Origin: an uncultured bacterium
GTDB taxonomy: Bacteria > Babelota > Babeliae > Babelales > Babelaceae
Reading direction: 5' to 3'
Length of the DNA stretch: 64,000 nucleotides
NCBI GenBank assembly: GCA_963695365.1
Contig: OY968766.1
Span: 305,744-369,743, forward strand
Part shown: positions 1 through 64,000 of the stretch, piece after piece
Layout: every line of letters starts with the position of its first letter
Position numbering within the stretch: the stretch's first letter is position 1
Made by a program: the position numbers and the translations under genes
Notes under the pieces: generated by a model
Told to the model about the DNA's origin: nothing
What the model saw: only the letters and a program-made list of their open reading frames with translations
Database searches by the model: none

Positions 1-2390
1 CCATTGCCAGTTCTCAGTAAGCCAAAACTCGTTGCTAAAAGACCAAGTGGCCCGGAAACAATAAGATCGCTATACGAACTCGATTGAAGAGCTTGTTGAT
101 CGGTAAGATGTGCTATGGTTACTGTGGGAATGTCTTGAGTCGATGCAATCAGAGCTGCTGAGAGCTCCATGCGTTCGAGTCGCATATCTGATAAGACAAA
201 AAGTTGATTACCACGAGCTGCGAGCTTACGAATATAAGGAGTTGTTCGAATAAGCTTCCAGCTCATCGAACCTTTCAATCCGGCAAAGCCATTGCCAAGA
301 CCGCTTACACTATCCCAGCCTGAACCATCGGGTGCGGCAAGAACGGCAACCCCACCAGATCCTGCAACGACGAACCATCCATATTTCCCATCCGATACCA
401 CTACTGCCGAGGTTATTGGACCGAGCTGCGCCAATGCTCCGCCGCTTAGAACAAGCGTTGTCGCATTTTCAAAACCTGCTAACGATCCTGATTCAGATTT
501 AAAAACAGGTTCCAATGTTGTAACTGGCCCAAAGAGCGATGCTTGTACATCACTTCCCGTTTGTACGAGTGCCACTTTTTCAAAGCCGGTAAATGCCATC
601 ACGGATAAGCGCTCAGAAATTTTTTTTGTAAAACCATTAGTCGTGAGAGGAAAATCAAAAGTTCCATGCACCCCGCCGTTAGCAGGAGGGAATTGTGTCG
701 CCATAAAGAATGAAAATGAATCTTTGTCGTTAGACCATTGTGTTCTAAAAATTGACTGTGTTGTGCTTTCTTTCTGCATCATCGCTTGCTCGATATACCA
801 ATGCACTCCTTGAGCTGGATCAAAACGAAATCCGACTATGGGCGCGTTCGCTCCTGAAACACGTTGCCACCGGGTCCACCCACGAATGCGCCCAAGCTCA
901 TCGTAGATCGGCTGAGATGAAAAAATGCCAGGCTGCAGATTATTACCGGAGCCCGCAATGGAAACCATCACGGCATCGTTTACAACATCGATATCCGTAA
1001 TAGCACCTGGAAGCACACCGTCGCCTCCAACGCGAGCCTGAGTGCTATCTTCTGAATAAATGTCATGGGGGTTTACAGCGCGTGTTGCAAGCACACGCGA
1101 TAAAAATCGATGAGGCACCGTTGGATCAAAAAGATTCGCAGGGGCACTATTAACGTTCGCAAGGGTTCCATGATAAGGCGATTGCAGATTATCAACAAGT
1201 GGCAACGCATATACCTGCTGATCAAGTATTGGATCAGTACCATTTCCTCCAACGATAATAAGATACCGCAATAACATTTTGCTATACATCGTACGCACTT
1301 TACGAATAGTAACTGATGCGAGAGAGCCACGTGTCCCTACAATTCCTGACTCATCTGCGAACACAGAGGCAGAGGCGATCTCTTGAAATAGCAGCTTTCC
1401 GTTCGAAACAGAGCCAACTAGCACCCCACGCGCCCCGTCTTGAGGCGCAGGCCCAGACGTCACACTGAGCGCAACATAGAGCCGTGCAAGGTCTCTATCA
1501 TAATGAAGATCAACCGCATGATTCAACACGCTTAAAGCACCCTGTATTTTCAATTCTGGCATATCGCGCGTCAATAAGCGGGCCAGATTGCCTCCACCCG
1601 TAGGCTGCCCCTGCTGATTAAACTCGTGCACACCAGTCGTTGCGTCAACAAGATCCCACGCATAAAAGTTCTGTTGAGGCGTTTGAAGCGCTTCTTCTTT
1701 TTTGTCTTTGTCTTTATCCGTCTTTTTATCTGTCTTTACGTCAGAAGAAGCCTTATTTTTCTTCTTGGTATCATTGTTACTTTTCTCCGATTCCTTCGGT
1801 TGTTGCGCAGGAGGAGTAAATTTTTTAAAAAGCGCCAGCGCAACCGATACCTCATTATCAGCCTCAGTCTTACCTACAGCAGCGAACGCAGCCATTGTTG
1901 CAGTAGCCTCGAGGGGCGTAGTAACCGAAGCAGCTATTGTTTCTATTGCAAAGACCGCTTGGGATTTATCGCCATGCCCATCTTTAATGGAAGACGAGTA
2001 AAAAACTTGCTTGCGAGCATCATCGACCAAAAAAAGCTTGTCAGGGATGCCCTGTTTAACGACGATAGGCCATTCCCCCATGAGCGCAAGATACTCTATG
2101 GCCGCTCCACGCAATGGATTAGGCTTCTTTGGCACATTGTTAACCATTACCTCTGCAGGGGTTATACCGGTCATAGTGGTAGAAAAACTATTTGCATATG
2201 CTATTGCAAAATCGTTATCTTTAACTTCCTGGGATGCCGCAACAAAAAAACGATTGCTTGGAAGATAGAGGGCATGCGGGCCGATCGCAAACATAAACGT
2301 TGCTTCAGAGCCAGAGTTGCCTAAACGAATTGCTGAAATCAAAGAGAGAGCCGTGCTTACCAGCACGAGAAACGAAATCTTTCTTATCAT
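1..2390 (-). CDS. large secreted hypothetical protein, C-terminus runs off the window (at least 796 codons)
   Basis: Hand translation of the minus strand from ATG at 2390 (GAGGA 5 nt upstream) gives an uninterrupted frame down to position 3. It starts MIRKISFLVLVSTALSLISA (signal-peptide-like) and has a K/D-rich low-complexity stretch around 1690-1780. It is not in the ORF track because it has no stop inside the window. The plus-strand ORFs 292-2324 are its shadows. Confidence 0.75.
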   Translation of the reverse strand, partial: MIRKISFLVLVSTALSLISAIRLGNSGSEATFMFAIGPHALYLPSNRFFVAASQEVKDNDFAIAYANSFSTTMTGITPAEVMVNNVPKKPNPLRGAAIEYLALMGEWPIVVKQGIPDKLFLVDDARKQVFYSSSIKDGHGDKSQAVFAIETIAASVTTPLEATATMAAFAAVGKTEADNEVSVALALFKKFTPPAQQPKESEKSNNDTKKKNKASSDVKTDKKTDKDKDKKEEALQTPQQNFYAWDLVDATTGVHEFNQQGQPTGGGNLARLLTRDMPELKIQGALSVLNHAVDLHYDRDLARLYVALSVTSGPAPQDGARGVLVGSVSNGKLLFQEIASASVFADESGIVGTRGSLASVTIRKVRTMYSKMLLRYLIIVGGNGTDPILDQQVYALPLVDNLQSPYHGTLANVNSAPANLFDPTVPHRFLSRVLATRAVNPHDIYSEDSTQARVGGDGVLPGAITDIDVVNDAVMVSIAGSGNNLQPGIFSSQPIYDELGRIRGWTRWQRVSGANAPIVGFRFDPAQGVHWYIEQAMMQKESTTQSIFRTQWSNDKDSFSFFMATQFPPANGGVHGTFDFPLTTNGFTKKISERLSVMAFTGFEKVALVQTGSDVQASLFGPVTTLEPVFKSESGSLAGFENATTLVLSGGALAQLGPITSAVVVSDGKYGWFVVAGSGGVAVLAAPDGSGWDSVSGLGNGFAGLKGSMSWKLIRTTPYIRKLAARGNQLFVLSDMRLERMELSAALIASTQDIPTVTIAHLTDQQALQSSSYSDLIVSGPLGLLATSFGLLRTGN

Positions 2391-2540
2391 CGATGTCCTC
2401 ACTATTATGAACGAACAACACACATCGATCACCTTACGTGAAATGAAACTGAATGATAGTATATAGCAAAATGAACTTTCTTCCAGCAGAATAGTCACTT
2501 TTCAGACACATAAGAATGGCTGTGCCCTAAGTTTTTATGT

Positions 2541-3584
2541 CTATTTATCCCAGACGCAAATTCTGTGATCAGAAGAACCTGAGACTACTTTTTTATTGTC
2601 GGGTGTCACACAAACTGAGTTCACAGAATCATTATGAGCTTGCCAGCAAGCAATTTGCTTACCATAATCGGGTTTTAATTCTCCTGAAGTTACTTCTTCT
2701 GTATCGACTCCTTTTCCTTCTATATCCCAAATACGAATTGTTTTATCGTCTCCCGCTGAGATAATTCTATTATCTGCTGTCGCACAAACAGATAGGACTT
2801 TTTTTTCATGGCCTTCGCAAAGTGTCGAACATCGTCCACCAATCATATTACAAATATCCACCCTCACTGGATCTAACAGCGCCCCCACACATCCTGCAGC
2901 AATTTTTTTGCCATCTGGGGTTACGCATACCCCATGAATTTCATTTCGCGGAAGATAAGGCTTACACGGCAAAATTTCTTGAGTCTCTAAATCCCAAATC
3001 CATAATTCCCCAAAAGATCCACAGATAATTTTTTTTCTATCACTAGAACGACAAATTACAGGTTGACGCCCTTTCTTATCGCACTGCCCTATTCTCCGTT
3101 TTGTTTTTACATCCCAGATAAATAGGGTACCATCCATAGATGCCGAGACGATTCTTTTGTCATCCACAGCACAAACTGAATTGACTGCCGTTGTGTGTTC
3201 ATAGAATTCAGTCAACTTACTACCAGTCCTTAGATCCCAAATGGCTACTGACCGATCACTCGATCCTGAGCAAATTCCCTCGCCATCTTGCATCACACAA
3301 ACTGAATTAACCGATCCCGCATGAGCTTCCCATCGATTAAACTTAGTTTCGTCATCAATATCCCAAACACCTATCGTTTTATCCGCAGCTCCGGAGATAA
3401 TGTTCTTGCCATCGGGTGTTACGCAAACAGATTTAACGTGATGGGTATGCTTATGAATTTCACGCAATGGCTTTTTTTCCTCAAGCTTTACGTCAATTCG
3501 CATTCCAGCAAGCTTTGCCGGACTAAGAAAAATAATGAAAAAAAACGCAATTAAAAAATTGCTTATCACAGTTCTCATCATCAT
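2541..3584 (-). CDS. WD40 repeat protein (about 7 blades) with hydrophobic N-terminal signal/anchor
   Basis: Seven recurrences of the pattern H..V.SVCVTPDGK.I.SGS.D.TI..WD, for example HHVKSVCVTPDGKNIISGAADKTIGVWDI and HNDSVNSVCVTPDNKKVVSGSSDHRICVWDK. The N-terminus is MMMRTVISNFLIAFFFIIFLSPA. Confidence 0.9.
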   Translation of the reverse strand: MMMRTVISNFLIAFFFIIFLSPAKLAGMRIDVKLEEKKPLREIHKHTHHVKSVCVTPDGKNIISGAADKTIGVWDIDDETKFNRWEAHAGSVNSVCVMQDGEGICSGSSDRSVAIWDLRTGSKLTEFYEHTTAVNSVCAVDDKRIVSASMDGTLFIWDVKTKRRIGQCDKKGRQPVICRSSDRKKIICGSFGELWIWDLETQEILPCKPYLPRNEIHGVCVTPDGKKIAAGCVGALLDPVRVDICNMIGGRCSTLCEGHEKKVLSVCATADNRIISAGDDKTIRIWDIEGKGVDTEEVTSGELKPDYGKQIACWQAHNDSVNSVCVTPDNKKVVSGSSDHRICVWDK

Positions 3585-3905
3585 GATGGCTCTCCTCCAT
3601 TTTTGTAAAGTATATCAAGACTCTTACACCGTTTACACTGTTAACATAGCTGCTTTTTTTGTGTAACACAAGCTTTTTTCTTGAAAATTTTAGAATTCTC
3701 GTATTTCGCAGCTACGAAATTTAACATATCTAAAAAAATAATAATAAATTTACGGGGCAAATGCAGGCAAATTCTTAATCCCATTTAAAGAGGTCCTCAC
3801 TGCAATCTTCTTTGAACGACTAATTTGCATATGATTCTCTATTTGGTAAACTATAATGGTGATTTAAAGTTACTCTATCTAAACTTTGAAAGCGAGGAAT
3901 GGATT

Positions 3906-4550
3906 ATGATGATTTCACAGTATGTTAATGCATTAAGCTTACTACTAGTTTTATCGCTTAATTTTTATCTTGGTGCTATGGACCAACAGGTGATGAAGGC
4001 AAGAATTGCTCAGCTTGTAGACCAGTATCTGCAGCCCTCTTTTTTTATGGCAGCTAAGAATGGCAACGTTGATACTGTCCGTGACTTAATAAATGACGAC
4101 CAAGCAATTGATGCAACTACTACGCGCAATTTCACTGCACTCCATTTGGCGGCTTTGCACAATCGTATTAATGTCGCAACTTTATTAATCGAAAGACGAG
4201 CAAATGCAAAAGTTATAGACGATCTTCACCAAACTCCTCTCCACATGGCAGCAAGTCGCGGTCATGTGGAAATGATACAATTGTTGATTGCGGCAGATCC
4301 GGATCGCGTAAATATAAACGCTGTAAGCCAGGACGGAGGCAAGACGCCTCTTCATGATGCAGTTCATGCGGGGCGTGCCGACGCCGTAGAGGCATTAATT
4401 AAAGGAGGGGCAAATATTGAAGCCGCTGATATAGCTGGTAGAACGCCTCTTGCCTTAGCCGTGATCTTCTCAAGGGATTCAGTTAGAGATGCCTTGCTTA
4501 GTCATGGCGCAGTTTTTGAAGCCTATTTAGCATTGGTAGTCGAGATTTAA
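3906..4550 (+). CDS. ankyrin repeat protein with N-terminal signal peptide
   Basis: Ankyrin consensus repeats are present (TALHLAALHNRINVATLLIERRAN, QTPLHMAASRGHVEMIQLLI, KTPLHDAVHAGRADAVEALIKGGAN, RTPLALAV). The start was moved from the track's 3825 to ATG 3906 (GAGGA at 3892-3896), giving MMISQYVNALSLLLVLSLNFYLGA. Confidence 0.88.
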   Translation: MMISQYVNALSLLLVLSLNFYLGAMDQQVMKARIAQLVDQYLQPSFFMAAKNGNVDTVRDLINDDQAIDATTTRNFTALHLAALHNRINVATLLIERRANAKVIDDLHQTPLHMAASRGHVEMIQLLIAADPDRVNINAVSQDGGKTPLHDAVHAGRADAVEALIKGGANIEAADIAGRTPLALAVIFSRDSVRDALLSHGAVFEAYLALVVEI

Positions 4551-4856
4551 TGAGATAACGTCCGAAAAAGTTGTGGGAGTGAAGTGGAACAAAGCAACTT
4601 CTCATCACATAAATTGTACTACCAAATCTTCAAACGTGTTACTTCATCCAAACTTTTTTTCAAGCAAGATTTTTTTTCTTCCAAACTAACTTCTAAATCG
4701 AGCGCCTGCTCCATAAGAAGAGCGAGCTTGCTTGCAGCAAGCCGATAGCGAGGATCTTAATTAACAGACACCCCATCATTTGCCCGAGCTAAATAAAAAA
4801 ATTTGCGGCGCATTTGCAACGCATTTGCGGTGCAAAATCTTAGGAGTTTAAAAAAT

Positions 4857-5840
4857 ATGGACGAAATGAACTTCGATGAAGCGTTAAATGAGCAATCCGA
4901 CTATCCTAAAGATTTTTCTCAAGAAGCTTTGAAAGAATATATACGCATTTGCGGCATTACTACGAATGCCTCCGCACGCGATATCTTGGTCAGCCTTAAC
5001 GTGGCTGAAGAAATCCACGATGAGCTAAAATTTACCAACGCCGGCGTGCTTTTTTTTGCAAAAGACCCCCAAAAATTCTTTCCAGAAAGCTACATCACGG
5101 CAATAAAATATAAAACGGATGAGCGGTTCTCTATAATTGATAATAAGGATTTCAAAGGTTCGCCAATTATCCAGATTGAAGGAGCCCTCAATTTTATTCT
5201 GAGGCATATGAGTGTTGAACCCAGCATTATGAAAAAAGCAAGCCCGCTTCTTGGAGCGCGGCACAATATTTATGAATACTCACCAGTGGCTTTACGCGAA
5301 GCAGTAGTCAATGCGATAACCCACAGAGACTATCTATACGACAGCTCACACATTTACATCCACATGTTCCCTGATTATATTGAGATTGAAAATCCAGGAG
5401 GATTGTATCGCGGACTTTCTCTTGAAGATTTGGGGAAGCGAACCATTAGGCGAAATCGACTCATCGCAGATCTTCTTCATCGTGCCGGTTATATAGAACG
5501 GGTCGGAAGCGGCTTTTCTCGCATGAAAAATGCTCTCACAGAAAATAATAACCCACCATTTCAAATTTCTGCAACAAATTTTTTTAATATCCGATTTTAC
5601 AAAAGATTAAGCAGTATCGACCAAAGCGCTCTTACATCACGGCAATATACAATTTACCAAGCTATTTCGAACAATCCAGGTATAGCAAAAAGAGAACTTG
5701 CCGCTCTACTGCATTTGAGCGAAGATACTACATTGCGGGAATTAAATAATCTTATTAAATTGAAACTTGTCTCAAAAACAGGGGCAGGCAAATCAACTAC
5801 CTATGGTACAAATTTACTGAAACCTGGGAAAAATCCATGA
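4857..5840 (+). CDS. COG2865-type putative transcriptional regulator (RecG-C-terminal-like HATPase_c_4 domain plus C-terminal wHTH); the N-terminal AlbA_2 domain appears to be missing
   Basis: Hallmark motif REAVVNAITHRDY...IEIENPGGL, followed by a wHTH-like tail (GIAKRELAALLHLSEDTTLRELNNLIKLKLV). The track start 4803 is a TTG. ATG 4857 follows AGGAG at 4841-4845. Confidence 0.7.
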   Translation: MDEMNFDEALNEQSDYPKDFSQEALKEYIRICGITTNASARDILVSLNVAEEIHDELKFTNAGVLFFAKDPQKFFPESYITAIKYKTDERFSIIDNKDFKGSPIIQIEGALNFILRHMSVEPSIMKKASPLLGARHNIYEYSPVALREAVVNAITHRDYLYDSSHIYIHMFPDYIEIENPGGLYRGLSLEDLGKRTIRRNRLIADLLHRAGYIERVGSGFSRMKNALTENNNPPFQISATNFFNIRFYKRLSSIDQSALTSRQYTIYQAISNNPGIAKRELAALLHLSEDTTLRELNNLIKLKLVSKTGAGKSTTYGTNLLKPGKNP

Positions 5841-6012
5841 ATACCTTGATTTAAATAGCGATAGTGCGCTTGAGAAGCTTCAGAAGATTGAGCAAGAACC
5901 CAGAGAATCAAAATAAACAATACCCCAGTTTGTTAGCTCACTAGATCATCATAAAAAAATATGGTATATCTATGCCCAGAAAATATAACTCATATAAAAA
6001 CTGGATATACCA

Positions 6013-7545
6013 ATGCACACTATTATCTCATCGGCGACGACAATCGGCGTCCAAACCTATCTCATTGATGTAGAAGTTGATCTTTCTCTGGGCCTCTTAC
6101 AATTTTTTATTGTCGGATTGCCCGATACAGCCGTAAAAGAAAGCAGACAGCGCATTCATACCGCACTGAAAAATTGTGGCATAAAATTACCTGAGCGAAA
6201 AATTACGGTCAATCTTGCTCCTGCCGATGTTAAAAAAGAGGGCACAGTCTTTGATCTCTCTATCGCATTAGGCATAATCATCTCGGCACAGCTTCTCACC
6301 GTCGATCCCGATTTTTTAAAAGAGACGCTCTTTTTAGGTGAGCTATCACTCGATGGCACGGTCAAACCAGTAAAAGGCGTCCTTCCCATCGCCTGTGACG
6401 CAAGTAAGCTTGGAAAGAAACGAATAGTGGTACCTGTTCGCAACGCACAAGAAGCTGCGCTGATACCAACTATCGAGATCATTGGCGTCAGCCACTTATC
6501 GGAACTTATTAACTACCTTAAAAAAGAGATCGTTATCGAGCCAACCCGGGTCAGCCTTCCCCATACTTCGAGTCCGACACAACAAGGTGCCCTCGATTTT
6601 AGCCAAGTAAAAGGGCAGTATGCTGCAAAGCGCGCGCTCCAAATCGCAGCAGCAGGAAGGCACAATATCCTTTTTGTCGGATCGCCAGGGTCGGGAAAAA
6701 CGATGCTGGCTCAACGGCTACCAACGATCATGCCTCCGCTTACGTTTCATGAAATACTCGAAACAAGCAAAGTGTATTCGGTCAGCGGAAAGCTCGATAA
6801 GCAGCCTCTGGTATTTGAGCGGCCATTTCGAAGCCCTCACCATACTATCAGTCAGGCGGGCCTTGTTGGTGGCGGCTCATATCCCCAGCCTGGCGAGATA
6901 AGCCTCGCCCACAATGGCGTGCTTTTTCTTGATGAGCTGACTGAGTTTAAACGTGATGTGCTTGAAGTGCTCAGGCAGCCACTTGAAAACCACTCTGTCA
7001 GCATCGCGCGTGCAATGCACACCATCACCTTTCCTGCTACCTTCTTGCTCGTTGCTGCGCTCAATCCCTGCCCCTGTGGTTTTTTGCTCGATAAAAAACG
7101 CGCCTGCATCTGCACGCCCCAACTCATGAACAAGTATCATGCAAAAATTTCAGGCCCACTTTCCGATCGAATAGATGTACAAGTTATTATCTCTTCGATA
7201 GATTATGATACGATAGTAGATAAGACTGAGGAGCCGCTCAGCTCAGCAACACTTTTTAAAGCTGTAGAGGTGGCGGTCCAGGCGCAAGAAAAACGGGCGC
7301 CTAACCTTTACAATGGGTATCTTCCTGCACATCTCATTGAAAAACATTGCCCACTGAGCACAGAAGCGCAAGAACTTATGAAGGAAGCTTTTGATAAAAT
7401 GCAGTTTACTATGCGTAGCTACCATAAACTTATTAAGATTAGCAGAACAATTGCAGATCTTGCCGGCTGCGAGCTCATCGAGACGCATCACATTAAAGAA
7501 GCACTTATGTATCGCACGACGTATCAGCAGAAGGAATCAGCGTGA
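6013..7545 (+). CDS. comM: YifB/ComM family Mg-chelatase-like AAA ATPase
   Basis: N-terminal Lon-protease-like domain (VGLPDTAVKESRQRIHTALKNCG...VNLAPADVKKEG..FDLSIALGI), Walker A GSPGSGKT, Walker B LFLDEL. 510 aa. Confidence 0.9.
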   Translation: MHTIISSATTIGVQTYLIDVEVDLSLGLLQFFIVGLPDTAVKESRQRIHTALKNCGIKLPERKITVNLAPADVKKEGTVFDLSIALGIIISAQLLTVDPDFLKETLFLGELSLDGTVKPVKGVLPIACDASKLGKKRIVVPVRNAQEAALIPTIEIIGVSHLSELINYLKKEIVIEPTRVSLPHTSSPTQQGALDFSQVKGQYAAKRALQIAAAGRHNILFVGSPGSGKTMLAQRLPTIMPPLTFHEILETSKVYSVSGKLDKQPLVFERPFRSPHHTISQAGLVGGGSYPQPGEISLAHNGVLFLDELTEFKRDVLEVLRQPLENHSVSIARAMHTITFPATFLLVAALNPCPCGFLLDKKRACICTPQLMNKYHAKISGPLSDRIDVQVIISSIDYDTIVDKTEEPLSSATLFKAVEVAVQAQEKRAPNLYNGYLPAHLIEKHCPLSTEAQELMKEAFDKMQFTMRSYHKLIKISRTIADLAGCELIETHHIKEALMYRTTYQQKESA

Positions 7546-7919
7546 TAACTATTGGAATTGATGCAGTCGATATCGCTCGCTTCGAACAATGGCCGCTTTT
7601 TAGTCGTAAAAAACTGCGTAGGATTTTTAATGACACAGAAATAGACTTTATTTTACAGGATAGCAACAAGGCGCTTCAACGTTTTGCAAGTAGGTTTGCT
7701 GCAAAAGAAGCGTGTTATAAAGCGCTTTCGCCGTTATTTAAGATACCAGTTCCCTTTTTAAGAGTTGCTCAATATGTTACCGTCCAATCTGCATCTTCTG
7801 GTCAACCCATGTTAACGATTGACTGGAATGCACTCAAGCTTCAAGATGGGTGCTATGCTCAGATTTCTATAACACATACAGATACAACTGCCTTCGCTGT
7901 GGTCATCGTAAATTATTAG
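7542..7919 (+). CDS. acpS: holo-[acyl-carrier-protein] synthase (4'-phosphopantetheinyl transferase)
   Basis: IGIDAVDIARF ... FAAKEACYKAL ... ISITHTDTTAFAVVIV, 125 aa. The GTG start overlaps the comM stop (GTGA). Confidence 0.88.
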   Translation: MITIGIDAVDIARFEQWPLFSRKKLRRIFNDTEIDFILQDSNKALQRFASRFAAKEACYKALSPLFKIPVPFLRVAQYVTVQSASSGQPMLTIDWNALKLQDGCYAQISITHTDTTAFAVVIVNY

Positions 7920-8042
7920 CCGCTCCCCCTGGACTAGGGCACCAGCTTGCATCCAGCCGGCGCCTGCGGCTATGGCGTGACTTGACGGCTTGCCGAGCCG
8001 TAGCTTTACGCGAAGGCGGGACAGCGCTCAAACAGATGCGCT
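7920..8042. repeat. GC-rich mosaic intergenic repeat, copy A
   Basis: Starts immediately after the acpS stop. Carries the shared cores GGCTATGGCG (7968-7977) and AGCTTTACGCGAAGGCGGGACAGCGC (8002-8027). Its first about 40 nt are the reverse complement of a segment of copy F (GCAAGCTG..GCCCT.GTCCAGGGG). Confidence 0.8.
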
Positions 8043-8131
8043 ATTCGATAACACGGTAAGATGGGAGAAGTAAACAATCCAATAAGAATTTCTATAAGAA
8101 TACCGCAAAGATTTAAATAATTTTGCCAAGC

Positions 8132-8159
8132 TTGACAATCAAGGAAAAGCACGTATAAT
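8132..8159 (+). promoter_or_regulatory. sigma70-type promoter for tRNA-fMet
   Basis: Consensus TTGACA (8132-8137), a 16-nt spacer and consensus TATAAT (8154-8159), about 32 nt upstream of the tRNA 5' end. Confidence 0.6.
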
Positions 8160-8191
8160 CATTACATACTCTTATTGACTAAGAAATTCAT

Positions 8192-8268
<77 letters not shown>

Positions 8269-8286
8269 AATTCCACATTGTATATA

Positions 8287-8733
8287 TTATGCATGCTCAT
8301 GACGGACAAGGTTCTCAACAAAATGATCCCCCATAGAAACTATCTGCTGAGAGTTTACATAGGTTAATTCATTGAGAGCATCCCGCAGCTCAACCCATTT
8401 AAATGATAAATGCTCAGATGAGATGGTTACCGCTTTAGTGGACACGCGTCCGACAAAATAGGTAACGGTCTTATGCACCAAGTCTCCAGAAGAGTCTTTA
8501 AAAATATAGGAAAGCGACTGCTCAAAACCTGAATGAATCTCGGCAGTCAAACCCGTTTCTTCCTTAAGCTCTCTTATGGCAGCATCGAGATTTGTTTCAC
8601 CAGCTTCAAGTTTTCCCTTTGGAAGATCCCAATAACCCTTACGATAATTCAAAAGAAGATACAACCGAACGGGGCGATCATTAACAATATCGTTATAATA
8701 AACAATCACACCAGCTGAAAACTCTGTCTTCAT
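8287..8733 (-). CDS. NUDIX hydrolase
   Basis: Nudix box GKLEAGETNLDAAIRELKEETGL. 148 aa. Confidence 0.85.
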   Translation of the reverse strand: MKTEFSAGVIVYYNDIVNDRPVRLYLLLNYRKGYWDLPKGKLEAGETNLDAAIRELKEETGLTAEIHSGFEQSLSYIFKDSSGDLVHKTVTYFVGRVSTKAVTISSEHLSFKWVELRDALNELTYVNSQQIVSMGDHFVENLVRHEHA

Positions 8734-8759
8734 TCGCTCCCCATGCGTTTACGATCCTA

Positions 8760-10334
8760 TCAATCAAGAAAATAAAGCCTCATGCCCCACTTATTACGCC
8801 CATAATACAGTATCCCTACCAGCGCAAGACACAAAGGTCCTACCCAAAACCACAGCCCAATATGGTGAAGCAGTATATCTGCATATGCAGGAAACACCAG
8901 TGTAACACAAGCAACGCAGAGTTTGAAGAGGACTAGAAAGAGAGCAATAGCGAATAAAAGTTGAATAGCAAAGCGAGCAATAAATGATGCCATCTTTCTG
9001 TAATAAATCTGGAACCCAAAACGTGCCTGCAGCACGAGCAAAAAGAGCACCGTTTGGAGAACTGCCCCCAGAGACGTAGCAATAGCGATACCAACAGCCC
9101 CATACAGAGGCATTAATAGACGATTAAGAAGCACATTTGCCACCGTTCCTGCGATGGTTATCGCCGTTGTATACCTTGTCTCATGAAGTGCATAATAGAT
9201 CGTAAGCATCATCTTGTTCATAGAGAAGAAAAAGAGCCCAGGCAAGAACGCCTGCAAAAGAACTGCTCCTTCGGAAACTTGCTCCAAAGTGAAATTCTTA
9301 GCAAGTTTATAGAAAATGGTATAGAAAATATCGTAAGAAAAGAACCCCATCAAAAGAGCAAACGGCACAGTTACCCATAAAATAAGTTTTGTTGATTCGT
9401 GCAGGTAGAAGCTCAATCGTGAAGGGGCATAGGATGAAATACGAGAAAAGTGAGAAAGCAGGATAGAAGAAAACGCAACAGCAAATGCACCTAAGGCAAT
9501 AGACATAAATCGTGATGATACCGTAAGCAAGGTAATAGAGCCTGTTGGTAATGTTGAGGCAAAACGGTTATCGATAAAAAGATTCACCTCAATCACACTT
9601 GTACTGAGCAAGCAGGGAATAAATTTAATCATGACCTCTTTAAAGTATTTCCAGGTGGTCTTATTGGGCAAGGCAATAGTAAAATGAAGCTTGAAATAGA
9701 CAAAAAGATAAAGGAGTGCTTGCGCTAAGCCCCCTGCTAAAAGAAAATAGGCAAACACCTCTATTGGAAGCCCAAACTGCAGGCACGCCATCAAGCCACC
9801 AATATAAAAGATATTTAATAATGCCGGCCCCCATGAAGGAATGGTAAAATGCATTTTTGCTTGCAGTGCTCCCGCAAGGAGTGCGCTCCAAAATACAAAA
9901 AATACAAAATAGATCACTATGCGCATCAGGCTCACTGCAGAAGCAAACTCTACTGGCTTTTCGCGAAACCCCGGAGCAGAAAGCAGAATAAAAGGCTCAG
10001 GAAACACCGAGACAATAATGCACAGGAGACCGATTACGATCCCAAAAAAGATACTCATAAGCGTCGTGAGGCGACTCGCCTGGGTCTCGGATTCGTTTTT
10101 CATAACTTGGACGACGGTAGGGATAAATGCAGCATTCATCGCACCATCTGCAAATACTTTGCGCAATAGATTGGGAATTTTCATAACGCTATTAAATGCA
10201 TCTGAAAGTGGACCAACCCCCAAATAGCGCACCTGAAGAATCTCTCGCGCAACTCCCAAAAACTTGCTCAACAAGAGCAAAATAGAGACCGCTGCCGTTT
10301 TTTTTAGAATCGATTTCTTATGCAACTTTGCCAT
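8760..10334 (-). CDS. murJ: lipid II flippase MurJ (MviN)
   Basis: 524-aa polytopic membrane protein. The N-terminus SKFLGVAREILQVRYLGVGPLSDAF...AFIP is typical of the MurJ/MviN family. Confidence 0.88.
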   Translation of the reverse strand: MAKLHKKSILKKTAAVSILLLLSKFLGVAREILQVRYLGVGPLSDAFNSVMKIPNLLRKVFADGAMNAAFIPTVVQVMKNESETQASRLTTLMSIFFGIVIGLLCIIVSVFPEPFILLSAPGFREKPVEFASAVSLMRIVIYFVFFVFWSALLAGALQAKMHFTIPSWGPALLNIFYIGGLMACLQFGLPIEVFAYFLLAGGLAQALLYLFVYFKLHFTIALPNKTTWKYFKEVMIKFIPCLLSTSVIEVNLFIDNRFASTLPTGSITLLTVSSRFMSIALGAFAVAFSSILLSHFSRISSYAPSRLSFYLHESTKLILWVTVPFALLMGFFSYDIFYTIFYKLAKNFTLEQVSEGAVLLQAFLPGLFFFSMNKMMLTIYYALHETRYTTAITIAGTVANVLLNRLLMPLYGAVGIAIATSLGAVLQTVLFLLVLQARFGFQIYYRKMASFIARFAIQLLFAIALFLVLFKLCVACVTLVFPAYADILLHHIGLWFWVGPLCLALVGILYYGRNKWGMRLYFLD

Positions 10335-10348
10335 GCAGTTTTCACCTT

Positions 10349-11059
10349 TCAGACAACAATGGCTGCCGTATGTGCCAATGATCGCTGCTCAATAAGCCCG
10401 CCTCGCTCAAGAGATAACACAACATCCACCGCTTGAGCAACTTGTGGATCATGTGATGCAATAATGAGCCCCGCTCGCCATTCTTTTACACAACTCATCA
10501 AAAGATCGATGACCACCTGGGCAGTTTCACGATCTAAATGGGCTGTTGGCTCATCAGCAAGGATAAAACTCGGTTGATTAAAGAGGGCACGCGCTACTGC
10601 AACACGTTGTTGCTCTCCCCCAGAAAGCGATTTACAAAGATCATGTGAACGTTGCGACAGCCCAACTTTTTCAAGAAGCTCAGAGGCCCGTTTTTGCGCC
10701 GCCTTATATGCATGTCTTTCTATTAACCCCTTCACCATAACATTTTCAAGAACGGAAAGCTCATCAATAACGTACGGTGCCTGAAAAATAAGCCCGACAC
10801 TCTTTTGGATAATGTCTCGTTGTAGGCTCGGGTCAGAACATGCATCGCTATATCCTACAACACGCCCTTCATCTGGCTCGTCTATTCCTGCAAGAAGATG
10901 TATTAGTGTCGACTTCCCAATACCAGAGGCACCGATAAGCGCGTATGATCGCCCTTTTTCAAACGTATACGTAATATCTTCAAGCACCCTTGTTCTTTGA
11001 TGTGCTTTGGTAAAAGACTTTCCAAGTCCGAATGTTGAAAGAGAGGTTAAACATACCAT
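10349..11059 (-). CDS. ABC transporter ATP-binding protein (LolD/MacB-type)
   Basis: Walker A GASGIGKST, signature LSGGEQQRVAVARAL, Walker B ILADEPT, and the LLAGIDEPDEG motif seen in the LolD/FtsE group. Confidence 0.85.
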   Translation of the reverse strand: MVCLTSLSTFGLGKSFTKAHQRTRVLEDITYTFEKGRSYALIGASGIGKSTLIHLLAGIDEPDEGRVVGYSDACSDPSLQRDIIQKSVGLIFQAPYVIDELSVLENVMVKGLIERHAYKAAQKRASELLEKVGLSQRSHDLCKSLSGGEQQRVAVARALFNQPSFILADEPTAHLDRETAQVVIDLLMSCVKEWRAGLIIASHDPQVAQAVDVVLSLERGGLIEQRSLAHTAAIVV

Positions 11060-11218
11060 ACTGTTTTTAACACCTGTTTTTAATGTCCTCTACTACAGCC
11101 TCTTTTACTCTACCTCAAAACAACTTTTTTTGAAAGTATTGTAATCTGGACCATGGCTCCTGTACAATCAGATTAGGGACAAGAAAATATATACAGAACA
11201 TAGAGTGGGGGGAGTAGA

Positions 11219-13588
11219 ATGAAACAAGCAAAAAAATCGATGCAGGATATACAAGCATCGATGCTTCCCGTAGTACCGACAATGGACGTCGTGGTATTTC
11301 CAAATCAGATTATACCGCTCCTCGTGCTTGACGAACGAATTATTCGAGGAATTAACATAGCACTGGAAGATGATCAAAAAAGGGTATTACTCATAGCATC
11401 GAGAAAACAATCAGATACACACCAAGGAGTTATTGGAACTCGAGACCTCTATGATGTCGGTACCGTTGCTTCTATCATGCGTGTCATCAAAATCCCTGAT
11501 GGGGGAGTTAAAGTTCTCGTTCAAGGTCTTTCGAGAGCCTATATTAACGATATCATTGCAGAGGACGAGATTCTTAAGGCCTACACGGAAGATCTCTATC
11601 ATGAAGATGATCCAGCAAGCAGCGAAGTGCTCGCGCAAATAAAACACATTAAAGAAATCGCCGAACAGATTTCAGCCTCCGGGCATGCGGTCAGCCCAGA
11701 CTTTCATATTATTTTATCCAAAATGACCGATCCAGAAAAAATAGCCGATTTTGTTCTTTCACATCTTAATATCCGCGTTGACCTTGCTCAGGAGCTTCTT
11801 GAAGCACGAACGCACAAGAATCTCCTTGAAGGCCTCGGGAATCATCTTGCCAAGGAATTTGAGGTAAGCGAGATGCAAGAAGCTATTAAAACTCGCGCTC
11901 GCGATTCGATGAATAAATCACAAAAGGAGTTTTACTTACGAGAACAGCTGCGCGCAATTAAAAAAGAGCTTGGGGAAGATGAGTCTGATGATATTGACCG
12001 TCTGAGAATTAAGCTGCACGAGGCTCTTCTTCCTGAAGAAGTCCGCATAGAAGTAAACCGCCAACTCAATAGACTTGAAAAGACATCACCCGATTCGATG
12101 GAAGCTTCGGTCACCCGTGGCCATTTAGAGTGGATAGCGTCATTACCATGGGGCAAAGAGACGATCGACAATCTGAGCATCGAGCAAGCAAAGAAGGTTC
12201 TGGATGAAGATCATTACGGCTTAAAGGAGATTAAAGAGCGTATACTGGACTTTATTTCTATTCGCCATCTCAAAACTGACGGATATGCACCCATCCTCTG
12301 TTTTGCAGGTCCTCCAGGTACCGGTAAAACATCGCTTGGCAAATCGATCGCGAAAAGCCTCGGAAGAAGTTATTTTCGCATATCGCTGGGCGGCGTTAAA
12401 GATGAAGCAGAAATTCGCGGGCATCGCCGCACCTATGTCGGCGCTATGCCCGGTCGTTTTATTCAAGGAATCCGTAAAGCAGGATCGATGAATCCTGTTA
12501 TCATCATCGACGAGCTTGATAAAATTGGCGCAGACTTTAGAGGAGATCCATCTGCAGCAATGCTTGAGGTGCTCGATCCGCAACAAAACAGGACATTTTA
12601 TGATAACTATTTAGGGATTCCTTTCGATCTTTCAAAAGTCATATTTATTGCAACAGCGAATAACATTGAAACGATCTCCGAACCGTTGCGCGATCGCATG
12701 GAAATCATTCAACTATCTGGCTACACACTCGAAGAAAAGCTCCATATAGCGCAAGAATATCTTACCCGAAAAGCACTTTTGGAGTCGGGGCTTTCAGATC
12801 ACCCGCTTGCATTGGATACAGAAGTCATCTCAGATATGATCATGAGTTATACGAGAGAAGCTGGCGTTCGCGAACTTGATCGCATTATTAAGAAAGTATG
12901 CTCAAAAGCAGCACGCTCTCTTGTTGAGAAAAATGAGATGATAACGGTCACACCCGACAATATTGAACTGTATCTCGGACCCCGTAAATTTGTCCAGATG
13001 GAAACCTATGAAGAAAGCCAGGTTGGTATTACCAACGGGCTTGCATGGACCGCTTACGGCGGCGAGATGATCAAAATTGAGGCGGTGGTTATGCCAGGCA
13101 AAGGCAAACTTATTCTTACGGGCTCACTGGGAAGCGTAATGAGAGAATCAGCACAAGCTGCACTCAGCTACGCACGTGCTCATGCAAAAGAGTTCAATAT
13201 AGAGCCTGCTATGTTTAAAACCTATGATTTGCATATTCACGTTCCTGGAGGCGGCACCCCCAAAGATGGTCCGTCTGCGGGCGTTACACTGCTCTCGTCA
13301 ATTCTTTCCGCACTCACCGGTCGCGCAATCGATGCAAAATACGCAATGACTGGCGAGCTTAACCTCCGAGGTAACGTGATGCCAATTGGCGGCGTCAAAG
13401 AAAAAATTCTTGCAGCAAAAAGAAATCTCGTTGCCCATGTGATTTTACCTCAAAAAAATAAGGGCGATCTTGCAGGGTCAGAAGAAATCACACATGGCAT
13501 TAACGTAATTTGGGTAAACCATGCCGATGAAGTTTTGAGTCGTGTTTTAATGCCGCTCAAAGAAAAAAAGGACGTGGGGCCGCACTAA
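11219..13588 (+). CDS. lon: ATP-dependent Lon protease
   Basis: 789 aa. N-terminal LON domain, Walker A GPPGTGKTS, and a proteolytic domain with PKDGPSAG. Confidence 0.97.
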   Translation: MKQAKKSMQDIQASMLPVVPTMDVVVFPNQIIPLLVLDERIIRGINIALEDDQKRVLLIASRKQSDTHQGVIGTRDLYDVGTVASIMRVIKIPDGGVKVLVQGLSRAYINDIIAEDEILKAYTEDLYHEDDPASSEVLAQIKHIKEIAEQISASGHAVSPDFHIILSKMTDPEKIADFVLSHLNIRVDLAQELLEARTHKNLLEGLGNHLAKEFEVSEMQEAIKTRARDSMNKSQKEFYLREQLRAIKKELGEDESDDIDRLRIKLHEALLPEEVRIEVNRQLNRLEKTSPDSMEASVTRGHLEWIASLPWGKETIDNLSIEQAKKVLDEDHYGLKEIKERILDFISIRHLKTDGYAPILCFAGPPGTGKTSLGKSIAKSLGRSYFRISLGGVKDEAEIRGHRRTYVGAMPGRFIQGIRKAGSMNPVIIIDELDKIGADFRGDPSAAMLEVLDPQQNRTFYDNYLGIPFDLSKVIFIATANNIETISEPLRDRMEIIQLSGYTLEEKLHIAQEYLTRKALLESGLSDHPLALDTEVISDMIMSYTREAGVRELDRIIKKVCSKAARSLVEKNEMITVTPDNIELYLGPRKFVQMETYEESQVGITNGLAWTAYGGEMIKIEAVVMPGKGKLILTGSLGSVMRESAQAALSYARAHAKEFNIEPAMFKTYDLHIHVPGGGTPKDGPSAGVTLLSSILSALTGRAIDAKYAMTGELNLRGNVMPIGGVKEKILAAKRNLVAHVILPQKNKGDLAGSEEITHGINVIWVNHADEVLSRVLMPLKEKKDVGPH

Positions 13589-13727
13589 GCAGACCCGCTC
13601 ATCCACGCCGTTGCAATTGTACTGCTATGGCGGTGCAGGCCGAGTGATTGCCTACCGCGCCGACCTGTCCGACGTAGCCTTGGCGAAGTCGGAAGCTTTT
13701 AGCGAAGGCGGCTATCGAGGGACAGAC
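13589..13727. repeat. GC-rich mosaic intergenic repeat, copy B
   Basis: Starts right after the lon stop. Contains GCTATGGCGG (13624-13633) and AGCTTTTAGCGAAGGCGG (13694-13711). It also carries inverted versions of the GGATGAGCGGG (13594-13604) and CGGACAGGTCG (13661-13671) cores found in copies C and F. Confidence 0.8.
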
Positions 13728-13745
13728 TAAAAAAAGAAGATTGCC

Positions 13746-14861
13746 ATGGCAAAGATATGCACAGTCGGGAGCGCAACGCAGGATATATTTCTACTAACAG
13801 AAGGCGCCGAAACAATGCGCCTTCTGTTAAAAAATCAAACAAGCTCCTCTTATATGCTGTTTCCGCAGGGTGCCAAAATAGAGGTTACCGATCTTCATTA
13901 TGCAGTCGGTGGTGGCGCAGCAAATACCGCAGTCGGAATGAGGAGGCTCGGCCATCAACTCAAAGCGTATTTCTGCATAGGAGACGATAAAGCAGGCGAA
14001 ACAATTCAAAAACACCTGCAGGCAGAAGGCGTCTCTCTCGATCATCTCGAGATTATAGAGAAAGGCGTTACCGCAACATCCTTCATCATTCCCAGCATTG
14101 AAGGAAACCATGTCGTTTTTGTTTACAAAGGAGTGAATAAGCAGCTATCGGCAAAAAACTTTTATGCCGAACTCATTCCAACACTCGACTATCTTTTTTT
14201 CGGTCCGCTGTCAGGAAGTGGCAGAGAACTACTTTCTTGTTTCGCAGCCACCGCAAAAAAACAAGGTGTAACGGTCGTTGCCAATCCCGGCATGGGACAG
14301 CTGGCTCATGAGCCAGAGAAGTTTATAGAGCAGTTACCATGTATTGATTATCTGATTGTAAATGCCCGAGAAGCGGAAACTATGCTCAAAGCTCTTTCTC
14401 AATCTGCCAATAAAGCATCAGTATCGCATGGCTTATGTCGCATTCCCCTATCAAATGCGAGACCGTGCCCCACCTGTAAGCCATCATCGGGAGAACAGCG
14501 CATGCCATGTTTAATCTTAGAGTACATGAGAGAAGTTATTCAGCGTGGTCCATCGGCTCTTGTAGTTACTAATGGAACAGAAGGCGTTTATGTTGCAACA
14601 CGAAGTACCATGTATTTTCATCCAAGCCTTCATGTAAAGCCAGTCAGCGCACTCGGCGCCGGAGATGCCTTCAGCTCGGGATTCATAGGAGCATTGGCTC
14701 ATAACAAATCTCTTGAAGAGGCAATTGTATATGGGGTCATTAATGCATCCTCGGTCATTCAAAGCCTTGATGCGCAGGAGGGACTTTTAACGCTTGAAGA
14801 ACTCGAAAAACGTGCTGATAAACAAGGGTTGGGTGAACTTAAGAGTTGTCAATTGAAATAA
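13746..14861 (+). CDS. PfkB-family carbohydrate kinase (ribokinase-like)
   Basis: N-terminal VGSATQDIF...GGGAANTAVG and C-terminal GAGDAFSSGF motifs. There is a Cys/Pro-rich insertion (HGLCRIPLSNARPCPTCKPSSGEQRMPC) relative to my expectation for the family. Confidence 0.85.
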   Translation: MAKICTVGSATQDIFLLTEGAETMRLLLKNQTSSSYMLFPQGAKIEVTDLHYAVGGGAANTAVGMRRLGHQLKAYFCIGDDKAGETIQKHLQAEGVSLDHLEIIEKGVTATSFIIPSIEGNHVVFVYKGVNKQLSAKNFYAELIPTLDYLFFGPLSGSGRELLSCFAATAKKQGVTVVANPGMGQLAHEPEKFIEQLPCIDYLIVNAREAETMLKALSQSANKASVSHGLCRIPLSNARPCPTCKPSSGEQRMPCLILEYMREVIQRGPSALVVTNGTEGVYVATRSTMYFHPSLHVKPVSALGAGDAFSSGFIGALAHNKSLEEAIVYGVINASSVIQSLDAQEGLLTLEELEKRADKQGLGELKSCQLK

Positions 14862-15134
14862 ATCAAACTTGGAATCACTCGTCCAAATCTATCTCTCTTC
14901 AAGCCCCACCACAGGTGAGAACCTTAGCCGCGCCAGTAAGAGAGTAGTAAATATCTTTGATACATCTACCGCAACGGCAATCGCAGCTTTGGTTCGGATT
15001 AATTATACTTGAAGGGCAAAATGCACCAGAATGACGAATTTCGACATTTCGCAAACAGTAAAAGTTTGTTTTTTCTAAAAAAATGAGGCAAAATACATCA
15101 AAATAGCGTTTTTCTACATTTTAGGAACATTGGC

Positions 15135-15938
15135 ATGTTTTACGAATACCTTGAAAAAATACGATCCGTTGGAAGGCGCGCTTTCACGCTAGAACAAGCT
15201 CAAAATGATTTGAGCGTAAGCAAAGCGAGCATTTTATCAGCCATTTCTCGATTAAAAAAGCGTGGAAAGATTTTTAGCCCCGTGAAAGGATTGTATGTTA
15301 TCATACCACCAGAGTATAGACTTTTAGGCTGCTTGCCGGCAGAAGAATTAATTCCGCTTTGTATGAGATACCTCAATCGATCTTACTATGCCGGTTTGCT
15401 CACCGCTGGAAAATATTATGGTGCTGCTCATCAAAAGCCTGCTGTTTTTCAAGTTTTTGTTGACAAAAGAATGAAATCTCCATTAAAATGTGGTCAGGTG
15501 AAAATAGAATTCTTTTATAAAAAAAATATAACAAATTCGCCACTGAATGACTTTAAGGTGCAAACTGGCTATCTCAAAATATCATCGCCTGAACTCACAG
15601 CGATGGATCTTTTGCAAAACATAAAACACAGTGGAGGTATAAATAATGTAGCCACAGTTTTATCCGAGCTTATAGAATCGATAAAGCCTGATAGGCTCAT
15701 TACTTTTGCTCAACAACAAGATACGGTTTCATGGCTACAGCGCCTTGGTTACATCTTAGAAAAACTCAACCCTATGGATACAGATTCAAAAGACTCTATC
15801 TTAAAAGCGCTCAAAGAGTACCTTGCCAGCAAATCTTATAAGGCCGTTCCCCTCGATCCAAAGCTCCCCGTCACAGGATATCCGCGAAATAATCAATGGA
15901 AAGTAATCGAAAATGAAACATTTGAAAGTGACATATGA
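15135..15938 (+). CDS. abiEi: type IV toxin-antitoxin AbiEi-family antitoxin / transcriptional regulator
   Basis: N-terminal wHTH pattern (FTLEQAQNDLSVSKASILSAISRLKKRGKIFSPVKGLYVI) typical of AbiEi/COG5340. The stop overlaps the downstream start (ATGA at 15935-15938). Confidence 0.72.
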   Translation: MFYEYLEKIRSVGRRAFTLEQAQNDLSVSKASILSAISRLKKRGKIFSPVKGLYVIIPPEYRLLGCLPAEELIPLCMRYLNRSYYAGLLTAGKYYGAAHQKPAVFQVFVDKRMKSPLKCGQVKIEFFYKKNITNSPLNDFKVQTGYLKISSPELTAMDLLQNIKHSGGINNVATVLSELIESIKPDRLITFAQQQDTVSWLQRLGYILEKLNPMDTDSKDSILKALKEYLASKSYKAVPLDPKLPVTGYPRNNQWKVIENETFESDI

Positions 15939-16720
15939 TACCTTTAGAACATATTGAAACATGGAATGCATTGGTAAAGTGGCAAAACTTAGAATTAATC
16001 GAACACGATCTCATAATTAGCAAAGCACTTATCAACATATATAGCGAACCAACGCTAAAAAATAGCCTTGTCTTTCGTGCCGGCACAGCTTTAAACAAAT
16101 TATTTCTCAATCCTCCCAGTCGCTATAGCGAGGATCTCGATTTTGTGTACACCAAATCGGAACCCATTGGTAGCACTCTTGATGCATTGAGAAGGCCACT
16201 TGATCACTGGCTTGGAGAGCCAAAACGGCAAGTAGATCGTTTTGGTGCTAAGCTATATTACCGCTATAAAAGTGAAAACAACGTCCCAATGAAGCTAAAA
16301 ATCGAAATTAATACGACTGAAAAAAGCGGATTTCTGGAACAGTTTAGCAAAGAACTCACGATCGAATCTGAATGGTTTAGCGGCGGTTGTATGGTACCAA
16401 CATACCAGCTAGAAGAACTCATGGCCACCAAGCTGAGAGCACTCTTTCAGCGGCGTAAAGGCCGAGATTTGTTTGATGCCGCGCATGTGTTTGGCAACTC
16501 AATCGCCGATGTAGAACTCACGATTTTTCTTTTTCAAAAATATTTGGAGCGAGATGGAATGAGCGTAACAGGTGCTCAATTTCGCAAGAATCTACTCGAA
16601 AAAAAAGAACATGAAGGATTTAAATTTGATATGCAAAAGCTACTTCCCGAATCAGCTCGGTGGAACTTTGATAATGCCTTCGATTTTGTCATGGATGAGG
16701 TAATCTCAAAAATTCCCTAA
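15935..16720 (+). CDS. abiEii: nucleotidyltransferase AbiEii/AbiGii-family toxin
   Basis: Diagnostic motif FRAGTALNKLFLNPPSRYSEDLDFVY, plus KLRALFQRRKGRDLFD. 261 aa. Confidence 0.82.
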   Translation: MIPLEHIETWNALVKWQNLELIEHDLIISKALINIYSEPTLKNSLVFRAGTALNKLFLNPPSRYSEDLDFVYTKSEPIGSTLDALRRPLDHWLGEPKRQVDRFGAKLYYRYKSENNVPMKLKIEINTTEKSGFLEQFSKELTIESEWFSGGCMVPTYQLEELMATKLRALFQRRKGRDLFDAAHVFGNSIADVELTIFLFQKYLERDGMSVTGAQFRKNLLEKKEHEGFKFDMQKLLPESARWNFDNAFDFVMDEVISKIP

Positions 16721-16839
16721 CACTTATAGGAAATCGGTTGCAAATTGTAGCTCTTTTCGCTATTTTTTGTCAACGATTTCCGAACTCTTTGAAGCAAAAT
16801 ACAGAGAGCGACCAAGATGCTATATTTAATTCAACGTGC

Positions 16840-17135
16840 ACATTTTGTTCAACAAGCACTCCAAACGCCGTAGAGGGAACAAGGTCTTGCCAAACCCAAC
16901 AATATATCTTTGCGATCGAAAGGCCTCCGCAAATTGCCCTTTGAAAGCGCTGCTTCATGCGCTGCCTGTGCCCTGCCGTCTGGAGAACACCTTCTGCCTT
17001 GCCTGATTTTAGACTATATGCAGGAAGCCACTCAGTGTGGGCCAACTATACATGTTGTAACCAATGGAAAGCGTTTATGTGGCAATGCGATTGGGGGGAT
17101 TGAAATGAAATGGGCAACTTCAATTTACCCAAACC
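16840..17135 (+). pseudogene. decayed partial copy of the 3' part of the PfkB kinase gene (13746-14861)
   Basis: 16980-17095 aligns by eye at about two thirds identity with 14490-14600 (PCLILDYMQEATQCGPTIHVVTNG versus PCLILEYMREVIQRGPSALVVTNG), with a frame-breaking deletion after AATGGAA. 17099-17130 resembles the pfkB stop region (ATTGAAAT.AA..AACTT). The track ORFs 16738-17239 only cross this relic. Confidence 0.6.
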
Positions 17136-17344
17136 GGAAGCGACTGTTAGAGCCAGATCTACTAGAAAATAGCTCTACAAGTAAAAATATGCGCCAAAAT
17201 ATTATAAACCTTCTCGGTTTTTGCATACCCTCATTATAGAAGGGATGGAAAAATTTCGATAATTACGTTAATTACGTCACTAAAAATACCGCTAGCAAAT
17301 GATAAAGAACTAACTGAACTCAGTGATGAATTTGACAGACTCGT

Positions 17345-17582
17345 AAAACAGTAGTTTTTCAAGTACTTATTGATAAGATAGTGAAAAGAATGCTAAATTG
17401 TGGACAGGTTAAAATAGAATTCTTCTATAAAAAAAGACTAAAACCTGCTCACAAAATAGTATCCGATGTTTGCTGCCAGAAATTCCCTAAATACTTCCCG
17501 GGTAGAATTCAGGCCAGAAAAAAGAAAACAAGAGATTATAGAAGTTGGAGACTTTGGAAAGTAATCATGAGATTGTACTGAT
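17345..17582 (+). pseudogene. decayed fragment of an abiEi copy
   Basis: 17352-17437 matches 15445-15530 (GTTTTTCAAGT..AAAAGAATG..TGTGG.CAGGT.AAAATAGAATTCTT.TATAAAAAAA). 17555-17566 (TGGAAAGTAATC) matches the abiEi 3' end at about 15897-15908. Confidence 0.55.
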
Positions 17583-17587
17583 CCTGA

Positions 17588-19087
<1,500 letters not shown>

Positions 19088-19102
19088 ACACAGTGGGATG
19101 AC

Positions 19103-19345
19103 ATGGAACTACAGATTATCGGTCCTACTAGCTCACAATCACTCGACATTCACTGGATAGATGTTTCAACGGCGGATGGCAATTGTGTTATTCTTCCTGG
19201 TCATACGCCGATGATAATATTACTAGCACCCAATAAAGAGGTAACAATGGAGCGAGCGGACGGTTCAACGATGGTAATGACTGTTGCCGGGGGTTTTTTG
19301 GAAGTAACACGAACATCAATAATGCTCATTCTGACTCATGACTAA
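19103..19345 (+). CDS. atpC: F1 ATP synthase subunit epsilon, beta-sandwich domain only (80 aa)
   Basis: GNCVILPGHTPMIILLAP...VAGGFLEV matches the epsilon N-terminal domain. The ORF ends where the C-terminal helical hairpin would normally begin. Confidence 0.82.
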   Translation: MELQIIGPTSSQSLDIHWIDVSTADGNCVILPGHTPMIILLAPNKEVTMERADGSTMVMTVAGGFLEVTRTSIMLILTHD

Positions 19346-20939
19346 TATTTTAGGATATATTGTTGCCGGCTCTCTCAGTGAAGGACTAACCATGCGAATT
19401 AGTCCTCATACTGACATCGAGCTACTCAAGACGGGTAAATTTGTTTCTATTCAAGGAGAACATCAACGCTTCTTTTGCCTGCTGACCGATCTAACCCTTG
19501 AAGTAACGCATCCGGACATCCTTCTCTTTCCACCCCAACAGCATGAGCATATGCTCAAAAAAGCATTGCGCACAAAAGATATTTATGCGAGTGCAACACT
19601 CCGGCCGATGCTGGTCCTTACCAATGAAGGACACCCGGCACCAGTTAAAACAATCCCGCCTCATTTTGCTCCAGTGCAAGATGCAACAAAGCAGGATATT
19701 GCGCGAATTTTTGGGAACGAGGGAGACGGCACCAAGAAATATTTCACCATCGGATCACCGCTTGATATGGATGCAGAGGTCTGTCTCGATCTTGATAAAT
19801 TAACAGAACGAAGCAATGGGATTTTTGGAAAAACTGGGACGGGAAAGACCTTTTTAACACGCCTCGTCATTGCCGGGCTCATGCATCACGATAAAGCTGT
19901 AAATATTATATTTGATATGCACAGTGAATACGGACTGCAGGCACGCAAAGAAGGGAATCAAGAATCATTTGTAAAGGGACTCAAGACCCTTTTCCCCGAA
20001 AAGGTCGTTATCTTTTCACTCGACCCCGCTTCAACGCGCCGGCGCGGCGGCAATCCAGACGTTGAACTGACGCTTTCTTACGCCTCAATCGCCATTGAAG
20101 ATATTATCTCTCTTAATGCTGAGCTCAATCTTAACGCAACAGCGTATGAAGCGGCTTATTTAATCGCCGCAAAGTACAAGAAAAACTGGCTCAAAGTATT
20201 TCTTGATCGTGGTGACTCTCTTAAAGAGTTTGCACAAGAGGTTGGAGCACATCCAGAATCGCTTGCTGCTCTGTATAGAAAGCTTAAAGCAATCGAGCGC
20301 CTTCCCTTCATCACACCAGATGCACATTCAGAAAATGACGTTATTGATCGTATGATGGAATATATCGATCGCGGCATCTCGATTATCATCGAGTTTGGCA
20401 ATTATACTTCGACGTTCTGTTATCTTCTTATTGCAAACATCATCACACGGCGCATTCACCAGCTTTACATTCAAAAAACGGAGCATTTCTTGGGAACGCA
20501 GCGCAAGGCTGATGAGCCAAAAAAACTTATGATCACCGTCGAAGAAGCGCATAAATTCCTCAATCCGCAAAGTGCTCATCAAACGATCTTTGGAACGATC
20601 GCTCGAGAAATGAGAAAATACTACGTGTCGTTACTTGTTGTCGATCAGCGCCCTTCTGGTATCGACCCAGAGGTCCTTTCTCAGATTGGTACCAAAATTG
20701 TTGCTCAGCTCAATGATGAAAAAGACATTGCCGCGGTCCTTACCGGCACCGCAAATGCTTCGCAGCTTCGTACCGTCCTTGCCGGGTTAGAAACCAAAAA
20801 GCAGGTCGTTCTGCTTGGTCATGCAACCGCGATGCCCGTCGTCATTCAAACGCGTGAATATGATGAAACCTTCTATGCCGCTGTGAAAAGACCCTTTCAA
20901 CTCAAATCCGTCGACGAGCTCGTGCAGGACCTGTTTTAG
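19338..20939 (+). CDS. HerA-like (DUF87) P-loop ATPase with N-terminal HAS-barrel-like region
   Basis: Walker A GKTGTGKTF, Walker B LMITVEEAHKF, VVDQRPSGID. The N-terminus YIVAGSLSEGLTMRIS...GKFVSIQGEHQRFFCLLTDL is barrel-like. The start overlaps atpC by 8 nt. Confidence 0.72.
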   Translation: MTNILGYIVAGSLSEGLTMRISPHTDIELLKTGKFVSIQGEHQRFFCLLTDLTLEVTHPDILLFPPQQHEHMLKKALRTKDIYASATLRPMLVLTNEGHPAPVKTIPPHFAPVQDATKQDIARIFGNEGDGTKKYFTIGSPLDMDAEVCLDLDKLTERSNGIFGKTGTGKTFLTRLVIAGLMHHDKAVNIIFDMHSEYGLQARKEGNQESFVKGLKTLFPEKVVIFSLDPASTRRRGGNPDVELTLSYASIAIEDIISLNAELNLNATAYEAAYLIAAKYKKNWLKVFLDRGDSLKEFAQEVGAHPESLAALYRKLKAIERLPFITPDAHSENDVIDRMMEYIDRGISIIIEFGNYTSTFCYLLIANIITRRIHQLYIQKTEHFLGTQRKADEPKKLMITVEEAHKFLNPQSAHQTIFGTIAREMRKYYVSLLVVDQRPSGIDPEVLSQIGTKIVAQLNDEKDIAAVLTGTANASQLRTVLAGLETKKQVVLLGHATAMPVVIQTREYDETFYAAVKRPFQLKSVDELVQDLF

Positions 20940-20994
20940 CGGAGCAAATTTAGCACATCAATCTTTCTACAGGCTTACAATAGCTATGGACCAC

Positions 20995-21022
20995 TTGCAA
21001 AGCGTTATTCGCTTGCTATAAT
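20995..21022 (+). promoter_or_regulatory. candidate sigma70 promoter for the DUF1810 gene
   Basis: TTGCAA (20995-21000), a 16-nt spacer and consensus TATAAT (21017-21022), 36 nt upstream of ATG 21058. Confidence 0.35.
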
Positions 21023-21057
21023 TGAGCATATAAAAAAATACAACCAAGGATTAAGAG

Positions 21058-21561
21058 ATGACTCAACGATTATATGTATTTCTTCCTGGTCTTGTTATTG
21101 GGATTTCATGGTCAGTCCAAGCAATTGACGATCACCACAGACTCAGTCGCTTTGTAAAGATACAAGATACCGACAATAGCTATCAGATCGCTCTTCAAGA
21201 AATACGGCAGGGCAAAAAAGAAAGCCACTGGATTTGGTATATTTTTCCACAGCACTTTAAGTTGGGCAAATCATCAATGTCAATGACGTATGGCATCAAG
21301 AGTATCGATGAAGCTCGCGCATATCTCAATCATCCCATTTTGGGTAAACGACTCATTGAATGTTGCGAAGCACTTTTGGCTCATAAGACACGAAGCGCTT
21401 GGGAAATCTTTGGCTCCATAGATTGTCAGAAGGTGAAGTCTAGCATGACACTTTTTGCTCATGTAGCTCAGGATAAAGAATCCATTTTTCATAAGATCTT
21501 AGCAAAACATTATAATGGGGATCACGATGACCTCACCCTCAATCTGCTTTCAAATAAATGA
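21058..21561 (+). CDS. DUF1810 family protein with an added N-terminal signal peptide
   Basis: SHWIWYIFPQ..LGKSSMS..YGIKSIDEARAYLNHPILGKRL...GSIDCQKVKSSMTLF is the DUF1810 pattern. The N-terminus is MTQRLYVFLPGLVIGISWSVQA. Confidence 0.78.
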   Translation: MTQRLYVFLPGLVIGISWSVQAIDDHHRLSRFVKIQDTDNSYQIALQEIRQGKKESHWIWYIFPQHFKLGKSSMSMTYGIKSIDEARAYLNHPILGKRLIECCEALLAHKTRSAWEIFGSIDCQKVKSSMTLFAHVAQDKESIFHKILAKHYNGDHDDLTLNLLSNK

Positions 21562-21713
21562 TAGAGCGATCCTCATGTTCCCAACAACACACCTCCCAGA
21601 AAATCTACCACGTAGCTTTTCTCATAAAGCCTCTTATAGGGCTCTGTTGTATTGCTGCTCTCTGGATTGGCTATACTGGCAGAAAGCCAAAAATCTAACC
21701 GCCTGAAGAGAAT

Positions 21714-22505
21714 TTAAGATACGTAGGCAGCCAATGAATGATCTTGAGATCGCAATGAGGGCCAGCAGGTAGGAAATGACGGTCCTGTATAAGAACGTCT
21801 CGCGCTCACCGAAAATGTCTCGATAAGAAAAGCTATACACTTGCGAATCTCAGATCCCTCTGAAATCAGGCGATTGGTATTGTCAAAAATATATAAGCCG
21901 CAGCCTGTGCTATTTTTGATAACGGATGCGAGAATGCCATGGCTCACACCATTCACATAAACAATACATACGATGTGCTGTATATACGGAAAGCTGGTTG
22001 AGCCGCCAAGATCGGTTTTGAGTGAATTTACATATGCTGTTTGTTGCCGCTTATATTCTTTTTCCAGCAGATGCCGAATCTCTGATTCGGGAGTTCCTGA
22101 CCTGAACGTGACATACACCTCTTTGCTGAGCAACGGGGCAACCGCCCTACGCTCATCGAGGTGAAAAATAGCTATGGAAGGGATTCCCATTTGACGTGCA
22201 AGATCTTCAATTCGCTTATTATTCAAGGCCGCTTTACGTTTTAAGCCATGTGCTGAGGTAAAATCGAAGCATGCTTGACGGAAACGAGAAAAGTCACTCA
22301 TATAGTTTGCATACCCACACCACTGCTGCACATTTGTAGCATTAAAAATGGCATTATAGCCGCAAGAGAATTCATTGAGCTGCTTAACCTTAACGTGATA
22401 GACTGCGTATGCATCAAGACTTTTAGGGACCTGAATGGTAGCGGCTATGTGAGGTTGAACGAACAGAACGGGTAAAGCGAGTACTAAAATACGATGGATC
22501 TTCAT
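21714..22505 (-). CDS. secreted hypothetical protein, possible papain-fold (C39-like) cysteine peptidase
   Basis: Start trimmed to ATG 22505 (GGAGG upstream), giving the signal peptide MKIHRILVLALPVLFVQPHIAA. Candidate catalytic layout: Q-x5-C-G (KQLNEFSCGYNAIF), then SHGILASV...LYIFDNTN (His, then Asp/Asn about 19 residues later). Confidence 0.45.
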   Translation of the reverse strand: MKIHRILVLALPVLFVQPHIAATIQVPKSLDAYAVYHVKVKQLNEFSCGYNAIFNATNVQQWCGYANYMSDFSRFRQACFDFTSAHGLKRKAALNNKRIEDLARQMGIPSIAIFHLDERRAVAPLLSKEVYVTFRSGTPESEIRHLLEKEYKRQQTAYVNSLKTDLGGSTSFPYIQHIVCIVYVNGVSHGILASVIKNSTGCGLYIFDNTNRLISEGSEIRKCIAFLIETFSVSARRSYTGPSFPTCWPSLRSQDHSLAAYVS

Positions 22506-22734
22506 ACAGGGAACCTCCACATCTCTCTGTGTGCTTGCACGCACGTTTATTTTCTCTATTACTATTTATAAGCATACTTAGTATTACACAGAAAATAATT
22601 CGCGCAACAGCCCCCAAGTTTGCGAAATTCGCCACTCTCATGTATCCTGTAAGGGTATTTTCTTGTGAGAACAACCTAAAACCGCTAATGGTTCCATTAT
22701 AACGCACGAATCCATCTATCATGAGAGGACTTCC

Positions 22735-23496
22735 ATGAAAAAAATATTTGCCACACTCTTATTTGCCCTTGTCGCCATGAGCTTCCTTTTTTGGTATCGC
22801 AAAACAACCGATGCGAAGGTTCTTGGCACTACACTAATTGTAGGAACGAGTGCGGACTTTCCACCATTTTCTTTTAGGGATAAAGATAACAATATTGTCG
22901 GTTTTGATATCGATGTGGTAAAAGAAGTTGCAAAAAGACTGGGCAAGGATGTCGATCTGCAAGATAAGCCTTTTGGAACGCTTCTACCTCAACTCGAGCT
23001 TGGCCATATTCACATGATTGCAGCTGGCATGACGCCGACTGAAGAACGAGCAAAGCGCGTTAACTTTACCAAACCATATCTTAGTGCAAATCCTCTCTTG
23101 ATCGTTACAACAGCCCATACTCCGCGAGCAACGAGCATCGAAGATCTTAAGGGGAAGGACGTGATCGTCAACACTGGTTACACAGCGGATCTTTATATGT
23201 CGAAAATACCTGACGTCAATCTCATTCGTCTATCAAAAGTGGCTGATGCACTTACGGCACTTGATCAAGGGAAAGGGTATGCATTTGTAACTGCATCGTT
23301 TACCCTTCAGCCGTATATTCAAGAAAACAAAGAGAAATACAACTATCTACGCCTTGAAGAAACCGATGAGCAAAATGCGCTTGCCCTTGCAAAACAGCTG
23401 CCAGCCGATTTTGCCGCTGAGGTGCAAAAAGCACTCGATGCTATGCAAGCAGATGGCACGCTTGATGCGCTTAAGCAAAAATGGGCCGTTGTATGA
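22735..23496 (+). CDS. amino-acid ABC transporter substrate-binding protein (family 3)
   Basis: Signal peptide. LIVGTSADFPPFSF...GFDIDVVKEVAKRLG and DMIAAGMTPTEER-type motifs. Confidence 0.88.
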   Translation: MKKIFATLLFALVAMSFLFWYRKTTDAKVLGTTLIVGTSADFPPFSFRDKDNNIVGFDIDVVKEVAKRLGKDVDLQDKPFGTLLPQLELGHIHMIAAGMTPTEERAKRVNFTKPYLSANPLLIVTTAHTPRATSIEDLKGKDVIVNTGYTADLYMSKIPDVNLIRLSKVADALTALDQGKGYAFVTASFTLQPYIQENKEKYNYLRLEETDEQNALALAKQLPADFAAEVQKALDAMQADGTLDALKQKWAVV

Positions 23497-24143
23497 TCGA
23501 CGTTGAGCTTCTAAGACAGTATTTTCCGCAGCTGCTTGAAGGAGCACAGATCACGCTCATCATTGCAGCAACATCTGCTTCGATTGGCTTTATTGGTGGC
23601 ACGATTCTTGGCATAGCACAATCAAGTGAATCAAAGCCCTTGCGTTATCTGATTACTGCTGTTGTTACGCTTATTAGAGGAACGCCTCTCTTGCTACAAA
23701 TTATGTTCTTCTATTTCATGCTTAGCCATGCAGGGATCCATATATCCGCATTGAGCACCGCCATTCTTGCTATCGGCATTAATAGCAGTGCATATATTAG
23801 TCAGATCGTACGATCAGGAATAACATCGGTATCGCACGGCCAGATAGAAGCCGCACAAACATTGGGGATTAGCGGATTCGATATTACTCGATATCTTGTA
23901 TTGCCTCAGGCATTGCGCATTGTATTACCTGCGCTTGGCAATGAATTTGTCACGCTTATTAAAGAATCAAGCCTAGCATCATCGATTGGCGTGCTTGAAC
24001 TCTATATGAGAGGACAAATTGTCATAACACAGGCGTTTAACTCACTCTCAGTATATCTAATCGTCGGTCTAATGTATTTAACAATGACATCGATTGTTTC
24101 ATTACTGGTTTTAAAACTTGAACACTCCTTGAACACTCATTAA
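23493..24143 (+). CDS. amino-acid ABC transporter permease
   Basis: Polytopic. EAAQTLGIS...LPQALRIVLPALGNEFVTLIKESSLAS is the His/Glu/Gln/Arg permease signature. ATG 23493 overlaps the upstream stop (ATGA). Confidence 0.88.
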   Translation: MIDVELLRQYFPQLLEGAQITLIIAATSASIGFIGGTILGIAQSSESKPLRYLITAVVTLIRGTPLLLQIMFFYFMLSHAGIHISALSTAILAIGINSSAYISQIVRSGITSVSHGQIEAAQTLGISGFDITRYLVLPQALRIVLPALGNEFVTLIKESSLASSIGVLELYMRGQIVITQAFNSLSVYLIVGLMYLTMTSIVSLLVLKLEHSLNTH

Positions 24144-24154
24144 CTAGAAGAACC

Positions 24155-24850
24155 ATGCTCACCATTAAAAACCTCTCAAAAACATTTCATAGACGTGTTC
24201 TTGATAGCGTGTCGCTTACAGTCAAAGAAGGAGAAATTGCCTTTTTGCTGGGCTCATCAGGTGTGGGCAAGTCGACACTCCTTCGCATTTTAAGCGGTCT
24301 TGAAAAACCTGATAGCGGTACCATTATCTACAATAATGCTCCGCTTGCCAATAAACATGGTGAAGTTGGTATGGTTTTTCAGCAGTTTAATCTGTTTGAA
24401 AATATGAGCGTTGAAGGCAATATTACCTTCGCTTTAGAAAAAGTAGCAAAAATTTCCCCAGAAGATGCAAAAAAACAGGCTCATGCGCTTCTTGAAAAGT
24501 ACGATCTTTTAGATAAAGCTCCATTATCGGTACATAAACTCTCCGGTGGCCAAAAGCAGAGATTAGCTATCGCGCGCACCATTGCCATGAGGCCGCACAT
24601 ACTGTGCCTTGATGAGCCCACATCCGCACTTGACCCCATGCTTACTAATTATGTTGCACAATCGATTCAAAATCTTGCACGAGAAAAATACGTTGTGCTC
24701 GTCGCATCCCATGATACCGCTCTTTTAAAGCAGCTTGATTGCACTATCTACCTCATGCAGAAAGGAACAATCGTCGAGACAGCCCCTTCAAAAGAGTTCT
24801 TTAAGCATGAGGATCATTTTCCGCTCATTAAAGCTTTCGTTCAGGGCTAA
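24155..24850 (+). CDS. amino-acid ABC transporter ATP-binding protein
   Basis: Walker A GSSGVGKST, signature LSGGQKQRLAIAR, Walker B LCLDEPTSALD. Confidence 0.9.
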   Translation: MLTIKNLSKTFHRRVLDSVSLTVKEGEIAFLLGSSGVGKSTLLRILSGLEKPDSGTIIYNNAPLANKHGEVGMVFQQFNLFENMSVEGNITFALEKVAKISPEDAKKQAHALLEKYDLLDKAPLSVHKLSGGQKQRLAIARTIAMRPHILCLDEPTSALDPMLTNYVAQSIQNLAREKYVVLVASHDTALLKQLDCTIYLMQKGTIVETAPSKEFFKHEDHFPLIKAFVQG

Positions 24851-24892
24851 ATTCTTTTTGATCAAAAAATTACTTGTGAAAGCAAAAAAAGT

Positions 24893-24921
24893 TTGACTTT
24901 TATAAAATCCCTTGCTAGTAT
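24893..24921 (+). promoter_or_regulatory. candidate sigma70 promoter inside the ABC-operon 3' region
   Basis: TTGACT (24893-24898), a 17-nt spacer and TAGTAT (24916-24921). It lies about 100 nt upstream of a strong intrinsic terminator. Confidence 0.35.
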
Positions 24922-24989
24922 CATGGGCACTGCAAGCAATTGCTCAAATGTCCCTAATGAGCAGTACGAAAAGTATTGTTCACCCCCCC

Positions 24990-25029
24990 AACCCTTCAGC
25001 TTACTTAAGTTGAAGGGTTCTTTTTTTTA
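24990..25029 (+). terminator. rho-independent terminator (plus strand)
   Basis: 13-bp stem AACCCTTCAGCTT / AAGTTGAAGGGTT (one G-U pair), a 4-nt loop, then C plus a run of nine T (25021-25029). The hairpin overlaps the stop codon of the convergent minus-strand gene. Confidence 0.78.
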
Positions 25030-25309
25030 ACACGATAAAATGCTCATTGCCCCGAGAGTCTTTTACCGTGACTGTATCTTCTGCAATAGCTATAACGGTG
25101 TGATTCGCTATGCCTTCTCCTTCTTTTACTGTAAAGCAACGCGCGTCAATTGCTATAAGCGCAAAGCGACTTCCGCCATGAATTGTGCCAATTGCTGCGC
25201 AGGCGTAAACATGTACACCAGGAGCAAGGGAAAATGGATCTCGTAAGCATAGGCAAGAGTTCGTAATAAAGATGAGAAAGCACGTGAGAAAAGTAACCGC
25301 TCTTTTCAT
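25001..25309 (-). CDS. small lipoprotein-like protein, PilP-like
   Basis: Signal/lipobox-like FITNSC, RDPF motif, then a beta-rich stretch (FALIAIDARCFTVKEGEGIANHTVIAIAEDTVTVKD) in the PilP/GspC-HR pattern. 4-nt overlap with the upstream gene. Confidence 0.42.
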   Translation of the reverse strand: MKRAVTFLTCFLIFITNSCLCLRDPFSLAPGVHVYACAAIGTIHGGSRFALIAIDARCFTVKEGEGIANHTVIAIAEDTVTVKDSRGNEHFIVLKKRTLQLK

Positions 25310-25881
25310 GCCTCGCTCACTGCAAGAAAAGAGAAACTACAATCGCAGATAAGATGAGCATTTTCACCGCGCTTCAGAGAGAAATATTCACAATAAGGCC
25401 GAGGCACTTGCATGTGCACAGATGCAAAGAGATCGCACACTGCATCATACGTACCTGAAAGTTGATAGCCGTATTCATATGATGCGAGCTTAAACTGCTG
25501 ATAGCTTTTTCGCTTTTGAAGTTTTTGTGAATGACATGGTATGTGCTTCTGTTTAAATAAGTCCGAGAGCAGCGCCGATCCGTCTTTCCATTGTGCCGGC
25601 AGCTTCAAGCGAGCTTGCCGGATCTCCCGCACTGCTTGGGCAAGCAATTCACTGTTGCTCGATGTATGCTTGAATCGCTTAAGCAGCGCTTCTTTTTTTC
25701 TCGTTTTGAGAGCGAGATTATGTTGTTGAATAGTAAGAAATGTGCTACAGGGCCTGTAGATTGCGTAGTTCCAAAGCAGTACGATACATAGAAGAACGCC
25801 ACTCGTACAACAGTAGCGAAAAGCAGATGAGCTCCGTAAGAAGAATTCTTTGAGCCATTGGCCCCAGACAAAGACATTCAT
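25306..25881 (-). CDS. bitopic membrane protein, PilO/PilN-like
   Basis: One TM segment (GVLLCIVLLWNYAIY), a basic coiled-coil segment, then YGYQLSGTYDAVCDLFASV...YCEYFSLKRG, resembling the PilO ferredoxin-like domain. Confidence 0.38.
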   Translation of the reverse strand: MNVFVWGQWLKEFFLRSSSAFRYCCTSGVLLCIVLLWNYAIYRPCSTFLTIQQHNLALKTRKKEALLKRFKHTSSNSELLAQAVREIRQARLKLPAQWKDGSALLSDLFKQKHIPCHSQKLQKRKSYQQFKLASYEYGYQLSGTYDAVCDLFASVHMQVPRPYCEYFSLKRGENAHLICDCSFSFLAVSEA

Positions 25882-25965
25882 AAAGAATTGCGTTGAATTA
25901 TTTTTTTTATATATAACGCAAAGTACTATAGCACAGGCGCCGCGAGAAGTCTACACATTGATGCA

Positions 25966-27177
25966 CTAAAACCCAGGTTTTGTCCATTCCATCGGATCGA
26001 CAGGAATGTTACCAATACGAAGTTCCCAATGAAGATGGTAGCCAGTAGCATAGCCTGTTTTACCAAGAGTGCCGATCGGGTTGCCCTTCTTAATCGTCTC
26101 TCCAACTTCGATGGGAGCAAAACTATCAAGATGGAAAAACATCGAAAGAATGCCGTAACCATGATCGATGACAACCGTATTACCGCTATGCGCAAACCGA
26201 GCCTTCATAACGATAACGCCATCTTGGGGAGCCCACACAACGCTTTTTGGCATTGCATAAATATCGAGCGCCTTATGTTGGCGAAGCCCACGCTCTTGCG
26301 TAGCACGAATCACCCCGAATTCACTGGTAATTTGCTTATCATCTTTAAAGTCGAGTGGCATCACAAACCGACCATGCCATAATTTCTTCTGCGGCGATTT
26401 TTTGGTCAATTCTTCGATTGCCATTTCAAACTCTTTATCGGAAGCTGCTTCATCATTTTCTTTCTTTATCTTTTCAGGCTCAAGCCGCAAGGTCTGCTTT
26501 TTAAAAGGAAAAGCCTCTACAAGGAATTTTCCGCGCAAATCGGTGGTATGTCCAACCTTATCTTTTACATCAATCATAATGAGGTGCTCTTTAGGAACTT
26601 CTTCACAATCAATAGGAATAAAGCATTCATAGATATGTTCACGATTAGATTCCGCAAAGCATGGATAGTCTTTTGCAAATACGTGAGCCGTCGCCTTATC
26701 AATCTCTTTATTCGTTCTAAATTGGACGTGCAGTGTTCTACCTTGGGGTACACGTGCATCATGCTCATTTTTTACAAAAGCTGCCTGTAACGGTTGATTG
26801 TCTACATAAAAGGGCAGCTCCATACGAGCCTTTTTACCTTGCTGCGCAGCACCGGCGATTTCGACGACAAGATCATGTTTCCCATCGGGCAATGTGGCCG
26901 TATCGATCGTCACAGAGCGCTCAAATGACTTCTTGCCGATTTTTTCGTCAACAATACTTTTCCGGTCAAGATTCACCAACAAACGAGCAACTTTATAATC
27001 ATCAGCCCCCTTAATACGAATGGTTGCCTTTCCGGCATAGCCCTTTGTCTCATCAAAATCAAGCATTTCGATCTTTGGCGTCGTATCTACCTTGTAATAG
27101 CGATAAAATCCAACACCAACATACGATCCTACGCCGACAATTACTGCAAAAATGAGAAGCTTGGAATACGAAAACAT
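25966..27177 (-). CDS. M23 family metallopeptidase (peptidoglycan DD-endopeptidase type) with N-terminal TM anchor and Ig-like region
   Basis: HKALDIYA ... HSGNTVVIDHGYGILSMFFHL ... GKTGYATGYHLHWELRIGNIPVDP. Confidence 0.9.
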   Translation of the reverse strand: MFSYSKLLIFAVIVGVGSYVGVGFYRYYKVDTTPKIEMLDFDETKGYAGKATIRIKGADDYKVARLLVNLDRKSIVDEKIGKKSFERSVTIDTATLPDGKHDLVVEIAGAAQQGKKARMELPFYVDNQPLQAAFVKNEHDARVPQGRTLHVQFRTNKEIDKATAHVFAKDYPCFAESNREHIYECFIPIDCEEVPKEHLIMIDVKDKVGHTTDLRGKFLVEAFPFKKQTLRLEPEKIKKENDEAASDKEFEMAIEELTKKSPQKKLWHGRFVMPLDFKDDKQITSEFGVIRATQERGLRQHKALDIYAMPKSVVWAPQDGVIVMKARFAHSGNTVVIDHGYGILSMFFHLDSFAPIEVGETIKKGNPIGTLGKTGYATGYHLHWELRIGNIPVDPMEWTKPGF

Positions 27178-27295
27178 AGATACCTCGGGTGATATGAAGA
27201 TTATGTATAGTAACTATACCCTGAATTTTGCAATTTCGCAACTGCTGTAATAAATATTAAATATACAAATGGACATTCTTGTGCTATACTTACTA

Positions 27296-27456
27296 CGCTC
27301 TAAGGCGCATAGGGGCGCCAGCCCCCCATTACCGCCGTCCCTCGGTACAATCTGCTCGGCATATAGGCCTCGCAGATCACTCCAGCCGTCGCCTTACGGC
27401 TATGGCGGACAGGTCGAGATGAGCGGTCCACAGGCAGCCGTAGACTCCACGAGGCA
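27296..27456. repeat. GC-rich mosaic intergenic repeat, copy C
   Basis: CCCTCGGTACAATC..GGCCTCGCAGATCACTCCAGCCGTC (27339-27390), GGCTATGGCGG (27398-27408) and GACAGGTCGAGATGAGCGG (27408-27426). It ends 4 nt before the uvrC ATG. Confidence 0.82.
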
Positions 27457-27459
27457 CGT

Positions 27460-28722
27460 ATGACACCAGACTATGTAAAGAAATTACCCAAGCTTCCCGG
27501 CATCTACGTCTTTAAGAACGCGAGAAGCACAATAATCTATGTGGGAAAGGCCAAAAGCCTCTACAACCGCGTTATTTCCTATTTTCGCAAACAAGACGAT
27601 TGGAAAGTACAAGAGCTCATAAAGGAGCACCGCACGGTTGAGTTTATTCTGACAAAAAATGAGATCGAGGCTTTGCTCTTAGAAGCCCAGCTCATTCGAT
27701 CATACAAGCCTAAATATAACGTCCTTTTAAAAAACAGTAACCCCTTTGTATATTTACTCATAACTCAAAAAGATCTCCCTGAACTGCAAGTAGTTCGTAA
27801 TAAGAAAGCTAAAGGTATCTATTTTGGACCTTTTCTTTATCGAGCAAAAGCCCAATCAGTCTATGAATACCTAAGCCGCACCTTGCGATTAAGACTCTGC
27901 TCAACTAAAATCGAATCGGGATGCCTCGACTTTCACATGGGACTCTGCGCAGGCAACTGCCTGAAAACGTTTAACGTCGAAGATTACAAAGTACGGCTGA
28001 GCATCGCTCAAACTCTCCTTGAAGGTAAATATCAAGAGTGTGAAGCGCTGCTTCTCGAACATTTAAAAGAGCACAATAAACGCATGGAATTCGAAAAATC
28101 GAAAAATCTCTCAAAATATTTGGGGGATCTTGCAGTCATTTTTGAGACATTAAAGACACGGTTTACTGAGAAAAAATTCGTCAAAGACATTAGTCATATT
28201 AGCGTACCGATGCTTAAGAAGATTGAACGTCCAACAGAAGGATTAAAAGAGCTCAGAGATCTTTTAGAACTTAAAGAAATTCCTGAAACGATCGATTGTT
28301 TTGATATCTCACACTTTCAAAGCAGCTCGCTCGTGGGATCGTGCATCCGCTTTCTTCACGGTATGCCCGATCGGAATAAATTCCGTCGTTTTAAGATTAA
28401 AACACTTACCTCTCAAAACGATTATGCAGCGCTTCAGGAAATTGTGCAGCGCCGGTACAGAAATCCAGAAGATCTTCCCGATATTATCTTTATCGATGGC
28501 GGCAAGGGGCAGCTCAATGCTATTAAAGAGCTGTATCCTCACATTACCTGTATCAGCTTGGCAAAACGAGAAGAGATCTTATTTGCACCCAATCACCCGC
28601 AAGGCATCCATCTTGATATTCATAGTGCCGTTGGCCAGCTTCTTATCCAGCTACGGGATTATGCCCACCATTTCGCTGTTTCATATCATAAAGTAGTGCG
28701 TTCAAAATCGTTTACAAAATAA
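27460..28722 (+). CDS. uvrC: excinuclease ABC subunit C, short form (420 aa) lacking the C-terminal (HhH)2 domain
   Basis: GIY-YIG domain (GIYVFKN..IIYVGKAKSLYNRV..EALLLEAQLIRSYKPKYN), a UVR-like helix pair (MEFEKSKNLSKYL), and an RNase-H-like endonuclease domain (CFDISHFQ...IFIDGGKGQLNA...RDYAHHFAVSYH). The ORF stops right after that. Confidence 0.88.
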   Translation: MTPDYVKKLPKLPGIYVFKNARSTIIYVGKAKSLYNRVISYFRKQDDWKVQELIKEHRTVEFILTKNEIEALLLEAQLIRSYKPKYNVLLKNSNPFVYLLITQKDLPELQVVRNKKAKGIYFGPFLYRAKAQSVYEYLSRTLRLRLCSTKIESGCLDFHMGLCAGNCLKTFNVEDYKVRLSIAQTLLEGKYQECEALLLEHLKEHNKRMEFEKSKNLSKYLGDLAVIFETLKTRFTEKKFVKDISHISVPMLKKIERPTEGLKELRDLLELKEIPETIDCFDISHFQSSSLVGSCIRFLHGMPDRNKFRRFKIKTLTSQNDYAALQEIVQRRYRNPEDLPDIIFIDGGKGQLNAIKELYPHITCISLAKREEILFAPNHPQGIHLDIHSAVGQLLIQLRDYAHHFAVSYHKVVRSKSFTK

Positions 28723-28726
28723 AGCC

Positions 28727-28756
28727 TTGACAAGTGACTCATAGAATTATTATTAT
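28727..28756 (+). promoter_or_regulatory. candidate sigma70 promoter for 28799-29284
   Basis: Consensus TTGACA (28727-28732), an 18-nt spacer and TATTAT (28751-28756). GAGGA lies upstream of ATG 28799. Confidence 0.4.
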
Positions 28757-28798
28757 AAAAATATAATAATATATACTTATTTAAATGAGGACACCGTC

Positions 28799-29284
28799 AT
28801 GATTTTTAAGAAACTATCGCTCGCCGTACTTCTTCTTGGTTCATTCCAACTCAGCGCAATGAAAGCTGAGATTGAAAAGGTGTATGTGAACATCGAACTA
28901 GGAACAATGCCAGACGCCGCCCATAGGAGTGCCGGCATCCGAGCTGACAGTGAGCTTTTTAACAAACTCACTGAAGTAAAAAGCGCAATCTTAAAAGAGT
29001 TTCCCCAAGCAAAGCCCCCACACAATGACTGGCTTCATGCTGAGTTGAGCTCTACTAATGATCCGGCTGAAAAGAAAAAAAACTATAATGCTCTCCAAAA
29101 GAGTGTTAACCTTACTAATCTCAATAACTGGGAGTGCGTAGGCGGTGCTTTCGCGCTATTATTACGTGCAAAGCATCATGGTCTCACTAAAGACCTACAC
29201 ATTACCATAGCGTTTTTCCCGAAAGGGTGCACCAAGCACTTAGAAAGATTAAAAGAGATTGTTGCGCAAACGCTTGGCAAGTAA
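28799..29284 (+). CDS. secreted hypothetical protein
   Basis: Signal peptide MIFKKLSLAVLLLGSFQLSA. 161 aa. No family recognised. Confidence 0.6.
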   Translation: MIFKKLSLAVLLLGSFQLSAMKAEIEKVYVNIELGTMPDAAHRSAGIRADSELFNKLTEVKSAILKEFPQAKPPHNDWLHAELSSTNDPAEKKKNYNALQKSVNLTNLNNWECVGGAFALLLRAKHHGLTKDLHITIAFFPKGCTKHLERLKEIVAQTLGK

Positions 29285-29286
29285 TT

Positions 29287-29626
29287 CTAGGATCGAGCAA
29301 ATCTCAAGAGATCTTCATAGCCTTCGCCTCTGTCTGCCTTTAGCAATGCATCGATATATTTCCTTCTCAATACACTTACATGCACTAAATCACCGTGCAT
29401 CCCCCAGCTAAATGGGGCACGGCCAAGCTGCTTTATGAGAAGATCGGCCATTAAGCGAGCGTGGCGTCCATTACCATTAGGAAATGGGTGAATCCAGACC
29501 GGTGATGAAATCTCACGGCGATGTCATCTGGCTGAAAGATTGCATGCTCTATGTGATACCGCACATAATCACACAGCTTCACAACTTCGCCAGGAATGGC
29601 ATGCCAAATGATACCAAGATTTTTTT
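29287..29626 (-). pseudogene. 5'-truncated and frameshifted Fic-domain gene (mobile mystery protein B type)
   Basis: Minus-strand hand translation gives KNLGIIWHAIPGEVVKLCDYVRYHIEHAIFQPDDIAVRFHHR, then a frameshift near 29498-29502. It continues VWIHPFPNGNGRHARLMADLLIKQLGRAPFSWG...YIDALLKADRGEGYEDLLRFARS and stops at 29287-29289. HPFPNGNGRH is the Fic motif. No start codon, and about 80 N-terminal codons are missing. Confidence 0.8.
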
Positions 29627-29627
29627 A

Positions 29628-29636
29628 TGTTATACT
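29628..29636 (+). promoter_or_regulatory. candidate extended -10 element for clpB
   Basis: TGTTATACT (TGn + TATACT) lies 38 nt upstream of the clpB ATG. No convincing -35. It sits at the upstream edge of the Fic relic. Confidence 0.3.
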
Positions 29637-29673
29637 AGGATAACTAAGCGCAGCACGCGATAGAGGGAGAATC

Positions 29674-32238
29674 ATGAATCCAGAAATCTTAACACATTCA
29701 GCCCAGGAACTTTTGCAAAAAGCGATTGCGATCGCTCAGCAAAGGGGTAATCCAACCTTGCTGCCGCTCCATTTACTTGCGGCTGGGCTTGAGAACGACT
29801 TTTGTCTTTCTTTTTTCAATGTTCTTAAAATAAATATCCCTGAACTCGAAATGCGCGTTGCTCAAGAGCTTGGAAAGCTCCCAACGGTGCAAGGTGGTCA
29901 GTTATCAAGCGATTATACACTCGAAGATTTTTTTAAAAATGCAGAAAAAGATGCAAAGCACCTCAAAGATGACTATGTTGGCCTCGAGCACATGCTCCTG
30001 CAGTGGGTAGAAACCACCCACCTTCCAGAAAGCATACGCTCCTATTTTAAGTCTGTAGGCGCAACAAAGCAGGCTGTTTTGCAACATATGCACACTATCC
30101 GTAAAGGGAAGACCGTGAAAACCAAACAAGCTGAAAATCAGTATCAAGTACTAGAAAAATATTGCCAAAACATTACGCAACAAGCACGTGAAGGAAAGCT
30201 TGACCCGGTTATCGGACGCCACGAAGAGATTCGACGTGTCATACAAATTCTTTCACGCAGAACAAAAAATAATCCTGTGCTTATCGGAGAACCAGGTGTT
30301 GGTAAAACGGCGATCGTTGAGGGCATTGCTCAGCGTATTATAAATAATGACGTCCCTGAAAGTCTTAAAAACAACATCATTTACGCTCTCGATTTAGGCC
30401 TGCTCATCGCAGGAGCAAAATATCAGGGTGAATTTGAAGAGCGATTAAAAGGCGTGCTAAAAGAGATCGAAGAGAGCGCTGAAACGATTATTCTCTTTAT
30501 CGATGAACTCCATATGCTCGTGGGTGCTGGCGCAACAGGAGGGGGCATGGATGCCTCTAATTTGTTAAAACCTGCTCTTGCTCGCGGTACACTTCATTGC
30601 ATAGGTGCTACCACGATAAAGGAATATAAGAAGTATATCGAAAAAGACGCGGCTCTCGAGCGACGATTCCAGAAAGTCTTAGTAGAAGAACCATCGATTG
30701 AAGATACTGTTTCTATCTTACGAGGATTAAAAGAAAAGTATGAGTTACACCATGGTATCCGCATAAAAGATAGCGCGCTTGTAGATGCCGTATTTTTAGC
30801 GGCTAAAAATATTCCCGACCGATTCTTGCCCGATAAGGCAATCGATCTTATCGATGAAGCAGCCGCTATGGTCAAGATGGCAATCGATTCTCATCCGGAA
30901 GAGCTCGACGCTCTTGAAAGAAAGATCAGGCAGCTTGAGATTGAGAAAGTAGCTCTGAGCAAAGAAGCGGAGCCTAGTGAGCAAACAACTGCCCGAAAAA
31001 AAGAACTTGAAAATGAGCTTTCACAATTAAAAGAGAAGTTTCAAACGCTCTTCAATCAATGGAAAGCGGAAAAAGCCCCACTGGAAGCGATTAACAAGCT
31101 CAAAGAGCAAATCGAACAGGCACACCACCAATTTGCACAAGCCGAACGAGAAGGCGATTTTGCACGTGCCTCCGAAATCAAATATGGAACGATTGTTAAA
31201 TTGAAAGCTCAGCTTGATAAAGAGACCGAAAAACTCAAAGGCGTTTCCACCCATATGATTAAAGAGTATGTTGATGAGCATGATATCGCATCAGTACTTT
31301 CGCGATGGACTGGCATCCCTGTTGAAAAACTACAAACGAGTGAGTCCGAAAAGCTTCTTCGCATGCCAGAAATTCTTCAAGAGCGTGTTGTTGGACAAGA
31401 TGAGGCAATCGAAGCAATCAGTCATGCCATACAGATGCATCGCACTGGGCTTACCGATCCCAATAAACCAATTGGTTCATTTCTCTTTCTTGGGCCAACA
31501 GGCGTGGGAAAAACGGAAGTTGCAAAAACACTTGCGGACTTTTTATTTGATGATCCAAAAAAGCTCGTGCGCATCGATATGTCTGAGTATATGGAAAAAC
31601 ATGCCGTTGCTCGGCTCATAGGAGCACCACCTGGCTATGTTGGCTATGAGGAAGGTGGCCAATTAACAGAAATTGTCAGACGTAATCCCTATAGCGTGGT
31701 GCTTTTTGATGAGATCGAAAAAGCACATCCTGATGTTTTTAATATTTTTCTACAGATTTTAGATGAAGGTCATCTTACCGATGGTCAAGGTCGGACCGTT
31801 TCGTTTAAAAACTGCATTATTATCATGACCTCAAATATTGGTTCTCATTTGATTTTGGAAGCACAAGAGCTTACCGACAAAGTCAAGCAGCAGATCGAAA
31901 AGCTATTGCATCAGCACTTTAGACCTGAGTTTCTCAATAGAATCGATGCGATTGTGTACTTCAAGATGCTTTCTACTCACGATGTCGTGCGGATTGCCAA
32001 GCTTCAAATGCAGGAGCTTGTTGAGCGGCTTGCATTAAAGGGCGTCACGCTTACCGTTACTCCAGCAGCGCTTCAGCATATTGCCGAACTTGGCTATGAA
32101 AAAGAGTTTGGAGCACGGCCGCTAAAAAGGGCAATTCAACACTATGTAAGCGTGCCTGTATCCCAGTTTTTATTAAAGAATCCGGAAGCTAAAGCAATTA
32201 CTGTTGGAGTTGAACATGGGGCTATCACCGTCAGCTAA
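29674..32238 (+). CDS. clpB: ATP-dependent chaperone ClpB
   Basis: 854 aa. Two AAA modules ([16 protein letters not shown]) separated by a long coiled-coil M-domain. Confidence 0.97.
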
Positions 32239-32992
32239 GCCTACGGCACCCAAACTGATTGTTGCGAATTGGAAGATGTATCTCACTCATGAAGAATCGA
32301 TTGAATGGGCACATGGTAACCTCGAGCGAGTTTCAGATGCATGTCAGGAATCGGGAGCGATGCTGGTCATCTGTCCCTCTTTTACAGCACTTCCAGCATT
32401 GGCTTCGATAACCACAGCGAGAATTGCCTGGGGAGCTCAAGATTGCGGGTTTGAATCCACCGGCGCTTACACCGGTGACGTTTCAGCTACATCTCTTGCT
32501 CAAATCGGCTGTACCTATGGGATCGTGGGTCATAGTGAACGGCGCCGTTATTATAATGAAACAAACCAGCTCATTGCTCAAAAAGCTCATCAACTTATGG
32601 GCGCTGGCATAACACCTATTTTGTGCATCGGTGAAACTGCTCAGGAACGAGAATCAGATAAAACGGCTGGCATACTCGAGCAGCAACTTTTTCCGCTTAT
32701 AAGTTCACTGAAGGCATTCCCTTCTCAAACCATATGTATAGCCTATGAGCCCGTATGGGCTATCAACACAGATATACTGCCTTCAAAAGAATCACTTGCC
32801 GAAACGGTGCGCTGGATTCGTCACTATCTTTTAACCAGCATTCCTATGACAACAGTTGGGATTCTCTATGGAGGATCGATCACACATCCGGAAACACTGG
32901 CGCTCCTGAAAGCATCATCTGTAGACGGCATTCTTCTTGGTCGCGCAGGAATTGATGGCCCACTTCTTAAAAAAATTATTCTTTCATGGTAG
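32216..32992 (+). CDS. tpiA: triose-phosphate isomerase
   Basis: ANWKMY, GHSERR, AYEPVWAI and GGS motifs. The track start 32204 is a TTG. ATG 32216 follows GGAG and overlaps the clpB 3' end. Confidence 0.92.
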   Translation: MGLSPSAKPTAPKLIVANWKMYLTHEESIEWAHGNLERVSDACQESGAMLVICPSFTALPALASITTARIAWGAQDCGFESTGAYTGDVSATSLAQIGCTYGIVGHSERRRYYNETNQLIAQKAHQLMGAGITPILCIGETAQERESDKTAGILEQQLFPLISSLKAFPSQTICIAYEPVWAINTDILPSKESLAETVRWIRHYLLTSIPMTTVGILYGGSITHPETLALLKASSVDGILLGRAGIDGPLLKKIILSW

Positions 32993-33036
32993 ACTACTTA
33001 TATGAAACTTTGTCTATATCTTTTAAGGAGAAAAAA

Positions 33037-33330
33037 ATGTTGTACGAACTATTAATAACGCTCTTCTTTTTATTGTGCATCTTCTTGATTCTCATTATCC
33101 TCGTGCAAAAGAGCAAAAGTAGCATGGGGCTTGGAAGTCTCGGTGGCGGCACACAACTTCTTTTTGGTGGCTCAGGAGGCCAGGATCTCTTCCAAAAAGC
33201 AACCTGGGTAATGGCAGCGCTCTTTATGGGCGGATCTCTTGGTCTTGCAATGCTGAAGAGACCTTCAAGTTCTAATATTTTGGGCACACTCGCACAGCAG
33301 CAAGCTGCTCAAATGCCTGTATGCCTGTAA
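33037..33330 (+). CDS. secG: preprotein translocase subunit SecG
   Basis: Two TM segments with LVQKSKSS-GLGSLGGG between them. ATG 33037 follows AAGGAG (33025-33030). Confidence 0.85.
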   Translation: MLYELLITLFFLLCIFLILIILVQKSKSSMGLGSLGGGTQLLFGGSGGQDLFQKATWVMAALFMGGSLGLAMLKRPSSSNILGTLAQQQAAQMPVCL

Positions 33331-33376
33331 AGCCTGCTCAACAAACTCCACCACCAAATGCTTAAGCTGAGAGACC

Positions 33377-34153
33377 GTGGTCTTTGATCTTATTGGCTCA
33401 TGGGTCATCCATTTTTTAACAGGAATAGGCTCGAGCGTTTATTTTATTGGTCGAACGATAAAAACGGCTTATCAAACACCACTGCGCAAACACGAGCTGT
33501 TTGTTCAGATGCGCCGAATCGGCATCGATTCCAGCTCTATTATTTTTCTGAGCAGCTTGTCTTCGGGATTTGCGCTTGCACTGCAAACGTATGCTGGTTT
33601 AAGTCGTATCGGCAGCGAAGAAATGCTTGGCGTCGTTGTTGCCTGGGGAATGACGCGCGAACTCGGACCGGTGTTAACTGCCCTTATGGTTGCCGGCCGT
33701 TCTGGCTCTGCAATCGCCGCAGAGATCGGAACCATGAAAATTACTGAACAAATCGATGCGCTCCGTACTCTTCGGATTAACACGTTCAACTATTTAATTA
33801 TACCACGCATCGCGGCCGGCACGCTCATTATGCCGTTTCTTACAATGCTTGCAATGTTCTTCGGCATCCTCGGCGGCTATCTTTACACCCGCACAAATTT
33901 ACTCATGAACCCGGATAGTTATGTTGCCAATATCAGAAGCTATCTTATGATTACCGATATTGTTGGCGGTCTCATTAAATCATGCTTCTTTGGGTTTATA
34001 CTTACAACCGTCGGTTGCTATCAAGGCCTCTATGCTTCGGGTGGCGCGCGTGGCGTTGGATATGCAACCACCAAAAGCGTTGTGCTTGGAAGCATCATTA
34101 TTCTTATTGCAAACTATTTCTTAAGCTCACTTCTTTTCAAGGCTGGTCTATGA
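33377..34153 (+). CDS. mlaE: MlaE-family ABC transporter permease
   Basis: 258 aa. GSAIAAEIGTMKITEQIDALRTL is the MlaE/Ttg2B signature. GTG start. Confidence 0.85.
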   Translation: MVFDLIGSWVIHFLTGIGSSVYFIGRTIKTAYQTPLRKHELFVQMRRIGIDSSSIIFLSSLSSGFALALQTYAGLSRIGSEEMLGVVVAWGMTRELGPVLTALMVAGRSGSAIAAEIGTMKITEQIDALRTLRINTFNYLIIPRIAAGTLIMPFLTMLAMFFGILGGYLYTRTNLLMNPDSYVANIRSYLMITDIVGGLIKSCFFGFILTTVGCYQGLYASGGARGVGYATTKSVVLGSIIILIANYFLSSLLFKAGL

Positions 34154-34920
34154 TTCGCATTACCCACCTTAAAAAGAAATTTAAGGATCATTGGGTATTG
34201 AAAGATATCAATCTCTCTGTTCCCCAAGGCAAGATGACCTGTATCGTTGGCCGATCGGGCGAAGGAAAGTCGGTTCTCTTAAAAACAATTGCCGGATTGA
34301 TGAAGCCAACAAGCGGCTCAATTGAAATTAATGGTAAAGAAATCACTGGATTAAGCGAGCGTGAGCGAGATGAGCAGATCGCATCATGCGGTTATGTTTT
34401 CCAGTTTGCTGCATTACTCGACTCCCTTACTGTGTACGAAAATATTGGTCTTTCGCTTATAGAACAGGGTAAAAGCAAAAAAGAGATCACAGCGATCGTT
34501 AAAGAGAAGCTCTCGCTCGTTCACTTAAGTCATGACATTATGCATAAATATCCGTCCGATCTTTCCGGAGGGATGAGAAAGCGAGTCGGCATTGCCCGTA
34601 CCCTGGTATCAAACCCAACGATTATACTCTATGATGAACCAACGACCGGACTTGATCCGATTACCGCTCGCGTTGTACATGAGCTCATGAAAAGTATGCA
34701 GAAGCGGTTTAAAGTTACCTCGGTTGTTATTAGCCATGATACCGAAGTTTTCCAGTATGTTGACTATGTTGCATTACTACACGAAGGCGAAATAAAGTTT
34801 TTCTCCGATGCAAAATCGATCTGGGAATCTGATAACCCATATATCTATCAGTTTATTCGAGGGCTCACTAAGGGGCCGATTCAGGCTGATGAAGTTGAAG
34901 AGGAAGAACCGGGCGATTGA
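34150..34920 (+). CDS. mlaF: MlaF-type ABC transporter ATP-binding protein
   Basis: Start trimmed to ATG 34150 (ATGA overlap with mlaE). Walker A GRSGEGKS, signature LSGGMRKRVGIAR, Walker B ILYDEPTTGLD. Confidence 0.85.
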   Translation: MIRITHLKKKFKDHWVLKDINLSVPQGKMTCIVGRSGEGKSVLLKTIAGLMKPTSGSIEINGKEITGLSERERDEQIASCGYVFQFAALLDSLTVYENIGLSLIEQGKSKKEITAIVKEKLSLVHLSHDIMHKYPSDLSGGMRKRVGIARTLVSNPTIILYDEPTTGLDPITARVVHELMKSMQKRFKVTSVVISHDTEVFQYVDYVALLHEGEIKFFSDAKSIWESDNPYIYQFIRGLTKGPIQADEVEEEEPGD

Positions 34921-34938
34921 TAAGCAGAACTGTATTCT

Positions 34939-35520
34939 TTAACGCTTAGAAAGCCAACAGGAACTTATGTGGTCGTTAACCATGCCTATCGCTTGCATAA
35001 AAGCATACATGATCGTTGAACCTACAAACTTCATTCCTCTCTTTTTTAAGTCCGTGGACAAAGCATCGCTTTCAGCTGTATGGCTTGGAATATCCCGCAG
35101 CCTCTTGCGATGGTTAATGAGAGGCTTGCCATTCACATATGCCCACACATATTTATCAAAAGAGCCAAATTCATGCTGAATCTGCAAAAAAACTCGGGCA
35201 TTTTGGCGCGCCGCATAGATCTTTAACCTATTGCGAATTATGTCTGGGTTGTGCAGCAAGCCCTCCAGCTCTTCATCTTTCATAGCCGCCACGCGAACAG
35301 GATTGAAATGATGAAACGCTTTGCGATATCCTTCGCGCTTTTTCAGCACTGTTTCCCAACTCAGTCCAGCCTGCGCTCCTTCAAGAATCAGCATCTCCAA
35401 CAAATGCTGATCATCATGGGAAGGAACACCCCATTCTTTGTCATGATATTCCGTAAATAATTCCTTACCAGCTACACCACCAAAACAACGGATTTTTCCG
35501 TCCACACCAGGTATTGCCAT
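34939..35520 (-). CDS. tag: DNA-3-methyladenine glycosylase I
   Basis: YHDKEWGVP..DDQHLLEMLILEGAQAGLSWETVLKKREGYRKAF. 193 aa. Confidence 0.92.
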   Translation of the reverse strand: MAIPGVDGKIRCFGGVAGKELFTEYHDKEWGVPSHDDQHLLEMLILEGAQAGLSWETVLKKREGYRKAFHHFNPVRVAAMKDEELEGLLHNPDIIRNRLKIYAARQNARVFLQIQHEFGSFDKYVWAYVNGKPLINHRKRLRDIPSHTAESDALSTDLKKRGMKFVGSTIMYAFMQAIGMVNDHISSCWLSKR

Positions 35521-35858
35521 TTATATTCCTTGCTTTTCAATTCTCAAACTTTGCGCAGGACAGGTCGCCGCTTTCCAGTACAAGTCCCCTTCTTCAATAA
35601 CGTTCGCTCGCTCAGCTTCATTGATAATATCCTCTAATTGACATTTGTCGATCTTTAGTAGTAAAGCTTTGAAAATGCTGATTATGACGAGAAAATTTTA
35701 AATGATCTCAGAAATGAGCATTCAGTCGACGCTCATAGTCATGCAAGCGATAATGGGGCTTTGTGGTCGATCTTTCCAATCATTGCGGTGCGTGCATCTT
35801 TGCATTTTCGCCGGAAGCGCACCAAAAATTTCGCACTTCTCGATGAAAACTTTCAAAC

Positions 35859-36008
35859 TTGGCGATATCTCATTTATTTTACGACTTTCCGCCAAGTTTG
35901 CATCATATTTGGCGATATCTCATTTATTAATTGACTTATCGCCAAGTTTTAGATATATTTGGCGATATCTAAGGTTTTTTATCACTTATCTCCAAATTTA
36001 AAGGGAAA
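35859..36008 (+). repeat. three tandem 50-bp iterons, each with an internal inverted repeat
   Basis: Units start at 35859, 35909 and 35959 with TTGGCGATATCT. Units 1 and 2 share TTGGCGATATCTCATTTATT and contain TTGGCG(A)...(T)CGCCAA inverted arms about 25 nt apart. Unit 3 is degenerate (TCTCCAA) and runs into the SD/ATG of the next gene. Confidence 0.9.
35931..35959 (+). promoter_or_regulatory. candidate sigma70 promoter embedded in iteron unit 2
   Basis: TTGACT (35931-35936), a 17-nt spacer and TATATT (35954-35959), about 50 nt upstream of ATG 36013. Confidence 0.4.
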
Positions 36009-36012
36009 TGAA

Positions 36013-37479
36013 ATGCCCTCAATAATCGGTCGCAAAAAAGAGCTTCAGTTGTTAGAAAGGCTTTATAAATCTGATAAAGCTGAATTTCTTGCCATTTACG
36101 GAAGACGTCGAGTAGGAAAAACTTTCCTAATTAGTCAGTTTTTTAAAGAAAAAACCGTCTACTTCGAGTTGACGGGCATAAAAAATGCGACAACGAAGAA
36201 TCAGCTTAAAAATTTTAACGAAGAGCTCAGTGGAGCTTTTTTCGGCGGGCAACTACAAAATACTCCTGATAATTGGCAGGAAGCCTTCTCTATTCTGTGC
36301 AAAAGAGTTAAAAAAGCAGAACCTTCCAAAAAAGTTACGATTTTTCTTGATGAGCTCCCCTGGCTCGCTTCCCCACGTTCAGGATTTTTAGAAGCATTAG
36401 ATCATGCTTGGAACCGCTATCTCTCACGCCAACCTAATGTCGTGCTCGTTGTCTGCGGCTCAGCTGCATCATGGATGTTAAAAAAAATAGTCGACAGTCA
36501 GGGGGGATTCTATGGACGCTTAACAGCAAAAATGAAACTTGAGCCATACACGCTTGCCGAAACAGAACTTTTTTGCAAGGCAAAAGGGATAGAACTAGAA
36601 CATAAACAGATTATCGAGCTGTATATGGCCTTTGGGGGCATCCCTAAGTACCTTGAAATTATCAGCAAGGGCAAATCGCCCGTCCAAACGATACAAGAAG
36701 CATGTTTTGTACCCAATGCTCCTTTAGCCTATGAGTTTCCCCGTCTCTTTTCTTCACTCTTTGATCACGCAGAAACTCATCTCACTATCGTAAAAGCACT
36801 GGCTAAGCAAAGAAGTGGTTTAAGCCAAAGCGAACTCATTGATATAACTAAATTAAAATCAGGGGGCGGGCTCACGCGTACGTTAGAAGAGCTTGAAGCA
36901 TCTGGATTTATAACCACAGTGCCCAACTTTGAAAAAAAGAAACGAGAATCCCTGTACCGCTTAATCGATGAGTATTCCCTTTTTTATTTAACATGGATAA
37001 TGCCAAGTATCGAGGGAAGTCTCAAAGATATGCAAGAGTTTTATTGGCAACAAGCGCAGGATTCACCGCGTTATCACGCTTGGGGAGGCTATACCTTCGA
37101 AGGCATATGCTTAAAACACATCAAGGGAATCGTTTTTGGCCTAGGCATCAGCGGCATCTCGGTAAAAGCAAGCAGCTGGAAATATCGCGCCGCCAAAGAC
37201 AGCAAAGAAAACGGAACACAAATCGATCTTGTTATTGAACGAGCCGATAACTGCATTAATCTCTGCGAAATTAAATACTCTAATGCGCCATACGTTGTTA
37301 CAAAAGAGTACGCCGAAAAATTACGCTGGAAAAAAGAATGTTTTCGCACTATCACAGGCACTAGAAAAAGTCTATTTACAACGCTTATCACGCCATTTGG
37401 TGTCTTCGAGAATGCACAATATGCTGCATCTGTTGATAATCAGATAACCATGGATTCCCTATTTATCAGTTTTGGTTAA
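36013..37479 (+). CDS. AAA ATPase of the archaeal-ATPase (PF01637-like) / DUF234 type
   Basis: IGRKKELQLLERLYKSDKAEFLAIYGRRRVGKTFL (Walker A), IFLDELPW (Walker B), and a C-terminal nuclease-like/DUF234-type region. The track start 35959 is a TTG inside the iterons. ATG 36013 follows AAGGGA. Confidence 0.78.
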   Translation: MPSIIGRKKELQLLERLYKSDKAEFLAIYGRRRVGKTFLISQFFKEKTVYFELTGIKNATTKNQLKNFNEELSGAFFGGQLQNTPDNWQEAFSILCKRVKKAEPSKKVTIFLDELPWLASPRSGFLEALDHAWNRYLSRQPNVVLVVCGSAASWMLKKIVDSQGGFYGRLTAKMKLEPYTLAETELFCKAKGIELEHKQIIELYMAFGGIPKYLEIISKGKSPVQTIQEACFVPNAPLAYEFPRLFSSLFDHAETHLTIVKALAKQRSGLSQSELIDITKLKSGGGLTRTLEELEASGFITTVPNFEKKKRESLYRLIDEYSLFYLTWIMPSIEGSLKDMQEFYWQQAQDSPRYHAWGGYTFEGICLKHIKGIVFGLGISGISVKASSWKYRAAKDSKENGTQIDLVIERADNCINLCEIKYSNAPYVVTKEYAEKLRWKKECFRTITGTRKSLFTTLITPFGVFENAQYAASVDNQITMDSLFISFG

Positions 37480-37501
37480 CCTCATTCTTCCAAAACAACT
37501 A

Positions 37502-38281
37502 CTATCGCCCTTCAGCCTTTCGGATATGCCCAAAGAGCTGTGATCGAACACGTTCTGCCACCGCAGGCTTTTGATCGCTCATAAGCTCATTAAACACGCG
37601 CCAGGCCTCAAGCTTACGCAGCTTATACACGCGCACTATATGATGTGCGATGCGACTAAGAATATGATCTAATGCTTCTGGCGTGTAATAGCTATCAACA
37701 TCTTTACTCAGCAGTCTTACAAGCCCTACAATCGAACGATTTTTATCAAACGTACCATCAGTATCGATAAATGAAATTGTATTATCAATGCAATGTATGT
37801 AGTTACCAGCATAGGTACTGATATGACCAGTCTCTTCGATAAGACGGGTAAACTGCTTCATGATATCAAGGCCAAGAGGTTTGCTGTATGCAGCTTTATC
37901 GACAACTACTTCCTCACAAATGAGCGCATAATTGAGATTGTTGAGTTTTTTTGGTCGGGCCTTCAAATGATATAACTGCTTTTTCGGCGCGTGAAGAAAG
38001 GTAAGCTTATGTTTCTCGATACATTGCGCAAGTAGTTCCCGTTGCTTCAATCGATTAACATCATACTTAACGTAATAGCCCGGCAGCCAGTCTAATTTCC
38101 ATACCCCATGCTTCTTTTTAGCAGCAGTGTTATGTGCCTTTTTTATGAGCTCTGCTAATTCATCATCATGCTCATGAAGAAGGCGTGAAAGGTTTTCATC
38201 AACGCAGTGTTGGCGAATAAACGTATCGTTTAAAGAAAGCGCATGCGCACCAAATGAGCACAGGCTCGCACATAAAATCAC
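37502..38281 (-). CDS. secreted hypothetical protein, possibly an atypical kinase-like fold
   Basis: Short hydrophobic N-terminus. Weak kinase-like landmarks: YYVKY (beta3 Lys?), ALICEEV (hinge?), AGNYIHC...ISFIDTDG (catalytic loop / DFG-like?). Confidence 0.5.
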   Translation of the reverse strand: MILCASLCSFGAHALSLNDTFIRQHCVDENLSRLLHEHDDELAELIKKAHNTAAKKKHGVWKLDWLPGYYVKYDVNRLKQRELLAQCIEKHKLTFLHAPKKQLYHLKARPKKLNNLNYALICEEVVVDKAAYSKPLGLDIMKQFTRLIEETGHISTYAGNYIHCIDNTISFIDTDGTFDKNRSIVGLVRLLSKDVDSYYTPEALDHILSRIAHHIVRVYKLRKLEAWRVFNELMSDQKPAVAERVRSQLFGHIRKAEGR

Positions 38282-38456
38282 AAAATAAAAGCGCAGACTA
38301 GACTTCCCCCCAGATACATTCGTACTATAACATTAGCATACTTAGCTAACGCAATTCAACAAAAACATTACCTTATCCTCGAGATTGATTGGCATGCTAC
38401 ATAACGTTCATTATTACCGGATGTTCACACTCATCCAAATTTTACAAAAATTTTGT

Positions 38457-38485
38457 TTGTATTAAACTGTCTGTCGACAGATAAT
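38457..38485 (+). promoter_or_regulatory. candidate promoter with a 12-bp palindrome for the secretin cluster
   Basis: TTGTAT (38457-38462), a 17-nt spacer and GATAAT (38480-38485). The perfect palindrome TCTGTCGACAGA (38470-38481) overlaps the spacer and the -10. Confidence 0.3.
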
Positions 38486-38556
38486 AGTGGCGCATAGCGA
38501 TTAAGATGCCTTGCTAAAAAAGTAAGCATCCGAAGATTTCCTAAGGAAGAGATTTG

Positions 38557-39699
38557 ATGAAGAGCCCGCTCTGGATAATCACGAGTGCTTTGACGATCCT
38601 GCTTTTTGCTGTCATTGTTTCTATCATCTTCTCAGCAAAAAAAATTGTTGAAACACCACGCGCGACGCCTATAAAAGTCCCAACCAGTATAGTGCTGGAG
38701 GAAGAAAAAGAGATCAACCCAAAGGATTTCCGCATGATCTATGAAGAAAAGGATATCTTTGGAACCTATAAACCGATGGCCATACCAGAAGCGGTAACTG
38801 AAACATTGCCGGTATTGCCACCCCCTCCTTTCCCGCGACCGGTAATGCCGCGGCAGCAACCATCTTTACAATTTTTACCGCCCCTTCCAATCAAAATTAG
38901 TGGCATCATCGCATCCAATAAAGATGAGAATTCTCAGGTAAGTTTGCTCAATACCAACACAAGAAAAACAACTTCTTATAAAGTTGGTGAAATGGTTATG
39001 GATGCATACGTCTTGCGTATATTCCCACGCAAGCTCATTATTCTCCGTTCAAATGGACAACAAGAAACACTCTTTATGTATCCAGAGGACGCTCAATTAG
39101 AGTTAGAAAACCTCAAAGACGTGACCTGGACCGATGTCGTTCAACAACAAACTGCAACAAGCTTCTTGCTGAATCCGACAAGTTTTGCTGCGCGCATGGC
39201 AAGCCTGGCCGGACTAATCGATGCACTTGACGCAACACCAGCAGTAAAAGAAGGCGCAGCTATCGGCATTCGTGTTGGCAAAATGGATAGATCTTCAATT
39301 GGGTACGCACTCGGTTTCCAACCAGGTGATTTAATCACGCATGTTGCTGACATCAGCACGGACTCAACAGAAAATCGCATGAAAGCGTACAATAAAGCAG
39401 TTCAAATGAAAATGGGTTCAGTCTGTACAGTAACTTGCGTGCGTAACGGCAGACAACTTAAACTTTCATACACGTTATTTAATCTTGCAGATACGAGCAT
39501 TAAAAAGCAAACCCCTGCTCCCATAGTTGGACCGCAACAAATGGGTTCTTCACCTATGACTACGGGTCCAAGCCCCCATATGGCAGATACCAGACCATAT
39601 CAAGGCACGATGAATTCGATGCAACAAAAAGATAGAGAGGCTACGAATGTGTATGGAAGTAGACAAAGCATGGTAGCTCCACAGCAGCCTCAGCGATAG
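38557..39699 (+). CDS. GspC-like protein (TM anchor, HR/PilP-like beta domain, PDZ-like domain)
   Basis: TM segment LWIITSALTILLFAVIVSIIF and a Pro-rich linker. The HR-like pattern is IKISGIIASNKDENSQVSLLNTNTRKTTSYKVGEMVMDAYVLRIFPRKLIILRSNG. The PDZ-like segment is GIRVGKMDRSSIGYALGFQPGDLITHV. Confidence 0.6.
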   Translation: MKSPLWIITSALTILLFAVIVSIIFSAKKIVETPRATPIKVPTSIVLEEEKEINPKDFRMIYEEKDIFGTYKPMAIPEAVTETLPVLPPPPFPRPVMPRQQPSLQFLPPLPIKISGIIASNKDENSQVSLLNTNTRKTTSYKVGEMVMDAYVLRIFPRKLIILRSNGQQETLFMYPEDAQLELENLKDVTWTDVVQQQTATSFLLNPTSFAARMASLAGLIDALDATPAVKEGAAIGIRVGKMDRSSIGYALGFQPGDLITHVADISTDSTENRMKAYNKAVQMKMGSVCTVTCVRNGRQLKLSYTLFNLADTSIKKQTPAPIVGPQQMGSSPMTTGPSPHMADTRPYQGTMNSMQQKDREATNVYGSRQSMVAPQQPQR

Positions 39700-39719
39700 C
39701 CAATAGGACAATATAAGAT

Positions 39720-42700
39720 ATGAAAAAACTGTTCGGCTTTTTACTCATTATGATCGGCGCACTGAGCACCATACCAATGCTCAGGGCAGAAGATCCTTCC
39801 GAAGAAATTCAGGTCACGGAATTTCCTGTCGGCGAGCCTAGGAGCACTCCTCAGGGAAAACCCCCTTTTAAGCTTGTACCGATCGATCCCGATGAAAGTA
39901 CAGAAGGCGGGACTCCCATACCTCGAACTACAGCTCCGGCACAACCAACACGAGCGCCACAAGTTACAATTATACAACCTGAGGCACGCACTCCTTCTGT
40001 AGCAGCTCAAGTAGCTGCGAAACAAGGAGCCCAAACCCCTGAAACCCCATCAAGGCCTGTCAATCAGACAGTACCTCCAACCGCAACCCCCGTATCACCA
40101 AAGCCCGCAGATCAGCCAGTTCCACCAGCTACAACTGCACCTTTGGCTCAGCCAGTTGCGGCACCAGCAAAGCCAACTATAGCTTCTCCTATTGCATCCG
40201 TAGCCGAAACACCAACAGCACCTGTGCAAAAGGTAATACCTGTAGCGGTACCTCAAGCAGCCGCAGCAACTCAAAAGGAACAACTAGTCGCACCAACTGC
40301 GCCAAAGGCAGCTGCTCCCCAGAGACAACCGACCCCTCCCGCTCAAGCAGCGCAACCAGCGACACCTATGAGCCCAGGAGCCCCTCAAGTACCGGCACCG
40401 GCTCAGCAAGCCGCCGCTCCCATCGGTGCGAAACCAGTAGTTCAGGCAAAACCTACGGCTCCGAAAGCCCAGGCTCCTGCTACACCAGCTTTAGTAAGCA
40501 CCAAAGGGGCAGAAAAAAAGAACAATATCAAGCAAGTGCCAATGAGACAAGAAAAGGGTATTCGTAGATTGCGCGATCGCCGCAAAATAAAAGCTGCTAT
40601 GAGCATGGCAGAAGAGCCTCGCACGAAAGAAGAGGCTCAAGAGCAAGAAAGAGCGATCGATGTGGGACAAGAGACCCAAAAAGACAAAGCAGCCGAAACA
40701 GCTGAGAATTTTGAAACGTTAGCGCAGACTGGTGGCATCTATCTTGGAAAATATCTCGAACCTTGGAAAGGATTTGATCCAAATGAGCGGGTCGAAATGA
40801 ACTTTGATAACAAAGAGCTCACCGAGCTTTTGAAATTTCTTTCCAATACGTTCGATATTACCTTTATCCTCGATGATGCTATAGAGCCAATGCGCGCTGA
40901 AGGTCTCCAACCGATGGCCGGCACGAAAATTACCTTCAAATCAGAAGTGCCTCTTACTCTCAAGCAAGCATGGGAGATCGGACTCACGTTTATTGAGATG
41001 GCGGGATTCTCCGTCATACCTAGTACCCTGCCACGCACCTATCGGGTAACGGTCAGCGCATCGCGAGATAAGCCATCAGCAAATCGTGAACCATTACCAA
41101 CATTTATAGGTACCGATCCGGAGCTTATTCCAAATAACGACACAAAAATTAGATACGTCTATTTTGCTGACAATGCAGAACTTTCTACAATTGTTCAGAT
41201 AATAGAGGCGATGAAATCGGGATCTGCTGGACCAATTATTGAGGTTCCGACATTGCGTGCAATTATTATGACCGATAAGGCTGCAAATATTCGATCACTT
41301 ATATCAATATTACAAGAGATCGATAAAGTCTCCCTTCCAGAAACTTTGGCAATTATCAGACTCCGCCATACTGATGCGCGCCAAGTGAGAGAGCTTTACT
41401 ATAAGCTGATAGGCAAAGATCCTCAAAGTCCGGCTTTTAATCCGTTTGCGCGCCAACGAAAACCGAGTACGACGCAATATTTCACTGAAGCAACGAGAGT
41501 ATTTGAAGAACCGTACACTAACTCGCTCATCGTATTAGGTACAAGAGATAATATTAAGCGGTTTGAAGATTTTATTTTAAAATATGTGGATAAAACACTC
41601 GATATCCCTTTCTCGCCACTCCATGTTATTCAACTCAAATATATGGATGCCGCTTCCATCGCAAAAATCCTCAATGAGATTATTCAAAAGTTTAACGCAG
41701 ATCCTTCAAATACCGCAGCAGCGCTCGTCGGCGGTGTACGTGATACCAATAAGTTTTTCCGCCCGACCGTCCGCATCACAGAAGAAACGTCAGGCAATAG
41801 GCTTATTATTAATGCAGATTATGATGAGTACCTGAAAATTAGAGAGCTCATCGAAAAACTTGACGTGGAACAGCCACAAGTAGCTATCAAAGTACTTATT
41901 CTTGACGTTGATTTAACCGACACCAAACAGATCGGTGTCCAGTTGCGTAATAAAGTAGACTGCTGCGATGGCACCGGCGGCACCAGCAGCATTCTTAGCC
42001 CTAATGTTAATTTCCAAACCGGGAACCTCGGCGCCATACAAACGCTTCAGCCGGCAACAGGCGGCCCGCCCATCAATGGCGCGGAAAGGCTTCTTGGTAA
42101 TCTCATCGCTCTCGCAGATCAGGTAAGCGGGGTATCTCCATTTGCAGCGGGAACAACACTCGTCACGCTTGGAAAAGATCTCTTTGGCTTCTGGGGACTT
42201 CTTGCAGCTCTCGAGATGTATACGCGGGTGAGTATTGTTGCAAATCCATTTTTAACGGTAACAAATAAGTATAAGGCTGAATTCAAGGTCGGTGAAACCC
42301 AACGTACAACATCTGCGATTGTTGAGGGTCAGCGTGAAGCGCAGGCTCAAGCAGATCTTTCTGCAGATCTTCGTGTTATCGTTACGCCTCAAATAAGTTT
42401 TGACGACATGATAACACTCAACGTATATGTTGAACTTGGTACCTTCATTGGTACAACGCAAAATCGTTTAATAAAGCGCGTAAGCACCGAAGCGCTCCTT
42501 GCAAATAGAGAAGTTCTTGCATTAGGCGGACTCATTCAGGATACCATTACTGAAAATATAACCAAGGTCCCCTTCCTTGGAGATATCCCGCTCTTGGGAT
42601 GGTTCTTCAAAAATAAAACAAAATCGGTTGAACGAAGCAGTTTGCTTATTCTCATCTGCCCGGAAATTATAAAACCTCATCAGCCAGAGGTAGCTCAAAA

Positions 42701-43004
42701 TTTCACGTATTCAAAAATCGCTGATGCCAAAGAAAATCTCTACAGCATGCGCGGTTATGCAGAACGACGAGATCCAATTCATCGCTGGTTCTTCGCTGAC
42801 CATAAAGATAAAGAAGCAAGTACCATAGATAGATTCGTCACGACTCAGGCGCGATATATCGATGAAAGTCAACGAAAACCGGAGATTGTTGCTCAACGGC
42901 CACCAACGAAAGAAAAAAATAAAACAACGAAAACAGAAAAGCCACAAGTGCCTGGTAAAAAGGGGCTGCTTGATCTTATTGAGCAAGCTGGAGAGCGTGC
43001 ATGA
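39720..43004 (+). CDS. secretin paralog 1 (GspD/PilQ family) with a long Pro/Ala/Thr/Gln-rich N-terminal extension
   Basis: Signal peptide, about 230 aa of low complexity, N-domains (IIRLRHTDARQVRELYYKL, VIQLKYMDAASIAKILNEI), and the secretin C-domain LALGGLIQDTITENITKVPFLGDIPLLGWFFKNKTK...LLILICPEII. Confidence 0.87.
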   Translation: MKKLFGFLLIMIGALSTIPMLRAEDPSEEIQVTEFPVGEPRSTPQGKPPFKLVPIDPDESTEGGTPIPRTTAPAQPTRAPQVTIIQPEARTPSVAAQVAAKQGAQTPETPSRPVNQTVPPTATPVSPKPADQPVPPATTAPLAQPVAAPAKPTIASPIASVAETPTAPVQKVIPVAVPQAAAATQKEQLVAPTAPKAAAPQRQPTPPAQAAQPATPMSPGAPQVPAPAQQAAAPIGAKPVVQAKPTAPKAQAPATPALVSTKGAEKKNNIKQVPMRQEKGIRRLRDRRKIKAAMSMAEEPRTKEEAQEQERAIDVGQETQKDKAAETAENFETLAQTGGIYLGKYLEPWKGFDPNERVEMNFDNKELTELLKFLSNTFDITFILDDAIEPMRAEGLQPMAGTKITFKSEVPLTLKQAWEIGLTFIEMAGFSVIPSTLPRTYRVTVSASRDKPSANREPLPTFIGTDPELIPNNDTKIRYVYFADNAELSTIVQIIEAMKSGSAGPIIEVPTLRAIIMTDKAANIRSLISILQEIDKVSLPETLAIIRLRHTDARQVRELYYKLIGKDPQSPAFNPFARQRKPSTTQYFTEATRVFEEPYTNSLIVLGTRDNIKRFEDFILKYVDKTLDIPFSPLHVIQLKYMDAASIAKILNEIIQKFNADPSNTAAALVGGVRDTNKFFRPTVRITEETSGNRLIINADYDEYLKIRELIEKLDVEQPQVAIKVLILDVDLTDTKQIGVQLRNKVDCCDGTGGTSSILSPNVNFQTGNLGAIQTLQPATGGPPINGAERLLGNLIALADQVSGVSPFAAGTTLVTLGKDLFGFWGLLAALEMYTRVSIVANPFLTVTNKYKAEFKVGETQRTTSAIVEGQREAQAQADLSADLRVIVTPQISFDDMITLNVYVELGTFIGTTQNRLIKRVSTEALLANREVLALGGLIQDTITENITKVPFLGDIPLLGWFFKNKTKSVERSSLLILICPEIIKPHQPEVAQNFTYSKIADAKENLYSMRGYAERRDPIHRWFFADHKDKEASTIDRFVTTQARYIDESQRKPEIVAQRPPTKEKNKTTKTEKPQVPGKKGLLDLIEQAGERA

Positions 43005-44554
43005 TTACCAACCTATTTATTCCTGAAGCAATAGGCTCTTACTACCTTCTACGTACGCGACGGGCGGGAATCGAGATAGCGCCAGATGCACTGCGTGTAA
43101 CGGTCATCCGCGCCCACGGAACAAAAAGAACCATAGAGGCTGTGCTTGAAGAACCTCTCCCAAAAGAGGGCGTTACTGATGAGGCAATAAGTAAAGCACT
43201 ACGTGAACTCAGCACAAAATGGGGAGCCGTCCAGGAAATTAGCTGCGTACTTCCAAGTTCGCTCGTTATTTTTAAAGAACTCAGCCTTCCTTTTATCGGA
43301 ATGAAAAAAGCGCAGCAGGTCGTTCCCTTTGAAATCGAAGCCCAGCTGCCATTTCCACTCGATGCGGCTGTCATAGATAGCATCGCTACAAAAGAAGATA
43401 TTGTTGCAAAAACGACCCATCTCCTTGTTGCGGCGGTCCAAAAGCAGACCGTTGCAAGATATATTGCTTACTTTCAGGCAGCGGACCTCACGCTCAGCAG
43501 ACTTACAGTCGATATGATTGAACTTTATAAACTCTATGAACTCTGTGCAAAACCATCCACTGACGCAATTGTCGCGCTCATCGATATTCAACCATATTCC
43601 ACGCAACTTGCAGTCAGCGTAGATCAACGCCTGGCTCATTTGAGAGCTTTACCACGCGGGCTATTCACCGGGCTTCAGACCGACCAAGCTTCAGTGCACA
43701 CCCTTGAAGAAGCTTTAGGAAGCGAAGGATCTTCCAGCATGAAACAGAACTTTACTGCTCTCCTCTCAGATATTCAATTTACCCTCGATGCCTATCGAGC
43801 CAGAGCAGATGCACAGGTACATATTGTCATAATGGGCGGCGCAGCAGAAAGCGACGCGATTATCTCATATATTAACCAGACGCTTACCACCGAGTGCTCC
43901 CGCTTTCAGCCGCAACAGATACGCGAGCAGCCGATGATACAAGAAAGCAATGGCATAACCCTTACGCAACAATATATGGTTAGTCTTGCAGCTGCACTTA
44001 AGCTCACGAAGATGAATTTTAATCAGGAATATGAAGCTGCACTTGAAAATCGCCTTTTATATCGGCAGCTCATGGTTCTTGCAGCACTGTGCGGATTGAT
44101 ACTCGTATCATGCTCACTCTACAGCCTTTTGCGAGTACGCGCACTCAAAAAAGCCTACCAAGCAGCTCAAGCAGAAGCGATTGCGGATCTTCAAAAGAGC
44201 TTTAAGCTTAAACCGACACAAACGGTCAATCTCGCTGCAGCAAATAAAGCTGCCTCAACGGAACTAAACCGTCAAGAATCAGCCTGGAATCATCTGTCTC
44301 AGGAAAATAGATATGCGCTTCTTACCAACCTCACCGCGCTGAGCTCATGCCTCAATGCGAAGGAAAGCCAGTTGGATCTCACCAGCGTCGTTATGAAAGA
44401 TGACACAATAAAGCTGTATGGCTCAGTTCCAGGATATCCACAGCTTACAAAACTGCAAAAACAGCTCGATTGCCCGCCGTTTAAAAAGCTGCCAAAACTC
44501 CAAGATTGGAATTTTAAAACTGAGCCAATAACCCTTATTGTTGAGCACAGCTAA
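43001..44554 (+). CDS. GspL-like or PilM-PilN fusion protein (cytoplasmic actin-like domain, TM, periplasmic domain)
   Basis: The N-terminus AGIEIAPDALRVTVIRA...VLPSSLVIFKELSLPF is PilM/GspL-like. One TM segment (LMVLAALCGLILVSCSLYSLL) at about residue 355, followed by a periplasmic tail of about 140 aa. ATGA overlap with secretin 1. Confidence 0.6.
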   Translation: MITNLFIPEAIGSYYLLRTRRAGIEIAPDALRVTVIRAHGTKRTIEAVLEEPLPKEGVTDEAISKALRELSTKWGAVQEISCVLPSSLVIFKELSLPFIGMKKAQQVVPFEIEAQLPFPLDAAVIDSIATKEDIVAKTTHLLVAAVQKQTVARYIAYFQAADLTLSRLTVDMIELYKLYELCAKPSTDAIVALIDIQPYSTQLAVSVDQRLAHLRALPRGLFTGLQTDQASVHTLEEALGSEGSSSMKQNFTALLSDIQFTLDAYRARADAQVHIVIMGGAAESDAIISYINQTLTTECSRFQPQQIREQPMIQESNGITLTQQYMVSLAAALKLTKMNFNQEYEAALENRLLYRQLMVLAALCGLILVSCSLYSLLRVRALKKAYQAAQAEAIADLQKSFKLKPTQTVNLAAANKAASTELNRQESAWNHLSQENRYALLTNLTALSSCLNAKESQLDLTSVVMKDDTIKLYGSVPGYPQLTKLQKQLDCPPFKKLPKLQDWNFKTEPITLIVEHS

Positions 44555-44569
44555 GCAAGAAAGTAACGT

Positions 44570-45127
44570 ATGGAATTTATAGACAGACTCAGAATAAGAA
44601 TTCAAAACCTCGAAGAACGAGAGCTCTCTCTTTATAGTGGTGCGTTTTTTCTTGGCATGCTCGCCCTTTTGGGTCTTCTTTTCTTTTGGCATTCACGAAG
44701 AGTAGGATACTATGCGAGAGAATTAAAAAACCTCGAGACGCAGCGTGCGGAAACAAAAAGACTATTAAGCAATTATAAGATAGCAAAAGCTCACAGTCAA
44801 AAAGTGGAAGAAATATTGACACAAAATAAGGACTTTCGTATCGGAGAGGCATTTCAAGACATTCTTCAGCGGACCGGATTGATCAGTCGATTACAAGCCC
44901 CAGTAAGTGCACCAACAGAGGGAGAGACACTCAGCGGCAAAACAGAGTTTCAAATAAGTGCTCAACTTGCCCGACTCTCTATGAAAAATATTACCGATCT
45001 TCTGCTTGCGATTGCTGCGGTGCCACAGCTGTACACGAAAGAAGTAACCCTTAAAAAAGAAAGTAGTTCGCCGCTTGTTGATCTTGATATAACAATTGCT
45101 ACACTAGAACTGAGTGCAACTGAATAG
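44570..45127 (+). CDS. GspM/PilO-like bitopic membrane protein
   Basis: 185 aa. One TM segment (GAFFLGMLALLGLLFFW), a coiled-coil segment and a small C-terminal domain. The call rests mainly on position between the GspL-like gene and the secretins. Confidence 0.45.
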   Translation: MEFIDRLRIRIQNLEERELSLYSGAFFLGMLALLGLLFFWHSRRVGYYARELKNLETQRAETKRLLSNYKIAKAHSQKVEEILTQNKDFRIGEAFQDILQRTGLISRLQAPVSAPTEGETLSGKTEFQISAQLARLSMKNITDLLLAIAAVPQLYTKEVTLKKESSSPLVDLDITIATLELSATE

Positions 45128-45135
45128 GAGCCTCC

Positions 45136-47535
45136 ATGAATTCCAAGATACCGGTACTATTTCTGATTCTTTTTCTTGCAGGCGATCTCCTTGCTGCACC
45201 AGTGCAGCGTGGAGACGATATCTTAGAACAACGAGCCGCTAAAAAAAGGAAACCAGAAGAACATATCCCTTTCTCATTTGAAAAGAAAAGTCTCGTTGAT
45301 ATTATCGAACAGGTCGCTTCTCTTAAGAAAATCAATGTCATCCTTCCCCAGCAAGCCGTCGATCTTGAGGCACTCAAAAAGCAGACGGTGAGCTATCAAC
45401 CACAAGGAAGAGAGACCGTATCGCTTGATACAGCATGGAATTTACTGTATACCTTTTTGGAATTGTCAGGATTCGCTATCAGCAAGCGGAAGGATGATCT
45501 CTACGTAGTCACGAGAGTAGGTCGACCTGACGAGCCAGGCATTAATCGCGAAGTTCTTCCGCTCTATATTAATACGCCACCCAATAAACTGCCCGATAGC
45601 GAAGAGCGAATCAGATATATGTACTATCTTCGTAATTTAACAGCACCGACAGCTCAAGATAAGGATACAAACCCTATTGCTCGCATTTTTAGAGATATGC
45701 TTTCACCGGGTGCGCCCGTTATTTTTGAAGCGAAAGCGAATGGATTTATCATTACTGATAAGTCAAATATTATCGCATCGGTTATGACCATTATTAAAGA
45801 ACTTGATAACAGCGGCTTTAAGGAAACGATCGAGGTGATTGAGCTGCACAATGTGCCTGCAAGGGATGTGGTGAAAGTGTTTGATTCCTTAAAAAAGGCA
45901 TCCGGCGACGTTAACCAGCCGCCCTTTATCCGAGGCGAAGAACATGGTGAATCACTCAGCTATTTCGCCGCGGACACAAAAATCATCGCTGATGATCGCA
46001 ACAACACACTCATACTCATGGGACGTGAAACTGCTGTAGAACGGATTGCAGATTTTGTTGAGCAGTACATGGATAACCCTCCAGAAACTGGTAAATCAAT
46101 TCTTCACTATTACGATCTTCAGTATCTTGATGCAAAACTCTTTGCCGATGTATTAACACGGATTGTCACGCCGCCCGTTCAGGCTGGGTTTCAGGGGCAA
46201 GCCGGCCCTCCCGTTGGACCAGAGAGATACTTCCAGGGGACAGTTGTCATGGCAGAGGAGGTAAAGACTGTTGAAACAAAAAGCACAACTGAGGAAATTA
46301 CGCTCGAAGCAAAGGGCGGCTATCTTCCAGTCGGGCTTGGTAATCAACAAATTATAACTGGCGGAAATCGGCTCATCGTTGCAGCCATTCATGATGATTG
46401 GGTCCGGTTAAGGGATTTTATCGAAGCGCTCGATAAGCCTCAGCCACAGGTGATTCTCGAAGTAATGATTGTAGATGTCACTCGAACAAGACAAAAGATT
46501 GTTTCAGGAACCTTCCGCACAAAAACGGACGCTCAGCTTCCTGATGGAGTTCAATTTCTCTCCTCTAATATATCAAACGTGAATAGCGTACTTGGAATCA
46601 ACCCTTCAGCGATCAATGTCGATTTGCTTGCGCTGCTCAGCGGCACACTACAGCAGGCAAACAACCCCCCGGTAACGTCTCTTTTGACACCCGGCTCAAC
46701 CATTATTTCATGGAATGATCCTCTAACACCAGGAATTTTCGGTCTTTTACAGCTTCTTGATTCAATTGTTGATAGCAAAGTCTTATCTCACCCATTTCTT
46801 GTTACCACCAATAACCAAAAGGCTACAATCGCATCACAAACGATTCAGCGTGTACAGGGAGACGCGGTTCCAGGAGCAGCAGGGGTTATTACCATTGAAA
46901 TCGTCGATCTTCCTGCAACACTTCAAGTACAAATGATCCCGCGAATTAGCTCTCCTACGCGACTACAGCTACAAATAGCAGTTGATGTTAACATGTTTAT
47001 TAATCCAACAAGTCAAACTCGAACAACGAGGCGAGTTAACACAAATGCCAATATGTCGAGTGGAGAAATACTCGTTATTGGTGGACTCACTCAAACAACT
47101 GAAACTGACGTCATAACCGGGACACCATTTCTTTCACGTATACCGCTGATCGGCAACTTCTTTAGCGGCAAGAATAAAATCTACGAGAAAACTAATATAG
47201 CCATTTTTATATCTCCCACCATTGTACAACCAAAGCTGAGGGGCGGTATGAATGTCTATACTGCAGATAAGATTCGCAGGGTGAGGCGAGATGTTAGTGA
47301 AGAAGCAGCGTTTAGCGATACGCGCGATCCAGTGACACGAATATTTTTCAATATTGATGGCAAAACAGATAAACTGATGAGAGATTATCTTTCGGAGGTG
47401 GATAATCCACCTGATGCTGAAATTATAAACAAAATGTATGCTCGACGCCAAGCAGCACGACGAGCACGCCAACCAAAACCAAAGCAGGAAGTAATTAAGC
47501 CAACAGCGGGGCCGGTAAAACCAGTGCCGGCATGA
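45136..47535 (+). CDS. secretin paralog 2
   Basis: Signal peptide, N0-like SLDTAWNLLYTFLELSGFAI, N-domains (VIELHNVPARDVVKVFDSLKK, YYDLQYLDAKLFADVLTRIV), and the secretin domain LVIGGLTQTTETDVITGTPFLSRIPLIGNFFSGKNK...IAIFISPTIV. TAGGAG precedes the ATG. Confidence 0.87.
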   Translation: MNSKIPVLFLILFLAGDLLAAPVQRGDDILEQRAAKKRKPEEHIPFSFEKKSLVDIIEQVASLKKINVILPQQAVDLEALKKQTVSYQPQGRETVSLDTAWNLLYTFLELSGFAISKRKDDLYVVTRVGRPDEPGINREVLPLYINTPPNKLPDSEERIRYMYYLRNLTAPTAQDKDTNPIARIFRDMLSPGAPVIFEAKANGFIITDKSNIIASVMTIIKELDNSGFKETIEVIELHNVPARDVVKVFDSLKKASGDVNQPPFIRGEEHGESLSYFAADTKIIADDRNNTLILMGRETAVERIADFVEQYMDNPPETGKSILHYYDLQYLDAKLFADVLTRIVTPPVQAGFQGQAGPPVGPERYFQGTVVMAEEVKTVETKSTTEEITLEAKGGYLPVGLGNQQIITGGNRLIVAAIHDDWVRLRDFIEALDKPQPQVILEVMIVDVTRTRQKIVSGTFRTKTDAQLPDGVQFLSSNISNVNSVLGINPSAINVDLLALLSGTLQQANNPPVTSLLTPGSTIISWNDPLTPGIFGLLQLLDSIVDSKVLSHPFLVTTNNQKATIASQTIQRVQGDAVPGAAGVITIEIVDLPATLQVQMIPRISSPTRLQLQIAVDVNMFINPTSQTRTTRRVNTNANMSSGEILVIGGLTQTTETDVITGTPFLSRIPLIGNFFSGKNKIYEKTNIAIFISPTIVQPKLRGGMNVYTADKIRRVRRDVSEEAAFSDTRDPVTRIFFNIDGKTDKLMRDYLSEVDNPPDAEIINKMYARRQAARRARQPKPKQEVIKPTAGPVKPVPA

Positions 47536-47539
47536 TGAT

Positions 47540-50026
47540 ATGAACATAAAAAAAGAGTATATAAAGCAAGCGATTCTCGTTCTCGCATGGATTGGCATGA
47601 CAGAAGTCATCCCCGCCATCCCGCTGATGGTGCCATTCTTGTTAAACAGAGCTTCGCTCTATGATACCGCGCAAGATCTAGCTAAAGACAGAGACATTCT
47701 CCTCATCCCACCTCAAGGCGCGGCTGACCTTGAAGCACTCAAGGCACAGCGAGTAAGCTATACGCCATCGATCGGGGATAGGATCCCATTACCGCAGGCA
47801 TGGGAACTTACCAAAACATTTTTGGAGATGTCAGGCTTTAGTCTCGTTCAAAAAAATGAGCGTACCTTTGCTATCGTGCGTGAGAGCTCAATCGAAGGAG
47901 GAGCTGCTCATAGAGACATTTTGCCTCTCTATATAGATCCAAGGCCCGAGGATCTGCCTCGTAGTGATAGCCGCGTGAGAGCACTCATCTATCTTCGAAA
48001 TATAAAAGTGCCAACGCTTGCAGAAAAAGAGCGCCATCCATTGACGAACCTGATAAAAGAACTCGGATCAAAATATGTGAACTTTATATTTGAGCCTCGC
48101 TCTAACGGGATTCTTATAACTGACTTAGCACCTCATGCAGCATCCATTATTCATATTATAGATGCCTTCGATAAGCGAGGAGGCGCTCAGGAGATCGCCT
48201 ACATTCCTTTGGCTTACGTAAAGGCAACCGATATTGCAAATATTTTTGATTCTTTAAAAAAAGCCTCTGCCCCTGCTGAAGGTGCAGGGCAAGTTGAAAG
48301 TTCCGCAGCCCCTTTTGGCAGTGATACGACTGTTATAGCCGATACGATGCGTAATGGGATTATTCTCATGGGATATAGCGACCATCTCGAAAAAATAACT
48401 GATTTTATTACAGAATCGCTCGATGTTCCTCAGGAAAACGGTAAATCGATCCTCCACTCGTATGATCTTGAGTATCTGGATGCTGCAACATTTGCACCCG
48501 CACTCCAAAAAATTGTCGGCTCACTCCTTGTAAGCGGTCAGGCCACCCAGGCACCGGTAAGGAGGGGACAGGAACACTTCTTTAAAGGCGTACAAGTGGT
48601 AGCGGAAGGTTCGGTTGAAATAAAAATAAAACAGGACCCTGAGTGGCCAGTATACGATCAAAAGGGATATCCTGAGGCTGTAGGTATAGAGGGAGCTACA
48701 TTTCGTGGCAGTAACCGCATTATTGTCGCAGCCCGCCAGGACGATTGGCGCATAATTGAACAGTTTATTAAAAAGATCGATAAGCCGAATTTACAGGTTA
48801 TTCTCGAAATTATGATCGTCAATTTTGCATATGATCATACCACAACGCTTGCCACCACAGTGAGAAGCAAAACGGATAGCGCCATACTTTCCCCAGGCGT
48901 GCAGTTTCTTTCATCGCAAATATCTTCCGTTAATTCGGTTCTGGGCAACACACCTACGCAACTGGCAGAAGATCTCTTGCAAATGGTCGGGCCCGGAAGC
49001 CTCACAACAACCCTGAGCCCCGGCCCACTCATTATCTCGCTCAATGACCCAACAACACCCGGCATTTTTGGACTTATTCAAATTCTGGAAACCATTATGA
49101 AAACGCAAATATTTTCATATCCATATCTTATGATCTCAAATAATCAAAAGGGCACGGTGGAGTCTGAAGAAATCCGCAGACCTATGGGTGATTTAGTAAC
49201 GACCCAAAATGGCACCTACACGATTCCAGTGATCGATTTGCCGGCCGCCACGAGGATCACAGCCGTTCCCCATATTGTTTCTCCAGAACGAGTACGACTT
49301 GACATCGGATTTACCATGGATACCTTCGTTGGCACATCGTTTACGCGACTCACACAAAGCCTTAATACAACAGCCACGCTTGCATCGGGACAGATACTTG
49401 TCATGGGAGGGCTCGCTCGTATAGATCGTAATGATACAATAACACAAACTCCTTTCCTTGGGAGCATTCCGATTTTAGGAGCATTTTTTCGAGGGAGAAC
49501 AGAAGAAACAACGCGCACCAATTTAATAATATTTGTCTCGCCGACCATCATACGACCCCGCCATAAAAATGAATTAGCAACGGACAAAACACGAGATCTG
49601 GTTTGTCGCGTACAAGAAGGCAACATCATTCCACTAGAAAGTGATAGGGATCCGGTCTTTCGTCTTTTTTTAAAATCGCCCCCAGATTCAACCTTTAATA
49701 CGTATTTCCCAGAATCGGACAATCTACCAGAGTTACGAGATACTACCTGTATAGTGCTACCAGAGCAAAAGATTCATGATCTGAAAAATACTCGCAGATC
49801 AGCCTCACAACGGAGTGATTTTTTTAATCCATTTGGGCAGGTGCCACCATCCGGCCAAGGGGTCACTCAGCGCGTCCTGCCAGATTTTCCAAAACTCTTT
49901 CTTGCTTCAACCCGCGAGATTATCAATAAAAATGCGGCAATTCCCTCGTGGGCCAAGCCGCAAAAATCGATCGACCGTCTTAAAGAACTTCTTGCTACGT
50001 GCGATAAGCCATTTATTCGAGTATAA
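47540..50026 (+). CDS. secretin paralog 3
   Basis: N0-like PLPQAWELTKTFLEMSGFSL, N-domains (YIPLAYVKATDIANIFDSLKK, SYDLEYLDAATFAPALQKIV), and the secretin domain LVMGGLARIDRNDTITQTPFLGSIPILGAFFRGRTE...LIIFVSPTII. Starts 4 nt after paralog 2. Confidence 0.87.
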   Translation: MNIKKEYIKQAILVLAWIGMTEVIPAIPLMVPFLLNRASLYDTAQDLAKDRDILLIPPQGAADLEALKAQRVSYTPSIGDRIPLPQAWELTKTFLEMSGFSLVQKNERTFAIVRESSIEGGAAHRDILPLYIDPRPEDLPRSDSRVRALIYLRNIKVPTLAEKERHPLTNLIKELGSKYVNFIFEPRSNGILITDLAPHAASIIHIIDAFDKRGGAQEIAYIPLAYVKATDIANIFDSLKKASAPAEGAGQVESSAAPFGSDTTVIADTMRNGIILMGYSDHLEKITDFITESLDVPQENGKSILHSYDLEYLDAATFAPALQKIVGSLLVSGQATQAPVRRGQEHFFKGVQVVAEGSVEIKIKQDPEWPVYDQKGYPEAVGIEGATFRGSNRIIVAARQDDWRIIEQFIKKIDKPNLQVILEIMIVNFAYDHTTTLATTVRSKTDSAILSPGVQFLSSQISSVNSVLGNTPTQLAEDLLQMVGPGSLTTTLSPGPLIISLNDPTTPGIFGLIQILETIMKTQIFSYPYLMISNNQKGTVESEEIRRPMGDLVTTQNGTYTIPVIDLPAATRITAVPHIVSPERVRLDIGFTMDTFVGTSFTRLTQSLNTTATLASGQILVMGGLARIDRNDTITQTPFLGSIPILGAFFRGRTEETTRTNLIIFVSPTIIRPRHKNELATDKTRDLVCRVQEGNIIPLESDRDPVFRLFLKSPPDSTFNTYFPESDNLPELRDTTCIVLPEQKIHDLKNTRRSASQRSDFFNPFGQVPPSGQGVTQRVLPDFPKLFLASTREIINKNAAIPSWAKPQKSIDRLKELLATCDKPFIRV

Positions 50027-50101
50027 GACGCTTGCTATTGCATTAAAACAAAGCAATCATGAGCAGCTCTACGTAAGTTCTTTAAAAACGTTTTTGGCTA
50101 A

Positions 50102-51538
50102 CTAAAGAACAAGTTTTGCTGCGAGAATACCTAATGGTACCTTTATTGCTTCATGACGATCAGGAGCTATACCATTGTTGCTCAAGTCAACCCTTTCCAA
50201 TGCTGGCCGGTTTTTATTCATCAGCTCTCTTATTTTTTGGATTGAAAGATCACCGCTTATCGCATTCCCCGGCATCAAAAGGAGTTTAAGAAAAGCTGCT
50301 TTGTTGATTAACGCATCAAAAAACTTATGTAGCAATTCCTTATCAGTGTCTGGATCATCGTTATCCTTGACGTGCATTTGAGAAAGATCTATTTCTTGAA
50401 GATGGTCTTGCTCAAGCAATCCCCTAGGAAATGTACAAAGCATTTTTAAAATGCATGTTTTTAAAGTATCAGAAGCTGTTGAGCGCTCACAACTAGCCAC
50501 CACTTTATTGCTTACCTGATCGTACGTATAAGTAACAGTCCCGTGAGTCAATGTACCTCGTATAGATTTACGAAATGCGGTAAGCCCATAGCCTAAGGAC
50601 CCTTTTGCATAACAGCGCAATGCTGCGCCATCAAAACCAAAATAGAGTGGATAGTATTGAGATCCAGCTTCTTCTAGTAACAAATCATCTATCCGTTTTA
50701 CAATCACCCCATTTGGATGAAGAAAATCAGGATTCACCCCCGAACTTAAAATAGCGCCTCGCACCTGTAATAGGTGCAACCATACATCATCATTACTACC
50801 GTGGGTAGCCGCGCCATGATGACCTGCATGCAGCATACATCCATAATTCAGAAGATTGTGTTCGGGTGGTAAGTGTGCTGGTATATAGTCAGTTGTCGCT
50901 TTCTCAGCATCCCCCATAATTGCCATTTTCATCTGCCCATCTTGAACAAAAACAACTAAACTTGATTTATTCTTATCGGCTTCAACTGCACCTTGCAAGG
51001 CTGGCCCTATCCAATAATTAATCGGCCCATTATTACATATCTCTGTCACCGCATGTTTATCACCTAGCAACGTTACGAAATTAATGGGACTCGGACTCCC
51101 ATCATCCGGTTCTATGTTATTTAGAAACGATTGGAACCCCCTTGCGATATACAAATCTCTGGCGCTTCCAAGGAACATTTTTGAGACATAGATTCCGTTA
51201 TCTAATTTTGTACAAGCAGCTATGATTTTTGGCAACCATCGATAATGATCAACATCGGCATGACTCGCAACGAGTGTTATTTCTTTCTTATTTATAAGCT
51301 TAAGATAAGCATTAATCTTTTCACTGATACGTTTGATCTGCTCCTCTTTGAATTTAGCAGATCTAAACTTCTTGTAAGCTGTTGATCCTGCATCTACCAG
51401 AAGAGGAGGAACCTTTAAAGCATAATTGTGACAGAGAATGAGAGTGCAATTACCTTGTCCAACGTCATAACAGATTATCTCCAGTTGAGCTAAAGCTAAA
51501 CTTGGGTATAATAGCAAGAGCAACATTTTGAGAATCAT
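50102..51538 (-). CDS. secreted ComEC-type metallo-beta-lactamase-fold protein with C-terminal LRR-like region
   Basis: Start trimmed to ATG 51538 (AAGGAG 7 nt upstream, inside the end of the upstream gene). Signal peptide MILKMLLLLLYPSLALA. YDVGQGNCTLI...LLVDAGS...LVASHADVDHYRWL...HAGHHGA is the ComEC-like MBL pattern. The C-terminus LERVDLSNNGIAPDRHEAI is LRR-like. Confidence 0.72.
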   Translation of the reverse strand: MILKMLLLLLYPSLALAQLEIICYDVGQGNCTLILCHNYALKVPPLLVDAGSTAYKKFRSAKFKEEQIKRISEKINAYLKLINKKEITLVASHADVDHYRWLPKIIAACTKLDNGIYVSKMFLGSARDLYIARGFQSFLNNIEPDDGSPSPINFVTLLGDKHAVTEICNNGPINYWIGPALQGAVEADKNKSSLVVFVQDGQMKMAIMGDAEKATTDYIPAHLPPEHNLLNYGCMLHAGHHGAATHGSNDDVWLHLLQVRGAILSSGVNPDFLHPNGVIVKRIDDLLLEEAGSQYYPLYFGFDGAALRCYAKGSLGYGLTAFRKSIRGTLTHGTVTYTYDQVSNKVVASCERSTASDTLKTCILKMLCTFPRGLLEQDHLQEIDLSQMHVKDNDDPDTDKELLHKFFDALINKAAFLKLLLMPGNAISGDLSIQKIRELMNKNRPALERVDLSNNGIAPDRHEAIKVPLGILAAKLVL

Positions 51539-51542
51539 TGAC

Positions 51543-53339
51543 CTACTCCTTTTTATCAAGACTTGTTCCCGTAAGTATTTTTGCTAACACAAATTGATAC
51601 ATATCCTTAATATAATCTCTGAGTTTCTTTTTTGCTTCTTCGGCCTCTTCGAACGTTGCAGCAAATTCTATTCTTTTTTCAATACCACGAAGACCACCTC
51701 GATTAAAGCACCGTATTGCACTCCCTCTGTCGCCTTGGGCAAGGAACAACTCGCCTAATTTAACAAAGCCAGTAGGATCACCTGCTAATCCCCAAGCTTG
51801 ATAAATCTTTTTTAGGCCGCTTGATTCTCCACTGCTTGAGCTCAATTGAGCGAGTTTTTCATAAGCAGAAAGAACATGGTGGAGAGCTGCAAGGCGGTAC
51901 ATTTCTTGTGCCTGGCTAGGATTACTTTCTTCTAACAATAATCCTACAGTAAAATAACTACCTGAGATGCCTGCTTGTGCACACCTGAGATGTAATGCAA
52001 CTCGTTGTGCTATATCATCAATGAATGATTCTCCTGCTAGCTGAGCTAAATAAGGATCGAGCTCCTGCAACCTTTGAATTATCTCTTTCTTTGCCTCAGT
52101 ATTTCTTGTGCAAAGTGCATGTCGATAACCACACCAGGCATGTTTCTGTTCCTCAAAACCTTTTTTAAACCATTGATTTGCTTGCTTGGTATTGCCAAGA
52201 CACAAACAAAGCAATCCAGTATGATACAGCGGACTATTTGGCAAACCTAGGTCAGAAGACAGAATCTCGCTCGCTTTTTGAAGCTCCGGCCTACCCATCA
52301 GGGGAGACTCTTCTTCAAGGGAATACAATTTAAGCAATTCAATGGCATAATGCATGGAGAGCTTATTGCCAAAAGAAGCGGAAATACAAATAAGATACTG
52401 CAATGTTTCTGAGCTCAGAATTTCATAATTGTTTTCATATTGAACAGGAAGGAATAAATAGCCCATAAATGCTTGATAAAATGTCTGCCCTGGCCATCGT
52501 ATATACGTTATATTAGTCCAAACGTTTAACGCTCTTTCAATCTTAGATTTATAGGTATCAAAACAATCTGTGATATTGCTTAACGATAGGCTATCAAAGT
52601 GAGAATAAGAAAGATATTCCCTCACATATCTGACAAGATTTTCAAATCCTTCATTTGTTTTTGTTAGACAAAACCGTTGAATTGTATAGGGCAGCCATAC
52701 ATCAAGTCGTCTAAAGTGGCTCTCTAAGAGATCATGACTCATTATGTCATTTTGGTCGGTAGTAATGTAAGGAGTTTCACTGTGACTGTCTGACGCCAAG
52801 GCAGTTCCGCTTTTATGCATTTTAAGCTCAAATACCGTTGCCATGAGTTCTTTTTCTTCATCTGTGAATGGTGCCTCTTCAACGTGAGGCAAGTCCTTAA
52901 GCTCAACTCTTTGATCATAACCTCTTTCAAAAAGCGTAAGCACCTCCCAAACGACCGGTCCATGTGTATAGTGAATAACATTTTCCGTAAACATCGAGCG
53001 TTTATTCAAGGCAAGTGAATAGCCCTGAATATAATATAATAATTTCTGAAGTTTCATGCGATCAATAAACGTATGTGTTCTCGTTTCCTGTGCATCAAGT
53101 TTGAGTAAATAAACAGCAACTTGGGCTGCCTGATACTGTGCCTCATCTTCATTTTTCGTCTTTTTGAGAACCGGTGATAAGGGAACAAGCCCTTGATCGC
53201 TTTCCTCGCTTGACCTTCGCTCTCGCTTCCCTTCTTTAAAAAGATCAGAAGAGCTCCTCGAGAGGCTTTCCATAGCACAAAGATATGGCGAGCCCATCAA
53301 TAAAAAGGCTAGAAAAAAATAATGCGCATTTTTCGTCAT
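51543..53339 (-). CDS. secreted protein with Panacea (DUF4065, SocA/GepA-like) domain fused to Sel1/TPR-like repeats
   Basis: Start trimmed to ATG 53339 (AAGGAG upstream), giving the signal peptide MTKNAHYFFLAFLLMGSPYLCA. DRMKLQKLLYYIQGYSLALNKRSMFTENVIHYTHGPVVWEV is the DUF4065 signature. The C-terminal half contains Sel1-like repeats (GDPTGFVKLGELFLAQGDRGSAIRCFNRGG). Confidence 0.7.
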   Translation of the reverse strand: MTKNAHYFFLAFLLMGSPYLCAMESLSRSSSDLFKEGKRERRSSEESDQGLVPLSPVLKKTKNEDEAQYQAAQVAVYLLKLDAQETRTHTFIDRMKLQKLLYYIQGYSLALNKRSMFTENVIHYTHGPVVWEVLTLFERGYDQRVELKDLPHVEEAPFTDEEKELMATVFELKMHKSGTALASDSHSETPYITTDQNDIMSHDLLESHFRRLDVWLPYTIQRFCLTKTNEGFENLVRYVREYLSYSHFDSLSLSNITDCFDTYKSKIERALNVWTNITYIRWPGQTFYQAFMGYLFLPVQYENNYEILSSETLQYLICISASFGNKLSMHYAIELLKLYSLEEESPLMGRPELQKASEILSSDLGLPNSPLYHTGLLCLCLGNTKQANQWFKKGFEEQKHAWCGYRHALCTRNTEAKKEIIQRLQELDPYLAQLAGESFIDDIAQRVALHLRCAQAGISGSYFTVGLLLEESNPSQAQEMYRLAALHHVLSAYEKLAQLSSSSGESSGLKKIYQAWGLAGDPTGFVKLGELFLAQGDRGSAIRCFNRGGLRGIEKRIEFAATFEEAEEAKKKLRDYIKDMYQFVLAKILTGTSLDKKE

Positions 53340-53449
53340 AGCTACTCCTTGCATTCTCATGTATAATGTCACGCCTGGATTTGGCATTAGAATAGCAATA
53401 TTTCGTTTTCAGCACAAATTGTAAAGAAGTAGAATAATTGTAGAATAAT

Positions 53450-54709
53450 TTACGAAGCATCAAACTGGGAAAATGTCAGCGTATCTTCAATAGCAAGAAG
53501 CCGATTGTATTTTGCAACACGCTCAGAGCGGCAGCAGCTGCCTGCTTTGAGTTGACCAGAGCTGGTACCCACGGCAAGATCGGCAATAAACGTATCTTCT
53601 GTTTCATGAGATCGATGTGAAACGATGGTATGCAGCCCACGCTCTTTGCAGAGCATAATAGCTTGGATAGTCTGTGTAACAGTCCCTACTTGATTGGGCT
53701 TAATAATGACAGAGGTGACAGCACGCTCTTCACTTGCTGTAATAATGCGATCAGCATTTGTAGCAAGCAGATCATCACCTACAATTTGAATCTTCTGATC
53801 GAACACTCGAGTCATTGTTTGCCAGCCTTCCCAATCGTCTTGACTCAGGCCATCCTCGATAGAATAAATAGGATACTGGGAAACTAATTCTTCATAGTAC
53901 GCGATAAGTTCATCGCTGTTGAGCGTTTTATCATGCCAGTGATAGAGCCCGGTCGCTTCATCATAAAATTGAGAAGCCGCAACATCAAGTGCCATAACAC
54001 AACTTAATGCGTGCCGGCTATTAACCTGTTCAATTGCTTCAAGCATAAGATCCAGTGCCTCGCGTTCACTCTTAAAGCTGCAGGCATACCCACCTTCAGG
54101 CCCTACTGCAGTTGATCTGCCCTTTTTTTTAAGGAGCTCTCCCAATTCGTGAAATGTCATAACCGCCACTTCAAATGCAGATCGAAATGTTTGCGTCCCT
54201 ATCGGCATCAGGAGAAATTCTTGAATGCGAAGTCCATTTGATACATGGGCACCCCCATTAATAACATTTAAAAGAGGAAACGGTATGCTTACTGTCTGTG
54301 CATCTGTCAGCGCTGCAATAAACTCATAGAGCTCTATGCCTTCACAGTAAGCCTCAGCCCGATAGAGCGCCATACTTACCGCCAACAGCGCATTGGAACC
54401 AAGGCGTGAAGCATCTTCGGTTCCATCGAGTTCGACCATTTTAAGATCCATCTCAATTGCATTTGGCTCCTCCCCGATAAAATGAGGAGCAATTATCTGC
54501 TCAATGTTCTGAACCGCCTTTCGAACCCCGCGGCCTTGGAAACGGCTTCCACCATCATACATCTCGAGAGCCTCATATGAACCAACGGAAATACCCGAAG
54601 GAACCGATGCTTTCACTGATTCTCCGTTTTCAAGGAAAATCTCACACTGCACCGTTGGCCAGCCTTCGGAATCAAAAATTTCCCGTGCTATAATTCGCTC
54701 AATTTTCAT
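53450..54709 (-). CDS. eno: enolase (phosphopyruvate hydratase)
   Basis: MKIERIIAREIFDSEGWPTV...SHRSHETEDTFIADLAV. Start trimmed to ATG 54709 (GAGGGAG upstream). Confidence 0.97.
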   Translation of the reverse strand: MKIERIIAREIFDSEGWPTVQCEIFLENGESVKASVPSGISVGSYEALEMYDGGSRFQGRGVRKAVQNIEQIIAPHFIGEEPNAIEMDLKMVELDGTEDASRLGSNALLAVSMALYRAEAYCEGIELYEFIAALTDAQTVSIPFPLLNVINGGAHVSNGLRIQEFLLMPIGTQTFRSAFEVAVMTFHELGELLKKKGRSTAVGPEGGYACSFKSEREALDLMLEAIEQVNSRHALSCVMALDVAASQFYDEATGLYHWHDKTLNSDELIAYYEELVSQYPIYSIEDGLSQDDWEGWQTMTRVFDQKIQIVGDDLLATNADRIITASEERAVTSVIIKPNQVGTVTQTIQAIMLCKERGLHTIVSHRSHETEDTFIADLAVGTSSGQLKAGSCCRSERVAKYNRLLAIEDTLTFSQFDAS

Positions 54710-54815
54710 GAAGCTCCCTCGTGGTTTACAAAAAAATGACAAACTCTTGACTCAAGAACCTTCAATCGTCAAAACTAGTATAGAATATATTTACCTCCAA
54801 AGTGAAGGATTTGCT

Positions 54816-55019
54816 ATGATGCTTGACAACTCTTCGTACAATAAAGTAAAAATGCTCTACAAGCTGAGTGAACTAACCTGGTTTATAGAAAAACATGCGA
54901 TTGTGGATGCTCAGAATGCCGGTGATACTGCATGCGCAGAAACTATGATGGCTCTTCAGCGCGATCTTCAAAAGCATATAGAAAAGTTGCAACGCTCAGT
55001 GTGCATGATCACTCAGTGA
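54816..55019 (+). CDS. small hypothetical protein (67 aa)
   Basis: ATG 54816 is preceded by GAAGGA (54805-54810). Predicted helical. No family recognised. Confidence 0.45.
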   Translation: MMLDNSSYNKVKMLYKLSELTWFIEKHAIVDAQNAGDTACAETMMALQRDLQKHIEKLQRSVCMITQ

Positions 55020-55036
55020 GCCTTGCATCATCGATA

Positions 55037-56437
55037 TCAGACTTTGCTATCTCTGTGAGGCCTGCTGCTATGAACGGGTGATTCACAGAGCGCTTGTGAT
55101 AAGCAAGGTATGGGCTGATCCCATAAGCTGCGAAGTGAGAGCAATCGAATGCGTAGCTCTTCCGGGCGGCATCTGCCAGTTTTGGTAAGACGATAGACTT
55201 TTTTGCGGCTATGGTATGCGTTTATGAGAGCAGGAAAATCTTTTATATCTTTAAAAACTTTATTGACGCTGGTCTCGTGAAGACGACCATGCCCATTTTC
55301 ATAACCTGATGCTTCGATAAGCAAATTCTTTTTGAGGTCGCTTACAACAAGTACATGCCCTGAATACCACACCAAATCGCCTTCTTGTAGTGATTGTTCT
55401 TTTTTAAGATCTTTCAGTCCGCGTAAGAGTGCATGAGTATTTTTGAAATAGTAAGGCATACCTACAATCTGCGCAGCGCTTAGTACTAAGTTTGAACAAT
55501 CAAAACCATCAAGGGGTGCCTCATATTCCCCTAATCGCTGCCAATAGAGAAGCTTTTTTCCATTTTGTACACGGCGGGAAAGATAAAATCCCTGTGCAGG
55601 AGATTTGCCGCTAAAACTGCAGCCGCCATGAACATAGGGGATAATTTCTTGAGCAGAAGATTTTTTCGAAGATTTTTTCTTGGTACTTATATTGAGATTA
55701 GTGCGTTGTGGCTTTAGTACCTCTTTCTCCTGCTCGTGCTCTTGCTTTCCATGAACCCAGGCTCTTAAAAGATCAAGAAACGCGATGCGAGCTTGTTCAT
55801 AATCTCTTGGATAATCCACGCGGGCTACTTCTTTTGGAACAAATGAGATTTTTTCGATCAGATTTTTGGTGACTATGTAGACTGCGTAATGAGTTCTGGT
55901 ATCTTCTTTTTCAGAGCGAAGAAAGCGCGTACCAACGCTATACGTGGCTTTTGTTATCCCATCATACCAGGGCATGGTAAGCGTTAAGACATCCTTGTTA
56001 TAGAGCTCGGGACGGGATGCAAGATCTGTTGCTGGAGGTACATGCAGGTTTTTAGAAGTTAGTAGATCAAGTGGAGTAATGCATTTTTTTTGGATCCAAA
56101 ATGTACACCTACTTTTGCGACTTCCACGATAATAATAAAATGAGTCTGTATCACAATACGCTTCTTTATCAGTAAGTGCTATGACGTTGACCTGCTCATT
56201 TTTTTTAAGCTGATATAAGCGACAGACGAAAGCCGGAGGCGAGTCTGGAGAAAAGGGAATCTTTGTATAGTGAGTAACAAAGTTTGTCCGAGATGGAGAT
56301 AGTAATGGGTTTTTGACAGCATCGCATACCGGTACCATAACAACTGCTTTATAAGGCAACGTTGGTAATGCAATTGGTGATGCAATAAGAAGGTTGATAG
56401 TGAGTATGAGGGGTATGAGCTGTAATAGTATTATCAT
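55037..56437 (-). CDS. NlpC/P60 (C40) family peptidase-like protein with N-terminal anchor
   Basis: GFDCSNLVLSAAQIVGMPY ... GDLVWYSGHVLVVSD is the Cys/His core of NlpC/P60. Start trimmed to ATG 56437, because the track N-terminus runs into the GC-rich repeat. Confidence 0.75.
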   Translation of the reverse strand: MIILLQLIPLILTINLLIASPIALPTLPYKAVVMVPVCDAVKNPLLSPSRTNFVTHYTKIPFSPDSPPAFVCRLYQLKKNEQVNVIALTDKEAYCDTDSFYYYRGSRKSRCTFWIQKKCITPLDLLTSKNLHVPPATDLASRPELYNKDVLTLTMPWYDGITKATYSVGTRFLRSEKEDTRTHYAVYIVTKNLIEKISFVPKEVARVDYPRDYEQARIAFLDLLRAWVHGKQEHEQEKEVLKPQRTNLNISTKKKSSKKSSAQEIIPYVHGGCSFSGKSPAQGFYLSRRVQNGKKLLYWQRLGEYEAPLDGFDCSNLVLSAAQIVGMPYYFKNTHALLRGLKDLKKEQSLQEGDLVWYSGHVLVVSDLKKNLLIEASGYENGHGRLHETSVNKVFKDIKDFPALINAYHSRKKVYRLTKTGRCRPEELRIRLLSLRSLWDQPIPCLSQALCESPVHSSRPHRDSKV

Positions 56438-56473
56438 GATACTCTTAAGTATACTAAAAAAAAATATTCCTGA

Positions 56474-56770
56474 TTGCCCAACGCGGGCAGGCGGCAAGGC
56501 GGGCGCTTGTCCGCCCCCTTGGATCCCCGACCCCGTCGGCCGTCGCGAGGGCTATGGCGGGCTAAAGGCGCTCGCCGGCCTGCCCGACGAAGCTTTAGCG
56601 AAGGCGGGACAGCGCGCGGGAACGACTATTGGATTTACTTTATTATAGGAGTTTATCAGCCCGACCTCTCATCCCAGCTTACCGCCGTAGCTTGCCCAAA
56701 AGATGGGCGCTCAACTCGCTGCTGTTCGGACGCCGTGTCCGACAGCAGCTCAAACACTCGCGCCGATCAG
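56474..56770. repeat. GC-rich mosaic intergenic repeat, copy D (bipartite)
   Basis: Block 1 (56474-56625) has GGCTATGGCGG (56549-56559) and AGCTTTAGCGAAGGCGGGACAGCGC (56590-56614). By hand count, 89 of 120 nt are G/C in 56481-56600. A 30-nt AT-rich spacer follows. Block 2 (56656-56770) has an inverted GGGATGAGAGGTCGGG core and a 13-bp hairpin (56717-56748). Confidence 0.85.
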
Positions 56771-56832
56771 AAAACAAATAAAAAAGAGAATCAGCAAGAC
56801 CATTAATTGCGTGAGTTACTTGACAGATACAG

Positions 56833-57312
56833 CTAAATTGCCTCATTAATTAGATAGACATCATACGTAAGATAGCAGGCAATCGCAACCCAGAGGGCGT
56901 AGGGGAGAAGCCAAAGCGCAGCAGAACGAGAACGCTTCCATAAGAGAAATATGAGAATAATAAGTGTTGCTTCAAGAGCAACGGAGATCCCGAAAGCTCT
57001 ACCAATTTCATGACGCACGAAAAAGACATAGCTCCAACTAATGTTAAGAAACGCGTTGAGTATAAAAATCATGAGCGTACCATAAAAGAGCGCATCCCAA
57101 CTGCTCACGCGCCAAAATATAATGAGAGAAAAAATGGTGCACAAGCCTATGATTCCCCAGGCAACACGAAAAACCCACGTTGGTGGCGTAATAAGCGGAA
57201 GAAGCACTTCGTAATTATACCAGTGCATACCCTGTGCAGTAAGCACTCCACCAACCCATAATACGAGAAACACTAATCCCGGAATAATAAAATACTCTAA
57301 TCGTAGCTTCAT
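56833..57312 (-). CDS. tspO: TspO/MBR family tryptophan-rich sensory protein
   Basis: Five TM segments. PPTWVFRVAWGIIGL, NAFLNISWSYVFF and LPYALWVAIACYL are family patterns. Confidence 0.83.
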   Translation of the reverse strand: MKLRLEYFIIPGLVFLVLWVGGVLTAQGMHWYNYEVLLPLITPPTWVFRVAWGIIGLCTIFSLIIFWRVSSWDALFYGTLMIFILNAFLNISWSYVFFVRHEIGRAFGISVALEATLIILIFLLWKRSRSAALWLLPYALWVAIACYLTYDVYLINEAI

Positions 57313-57433
57313 AATAACTCCTGAGAATGTGGGCGCTTCTAGTATACCTTACCACAATACTGTAAACTAAGCATAGTAAAAGACAAAAAAACCAGCGGGA
57401 AGATGCCCGAGGGCACCAAGTCAAAGAAAGATT

Positions 57434-58081
57434 ATGATGGCAACAATCAGCACAACGCTTATCCTCATCTTAGCATTTCTTGTATCATTAACCGTACATG
57501 AGTTTTGCCATGCACTCGTTGCATATCTTTTAGGCGATGATACTGCCAAGCAGCAAGGTCGCCTTACGCTCAATCCCCTCGCGCACATAGATCCGATTGG
57601 CCTGCTTTTTCTAATACTCGTGCGCATAGGCTGGGCAAAACCAGTCCCCTTTAATCCACATAATTTTTCTCGACCACGTCTTTATTCGGTACTAGTCGGC
57701 CTTGCCGGCCCAGCGAGCAACTTTCTCCTGGCACTCTTTTTTATGTACGGCATGCGATATATTATCCCTGTACTTACCCCAACACTCATCCAACATAATT
57801 TTATAAGCATGGCATTCTTTTTGAAGAGTTTTTTTGAAGACTCCATTTGGATTAACGTCATGCTCGGACTCTTTAACCTCTTACCAATACCGCCACTCGA
57901 TGGCAGCCATATCATCTATGCTAACCTCCCAGAAAGCTGGAAGCCCTACTATAATAGGTTCCAGATCTTTTCGATCATTTTCCTCGTTATCTTACTCAAT
58001 ATACCGGCTTTTCAAATCGCTTTTAACGCGGCCATAATCTGGGTTGTTAAGGTGCTTCATTCTATCGTATTTAAATTTTAG
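57434..58081 (+). CDS. site-2 protease (M50) family metallopeptidase
   Basis: HEFCH zinc motif, GRLTLNPLAHIDPIG, and NLLPIPPLDGSH. Confidence 0.85.
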   Translation: MMATISTTLILILAFLVSLTVHEFCHALVAYLLGDDTAKQQGRLTLNPLAHIDPIGLLFLILVRIGWAKPVPFNPHNFSRPRLYSVLVGLAGPASNFLLALFFMYGMRYIIPVLTPTLIQHNFISMAFFLKSFFEDSIWINVMLGLFNLLPIPPLDGSHIIYANLPESWKPYYNRFQIFSIIFLVILLNIPAFQIAFNAAIIWVVKVLHSIVFKF

Positions 58082-58172
58082 TCTACAACCGTTTGAACTG
58101 CTGGCCGTTTGACCACGTGATCCCCAACCTTCGACGAAGGCATCAGCGGCATGCACCCAAGCGCGCGTAGCC
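58082..58172. repeat. short GC-rich element, probable member of the same repeat family (copy E)
   Basis: GATCCCCAACCTTCGACGAAGGC resembles GATCCCCGACCCCGTCGG and CGACGAAGC in copy D. The similarity is weaker than for the other copies. Confidence 0.4.
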
Positions 58173-58243
58173 CAAAAAAATTCCAACATTTATTGATTTC
58201 TCAAAAATCATGCGACTATACTGGTATAAAAAGGGAGATAGCC

Positions 58244-58816
58244 ATGAAAATAATATATTGCATATTCATAACATCGCTCGGTTCGTTCATCGCCGCGTCA
58301 TACACACCACTGCGCTACGAACGCTTTCTTGCGCAAAGCAAAGCAGCCTTACAAGCCCGAAAAAAAATTATCGAGCAACGACTACCATCTCTACGCGCAC
58401 ATCACCAAAAAGCATCGCAAGAAAAAAGTGGTTACGTCATTCCTCGCCCAGTAAAAAATTTTCAGGCGGTAATCGATGCAAGTGGCGCAACAATTAATAC
58501 ACTCGAAGCAACATTAAAAGATATTAACACACGCCTTGCCGGATTGGAGGAGCTTAAAAAAAATCTGCCTAAACTAACGATCAAAGATGCGAAGGCAGAA
58601 ACAGCCCTTCTTAAGAAAATGGCAGCCCAGGAAACAATCGCTGACATTGGTGAACAGCTCAATGAAATTGGACGCACTCAACAATTCGTAGAAAATTTAC
58701 CTGCGACAGAGGTCGATCCGAAAGCTCTCGCTGATCTTCGAAAACGATGGGCAGACGATCGATCCAAACTGCAAACGCGACTCAAACTTGAACAAGCAAT
58801 TACACAGGGACATTAA
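58244..58816 (+). CDS. secreted coiled-coil hypothetical protein
   Basis: Start trimmed to ATG 58244 (AAGGGAG upstream), giving MKIIYCIFITSLGSFIAA. The rest is K/E/Q/L-rich heptad-like sequence. Confidence 0.55.
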   Translation: MKIIYCIFITSLGSFIAASYTPLRYERFLAQSKAALQARKKIIEQRLPSLRAHHQKASQEKSGYVIPRPVKNFQAVIDASGATINTLEATLKDINTRLAGLEELKKNLPKLTIKDAKAETALLKKMAAQETIADIGEQLNEIGRTQQFVENLPATEVDPKALADLRKRWADDRSKLQTRLKLEQAITQGH

Positions 58817-58840
58817 AGAAAGTTGCTTTGAGATTAGGGC

Positions 58841-59671
58841 TTACGCAGCGCAGCGATAGTATCCTGCTCTGCTGATAATAAAACCCTCCTGCTCAAGCTC
58901 ATTGAGAATTCGTTCTATCAGCTTTTGCTCGCGCGGGATTGTTGCAAATAACTCATCCTCATGCATACGCGGCATTTGTGTGAGCATTTTGAGCACCATC
59001 CCTCTTACTTGTCTATCAGAACCTTCGAATTTTGATTGTGTGGCATAATGAACGCTCTTGCGACTGGGATTCGCGTGCATCTTTTTTAGCATTGTCCCGT
59101 AATCCATAAGAGCATAATACCACTCTCGTGGCTGCTCTCGATCAAGAGTCTGTTCCACCAATGGCCTAATATCTCGATCGTGAATCGCCGTTGCCTTTGG
59201 AAAAAAATGATGAATAAAAACTGCTCTGACGTTTGTTTCGATAAAAATCGTAGGACGATTCCAGGCGTATGCAACAATCGATGCTGCCGTTGCCGGACCA
59301 ATCCCCTTAAAAGTCTCGAGTATCTCTGGATCTGACGGAATATTCCCACCATATTCCTGCATTACCCGCTGTGCTCCTTGGTGCAGCGAAAGTGCACGTC
59401 GATTATATCCAAGCCCCTGCCATGCGGCGAGCACATCCCTTACCGGCGCAAGCGCTAAATCAGCAATCGTTGGAAACCGTTCAATCCATTGCGCGTATTT
59501 TATTTTGACTCGATCGACTTGTGTTTGTTGCAACATTATTTCTGAAACAACTATGTGATAGGGATCTGTTGTTTGGCGCCATGCCAGCTCCCGCTTATGC
59601 GCGTTATAGTACTCATATACTGTTGCGCGGAATTTTTTGCTTTGCGTAACCGACACTCTGTTTATCTTCAA
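58841..59671 (-). CDS. HhH-GPD base-excision glycosylase, MutY-like N-terminal domain with a wHTH-like tail, no Fe-S cysteines
   Basis: LAWRQTTDPYHIVVSEIMLQQTQVDRV...WQGLGYNRRA...LKGIGPATAASIVAYAW. Only one Cys in 276 aa. The start is non-ATG (TTG 59671 or GTG 59656). Confidence 0.78.
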   Translation of the reverse strand: MKINRVSVTQSKKFRATVYEYYNAHKRELAWRQTTDPYHIVVSEIMLQQTQVDRVKIKYAQWIERFPTIADLALAPVRDVLAAWQGLGYNRRALSLHQGAQRVMQEYGGNIPSDPEILETFKGIGPATAASIVAYAWNRPTIFIETNVRAVFIHHFFPKATAIHDRDIRPLVEQTLDREQPREWYYALMDYGTMLKKMHANPSRKSVHYATQSKFEGSDRQVRGMVLKMLTQMPRMHEDELFATIPREQKLIERILNELEQEGFIISRAGYYRCAA

Positions 59672-59707
59672 AGACAGCCCTTCAATATCCCTTAATCTGT
59701 GTTCCTA

Positions 59708-60032
59708 TTGGCGCGTTTGTCCGACCGGTATCCGGCGTTAGCCGGCACTGGGAGTTCACGCGCCTACTGAGCGGTCCAGCTGCAAGCTGCGCCCTCGTCC
59801 AGGGGTGGGCGTGCATCCCTGGCCCCGCGCGGATAGCGCAGGCCAATAAAAATTAGTTAAGTGTGCTTGCTCCCCGCACCTTCGATCCCTCGATACAATC
59901 CCTTCGGCACATTGGCCTCGGGATCACTCCAGCCGTCCCTCGATACAATCCCTTCGGCATATTGGCCTCGGGATCACTCGGGATGAGCGGGAGGGGCTAT
60001 GGCGGACAGGTCGGGATGAGCGGAGATCGCTA
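59708..60032. repeat. GC-rich mosaic intergenic repeat, copy F (bipartite, with an internal 50-bp tandem duplication)
   Basis: Block 1 (59708-59845) contains GCAAGCTGCGCCCTCGTCCAGGGG, which is inverted in copy A. Block 2 has CCCTCGATACAATCCCTTCGGCA.ATTGGCCTCGGGATCACTC twice (59887-59936, 59937-59979). This is followed by GGGATGAGCGG, GGCTATGGCGG (59995-60005) and GACAGGTCGGGATGAGCGG (60005-60023). Confidence 0.85.
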
Positions 60033-60055
60033 TCTCTGAAATATCCCGACACCCA

Positions 60056-62722
60056 TTAGTACCTACCAACTCTTACAAGCACAAAGCGATCCGAGTTCAA
60101 ATACTTCTTAACAACTTCCATCATATCCTGCTTCTTCAACCCCAAAATAAACTGTGCCCGCGTATCAAAATAATCGGCTGGTAAGTTAAACTTATCTTTA
60201 AAGAGGAAGGTCTGCGCCATCTGATAGTTCGAAGCAAAATTATCTACCAATGAATTAATAATCGCCTGCTGCGCTTCTTTAAATTCGTCATCGCTTACCT
60301 GTTGCGCCGCGGTATCAATAAGATGTTCAATTGCAACCTCAGCCTCTTTACGACGATCATTTGAAACGATCGTCCTAATAATTATAAGCCCTTTTTGCTC
60401 ATCGCTACGCGATAAGAGCGAGCCACCAATTGTATAAAAAAGCCCTGACTGTTCTCGTAAATCAAACAGCCGTGATGCCATCGACCCCAAAACCCCACCG
60501 GTAAAGGTCTGATCAAAAATCAACAAATAAGGGAAGTCCTTATCCATACGCGCAACGGAAAGCGCCGCATAACATAATACCGTTTGATCACGCAACACAG
60601 AATATGTAACATCATGTTTTTCAATCGGAACAATTTCCGGATAAGCAAATGGCTCAACCTGTGGCCCTTGCCATGAGCCTAATACAGAGTCAAAAATCGC
60701 GGGCAGGTTATACCGTTCGAGATCCCCTACAATTGCAAGGCGTGCACCCTTCGGGGTTATATACGTCTTATAAAAGTTCAGAATATCATCTCGGGAGATA
60801 GCTTTCACCGCACTGATCGTTCCTAAACCACTATTTCTGTATGGATGCCTCCCATAGACTTCTTCACGAGCAAGTTGCATACCAAATTGCTCGGGGGAAT
60901 CCCAAAATTCGTCCAAATCAGCAAGCATTTGATCACGAACCTTTTCAATAGCTTCTTCGGTAAATGATGCATGTACAAGCATTTCCTGAATAAGCTCTAA
61001 CCCTTTTGGTAAATCTGGGGCAAGCATACTCATAACTAATTTACCCGACGCACTTTGAATCGACATACCGTAGCTTTCAACGGTATCTGAAAACGTAAGC
61101 GCTGTGTAGTTTTTCGTGCCTTCTAATAATAGTGCTGCAACAAAAGAGCTCAATCCCTCCTTGCCAACTGGATCATAAACCTGATTTGCGGTAAATTCAA
61201 TAATGATATCGATCTTAGGTAATGTTGCATTATTATACCAGAGAACTTTTAATGCATTCTTTGGTACATAGAAGAGCTCCGAACGGGCAAACGTAAACGG
61301 CTTTGGAGGATGCACCACAACGCTTGGCGCATGCCGAACAGGCTCTACCCCCTCTTCCCTCACCTTGCGCGATAGAATGAGCTGATCTTCCTGATCAGAT
61401 TTTTCTTGTAATTGTAACCACAGTTGTTTATCAGACTCAGCAAGCGGCATCACGGAGCCCATGTGAGTTTGCGATGGCCTCATCCACTGGGCGATAAAAT
61501 CTTGTACCTCAGTGGCAAGATGGTCCTTTGGATAGGAAGTAAGCGTATAGAGGTACTGCTCATCGGCTGTTGCAAGATAGAACTTTCCAATTTCATAGGC
61601 TTGCTTTTGATTATTTTCTAATAAAGACAAATGTTCTGCTTCTTCTTGTTTAATGGCGCGCATCAACTCCCGCTCGGAAATTCCCGCAAGCGCTATATTT
61701 GCAAGCTCTTCGTGGATATGTGCGATAATTTTCTCGATGTGGGAAATCTTTTTTGGTTGGAAATAAAGAAAGAAGACTCCATAATCAAAAAGATCATAGT
61801 TAAATGCTTCAAGGTCGGTTGCAAGTTGCAGCTCATCAACAATCTTTTTATAGAGCCGTGAACCCTTACCTGAGCCTACCACCCAGTTTACAATATCGAT
61901 AAGATAGTCCTTCTTTGCTATTGCTCCGGGAACAACCCATGCGAGAATGACAAGCGGAGCTGTAATATCCCTATACAGCTTTACCGATTGGGTTTTGAGA
62001 TCTGATCCGTGATAGAAGATCTCTTTTTTAAACTCCCACTGAGGATGCAATCGTGCAAACTCATGCTCAGCCCGTTTTGCAGCATCTTCGGGATCTACAT
62101 CACCTACTATCACAAGCGTCGCATTGTTAGGTATATAGTACCTATGATAAAAGGAAACCAAAGAGTCTCGTTGTAGACTCCATAAATCCTGCTTATATCC
62201 AATAATGGGATTATGATACGGATGATCTGCAAATATGGCTGATGTCAGCGCCTCAACTATGCTTGATTTATAATCATCACGGTACATCTTTAACTCTTGA
62301 ATAACCGCTTTAAGCTCAGAATGTAGATGTTCTTCTTTAAAAACGCAGTTATGCATGCAGTCAGCAAGCAGGGGAAGGCCTTCATACCAATTTTGTGAAG
62401 GAAAATCAAAGAGATACCCGGTATAATCATACGATGTAAAGGCATTTGTATACCCTGACAACTTATGGGTAATCATATTAATATCGCTTTCAGAAAGCTT
62501 TCTCGTTCCCTTAAAGATCATATGCTCAATAAAATGAGCTATTCCTTTTTCTCCCGTCTTTTCATCTTTTGATCCAACATTATACCAAAGCTGTGTCGAC
62601 ACTTTCGGTGTCATGTGAGATGGCTTTATAAGGATTGTTAGACCATTTGAAAGAACACGTTTAATCACGGGAGACTGCATATAATGTACCACTGCTAAAG
62701 GGGGTGAAATGTTTTCATTCAA
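60056..62722 (-). CDS. M16 family zinc peptidase, double-length (two M16 halves)
   Basis: HFIEHMIFKGT (HxxEH) in the N-terminal half, with a second inactive-type M16 half. 888 aa from TTG 62722. ATG 62680 (MQSPVIKRVLSNGL) is an equally plausible start. Confidence 0.9.
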   Translation of the reverse strand: MNENISPPLAVVHYMQSPVIKRVLSNGLTILIKPSHMTPKVSTQLWYNVGSKDEKTGEKGIAHFIEHMIFKGTRKLSESDINMITHKLSGYTNAFTSYDYTGYLFDFPSQNWYEGLPLLADCMHNCVFKEEHLHSELKAVIQELKMYRDDYKSSIVEALTSAIFADHPYHNPIIGYKQDLWSLQRDSLVSFYHRYYIPNNATLVIVGDVDPEDAAKRAEHEFARLHPQWEFKKEIFYHGSDLKTQSVKLYRDITAPLVILAWVVPGAIAKKDYLIDIVNWVVGSGKGSRLYKKIVDELQLATDLEAFNYDLFDYGVFFLYFQPKKISHIEKIIAHIHEELANIALAGISERELMRAIKQEEAEHLSLLENNQKQAYEIGKFYLATADEQYLYTLTSYPKDHLATEVQDFIAQWMRPSQTHMGSVMPLAESDKQLWLQLQEKSDQEDQLILSRKVREEGVEPVRHAPSVVVHPPKPFTFARSELFYVPKNALKVLWYNNATLPKIDIIIEFTANQVYDPVGKEGLSSFVAALLLEGTKNYTALTFSDTVESYGMSIQSASGKLVMSMLAPDLPKGLELIQEMLVHASFTEEAIEKVRDQMLADLDEFWDSPEQFGMQLAREEVYGRHPYRNSGLGTISAVKAISRDDILNFYKTYITPKGARLAIVGDLERYNLPAIFDSVLGSWQGPQVEPFAYPEIVPIEKHDVTYSVLRDQTVLCYAALSVARMDKDFPYLLIFDQTFTGGVLGSMASRLFDLREQSGLFYTIGGSLLSRSDEQKGLIIIRTIVSNDRRKEAEVAIEHLIDTAAQQVSDDEFKEAQQAIINSLVDNFASNYQMAQTFLFKDKFNLPADYFDTRAQFILGLKKQDMMEVVKKYLNSDRFVLVRVGRY

Positions 62723-62793
62723 GATAGACTAATTTTGGATATTTTTCAATTTCTTGTCTATACTTACAGAAACAATGTAAAAATAATAAGTGT

Positions 62794-64000
62794 ATGCTCT
62801 TTCAAAAGTTTATCCTTGTTCCTACACATCCCCTTTTCTGGTGCACCTGCGCTTTTATAGCAGGCGTAGCCTATGGGGGAAATGCGAAGATTCTACCCCC
62901 CCTACCCATCGCTTTCTCGATAATGCACGATTATATACGGCCGCTTTTTGCATGCTTACTTAGTATTGGTTTTGTTGCTTGCTGCATGCTACTTATTTTA
63001 AAACGATTCTCAGGCCACTTCTGGTTTACCGGCTGTGAGGCTGCTGCTGTTGATAGTTCTCACGATGCGTGGAGCTTATATGTTTCCGCTCAAAAGTATA
63101 TCATCGGGTGCAGTCTTCTTACTATATGCTTCTGCGGAGGTATCATTCGCAGCCGATCATACATCCACTATCACCAGTCTCTAAAAAGAGCCCTCTATTG
63201 CAAGCCGCTTGGTGTTGTTGCAAGAGTTATGAATATAGAAATAACCCGCAGCAAGGCTTTTAAGACACGTCTAGATCTGCAGCTTACCTCTTTTGTAACC
63301 GAGGGGGATCAAAAAAAGATCTCTGCGTGCCTACGTATTTTTCTTATCAAGCAACCGAAGCTTGCAATTGGCGATATAATACATATACACTCAGTTCGAT
63401 GTGATTCATCCATTCAACCGTCATATCAGCGAAATCTCTATAAAGAAGGATTTGTGAGCAGCTTATATAGGCCCTCTCTTAACTATAAGATTGTTAAACA
63501 TCCCCGTTGGTGCTTTTCTCGCTATAGGGCAGCATTACAAAAGAAGATGGCGCGAACATTTTCTCAAAAACTATCACCGAATGCGGCTGCACTTTTTTCT
63601 CCACTCTTTTTGGGCATACCTGCATCAGGACAAATGCAGGACATTCGTAAACTTCATAACCAGTGGGGGATTGTTCATTTTCTCGCCCGCTCAGGACTGC
63701 ATGTCATGCTTCTTGCGGCCTCATGGAATTATTTGCTAAGATGTATTCCTATTAATTATTTCATAAAACAGCTACTTCTGTTGTTGTTTGTCATTCTCTA
63801 TCATCTTCTAACTTTCCCCAGCATCTCTTTCTTACGAGCGTTGATTACTTTCGTTCTCTACAAGATCTGTGTTATTCAAAATGTGTCATATCAACCTTTG
63901 CATATACTCTCTCTTACCACATTGGGTGTATTGGTTGTAAATCCCCTTCAACTATTCTTTCTCGATTTTCAGTTGAGCTTTGGTCTTACCTTCGCATTAG
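62794..64000 (+). CDS. comEC: ComEC/Rec2 family DNA internalisation protein, N-terminal part (runs off the window)
   Basis: Hand translation from ATG 62794 is open to the window end. It shows TM segments, an OB-like DUF4131 stretch, and then the competence-domain signature GIVHFLARSGLHVMLL. Not in the ORF track because there is no stop in the window. Confidence 0.8.
   Translation, partial: MLFQKFILVPTHPLFWCTCAFIAGVAYGGNAKILPPLPIAFSIMHDYIRPLFACLLSIGFVACCMLLILKRFSGHFWFTGCEAAAVDSSHDAWSLYVSAQKYIIGCSLLTICFCGGIIRSRSYIHYHQSLKRALYCKPLGVVARVMNIEITRSKAFKTRLDLQLTSFVTEGDQKKISACLRIFLIKQPKLAIGDIIHIHSVRCDSSIQPSYQRNLYKEGFVSSLYRPSLNYKIVKHPRWCFSRYRAALQKKMARTFSQKLSPNAAALFSPLFLGIPASGQMQDIRKLHNQWGIVHFLARSGLHVMLLAASWNYLLRCIPINYFIKQLLLLLFVILYHLLTFPSISFLRALITFVLYKICVIQNVSYQPLHILSLTTLGVLVVNPLQLFFLDFQLSFGLTFAL

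Follow-up and report, generated by a model that had tools for sequence, protein, structure and literature searches.

The accepted view of secretins is that of homo-oligomers, each machine having a single secretin gene. Michel et al. are said to have found in 2007 that the orphan GspC/GspD pair XphA/XqhA of Pseudomonas aeruginosa can replace XcpP/XcpQ on the Xcp machine. Within Candidatus Dependentiae (TM6) itself, Yeoh et al. (2016) reported that all genomes have two gspD copies and no pilQ, and suggested that one of the copies may replace PilQ (PMC4776705). T2SS and T4P components are among the core genes of TM6 (PMC4776705, PMC4378268). Apart from the T2SS, published genome analyses list no dedicated secretion system for these organisms, and in Babela it is the only secretion system reported (PMC4378268). 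In Chromulinavorax signal peptides are found on 44% of the CDS and on 78% of the ankyrin proteins (PMC6561590).

The locus analyzed here lies in a 64-kb stretch of DNA, below called the window, from a member of Candidatus Dependentiae, an intracellular parasite. It consists of six genes:

38554..39699, + strand: GspC-like inner-membrane protein, 381 aa
39720..43004, + strand: secretin D1, 1094 aa, in the canonical gspD position 3' of gspC
43001..44554, + strand: GspL-like protein, 517 aa
44570..45127, + strand: GspM-like protein, 185 aa, bitopic
45136..47535, + strand: secretin D2, 799 aa, assigned to a phylum-wide "downstream" lineage
47540..50026, + strand: secretin D3, 828 aa, clade-specific tandem duplicate of D2

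The first-pass annotation had described six tightly packed genes on one strand, with an ATGA overlap and gaps of 4-20 nt. The ORF coordinates agree with this, the GspC-like ORF starting with a TTG at 38554 rather than at 38557, which is the next ATG. The stop of D1 and the start of the GspL-like gene overlap in the ATGA at 43001-43004, and the other intergenic gaps are 20, 15, 8 and 4 nt. This spacing suggests that the six genes are co-transcribed; a scan for promoter and terminator consensus sequences from 38000 to 50400 gave counts close to the shuffled expectation and no informative sites. The GC content of the cluster is ~0.44-0.47 and that of the rest of the window ~0.40-0.47, and the TIM/MlaEF/enolase neighbourhood is syntenic across the phylum. 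A recent acquisition by a mobile element was rejected on these two grounds. It should be noted that the WD40 and ankyrin proteins of the window have signal-peptide-like N-termini.

In the GspC-like protein an N-terminal TM helix (residues 8-26) is combined with an HR-like region and a PDZ domain, and its gene lies beside gspD; a GspC of a T2SS is likewise bitopic with an HR and usually a PDZ domain. It matches the NCBIfam models GspC_delta (E = 1.8e-16, 246/311 model positions) and TIGR01713 (E = 2e-9), both below cutoff, as is every NCBIfam equivalog score for the proteins of the cluster. Its Pfam matches to T2SSC and PDZ_6 are both weak, and the GspC orthologs in three other loci (L003, L005 and L006) match PF11356 T2SSC clearly. 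The GspL-like protein matches the Pfam families PilM_2 (53 bits, 3e-14) and T2SSL (30.6 bits vs a cutoff of 25.5, 2.9e-7), and a TM helix (359-377) links its actin-like PilM/GspL domain in the cytoplasm to a C-terminal domain in the periplasm. An identical Pfam signature is found in the GspL of Archangium, which is encoded in a canonical gsp operon and matches the Dependentiae L proteins at up to 1.6e-24. Databases name the L protein "PilM". A word-limited homolog search detected only this one PilM/GspL-type protein in the genome of the window.

For the 185 aa GspM-like protein, which has a TM helix at 21-39, there was no match in Pfam or NCBIfam. With the Archangium GspM as query, phmmer finds it at 1.2e-4 and its orthologs down to 8e-9, and an hhalign comparison of 66 Dependentiae M proteins with 13 outgroup GspM proteins gives a probability of 98.9% (E = 1.6e-17). 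The locus thus has the pair expected of a T2SS, a GspL with actin-like, TM and periplasmic domains and a bitopic GspM.

That three of the genes each encode a full secretin C-domain, as the first-pass annotation had proposed, is borne out by the Pfam searches which it had suggested for the six proteins and whose other results are those given above. The Secretin family is matched by D1 (E = 4e-33), D2 (2.8e-27) and D3 (2.5e-26), Secretin_N by all three and N0 by D1, and the C-terminal motif which had been quoted is present in all three translations. TIGR02517 GspD is the best NCBIfam match for each of them, below the equivalog cutoff, with 240 bits for D1 and 214 bits for D2 (model positions 2-591). 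GspD chains are also the best sequence matches in the PDB, and PilQ models and structures score lower. D1 is composed of a signal peptide, an extension of ~330 aa rich in Ala, Pro, Gln and Thr, the domains N0-N3, the secretin barrel and C-terminal helices with the motif RDPIHRWFF. D2 has a signal peptide, N0-N3, the barrel and a C-terminal RDPVTRIFF motif, and D3 has N0-N3, the barrel, C-terminal helices and an RDPVFRLFL motif. The AF2 models of the D1 core (pLDDT 74.8) and of D3 (pLDDT 78.9, all domains resolved) both have PulD 6hcg as the top Foldseek match, at 1.1e-31 and 2.5e-31, respectively. HMM and PDB sequence searches, AF2 and Foldseek all show D1, D2 and D3 to be full-length GspD-type secretins, each with the N0-N3 domains and C-terminal secretin barrel of a T2SS GspD. 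A reading with just one genuine secretin among the three was rejected, since Pfam finds the domain in all of them and AF2 and Foldseek agree. The C-terminal RDPxxRxFF motif is common to all paralogs and missing in the outgroups, and D2 and D3 have replaced three glycines which D1 and the outgroups conserve.

The earlier claim that genes for an ATPase, a platform protein and pilins are missing in cis holds for the entire window. No T2SSE, T2SSF, Peptidase_A24 or N_methyl/pilin match was found among its ORFs of >= 150 aa, hence no prepilin peptidase either, and no prepilin motif in any frame. Homologs of E, F, G, I, J and K are likewise absent within ±10 kb of ~66 Dependentiae loci. By analogy with other TM6 genomes (PMC4776705, PMC4378268, PMC6561590) the motor, platform and pilins would be encoded elsewhere in the genome.

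The synteny in related genomes, which the first-pass annotation had wished to see checked, turned out to be extensive. The order C-D1-L-M-D2 is invariant in ~63 Dependentiae genomes, a recurrence which places it far beyond chance, and the gaps between its genes have medians from -4 to 11 nt. A downstream secretin is present at every Dependentiae locus reaching beyond M, and D2 is always found directly 3' of gspM (median gap 8 nt) and nowhere else in the ~63 genomes. The window has three secretin copies, most Dependentiae have two, and one MAG (L046), where both secretins have been duplicated independently, has four. One secretin per machine or locus, which is usual though not strictly defining for a T2SS, is thus not what these loci have. 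In a neighbor-joining tree (numpy NJ, 100 bootstraps) D1 falls in an UP clade (bootstrap 95) and D2 in a DN clade (bootstrap 100), within which 8 genomes contribute a monophyletic group of D3 copies (bootstrap 91). On this tree D1 and D2 are distinct ancient paralog clades, and D3 is a tandem duplicate of D2 limited to the subclade of the window. The three secretins reported at first are indeed there, but the core unit is the phylum-wide two-secretin C-D1-L-M-D2, on which the third secretin is a variation.

Orthologs of D1 are 60-72% identical, those of D2 61-67%, those of D3 45-51% and those of C, L and M 41-52%. Judged by these identities all three secretins are under constraint, and the D1 and D2 lineages are non-redundant because both are kept in every genome examined. 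The most conserved part of D1 is its N-domains (77-84%); in D3 it is the barrel (55-57%), the periplasmic and C-terminal parts being 34-45% identical. Between paralogs the barrels of D1 and D2 are 28-38% identical and those of D2 and D3 44-52%.

As far as sequence comparison can tell, the cluster is an outer-membrane/alignment module (GspC, GspD1, GspL, GspM, GspD2, GspD3) derived from a T2SS. The top HMM, sequence and fold matches are all T2SS components, and outside the phylum L and M have their closest relatives in canonical gspD-E-F-G-I-J-K-L-M operons of Myxococcota and Nitrospirota, which argues for a T2SS-derived module which has lost E-K in cis and gained a second secretin. The model which we propose starts from a gspC-D-E-F-G-…-K-L-M operon as it still exists in these two phyla. 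The E-K block (ATPase, platform, pseudopilins) would have been lost in cis, and an ancient duplication would have given a second secretin which became fixed 3' of gspM. D1 and D2 would each form their own GspD-type pore, as would D3, a later and sub-functionalized copy of D2. These pores would dock via N0-N3 onto a single shared GspC/L/M scaffold and split the labour between them, either by cargo class or as protein secretion versus extrusion of a fibre, the likely cargo being the large set of Sec-signal-bearing eukaryote-like effectors of the parasites.

That the three secretins form separate pores with divided labour on one scaffold is our preferred reading, held tentatively and at a little short of an even chance. 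It is favoured because the D1 and D2 barrels have diverged so far, because every paralog keeps the full N0-N3 docking module, because conservation in D1 is highest in the N-domains, and because D2 and D3 have replaced the three glycines. A division in which one pore serves pili is weakened, since no pili have been seen on Babela (Yeoh et al. 2016, citing Pagnier 2015, PMC4776705). The tightly coupled single operon and the shared RDPxxRxFF motif stand against separate pores, as co-assembly fits these observations at least as well.

Co-assembly of D1 with D2 and/or of D2 with D3 into a hetero-oligomeric or coaxially stacked, obligately multi-subunit pore is the strongest of the alternatives, though we consider it unlikely. 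It would account for the universal co-retention of D1 and D2 and for their tight, probably translational, coupling, as well as for a motif present in all paralogs and absent from outgroups. The excess conservation of the D3 barrel and the similarity of the D2 and D3 barrels are expected if contacts between barrels are the main constraint, and in L046 both secretin lineages were duplicated in parallel. The low identity of the D1 and D2 barrels is at variance with a mixed ring, each paralog has every domain that a stand-alone GspD needs, and the literature searched holds no relevant natural example of a hetero-oligomeric secretin or of several secretins in one machine.

It is also conceivable that D2 and D3 are independent of the T2SS filament machine. 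They could replace PilQ in a separate type IV pilus, in line with the proposal of Yeoh et al. (PMC4776705), or act as stand-alone channels, e.g., for taking up or releasing DNA, polymers or small molecules; their place in the cluster would then reflect only common regulation or history. Passage of non-protein polymers through secretins has been shown for the nozzles of M. xanthus and cyanobacteria (PMC12475490), and the glycine replacements in D2 and D3 hint at altered gating. Both versions are improbable in our judgement, since D2 keeps its place behind gspM throughout the ~63 genomes, has GspD-type N0-N3 and not the AMIN domain of PilQ, and scores best against GspD models and structures; the single PilM/GspL-type protein which the word-limited homolog search detected in the genome and the lack of reported pili on Babela point the same way. 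That D2 and D3 are redundant or decaying relics and D1 alone is functional is hardly credible: D3 does evolve faster than D1 and D2 and is broken into three ORFs in L008, breaks which may be MAG assembly errors, but D2 is intact wherever the locus is complete, in a phylum whose genomes are strongly reduced, which largely refutes relic status for D2. The D2 orthologs are better conserved than those of C, L and M, and D2 and D3 keep 25/28 and 24/28 family-invariant residues and give confident full-length models.

Throughout a whole phylum of genome-reduced intracellular parasites two secretin lineages thus flank gspL-gspM without exception. Very likely the machine needs more than one kind of pore subunit, because genomes of 1.1-1.7 Mb would not carry 2.4-kb genes which they do not need. 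It seems to require more than one kind of pore, which is not described for any studied secretion system. As published genome analyses report no other dedicated secretion system, the many eukaryote-like effectors with Sec signals, ankyrin and WD40 proteins among them, probably leave the cell by this machine. Separate pores or mixed rings would both extend the known architecture and evolution of the T2SS. A mixed or layered channel of D1 and the D2 family (with D3) would be a hetero-oligomeric secretin without natural precedent, its pore tuned differently from lineage to lineage by the recurrent tandem duplications. The hypothesis is open to direct test, as host cultures of Babela, Vermiphilus and Chromulinavorax exist and the purification and imaging of secretin multimers is easy.

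Among known systems, the type IVa pilus locus PilM-N-O-P-Q resembles the cluster in its actin-like PilM-type domain, its bitopic PilN/O-like partners and its secretin. Such a locus has a PilQ with AMIN and separate PilM, PilN, PilO and PilP. In the cluster the PilM-like domain forms one protein with a TM and a periplasmic part, in the manner of GspL, a GspC with PDZ is present, and no AMIN or PilP match was found in its proteins; a PilMNOPQ pilus locus was rejected on the lack of AMIN and PilP, on this fusion and on the better scores of GspD over PilQ. In Deinococcus radiodurans the outer-membrane secretin complex is also made from more than one gene product, a separate belt (DR_1364) and cap (DR_0940) surrounding GspD, but in what the source says of the complex these are not presented as secretin paralogs, unlike the Dependentiae copies (PMC10828601).

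Yeoh et al. (PMC4776705) dealt with the same genes and raised, without deciding it, the idea of a different filament system for each copy. Their report does not contain the operon layout, the paralog phylogeny, the third and fourth copies, the link to GspC/L/M or the comparison with canonical operons, and the literature searched did not yield an account of the layout, of the paralogy or of the repeated duplications. The first-pass annotation had not recognized the layout and had named an operon type already described as one of the grounds on which its reading should fall. It stands in part: the operon type was not found described, but two gspD copies in all TM6 were already published, and that publication goes some way towards being such a description.

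The XphA/XqhA pair is a precedent for more than one secretin, as alternative outer-membrane gates, on a single inner-membrane T2SS platform. There the second secretin has its own GspC, a separate locus and conditional expression, and is dispensable; the Dependentiae have one GspC, keep the secretins in one operon and retain both lineages universally. The canonical T2SS of Myxococcota and Nitrospirota, e.g., that of Archangium gephyra (L074), shares the GspC with PDZ, the GspD with N0-N3, barrel and C-terminal helices, the GspL with one TM and the PilM_2/T2SSL signature, and a GspM ~185 aa long. The Dependentiae differ from it in having no E-K block in cis, in the two secretin lineages flanking L-M, which some clades have expanded to three or four copies, and in the long low-complexity N-terminal extension of D1.

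The first-pass annotation described six tightly packed genes on one strand with an ATGA overlap. This observation is confirmed, the ORF coordinates and spacing matching it exactly, and the gene order is C-D1-L-M-D2-D3:

38554-39699, + strand, C (GspC-like protein), 381 aa
39720-43004, + strand, D1 (upstream secretin), 1094 aa
43001-44554, + strand, L (GspL-like protein), 517 aa
44570-45127, + strand, M (GspM-like protein), 185 aa
45136-47535, + strand, D2 (downstream secretin), 799 aa
47540-50026, + strand, D3 (downstream secretin), 828 aa

The C ORF opens at a TTG at 38554; the earlier start, 38557, is an ATG one codon later. The gaps between the ORFs are 20, -4 (the ATGA at 43001-43004), 15, 8 and 4 nt, and the cluster is flanked by the housekeeping genes ClpB, TIM, MlaE/F and enolase. 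The claim that ATPase, platform and pilin genes are absent in cis also holds for the 64-kb window: no T2SSE, T2SSF, Peptidase_A24 or pilin N-methylation domain was found in its ORFs of at least 150 aa, and no prepilin motif in any reading frame.

Several other loci of the window should be mentioned. Between D3 and enolase are two overlapping genes (50102-53387, -) where relatives have nothing. One has a 485-aa product with a region like the ComEC/Rec2 C-terminus (TIGR00361, E = 3e-13) and no Pfam match; the product of the other, 614 aa long, contains a SocA/Panacea antitoxin domain. The insertion looks like a toxin-antitoxin or defence-type one. Overlapping AbiEi antitoxin and AbiEii nucleotidyltransferase toxin genes are found at 15135-16720 (+). 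A gene for a HerA-type helicase (DUF87; weak NCBIfam matches to HerA and CedD) at 19338-20939 (+) has the gene for F1 ATP synthase β (17630-19087) as its neighbour. ARAGORN finds a 91-nt tRNA-Leu(GAG) at 103-193 (+) which is missing from the Rfam gathering-threshold scan, where tRNA-Met at 8192-8265 is the sole tRNA listed.

A complete Secretin domain is present in each of the three large proteins (Pfam E = 4e-33, 2.8e-27 and 2.5e-26 for D1, D2 and D3), together with Secretin_N repeats and, in D1, an N0 domain. The top NCBIfam model for all three is GspD TIGR02517 (240, 214 and 201 bits, all below the equivalog cutoff), followed by PilQ, SctC, MshL and HofQ, and the N-termini are signal-like. 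In PDB sequence searches the T2SS GspD cryo-EM chains rank first for each secretin, with PilQ, pIV, InvG and RcpA chains behind. The AF2 model of D3 (84-sequence alignment, mean pLDDT 78.9) resolves N0, N1, N2, N3, the double-walled barrel region and C-terminal helices. The D1 core model (86 sequences, pLDDT 74.8) has the same architecture, and its low confidence is limited to the first barrel insert. With both models the Foldseek top match is PulD (6hcg; E = 2.5e-31 for D3, 1.1e-31 for D1), then other GspD structures, then T3SS and T4P secretins. PDB sequence, AF2 and Foldseek results, like those from Pfam, therefore speak for three real secretins, as first proposed, and not for a single one. 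The C protein, which contains a PDZ domain, matches GspC_delta (NCBIfam, E = 1.8e-16); for L the matches are PilM_2 and, above its cutoff, T2SSL; M has no match in the Pfam or NCBIfam libraries. Predicted transmembrane helices (Kyte-Doolittle) at residues 8-26 of C, 359-377 of L and 21-39 of M give the topologies expected of GspC, GspL and GspM.

Homologs of the L protein belong to Candidatus Dependentiae (TM6), including Babela massiliensis, which has the same six-gene order (374, 1097, 543, 185, 820 and 783 aa) with a convergent enolase gene downstream. In more distant Dependentiae the order is MoxR-C-D-L-M-D, with two secretins. One genome per GTDB species was scanned with an L-protein alignment, which gave 80 loci, all of which were then analysed by ORF calling and phmmer. 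The arrangement, which the first-pass annotation did not recognise from canonical operons, recurs as C-D1-L-M-D2 in essentially every Dependentiae locus (~63 non-redundant). A downstream secretin is present in every locus that continues past M, and the loci lacking one all end at contig ends. Median gaps over 50 intact loci are 10.5, -4, -1 and 8 nt, with 11 nt between D2 and D3. The third secretin is restricted to the subclade nearest the window (Babela and the loci L007-L015 and L043). In L008 (MFD02579.bin.2.17, 14656-16620) D3 alone of the six genes is broken, into three ORFs of 157, 444 and 102 aa, which is either pseudogenisation of D3 in that lineage or MAG frameshift errors.

In 51 of 58 Dependentiae loci the gene immediately before gspC, in the same orientation, encodes a MoxR-type AAA+ ATPase; none is found anywhere in the window. 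MoxR may work together with the secretion module, e.g. as an assembly chaperone, or may just be syntenic. In its stead the window (34939-38281; compare loci L001, L003, L005 and L006) holds a 3-methyladenine glycosylase (-), a 506-aa 'archaeal ATPase' ATPase_2 protein (+) and an unannotated 259-aa ORF (-).

Within the window D1 is 32% identical to D2 and 30% to D3, and D2 is 42% identical to D3. In a neighbour-joining tree computed from Kimura distances over 632 trimmed columns (138 full-length secretins, 100 bootstraps), the outgroup secretins (bootstrap 100) are separate from an upstream clade with 58 of 61 (bootstrap 95) and a downstream one with 66 of 69 (bootstrap 100). The deep-branching genomes L053, L057 and L062 have two secretins each, and their copies group weakly together. 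All downstream copies of three-secretin genomes fall in one clade (bootstrap 97). Since the D3 copies of eight genomes, the window included, are monophyletic (bootstrap 91), the tree indicates that D3 stems from a single duplication of D2. In Babela and L009 the two downstream copies pair within each genome (bootstrap 76 and 57), suggestive of either separate duplications or gene conversion. The locus of Candidatus Babeliales MAG_BO39 (L046; JARLHJ010000034.1, 5696-16811) has the order C-D1a-D1b-L-M-D2a-D2b. Both its secretin lineages were duplicated independently and recently (bootstrap 100 for each pair), and all four genes are complete by Pfam.

Outside Dependentiae the L-protein scan returned Myxococcota and Nitrospirota loci only, in which secretin and L are ~7-8 kb apart. 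In Archangium gephyra this interval holds GspE, GspF, GspG, more pseudopilins and GspK, and GspL and GspM come after it. Its GspL has the Pfam pattern of the window L protein, PilM_2 above T2SSL. Its GspM matches the Dependentiae 185-aa proteins by phmmer down to 8e-9 (1.2e-4 for the window copy) and by hhalign with 98.9% probability (E = 1.6e-17). In none of the Dependentiae loci, nor in the window, does the cluster have a homolog of Archangium E, F, G, I, J or K within ±10 kb. By inference the Dependentiae cluster is a module derived from a T2SS, its locus having lost the E-K block and gained a second secretin after gspM.

Identity to orthologs in seven to nine related genomes is 60-72% for D1, 61-67% for D2 and 45-51% for D3, against 41-52% for C, L and M; this conservation argues for function of all three secretins, and the third copy in the window genome is under constraint. 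D1 is most conserved in N0-N3 (77-84%), D3 in the barrel (55-57%) and least in N0-N2 and the C-terminus (34-45%). In 28 alignment columns, conservation among D1-type and outgroup secretins taken together reaches at least 90%; 25 of these are retained in D2 and 24 in D3. Three conserved glycines (D1 G671, G739 and G858, the last of them the glycine in the secretin domain's canonical 'VGE' stretch) are replaced in D2/D3 by P/P, S/A and Q/E, which may alter gating or flexibility. D1 has an N-terminal pre-N0 extension at the inner-membrane end of the secretin (residues ~28-330, 39720-40760; ~300 aa), which is low-complexity and Ala/Pro/Gln/Thr-rich (A 19%, P 18%). D1 orthologs span ~790 to 1250 aa, and one (P0197) has Big_9/cadherin-like domains in its place.

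The cluster encodes an outer-membrane and alignment module of T2SS type, whose secretins fall into two non-redundant lineages. Judging from the literature, the genes for motor, platform and pseudopilins presumably lie elsewhere in the genome. The cargo is probably the Sec-exported effector repertoire. Deeg et al. (2019; PMC6561590) found signal peptides on 44% of Chromulinavorax CDS and 78% of its ankyrin proteins. In the window an eukaryote-like WD40 β-propeller protein (2541-3584, -) and an eukaryote-like ankyrin-repeat protein (3825-4550, +) have signal-peptide-like N-termini and are plausible substrates.

The first-pass annotation proposed a hetero-oligomeric or stacked pore, or alternative gates on one scaffold, and this interpretation is partly supported. 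We tentatively prefer, at somewhat under even chances, that D1, D2 and D3 would form separate homo-oligomeric pores on one common GspC/L/M scaffold, because the D1 and D2 barrels are too diverged (28-38% identity; D2 and D3, 44-52%), each paralog retains the full docking module and the conserved glycines are changed in the D2 lineage. The most interesting alternative, a mixed or stacked ring, is a good deal less probable; for it speak the strict operon linkage, the barrel-centred constraint on D3, the parallel duplications of both lineages in MAG_BO39 and a C-terminal motif common to all paralogs. This motif, RDPxxRxF[FL] (also RDP[IV]x[R]x[F][FL]), lies ~30-45 residues past the barrel, at residue 1017 of D1 (~42768), 730 of D2 (~47323) and 703 of D3 (~49646). 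About two thirds of the secretins in either Dependentiae lineage have it, against none of 8 from the outgroup. It may be where a pilotin or other partner common to the paralogs binds, or where subunits contact each other. Of the less likely readings, a filament-independent role of D2 and D3 seems improbable, and plain redundancy of copies very improbable indeed.

Published work has in part foreshadowed this T2SS variant. Deeg et al. mentioned type IV pilus assembly proteins that possibly use 'a derived pulD channel', and gspD multiplicity in TM6 is already known as an annotation-level remark (two copies in all TM6 genomes; Yeoh et al. 2016, PMC4776705). In the literature searched we found neither multi-secretin operons nor hetero-oligomeric secretins described, nor the C-D-L-M-D(-D) layout with its universal occurrence, its ancient paralogs and their repeated duplication. 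M. xanthus has three secretin paralogs, each in a different machine and locus (PMC12475490). The variant found here is a T2SS in which a second secretin lineage is obligate and repeatedly re-duplicated, and motor and pilin genes are out of cis.

What the first reader, a model, noticed from the sequence alone, without database searches (positions are those of the whole stretch)
50102..53339. Translationally coupled pair of secreted proteins: Panacea(DUF4065)+Sel1 upstream of a ComEC-type MBL+LRR protein
Seen: the 51543-53339 product has a signal peptide, a clear DUF4065/Panacea signature (KLQKLLYYIQGYSLALNKRSMF...HGPVVWEV) and a Sel1/TPR-like C-terminal half. Its last codons (AAA AAG GAG TAG) contain the Shine-Dalgarno sequence for the next gene, whose ATG (51538) is 4 nt after the stop. 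That second product has its own signal peptide, a ComEC-like metallo-beta-lactamase domain (DVGQGN..., SHADVDH, HAGHHG) and an LRR-like tail. Established: Panacea domains are best known as the neutralising module of many toxin-antitoxin pairs (SocA/PanA type). ComEC-type MBL domains are nucleases. Inference: this could be a chaperone-or-immunity plus nuclease-effector pair that has been re-targeted outside the cytoplasm, since both proteins are exported and both carry eukaryote-like repeat domains. I do not know Panacea biology to include that context. The pair sits next to the secretin cluster, convergent with it.
Basis: partly seen in the sequence, partly recalled or inferred. Interest (0 to 1): 0.65.

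Follow-up and report, generated by a model that had tools for sequence, protein, structure and literature searches.

The report
Exported Panacea partner plus ComEC-type hydrolase
Two tightly linked genes of an uncultured, probably host-dependent bacterium encode exported proteins, one carrying a domain otherwise known from cytoplasmic antitoxins and the other a free-standing copy of the DNA-cutting domain of the competence protein ComEC; the two are inherited together in at least ten lineages, which is an undescribed setting for both domains.

Summary
Gene A (51543-53339, minus strand) has a signal-peptide-like N-terminus, a disordered linker, a Panacea/DUF4065 domain with the GPV signature (Pfam E 5.5e-13) and a roughly 390-residue TPR/Sel1-like solenoid. 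Its last codons hold AAGGAG, and gene B starts 4 nt after its stop.

Gene B (50102-51538, minus strand) has a signal peptide, then a ComEC-type metallo-beta-lactamase (MBL) domain with all catalytic residues invariant (HxDxDH, GD, HHG), then a beta-rich domain and a ribonuclease-inhibitor-type LRR tail.

New here:
- The coupled A-to-B arrangement recurs in at least ten distinct loci (overlaps or gaps of 28 nt or less).
- A and B co-diverge (r = 0.90).
- B belongs to a large uncharacterised exported family (301 cluster representatives at E <= 1e-30).
- The conserved part of the partner is its solenoid. The Panacea domain is degenerate or absent in some lineages.
- The secretin neighbourhood is not conserved.
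- The nearest Panacea relatives are about 150-residue proteins without signal peptides.

Best reading, about 45% confidence: an extracytoplasmic enzyme-plus-dedicated-partner module, with B a nuclease or phosphodiesterase and A an inhibitor or chaperone. It is not a classical cytoplasmic toxin-antitoxin pair. Binding, substrate and secretion route are untested. I rate it a new variant of a known kind, with moderate interest.

The parts
53345..53350 (-). Shine-Dalgarno-like AAGGAG five bases upstream of the ATG of gene A
   Evidence: Sequence read. It supports the 53339 start rather than the 53387 start used by gene callers.
51543..53339 (-). Gene A: a 598-residue exported protein with a Panacea domain and a TPR/Sel1-like solenoid (stop codon included)
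   Evidence: ORF; Pfam and PHROG hits; homologues P0002-P0005 at 29-56% identity over the full length.
53274..53339 (-). A residues 1-22: signal-peptide-like N-terminus (MTKNAHYFFLAFLLMGSPYLCA|MES)
   Evidence: Heuristic with positive and negative controls. The same character is seen in all homologues, with VSA|ME and ISA|SE sites.
53142..53273 (-). A residues 23-66: charged linker, predicted disordered
   Evidence: AlphaFold2 pLDDT below 50 for residues 1-66. The GKRER...PLSPxLKK motif is conserved.
52710..53141 (-). A residues 67-210: Panacea (DUF4065) domain. The GPV signature lies at 52953-52961.
   Evidence: PF13274 E 5.5e-13; phrog_1281 E 3e-22. The GPV motif is described as the domain's signature and critical for neutralisation in PMC8832971.
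51546..52709 (-). A residues 211-598: helical linker plus TPR/Sel1-like alpha-solenoid. This is the part conserved in every partner of B.
   Evidence: AlphaFold2 pLDDT about 80-90. Foldseek matches TPR and Sel1-like-repeat proteins. hhalign to the Panacea-less partner in L007 gives E 1.3e-11.
51536..51551 (-). Coupling junction: AAGGAG inside the last codons of A, TAG stop, GTCA spacer, ATG of B
   Evidence: The equivalent junctions in other loci are ATGA or TAATG overlaps, 14-nt overlaps, or gaps of 1-28 nt.
50102..51538 (-). Gene B: a 478-residue exported ComEC-type MBL hydrolase with an LRR tail (stop codon included)
   Evidence: ORF; TIGR00361 C-terminal domain E 5e-13; PDB ComEC domains E 1e-17; AlphaFold2 pLDDT 82, pTM 0.83.
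51488..51538 (-). B residues 1-17: signal peptide (MILKMLLLLLYPSLALA|QLEI) directly before the first MBL strand
   Evidence: 88 of 97 N-terminally complete family representatives have the same feature. It aligns with the last membrane helix of full-length ComEC.
50669..51487 (-). B residues 18-290: MBL catalytic domain. The HxDxDH motif (H93-A-D95-V-D97-H98) lies at 51245-51262. D210 and H240-H241 are also invariant.
   Evidence: Invariant columns. They correspond to H598/D600/D602/H603, D700 and H725 of the ComEC domain (PMC12455585).
50429..50668 (-). B residues 291-370: beta-rich middle domain of unknown function
   Evidence: Secondary structure of the AlphaFold2 model. It is conserved in the family profile.
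50105..50428 (-). B residues 371-478: three to four ribonuclease-inhibitor-type leucine-rich repeats
   Evidence: Profile hits to 4r5d (3e-8), ribonuclease inhibitor (7e-5) and RanGAP (3e-3). The model shows alternating strand and helix at pLDDT about 90. 74 of 145 representatives align through this tail.

Best explanation
This is a vertically inherited, translationally coupled two-gene operon of a small-genome, probably host-dependent bacterium. The named relatives are Dependentiae/TM6. Its two products work together outside the cytoplasm.

B is a catalytically intact ComEC/Pce-type binuclear metallo-phosphodiesterase. It is most likely a Mn2+-dependent DNA/RNA endonuclease and 5'-3' exonuclease. 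It is exported by a cleavable Sec signal that sits where ComEC has its last membrane helix, and it carries a protein-binding LRR tail.

A is its dedicated partner. It is exported in the same way and made in fixed ratio through translational coupling. I propose that A binds B through its TPR/Sel1-like solenoid. The Panacea domain, which in this clade keeps its GPV signature, would act as an accessory inhibitory or regulatory plug. A would hold or escort B in the periplasm as an inhibitor or steric chaperone until B is released, plausibly through the type II secretion system these bacteria carry. B would then degrade host or environmental nucleic acid, for nucleotide salvage or host manipulation.

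Shown: gene structure, domains, export signals, intact active site, conservation and co-divergence of the pair.

Inferred: physical binding, whether A inhibits or chaperones, the substrate, the secretion route and the target compartment.
For: Domains and motifs.

Export:
- Signal-peptide character is found in all A and B homologues, with no other membrane segment.
- Controls behave as expected.
- 88 of 97 family representatives with a complete N-terminus have the same feature.
- The solved ComEC domain is extracytoplasmic (PMC8579336 abstract; PMC12455585).

Active site: Q/G/N, D49, H93xD95xD97H98, G209-D210, H240-H241-G and H274-P are invariant across relatives at 22-58% identity. HxDxDH is the ComEC form of the motif.

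Pairing:
- An A-like gene lies immediately upstream of B in the window, L117, L003, L005, L006, L007-9, L004, L011, L118 and L120, and as a fragment in L119.
- Homology of these partners to A was confirmed by hhalign.
- Three arbitrarily chosen family representatives all had an upstream, tightly coupled gene. Two were confirmed A-like. The third is a 75-residue fragment that aligns at the expected position but is not significant alone.

Co-divergence: pairwise identities of A and B correlate at r = 0.90, and 0 of 10000 Mantel permutations reach that value. The pair is therefore inherited as a unit, without partner swapping.

Known Panacea function is direct binding and neutralisation of a partner protein (PMC8832971). 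The family has also been proposed, on a marginal match (E about 1e-3), to be homologous to the DarT-binding helical domain of DarG (PMC13621843).

Lifestyle: TM6 genomes have a type II secretion system with two gspD copies, lack nucleotide synthesis and are rich in eukaryote-like repeats (PMC4776705). The window carries three secretin genes.
Against: - No interaction evidence exists.
- The Panacea domain is dispensable in some lineages whose B keeps every catalytic residue. L007 has no Panacea. L118 has a decayed core and no Pfam hit. L011 has GAL and L120 has GAF in place of GPV. Any essential neutralisation therefore cannot rest on Panacea alone.
- A periplasmic DNA nuclease has no obvious self-target, so an 'immunity' role is not required.
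- More distant B relatives stand alone (L010, L013).
- This genome also has an orphan A paralogue beside cell-wall genes. Each protein can therefore exist without the other.
- The substrate is unproven. The best structural match is the phosphorylcholine esterase Pce.
- Signal peptides were judged by a home-made rule, not by SignalP.
- Taxonomy rests on the titles of related records and on gene content, not on a marker-gene phylogeny.
Confidence: 0.45

Rival explanations
1. A classical cytoplasmic PanAT type II toxin-antitoxin pair. B would be a nuclease toxin acting on the cell's own DNA or RNA. A would be the labile antitoxin that binds it in the cytoplasm. The hydrophobic N-termini would be irrelevant or would serve as membrane anchors.
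For: The locus meets the published in-silico criteria for a PanAT-like locus: two genes less than 100 nt apart, antitoxin first, conserved in more than one species, and no long operon (PMC8832971). The Panacea domain with its GPV motif is intact.
Against: - Both proteins, and every homologue, carry signal-peptide-like N-termini.
- A is four times the size of the nearest Panacea proteins (median 158 residues). In 78 of those 80 loci no signal-like hydrophobic segment precedes the domain. The two exceptions are an over-extended ORF and a giant ORF of more than 2215 residues.
- Panacea is lost or decayed in lineages that keep an active-looking B.
- The pair co-diverges without partner swapping, unlike the hyperpromiscuous PanAT pattern.
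- B belongs to a large family of 450-500-residue exported proteins.
- There is no PADLOC hit for A and only a weak one for B.
Confidence: 0.07
2. A split competence nuclease. B would supply in trans the strand-degrading nuclease that some ComEC channels lack. It would work in the periplasm behind a secretin during DNA uptake, with A as an accessory factor.
For: B is most similar in sequence to the ComEC nuclease domain, and its signal peptide replaces ComEC's last membrane helix. ComEC versions without this domain exist (PMC12455585), and Chlamydia CT339 is one whose nuclease is unknown (PMC6686042). In this window the pair lies next to three secretin genes and a PilM-like gene.
Against: The secretin neighbourhood is not conserved in any other locus. 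No comEA, comEC, dprA or pilin gene was found among the window ORFs scanned. The LRR tail and the solenoid partner have no counterpart in competence systems. Whether this genome's ComEC lacks its nuclease domain could not be checked.
Confidence: 0.1
3. The same two-protein logic with a substrate other than nucleic acid. B would be a Pce-like phosphodiesterase that removes phosphodiester-linked head groups (phosphocholine, lipid or glycan phosphates) from envelope or host membranes. A would be a periplasmic immunity-like inhibitor that protects the producer's own envelope.
For: The best structural match of the B model is the pneumococcal phosphorylcholine esterase (E 5e-8), which also appears in the sequence profile search. 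A self-protecting periplasmic inhibitor makes more sense for an envelope-active enzyme than for a DNase.
Against: Sequence similarity to ComEC nuclease domains is far stronger (1e-17 against 1e-3). The motif is the ComEC form, HxDxDH. Pce is also the closest structural neighbour of the proven ComEC nuclease domain, so the fold match does not discriminate between the two substrates.
Confidence: 0.15
4. Two co-expressed but functionally independent exported repeat proteins. A would be a general scaffold or host-interaction protein and B a secreted hydrolase. Their adjacency would reflect shared regulation only.
For: An orphan A paralogue exists, and partner-less B relatives exist. Repeat-protein families are expanded in such bacteria.
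Against: Adjacency, order and start/stop coupling are preserved down to about 25-30% identity in at least ten loci, and divergence is tightly correlated. This is hard to explain by co-regulation alone.
Confidence: 0.15

Closest known systems
PanAT toxin-antitoxin systems (Panacea/DUF4065 antitoxins; Kurata et al. 2022, PMC8832971)
   Same: Panacea domain with the KLQKLLYY helix and the GPV motif. Antitoxin-first, tightly spaced two-gene locus conserved across species. The partner is an enzyme that could be harmful.
   Different: Both products carry Sec-type signals. A has 598 residues and a 390-residue TPR/Sel1-like extension, against about 150 residues for typical members. The partner is a 478-residue multidomain exported protein. 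There is no partner swapping. Panacea is lost in some lineages of the same operon.
C-terminal beta-lactamase-like nuclease domain of ComEC (PMC8579336, PMC12455585; PDB 9ic4, 30bt, 9vc6)
   Same: Best sequence match. HxDxDH, GD and HHG catalytic residues are shared, as is the extracytoplasmic location. The structural neighbours are the same (Pce, RNase J).
   Different: B is free-standing, with a cleavable signal peptide in place of the membrane channel and OB fold. It has GQGN instead of GQGD. It carries an added beta-rich domain and an LRR tail. It is paired with a solenoid protein.
Stand-alone exported ComEC-like MBL hydrolases of other bacteria (lipoproteins in Stenotrophomonas, Marinobacterium and Gilvimarinus; N-terminally anchored ~320-residue proteins in Clostridia)
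   Same: An exported single-domain relative of the ComEC nuclease (loci L014-L028).
   Different: Only 21-26% identical, with no LRR tail. Neighbouring genes in these loci were not examined.
Pneumococcal phosphorylcholine esterase Pce/CbpE (PDB 1wra, 2bib)
   Same: Top structural match. It is a secreted MBL-fold phosphodiesterase fused to a repeat domain.
   Different: Sequence similarity is weak (E 1e-3). Its repeat module is choline-binding rather than LRR, and it has no partner gene.
Secreted lipase with its periplasmic helical foldase (LipA/Lif of Pseudomonas and Burkholderia). This comparison rests on my own knowledge and was not tested here.
   Same: A bicistronic operon encoding an exported enzyme and a dedicated exported all-helical partner that embraces it before type II secretion.
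   Different: No sequence relationship. Lif is membrane-anchored and lies downstream of the lipase. It has no Panacea domain.

Membership tests
Panacea / DUF4065 domain (PF13274) | Match to the family HMM above the curated threshold | tested here: met
   50.3 bits against a cut-off of 25.7, E 5.5e-13. PHROG equivalents score E 3e-22.
Panacea / DUF4065 domain (PF13274) | Conserved GPV motif and central conserved helix | tested here: met
   G127-P128-V129 and KLQKLLYYIQGYSLA are present. The motif is defined in PMC8832971. It is degenerate in L011 and L120 and absent in L118 and L007.
PanAT type II toxin-antitoxin system | [quoted passage not shown] | tested here: met
   plus at least ten loci. 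A third gene is inserted in L004 and L011.
PanAT type II toxin-antitoxin system | Both components act in the producer's cytoplasm | tested here: not met
   Signal-peptide-like N-termini are present on A, on B and on all homologues. This is a heuristic result, not SignalP.
PanAT type II toxin-antitoxin system | Toxicity of the partner and its neutralisation by the Panacea protein through complex formation | not testable with these tools
   Needs expression and pull-down experiments.
ComEC/Rec2 (TIGR00361 equivalog) | Full-length match, including the membrane competence domain, above the curated cut-off | tested here: not met
   48 bits against a cut-off of 190. Only model positions 426-649 are matched, and there are no membrane segments beyond the signal peptide.
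ComEC-type MBL nuclease domain | Metal ligands HxDxDH and the downstream Asp, plus the HHG histidine | tested here: met
   H93, D95, D97, H98, D210 and H240/H241 are invariant and map onto H598, D600, D602, H603, D700 and H725.
ComEC-type MBL nuclease domain | Mn2+-dependent DNA cleavage | not testable with these tools
   Biochemistry is needed.
Sel1-like repeat (PF08238) | HMM match to Sel1 repeats | tested here: not met
   No PF08238 hit at E <= 1. Only a weak TPR_2 hit was found.
TPR/Sel1-like alpha-solenoid fold | Stacked helix-turn-helix repeats forming a superhelix | tested here: met
   The AlphaFold2 model has about 20 paired helices at pLDDT 80-90. Foldseek matches CTPR, the OGT TPR domain and the Sel1-like-repeat proteins c5321 and LceB, and giant-virus Sel1 proteins. 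The homologous position in L007 passes the TPR_8 threshold.
Ribonuclease-inhibitor-type LRR | Repeats of about 28 residues, each a strand followed by a helix, with LxxLxLxxN | tested here: met
   Profile hits to LRR structures down to E 3e-8. The model shows E382/H400, E419/H430 and E449/H459. Pfam LRR models do not reach threshold for the window protein.

The most novel reading that the evidence does not exclude
The Panacea domain works outside the cytoplasm. On this reading A is a Sec-exported neutraliser that keeps an exported ComEC-type nuclease silent in the periplasm and is delivered with it, or stripped from it, at secretion. That would be an extracytoplasmic counterpart of a toxin-antitoxin pair, re-used as an effector-plus-regulator module by host-dependent bacteria.
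Probability: 0.2. Interest if true: 0.75.

Novelty: new variant of a known kind. Interest (0 to 1): 0.5.

Why it matters
Panacea is known as a cytoplasmic, small, freely exchangeable antitoxin module. Here it sits behind a signal peptide, fused to a large solenoid and locked to a single partner, which would extend the contexts in which the domain acts.

The partner defines a sizeable, unannotated family of exported stand-alone ComEC-type hydrolases (hundreds of sequence clusters). These occur in bacteria that probably cannot make nucleotides, so the family is a candidate route for nucleic-acid scavenging or host manipulation.

The proteins are small enough to express, so binding, inhibition and nuclease activity can be tested directly.

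Tried and rejected
- A fused A-linker-B chain with a paired alignment was submitted for AlphaFold2 to look for an interface.
- A profile of the C-terminal half of A against the word-indexed protein collection returned only two known members, so it added nothing.
- The genome scan with the B profile did not recover the window's own genome or its close relatives. It returned Dependentiae-like and generic ComEC-like loci. The first attempt failed for lack of a conserved stretch.
- The metagenome scan with the A alignment returned only generic ~150-residue Panacea genes. These were used as a baseline.
- Cluster look-ups gave no names, so the organism could not be identified directly. Rfam found only one tRNA in the window.
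- I began by assuming a Chlamydiae origin. I dropped this because the named relatives are Dependentiae/Babeliales. The paralogue locus also carries a class A penicillin-binding protein, which Chlamydiae lack to my knowledge.
- A role of A as a secretin pilotin, and a functional link to the secretin cluster, were rejected because that context is not conserved and A has no lipobox.
- The promoter and terminator scans were not above chance.


Full report
**1. What is in the sequence.**

Two ORFs lie on the minus strand, 51543-53339 (A, 598 residues from the ATG at 53339) and 50102-51538 (B, 478 residues). A ends AAA AAG GAG TAG. Four bases (GTCA) later comes the ATG of B, so the AAGGAG inside A's last codons sits 7 nt before B's start. 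The same AAGGAGTAG string also precedes A's own ATG at 53339. This, together with the N-termini of the homologues, favours that start over the 53387 start used by gene callers. Both genes are intact.

**2. Domains of A.**

- Pfam gives SocA_Panacea (PF13274) at E 5.5e-13, above threshold, for residues 97-191.
- Two PHROG families extend the match to residues 62-210 at E 3e-22.
- The KLQKLLYY helix and the GPV motif are both present. Kurata et al. describe GPV as the domain's signature and as critical for neutralisation (PMC8832971).
- No Sel1 HMM hit was found, and only a sub-threshold TPR_2 hit.
- An AlphaFold2 model built from the five family members has mean pLDDT 70. Residues 1-66 are disordered, the Panacea part is patchy, and residues ~220-598 form a confident all-helical solenoid.
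- Foldseek matches that solenoid to designed and natural TPR proteins and to Sel1-like-repeat proteins (c5321, LceB) in the PDB. It also matches Sel1/TPR proteins of giant viruses.
- 'Sel1/TPR-like' is therefore right at the level of fold.

**3. Domains of B.**

- Pfam Lactamase_B is below threshold.
- NCBIfam's ComEC/Rec2 model matches with its C-terminal part only (model positions 426-649, E 5e-13).
- A profile of nine family members hits solved ComEC beta-lactamase-like domains (9ic4 at 1e-17, 30bt at 2e-17). With its C-terminus it hits ribonuclease-inhibitor-type LRR proteins (4r5d at 3e-8, ribonuclease inhibitor, RanGAP).
- The invariant residues are G27-Q-G-N30, D49, H93-x-D95-x-D97-H98, G209-D210, H240-H241-G and H274-P.
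- The ComEC nuclease domain has exactly this HxDxDH variant (H598/D600/D602/H603). D700 is a further metal ligand and H725 lies near the substrate. It is a Mn2+-dependent endonuclease and 5'-3' exonuclease (PMC12455585).
- The AlphaFold2 model of B is good (pLDDT 82, pTM 0.83). It shows an MBL sandwich, a beta-rich middle domain, and three to four strand-helix repeats at the end.
- Its best PDB matches are the phosphorylcholine esterase Pce, PNGM-1 and RNA-processing MBL nucleases. That is the same set of neighbours reported for the ComEC domain itself.
'Nuclease' is the most likely activity but remains unproven.

**4. Export.**

SignalP was not available, so I used a simple rule: a basic n-region, a short hydrophobic core, small residues at -3/-1, and no later membrane segment. 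Applied to 45 window ORFs it flags 12. These include A, B and all three secretins, and none of enolase, ClpB, Lon, AtpD, UvrC, TIM or YifB.

Every homologue of A and B has the same kind of N-terminus although the sequences differ. Typical predicted sites are VSA|ME, ISA|SE, ALA|QL and SFA|QL.

In B the signal peptide runs straight into the first MBL strand. In the alignment to full-length ComEC it occupies the position of the last membrane helix. This gives B the same extracytoplasmic topology as the ComEC domain.

**5. Conservation of the pair.**

The word-indexed search found few relatives. Looking up their contigs shows an A-like gene immediately upstream of B in these loci:

| Locus | Junction between A-like gene and B | Note |
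|---|---|---|
| L117 | 1-nt gap | B really starts at a GTG and has a signal peptide |
| L003 | 1-nt overlap | |
| L005 | ATGA overlap | A is split by a frameshift at a G5 run, probably an assembly error |
| L006 | ATGA overlap | A is cut by the contig end |
| L007-L009 | TAATG overlap | Partner has no Panacea domain |
| L004, L011 | not applicable | An extra exported 246-residue gene lies between A and B |

An exhaustive profile search then showed that B belongs to a much larger family. There are 301 cluster representatives at E <= 1e-30. Of the best 145:
- 88 of the 97 with a complete N-terminus have a signal-like segment before VGQGN.
- 127 have HxDxDH and 144 have HHG.
- 74 align through the LRR tail.

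I looked up three arbitrary representatives. All three have an upstream gene that overlaps B or lies within 28 nt of it:
- L118: hhalign to A gives probability 100%.
- L120: hhalign to A gives probability 99.9%.
- L119: only a 75-residue fragment remains. It aligns at the expected position but is not significant on its own.

Across nine loci, the pairwise identities of A and of B correlate at r = 0.90, and no Mantel permutation out of 10000 reaches that value. The pair is therefore inherited as a unit.

**6. What in A goes with B.**

- In L007 the partner has 1018 residues, a signal peptide and no Panacea domain. Its last 260 residues are nevertheless homologous to A residues 290-546 (E 1.3e-11).
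- In L118 the Panacea core is decayed (FEKLLREVQGYSLA, with the GPV strand deleted), and Pfam no longer detects it.
- In L011 and L120 GPV has become GAL and GAF.
- B's catalytic residues are intact in all of these lineages.
- The solenoid, not Panacea, is therefore the constant partner element. In the window's own clade Panacea is nevertheless the most conserved block of A.
- This genome also has an orphan paralogue of A (P0003, 49% identical, signal peptide and Panacea intact) between a class A penicillin-binding protein and murG.
- More distant B relatives (24-25% identity) have no partner.

**7. Baselines.**

The 80 closest Panacea genes in metagenomes encode proteins with a median length of 158 residues. 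In 78 of the 80, no signal-like hydrophobic segment precedes the domain. The two exceptions are an over-extended ORF and a giant ORF of more than 2215 residues. A's architecture is therefore unusual for the domain.

Stand-alone exported ComEC-like hydrolases are not unusual. The nearest non-family relatives include lipoproteins of Stenotrophomonas, Marinobacterium and Gilvimarinus, and N-terminally anchored Clostridia proteins, alongside true ComECs.

I found no paper describing an exported Panacea protein.

**8. Context and organism.**

The pair is convergent with three secretin genes and a PilM/GspL-like gene and lies just downstream of enolase. None of this recurs in the other loci. Those show P-type ATPase, ankyrin-repeat genes and transposases, ABC transporter and LRR genes, or a MYND-finger gene. 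The secretin link is therefore incidental.

Several lines point to Dependentiae:
- The named relatives are 'Candidatus Dependentiae' (L012) and 'Candidatus Babeliales' (P0014).
- TM6 genomes are reported to carry type II secretion with duplicated gspD, an ATP synthase, many eukaryote-like repeats and no nucleotide synthesis (PMC4776705).
- The window has F-type atpD, multiple secretins and ordinary housekeeping genes.

I therefore treat a Dependentiae-like, host-dependent bacterium as probable but not shown.

**9. Mechanism.**

The best-supported reading is an extracytoplasmic enzyme-partner module. B is an active ComEC/Pce-type phosphodiesterase, most likely a nuclease. A is its dedicated binding partner, acting through the solenoid, with Panacea as an accessory inhibitory or regulatory element. 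Both are exported by Sec, and B is possibly released by type II secretion for nucleic-acid scavenging or host manipulation.

Only the anatomy, the export signals, the intact active site and the co-inheritance are shown. Binding, the direction of the effect, the substrate and the route are inferred.

Rivals:
- A classical cytoplasmic PanAT pair. This is contradicted by the signals, the sizes, the loss of Panacea in some lineages and the absence of partner swapping.
- A trans-acting competence nuclease. The context is not conserved, and this could not be tested against the genome's own ComEC.
- A non-nucleic-acid substrate with A as a periplasmic immunity-like protein.
- Mere co-expression of two independent proteins.

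**10. Verdict.**

I file it as a new variant of a known kind. The domain combinations and the extracytoplasmic setting are new, and both domains are known. Interest is moderate at 0.5. It would be higher if Panacea is shown to act as an extracytoplasmic neutraliser.

Noticed in passing
window 39720-50026 (+): Three secretin genes (39720-43004, 1094 residues with a long N-terminal extension; 45136-47535; 47540-50026) lie together with a PilM/GspL-like gene (43001-44554) and a 185-residue ORF (44570-45127). This is an unusual triple-secretin cluster. TM6 genomes are reported to carry two gspD copies.
   Followed up: partly
window 15135-16720 (+): An AbiEi antitoxin gene (15135-15938, Pfam E 2e-40) overlaps a 261-residue ORF (15935-16720). 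This is probably a conventional type IV AbiE toxin-antitoxin pair in the same window.
   Followed up: no
L004 5283-6023; L011 7218-7961: In one lineage an extra exported gene of about 246 residues sits between A and B. It weakly resembles the N-terminal half of the MBL domain with the catalytic residues replaced (hhalign E 4e-4, probability 35%). It may be a degenerate duplicate.
   Followed up: partly
L006 580-2211 (P0010): This B homologue ends in seven tandem copies of a basic KKRTHKHS unit. The tail looks like a nucleic-acid-binding segment or a nuclear-localisation signal.
   Followed up: no
L001 8001-9794 (P0003, same genome as the window): An orphan paralogue of A (49% identical, signal peptide and Panacea intact) has no MBL gene beside it. 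It lies between a class A penicillin-binding protein gene and murG.
   Followed up: partly
L105 (match at 6001-6651): A Panacea domain sits at the C-terminus of an open reading frame of more than 2215 residues in a metagenome contig. This is very different from the usual ~150-residue proteins.
   Followed up: no
window 53342-53350 and 51543-51551 (-): The same nine bases, AAGGAGTAG, precede the start codons of both A and B.
   Followed up: no
L119 1639-4816 compared with window 17630-20939: A related contig carries the same atpD - ATP synthase epsilon - HerA/DUF87-like gene order right next to its B gene, whereas in the window that block is 30 kb away. The operon therefore moves relative to conserved housekeeping blocks.
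   Followed up: no
L011 3694-4902: A protein with a hydrophobic N-terminal segment and a C-terminal MYND zinc finger (Pfam E 2e-8), a eukaryote-type domain, lies just upstream of the A/B operon in a related genome.
   Followed up: no
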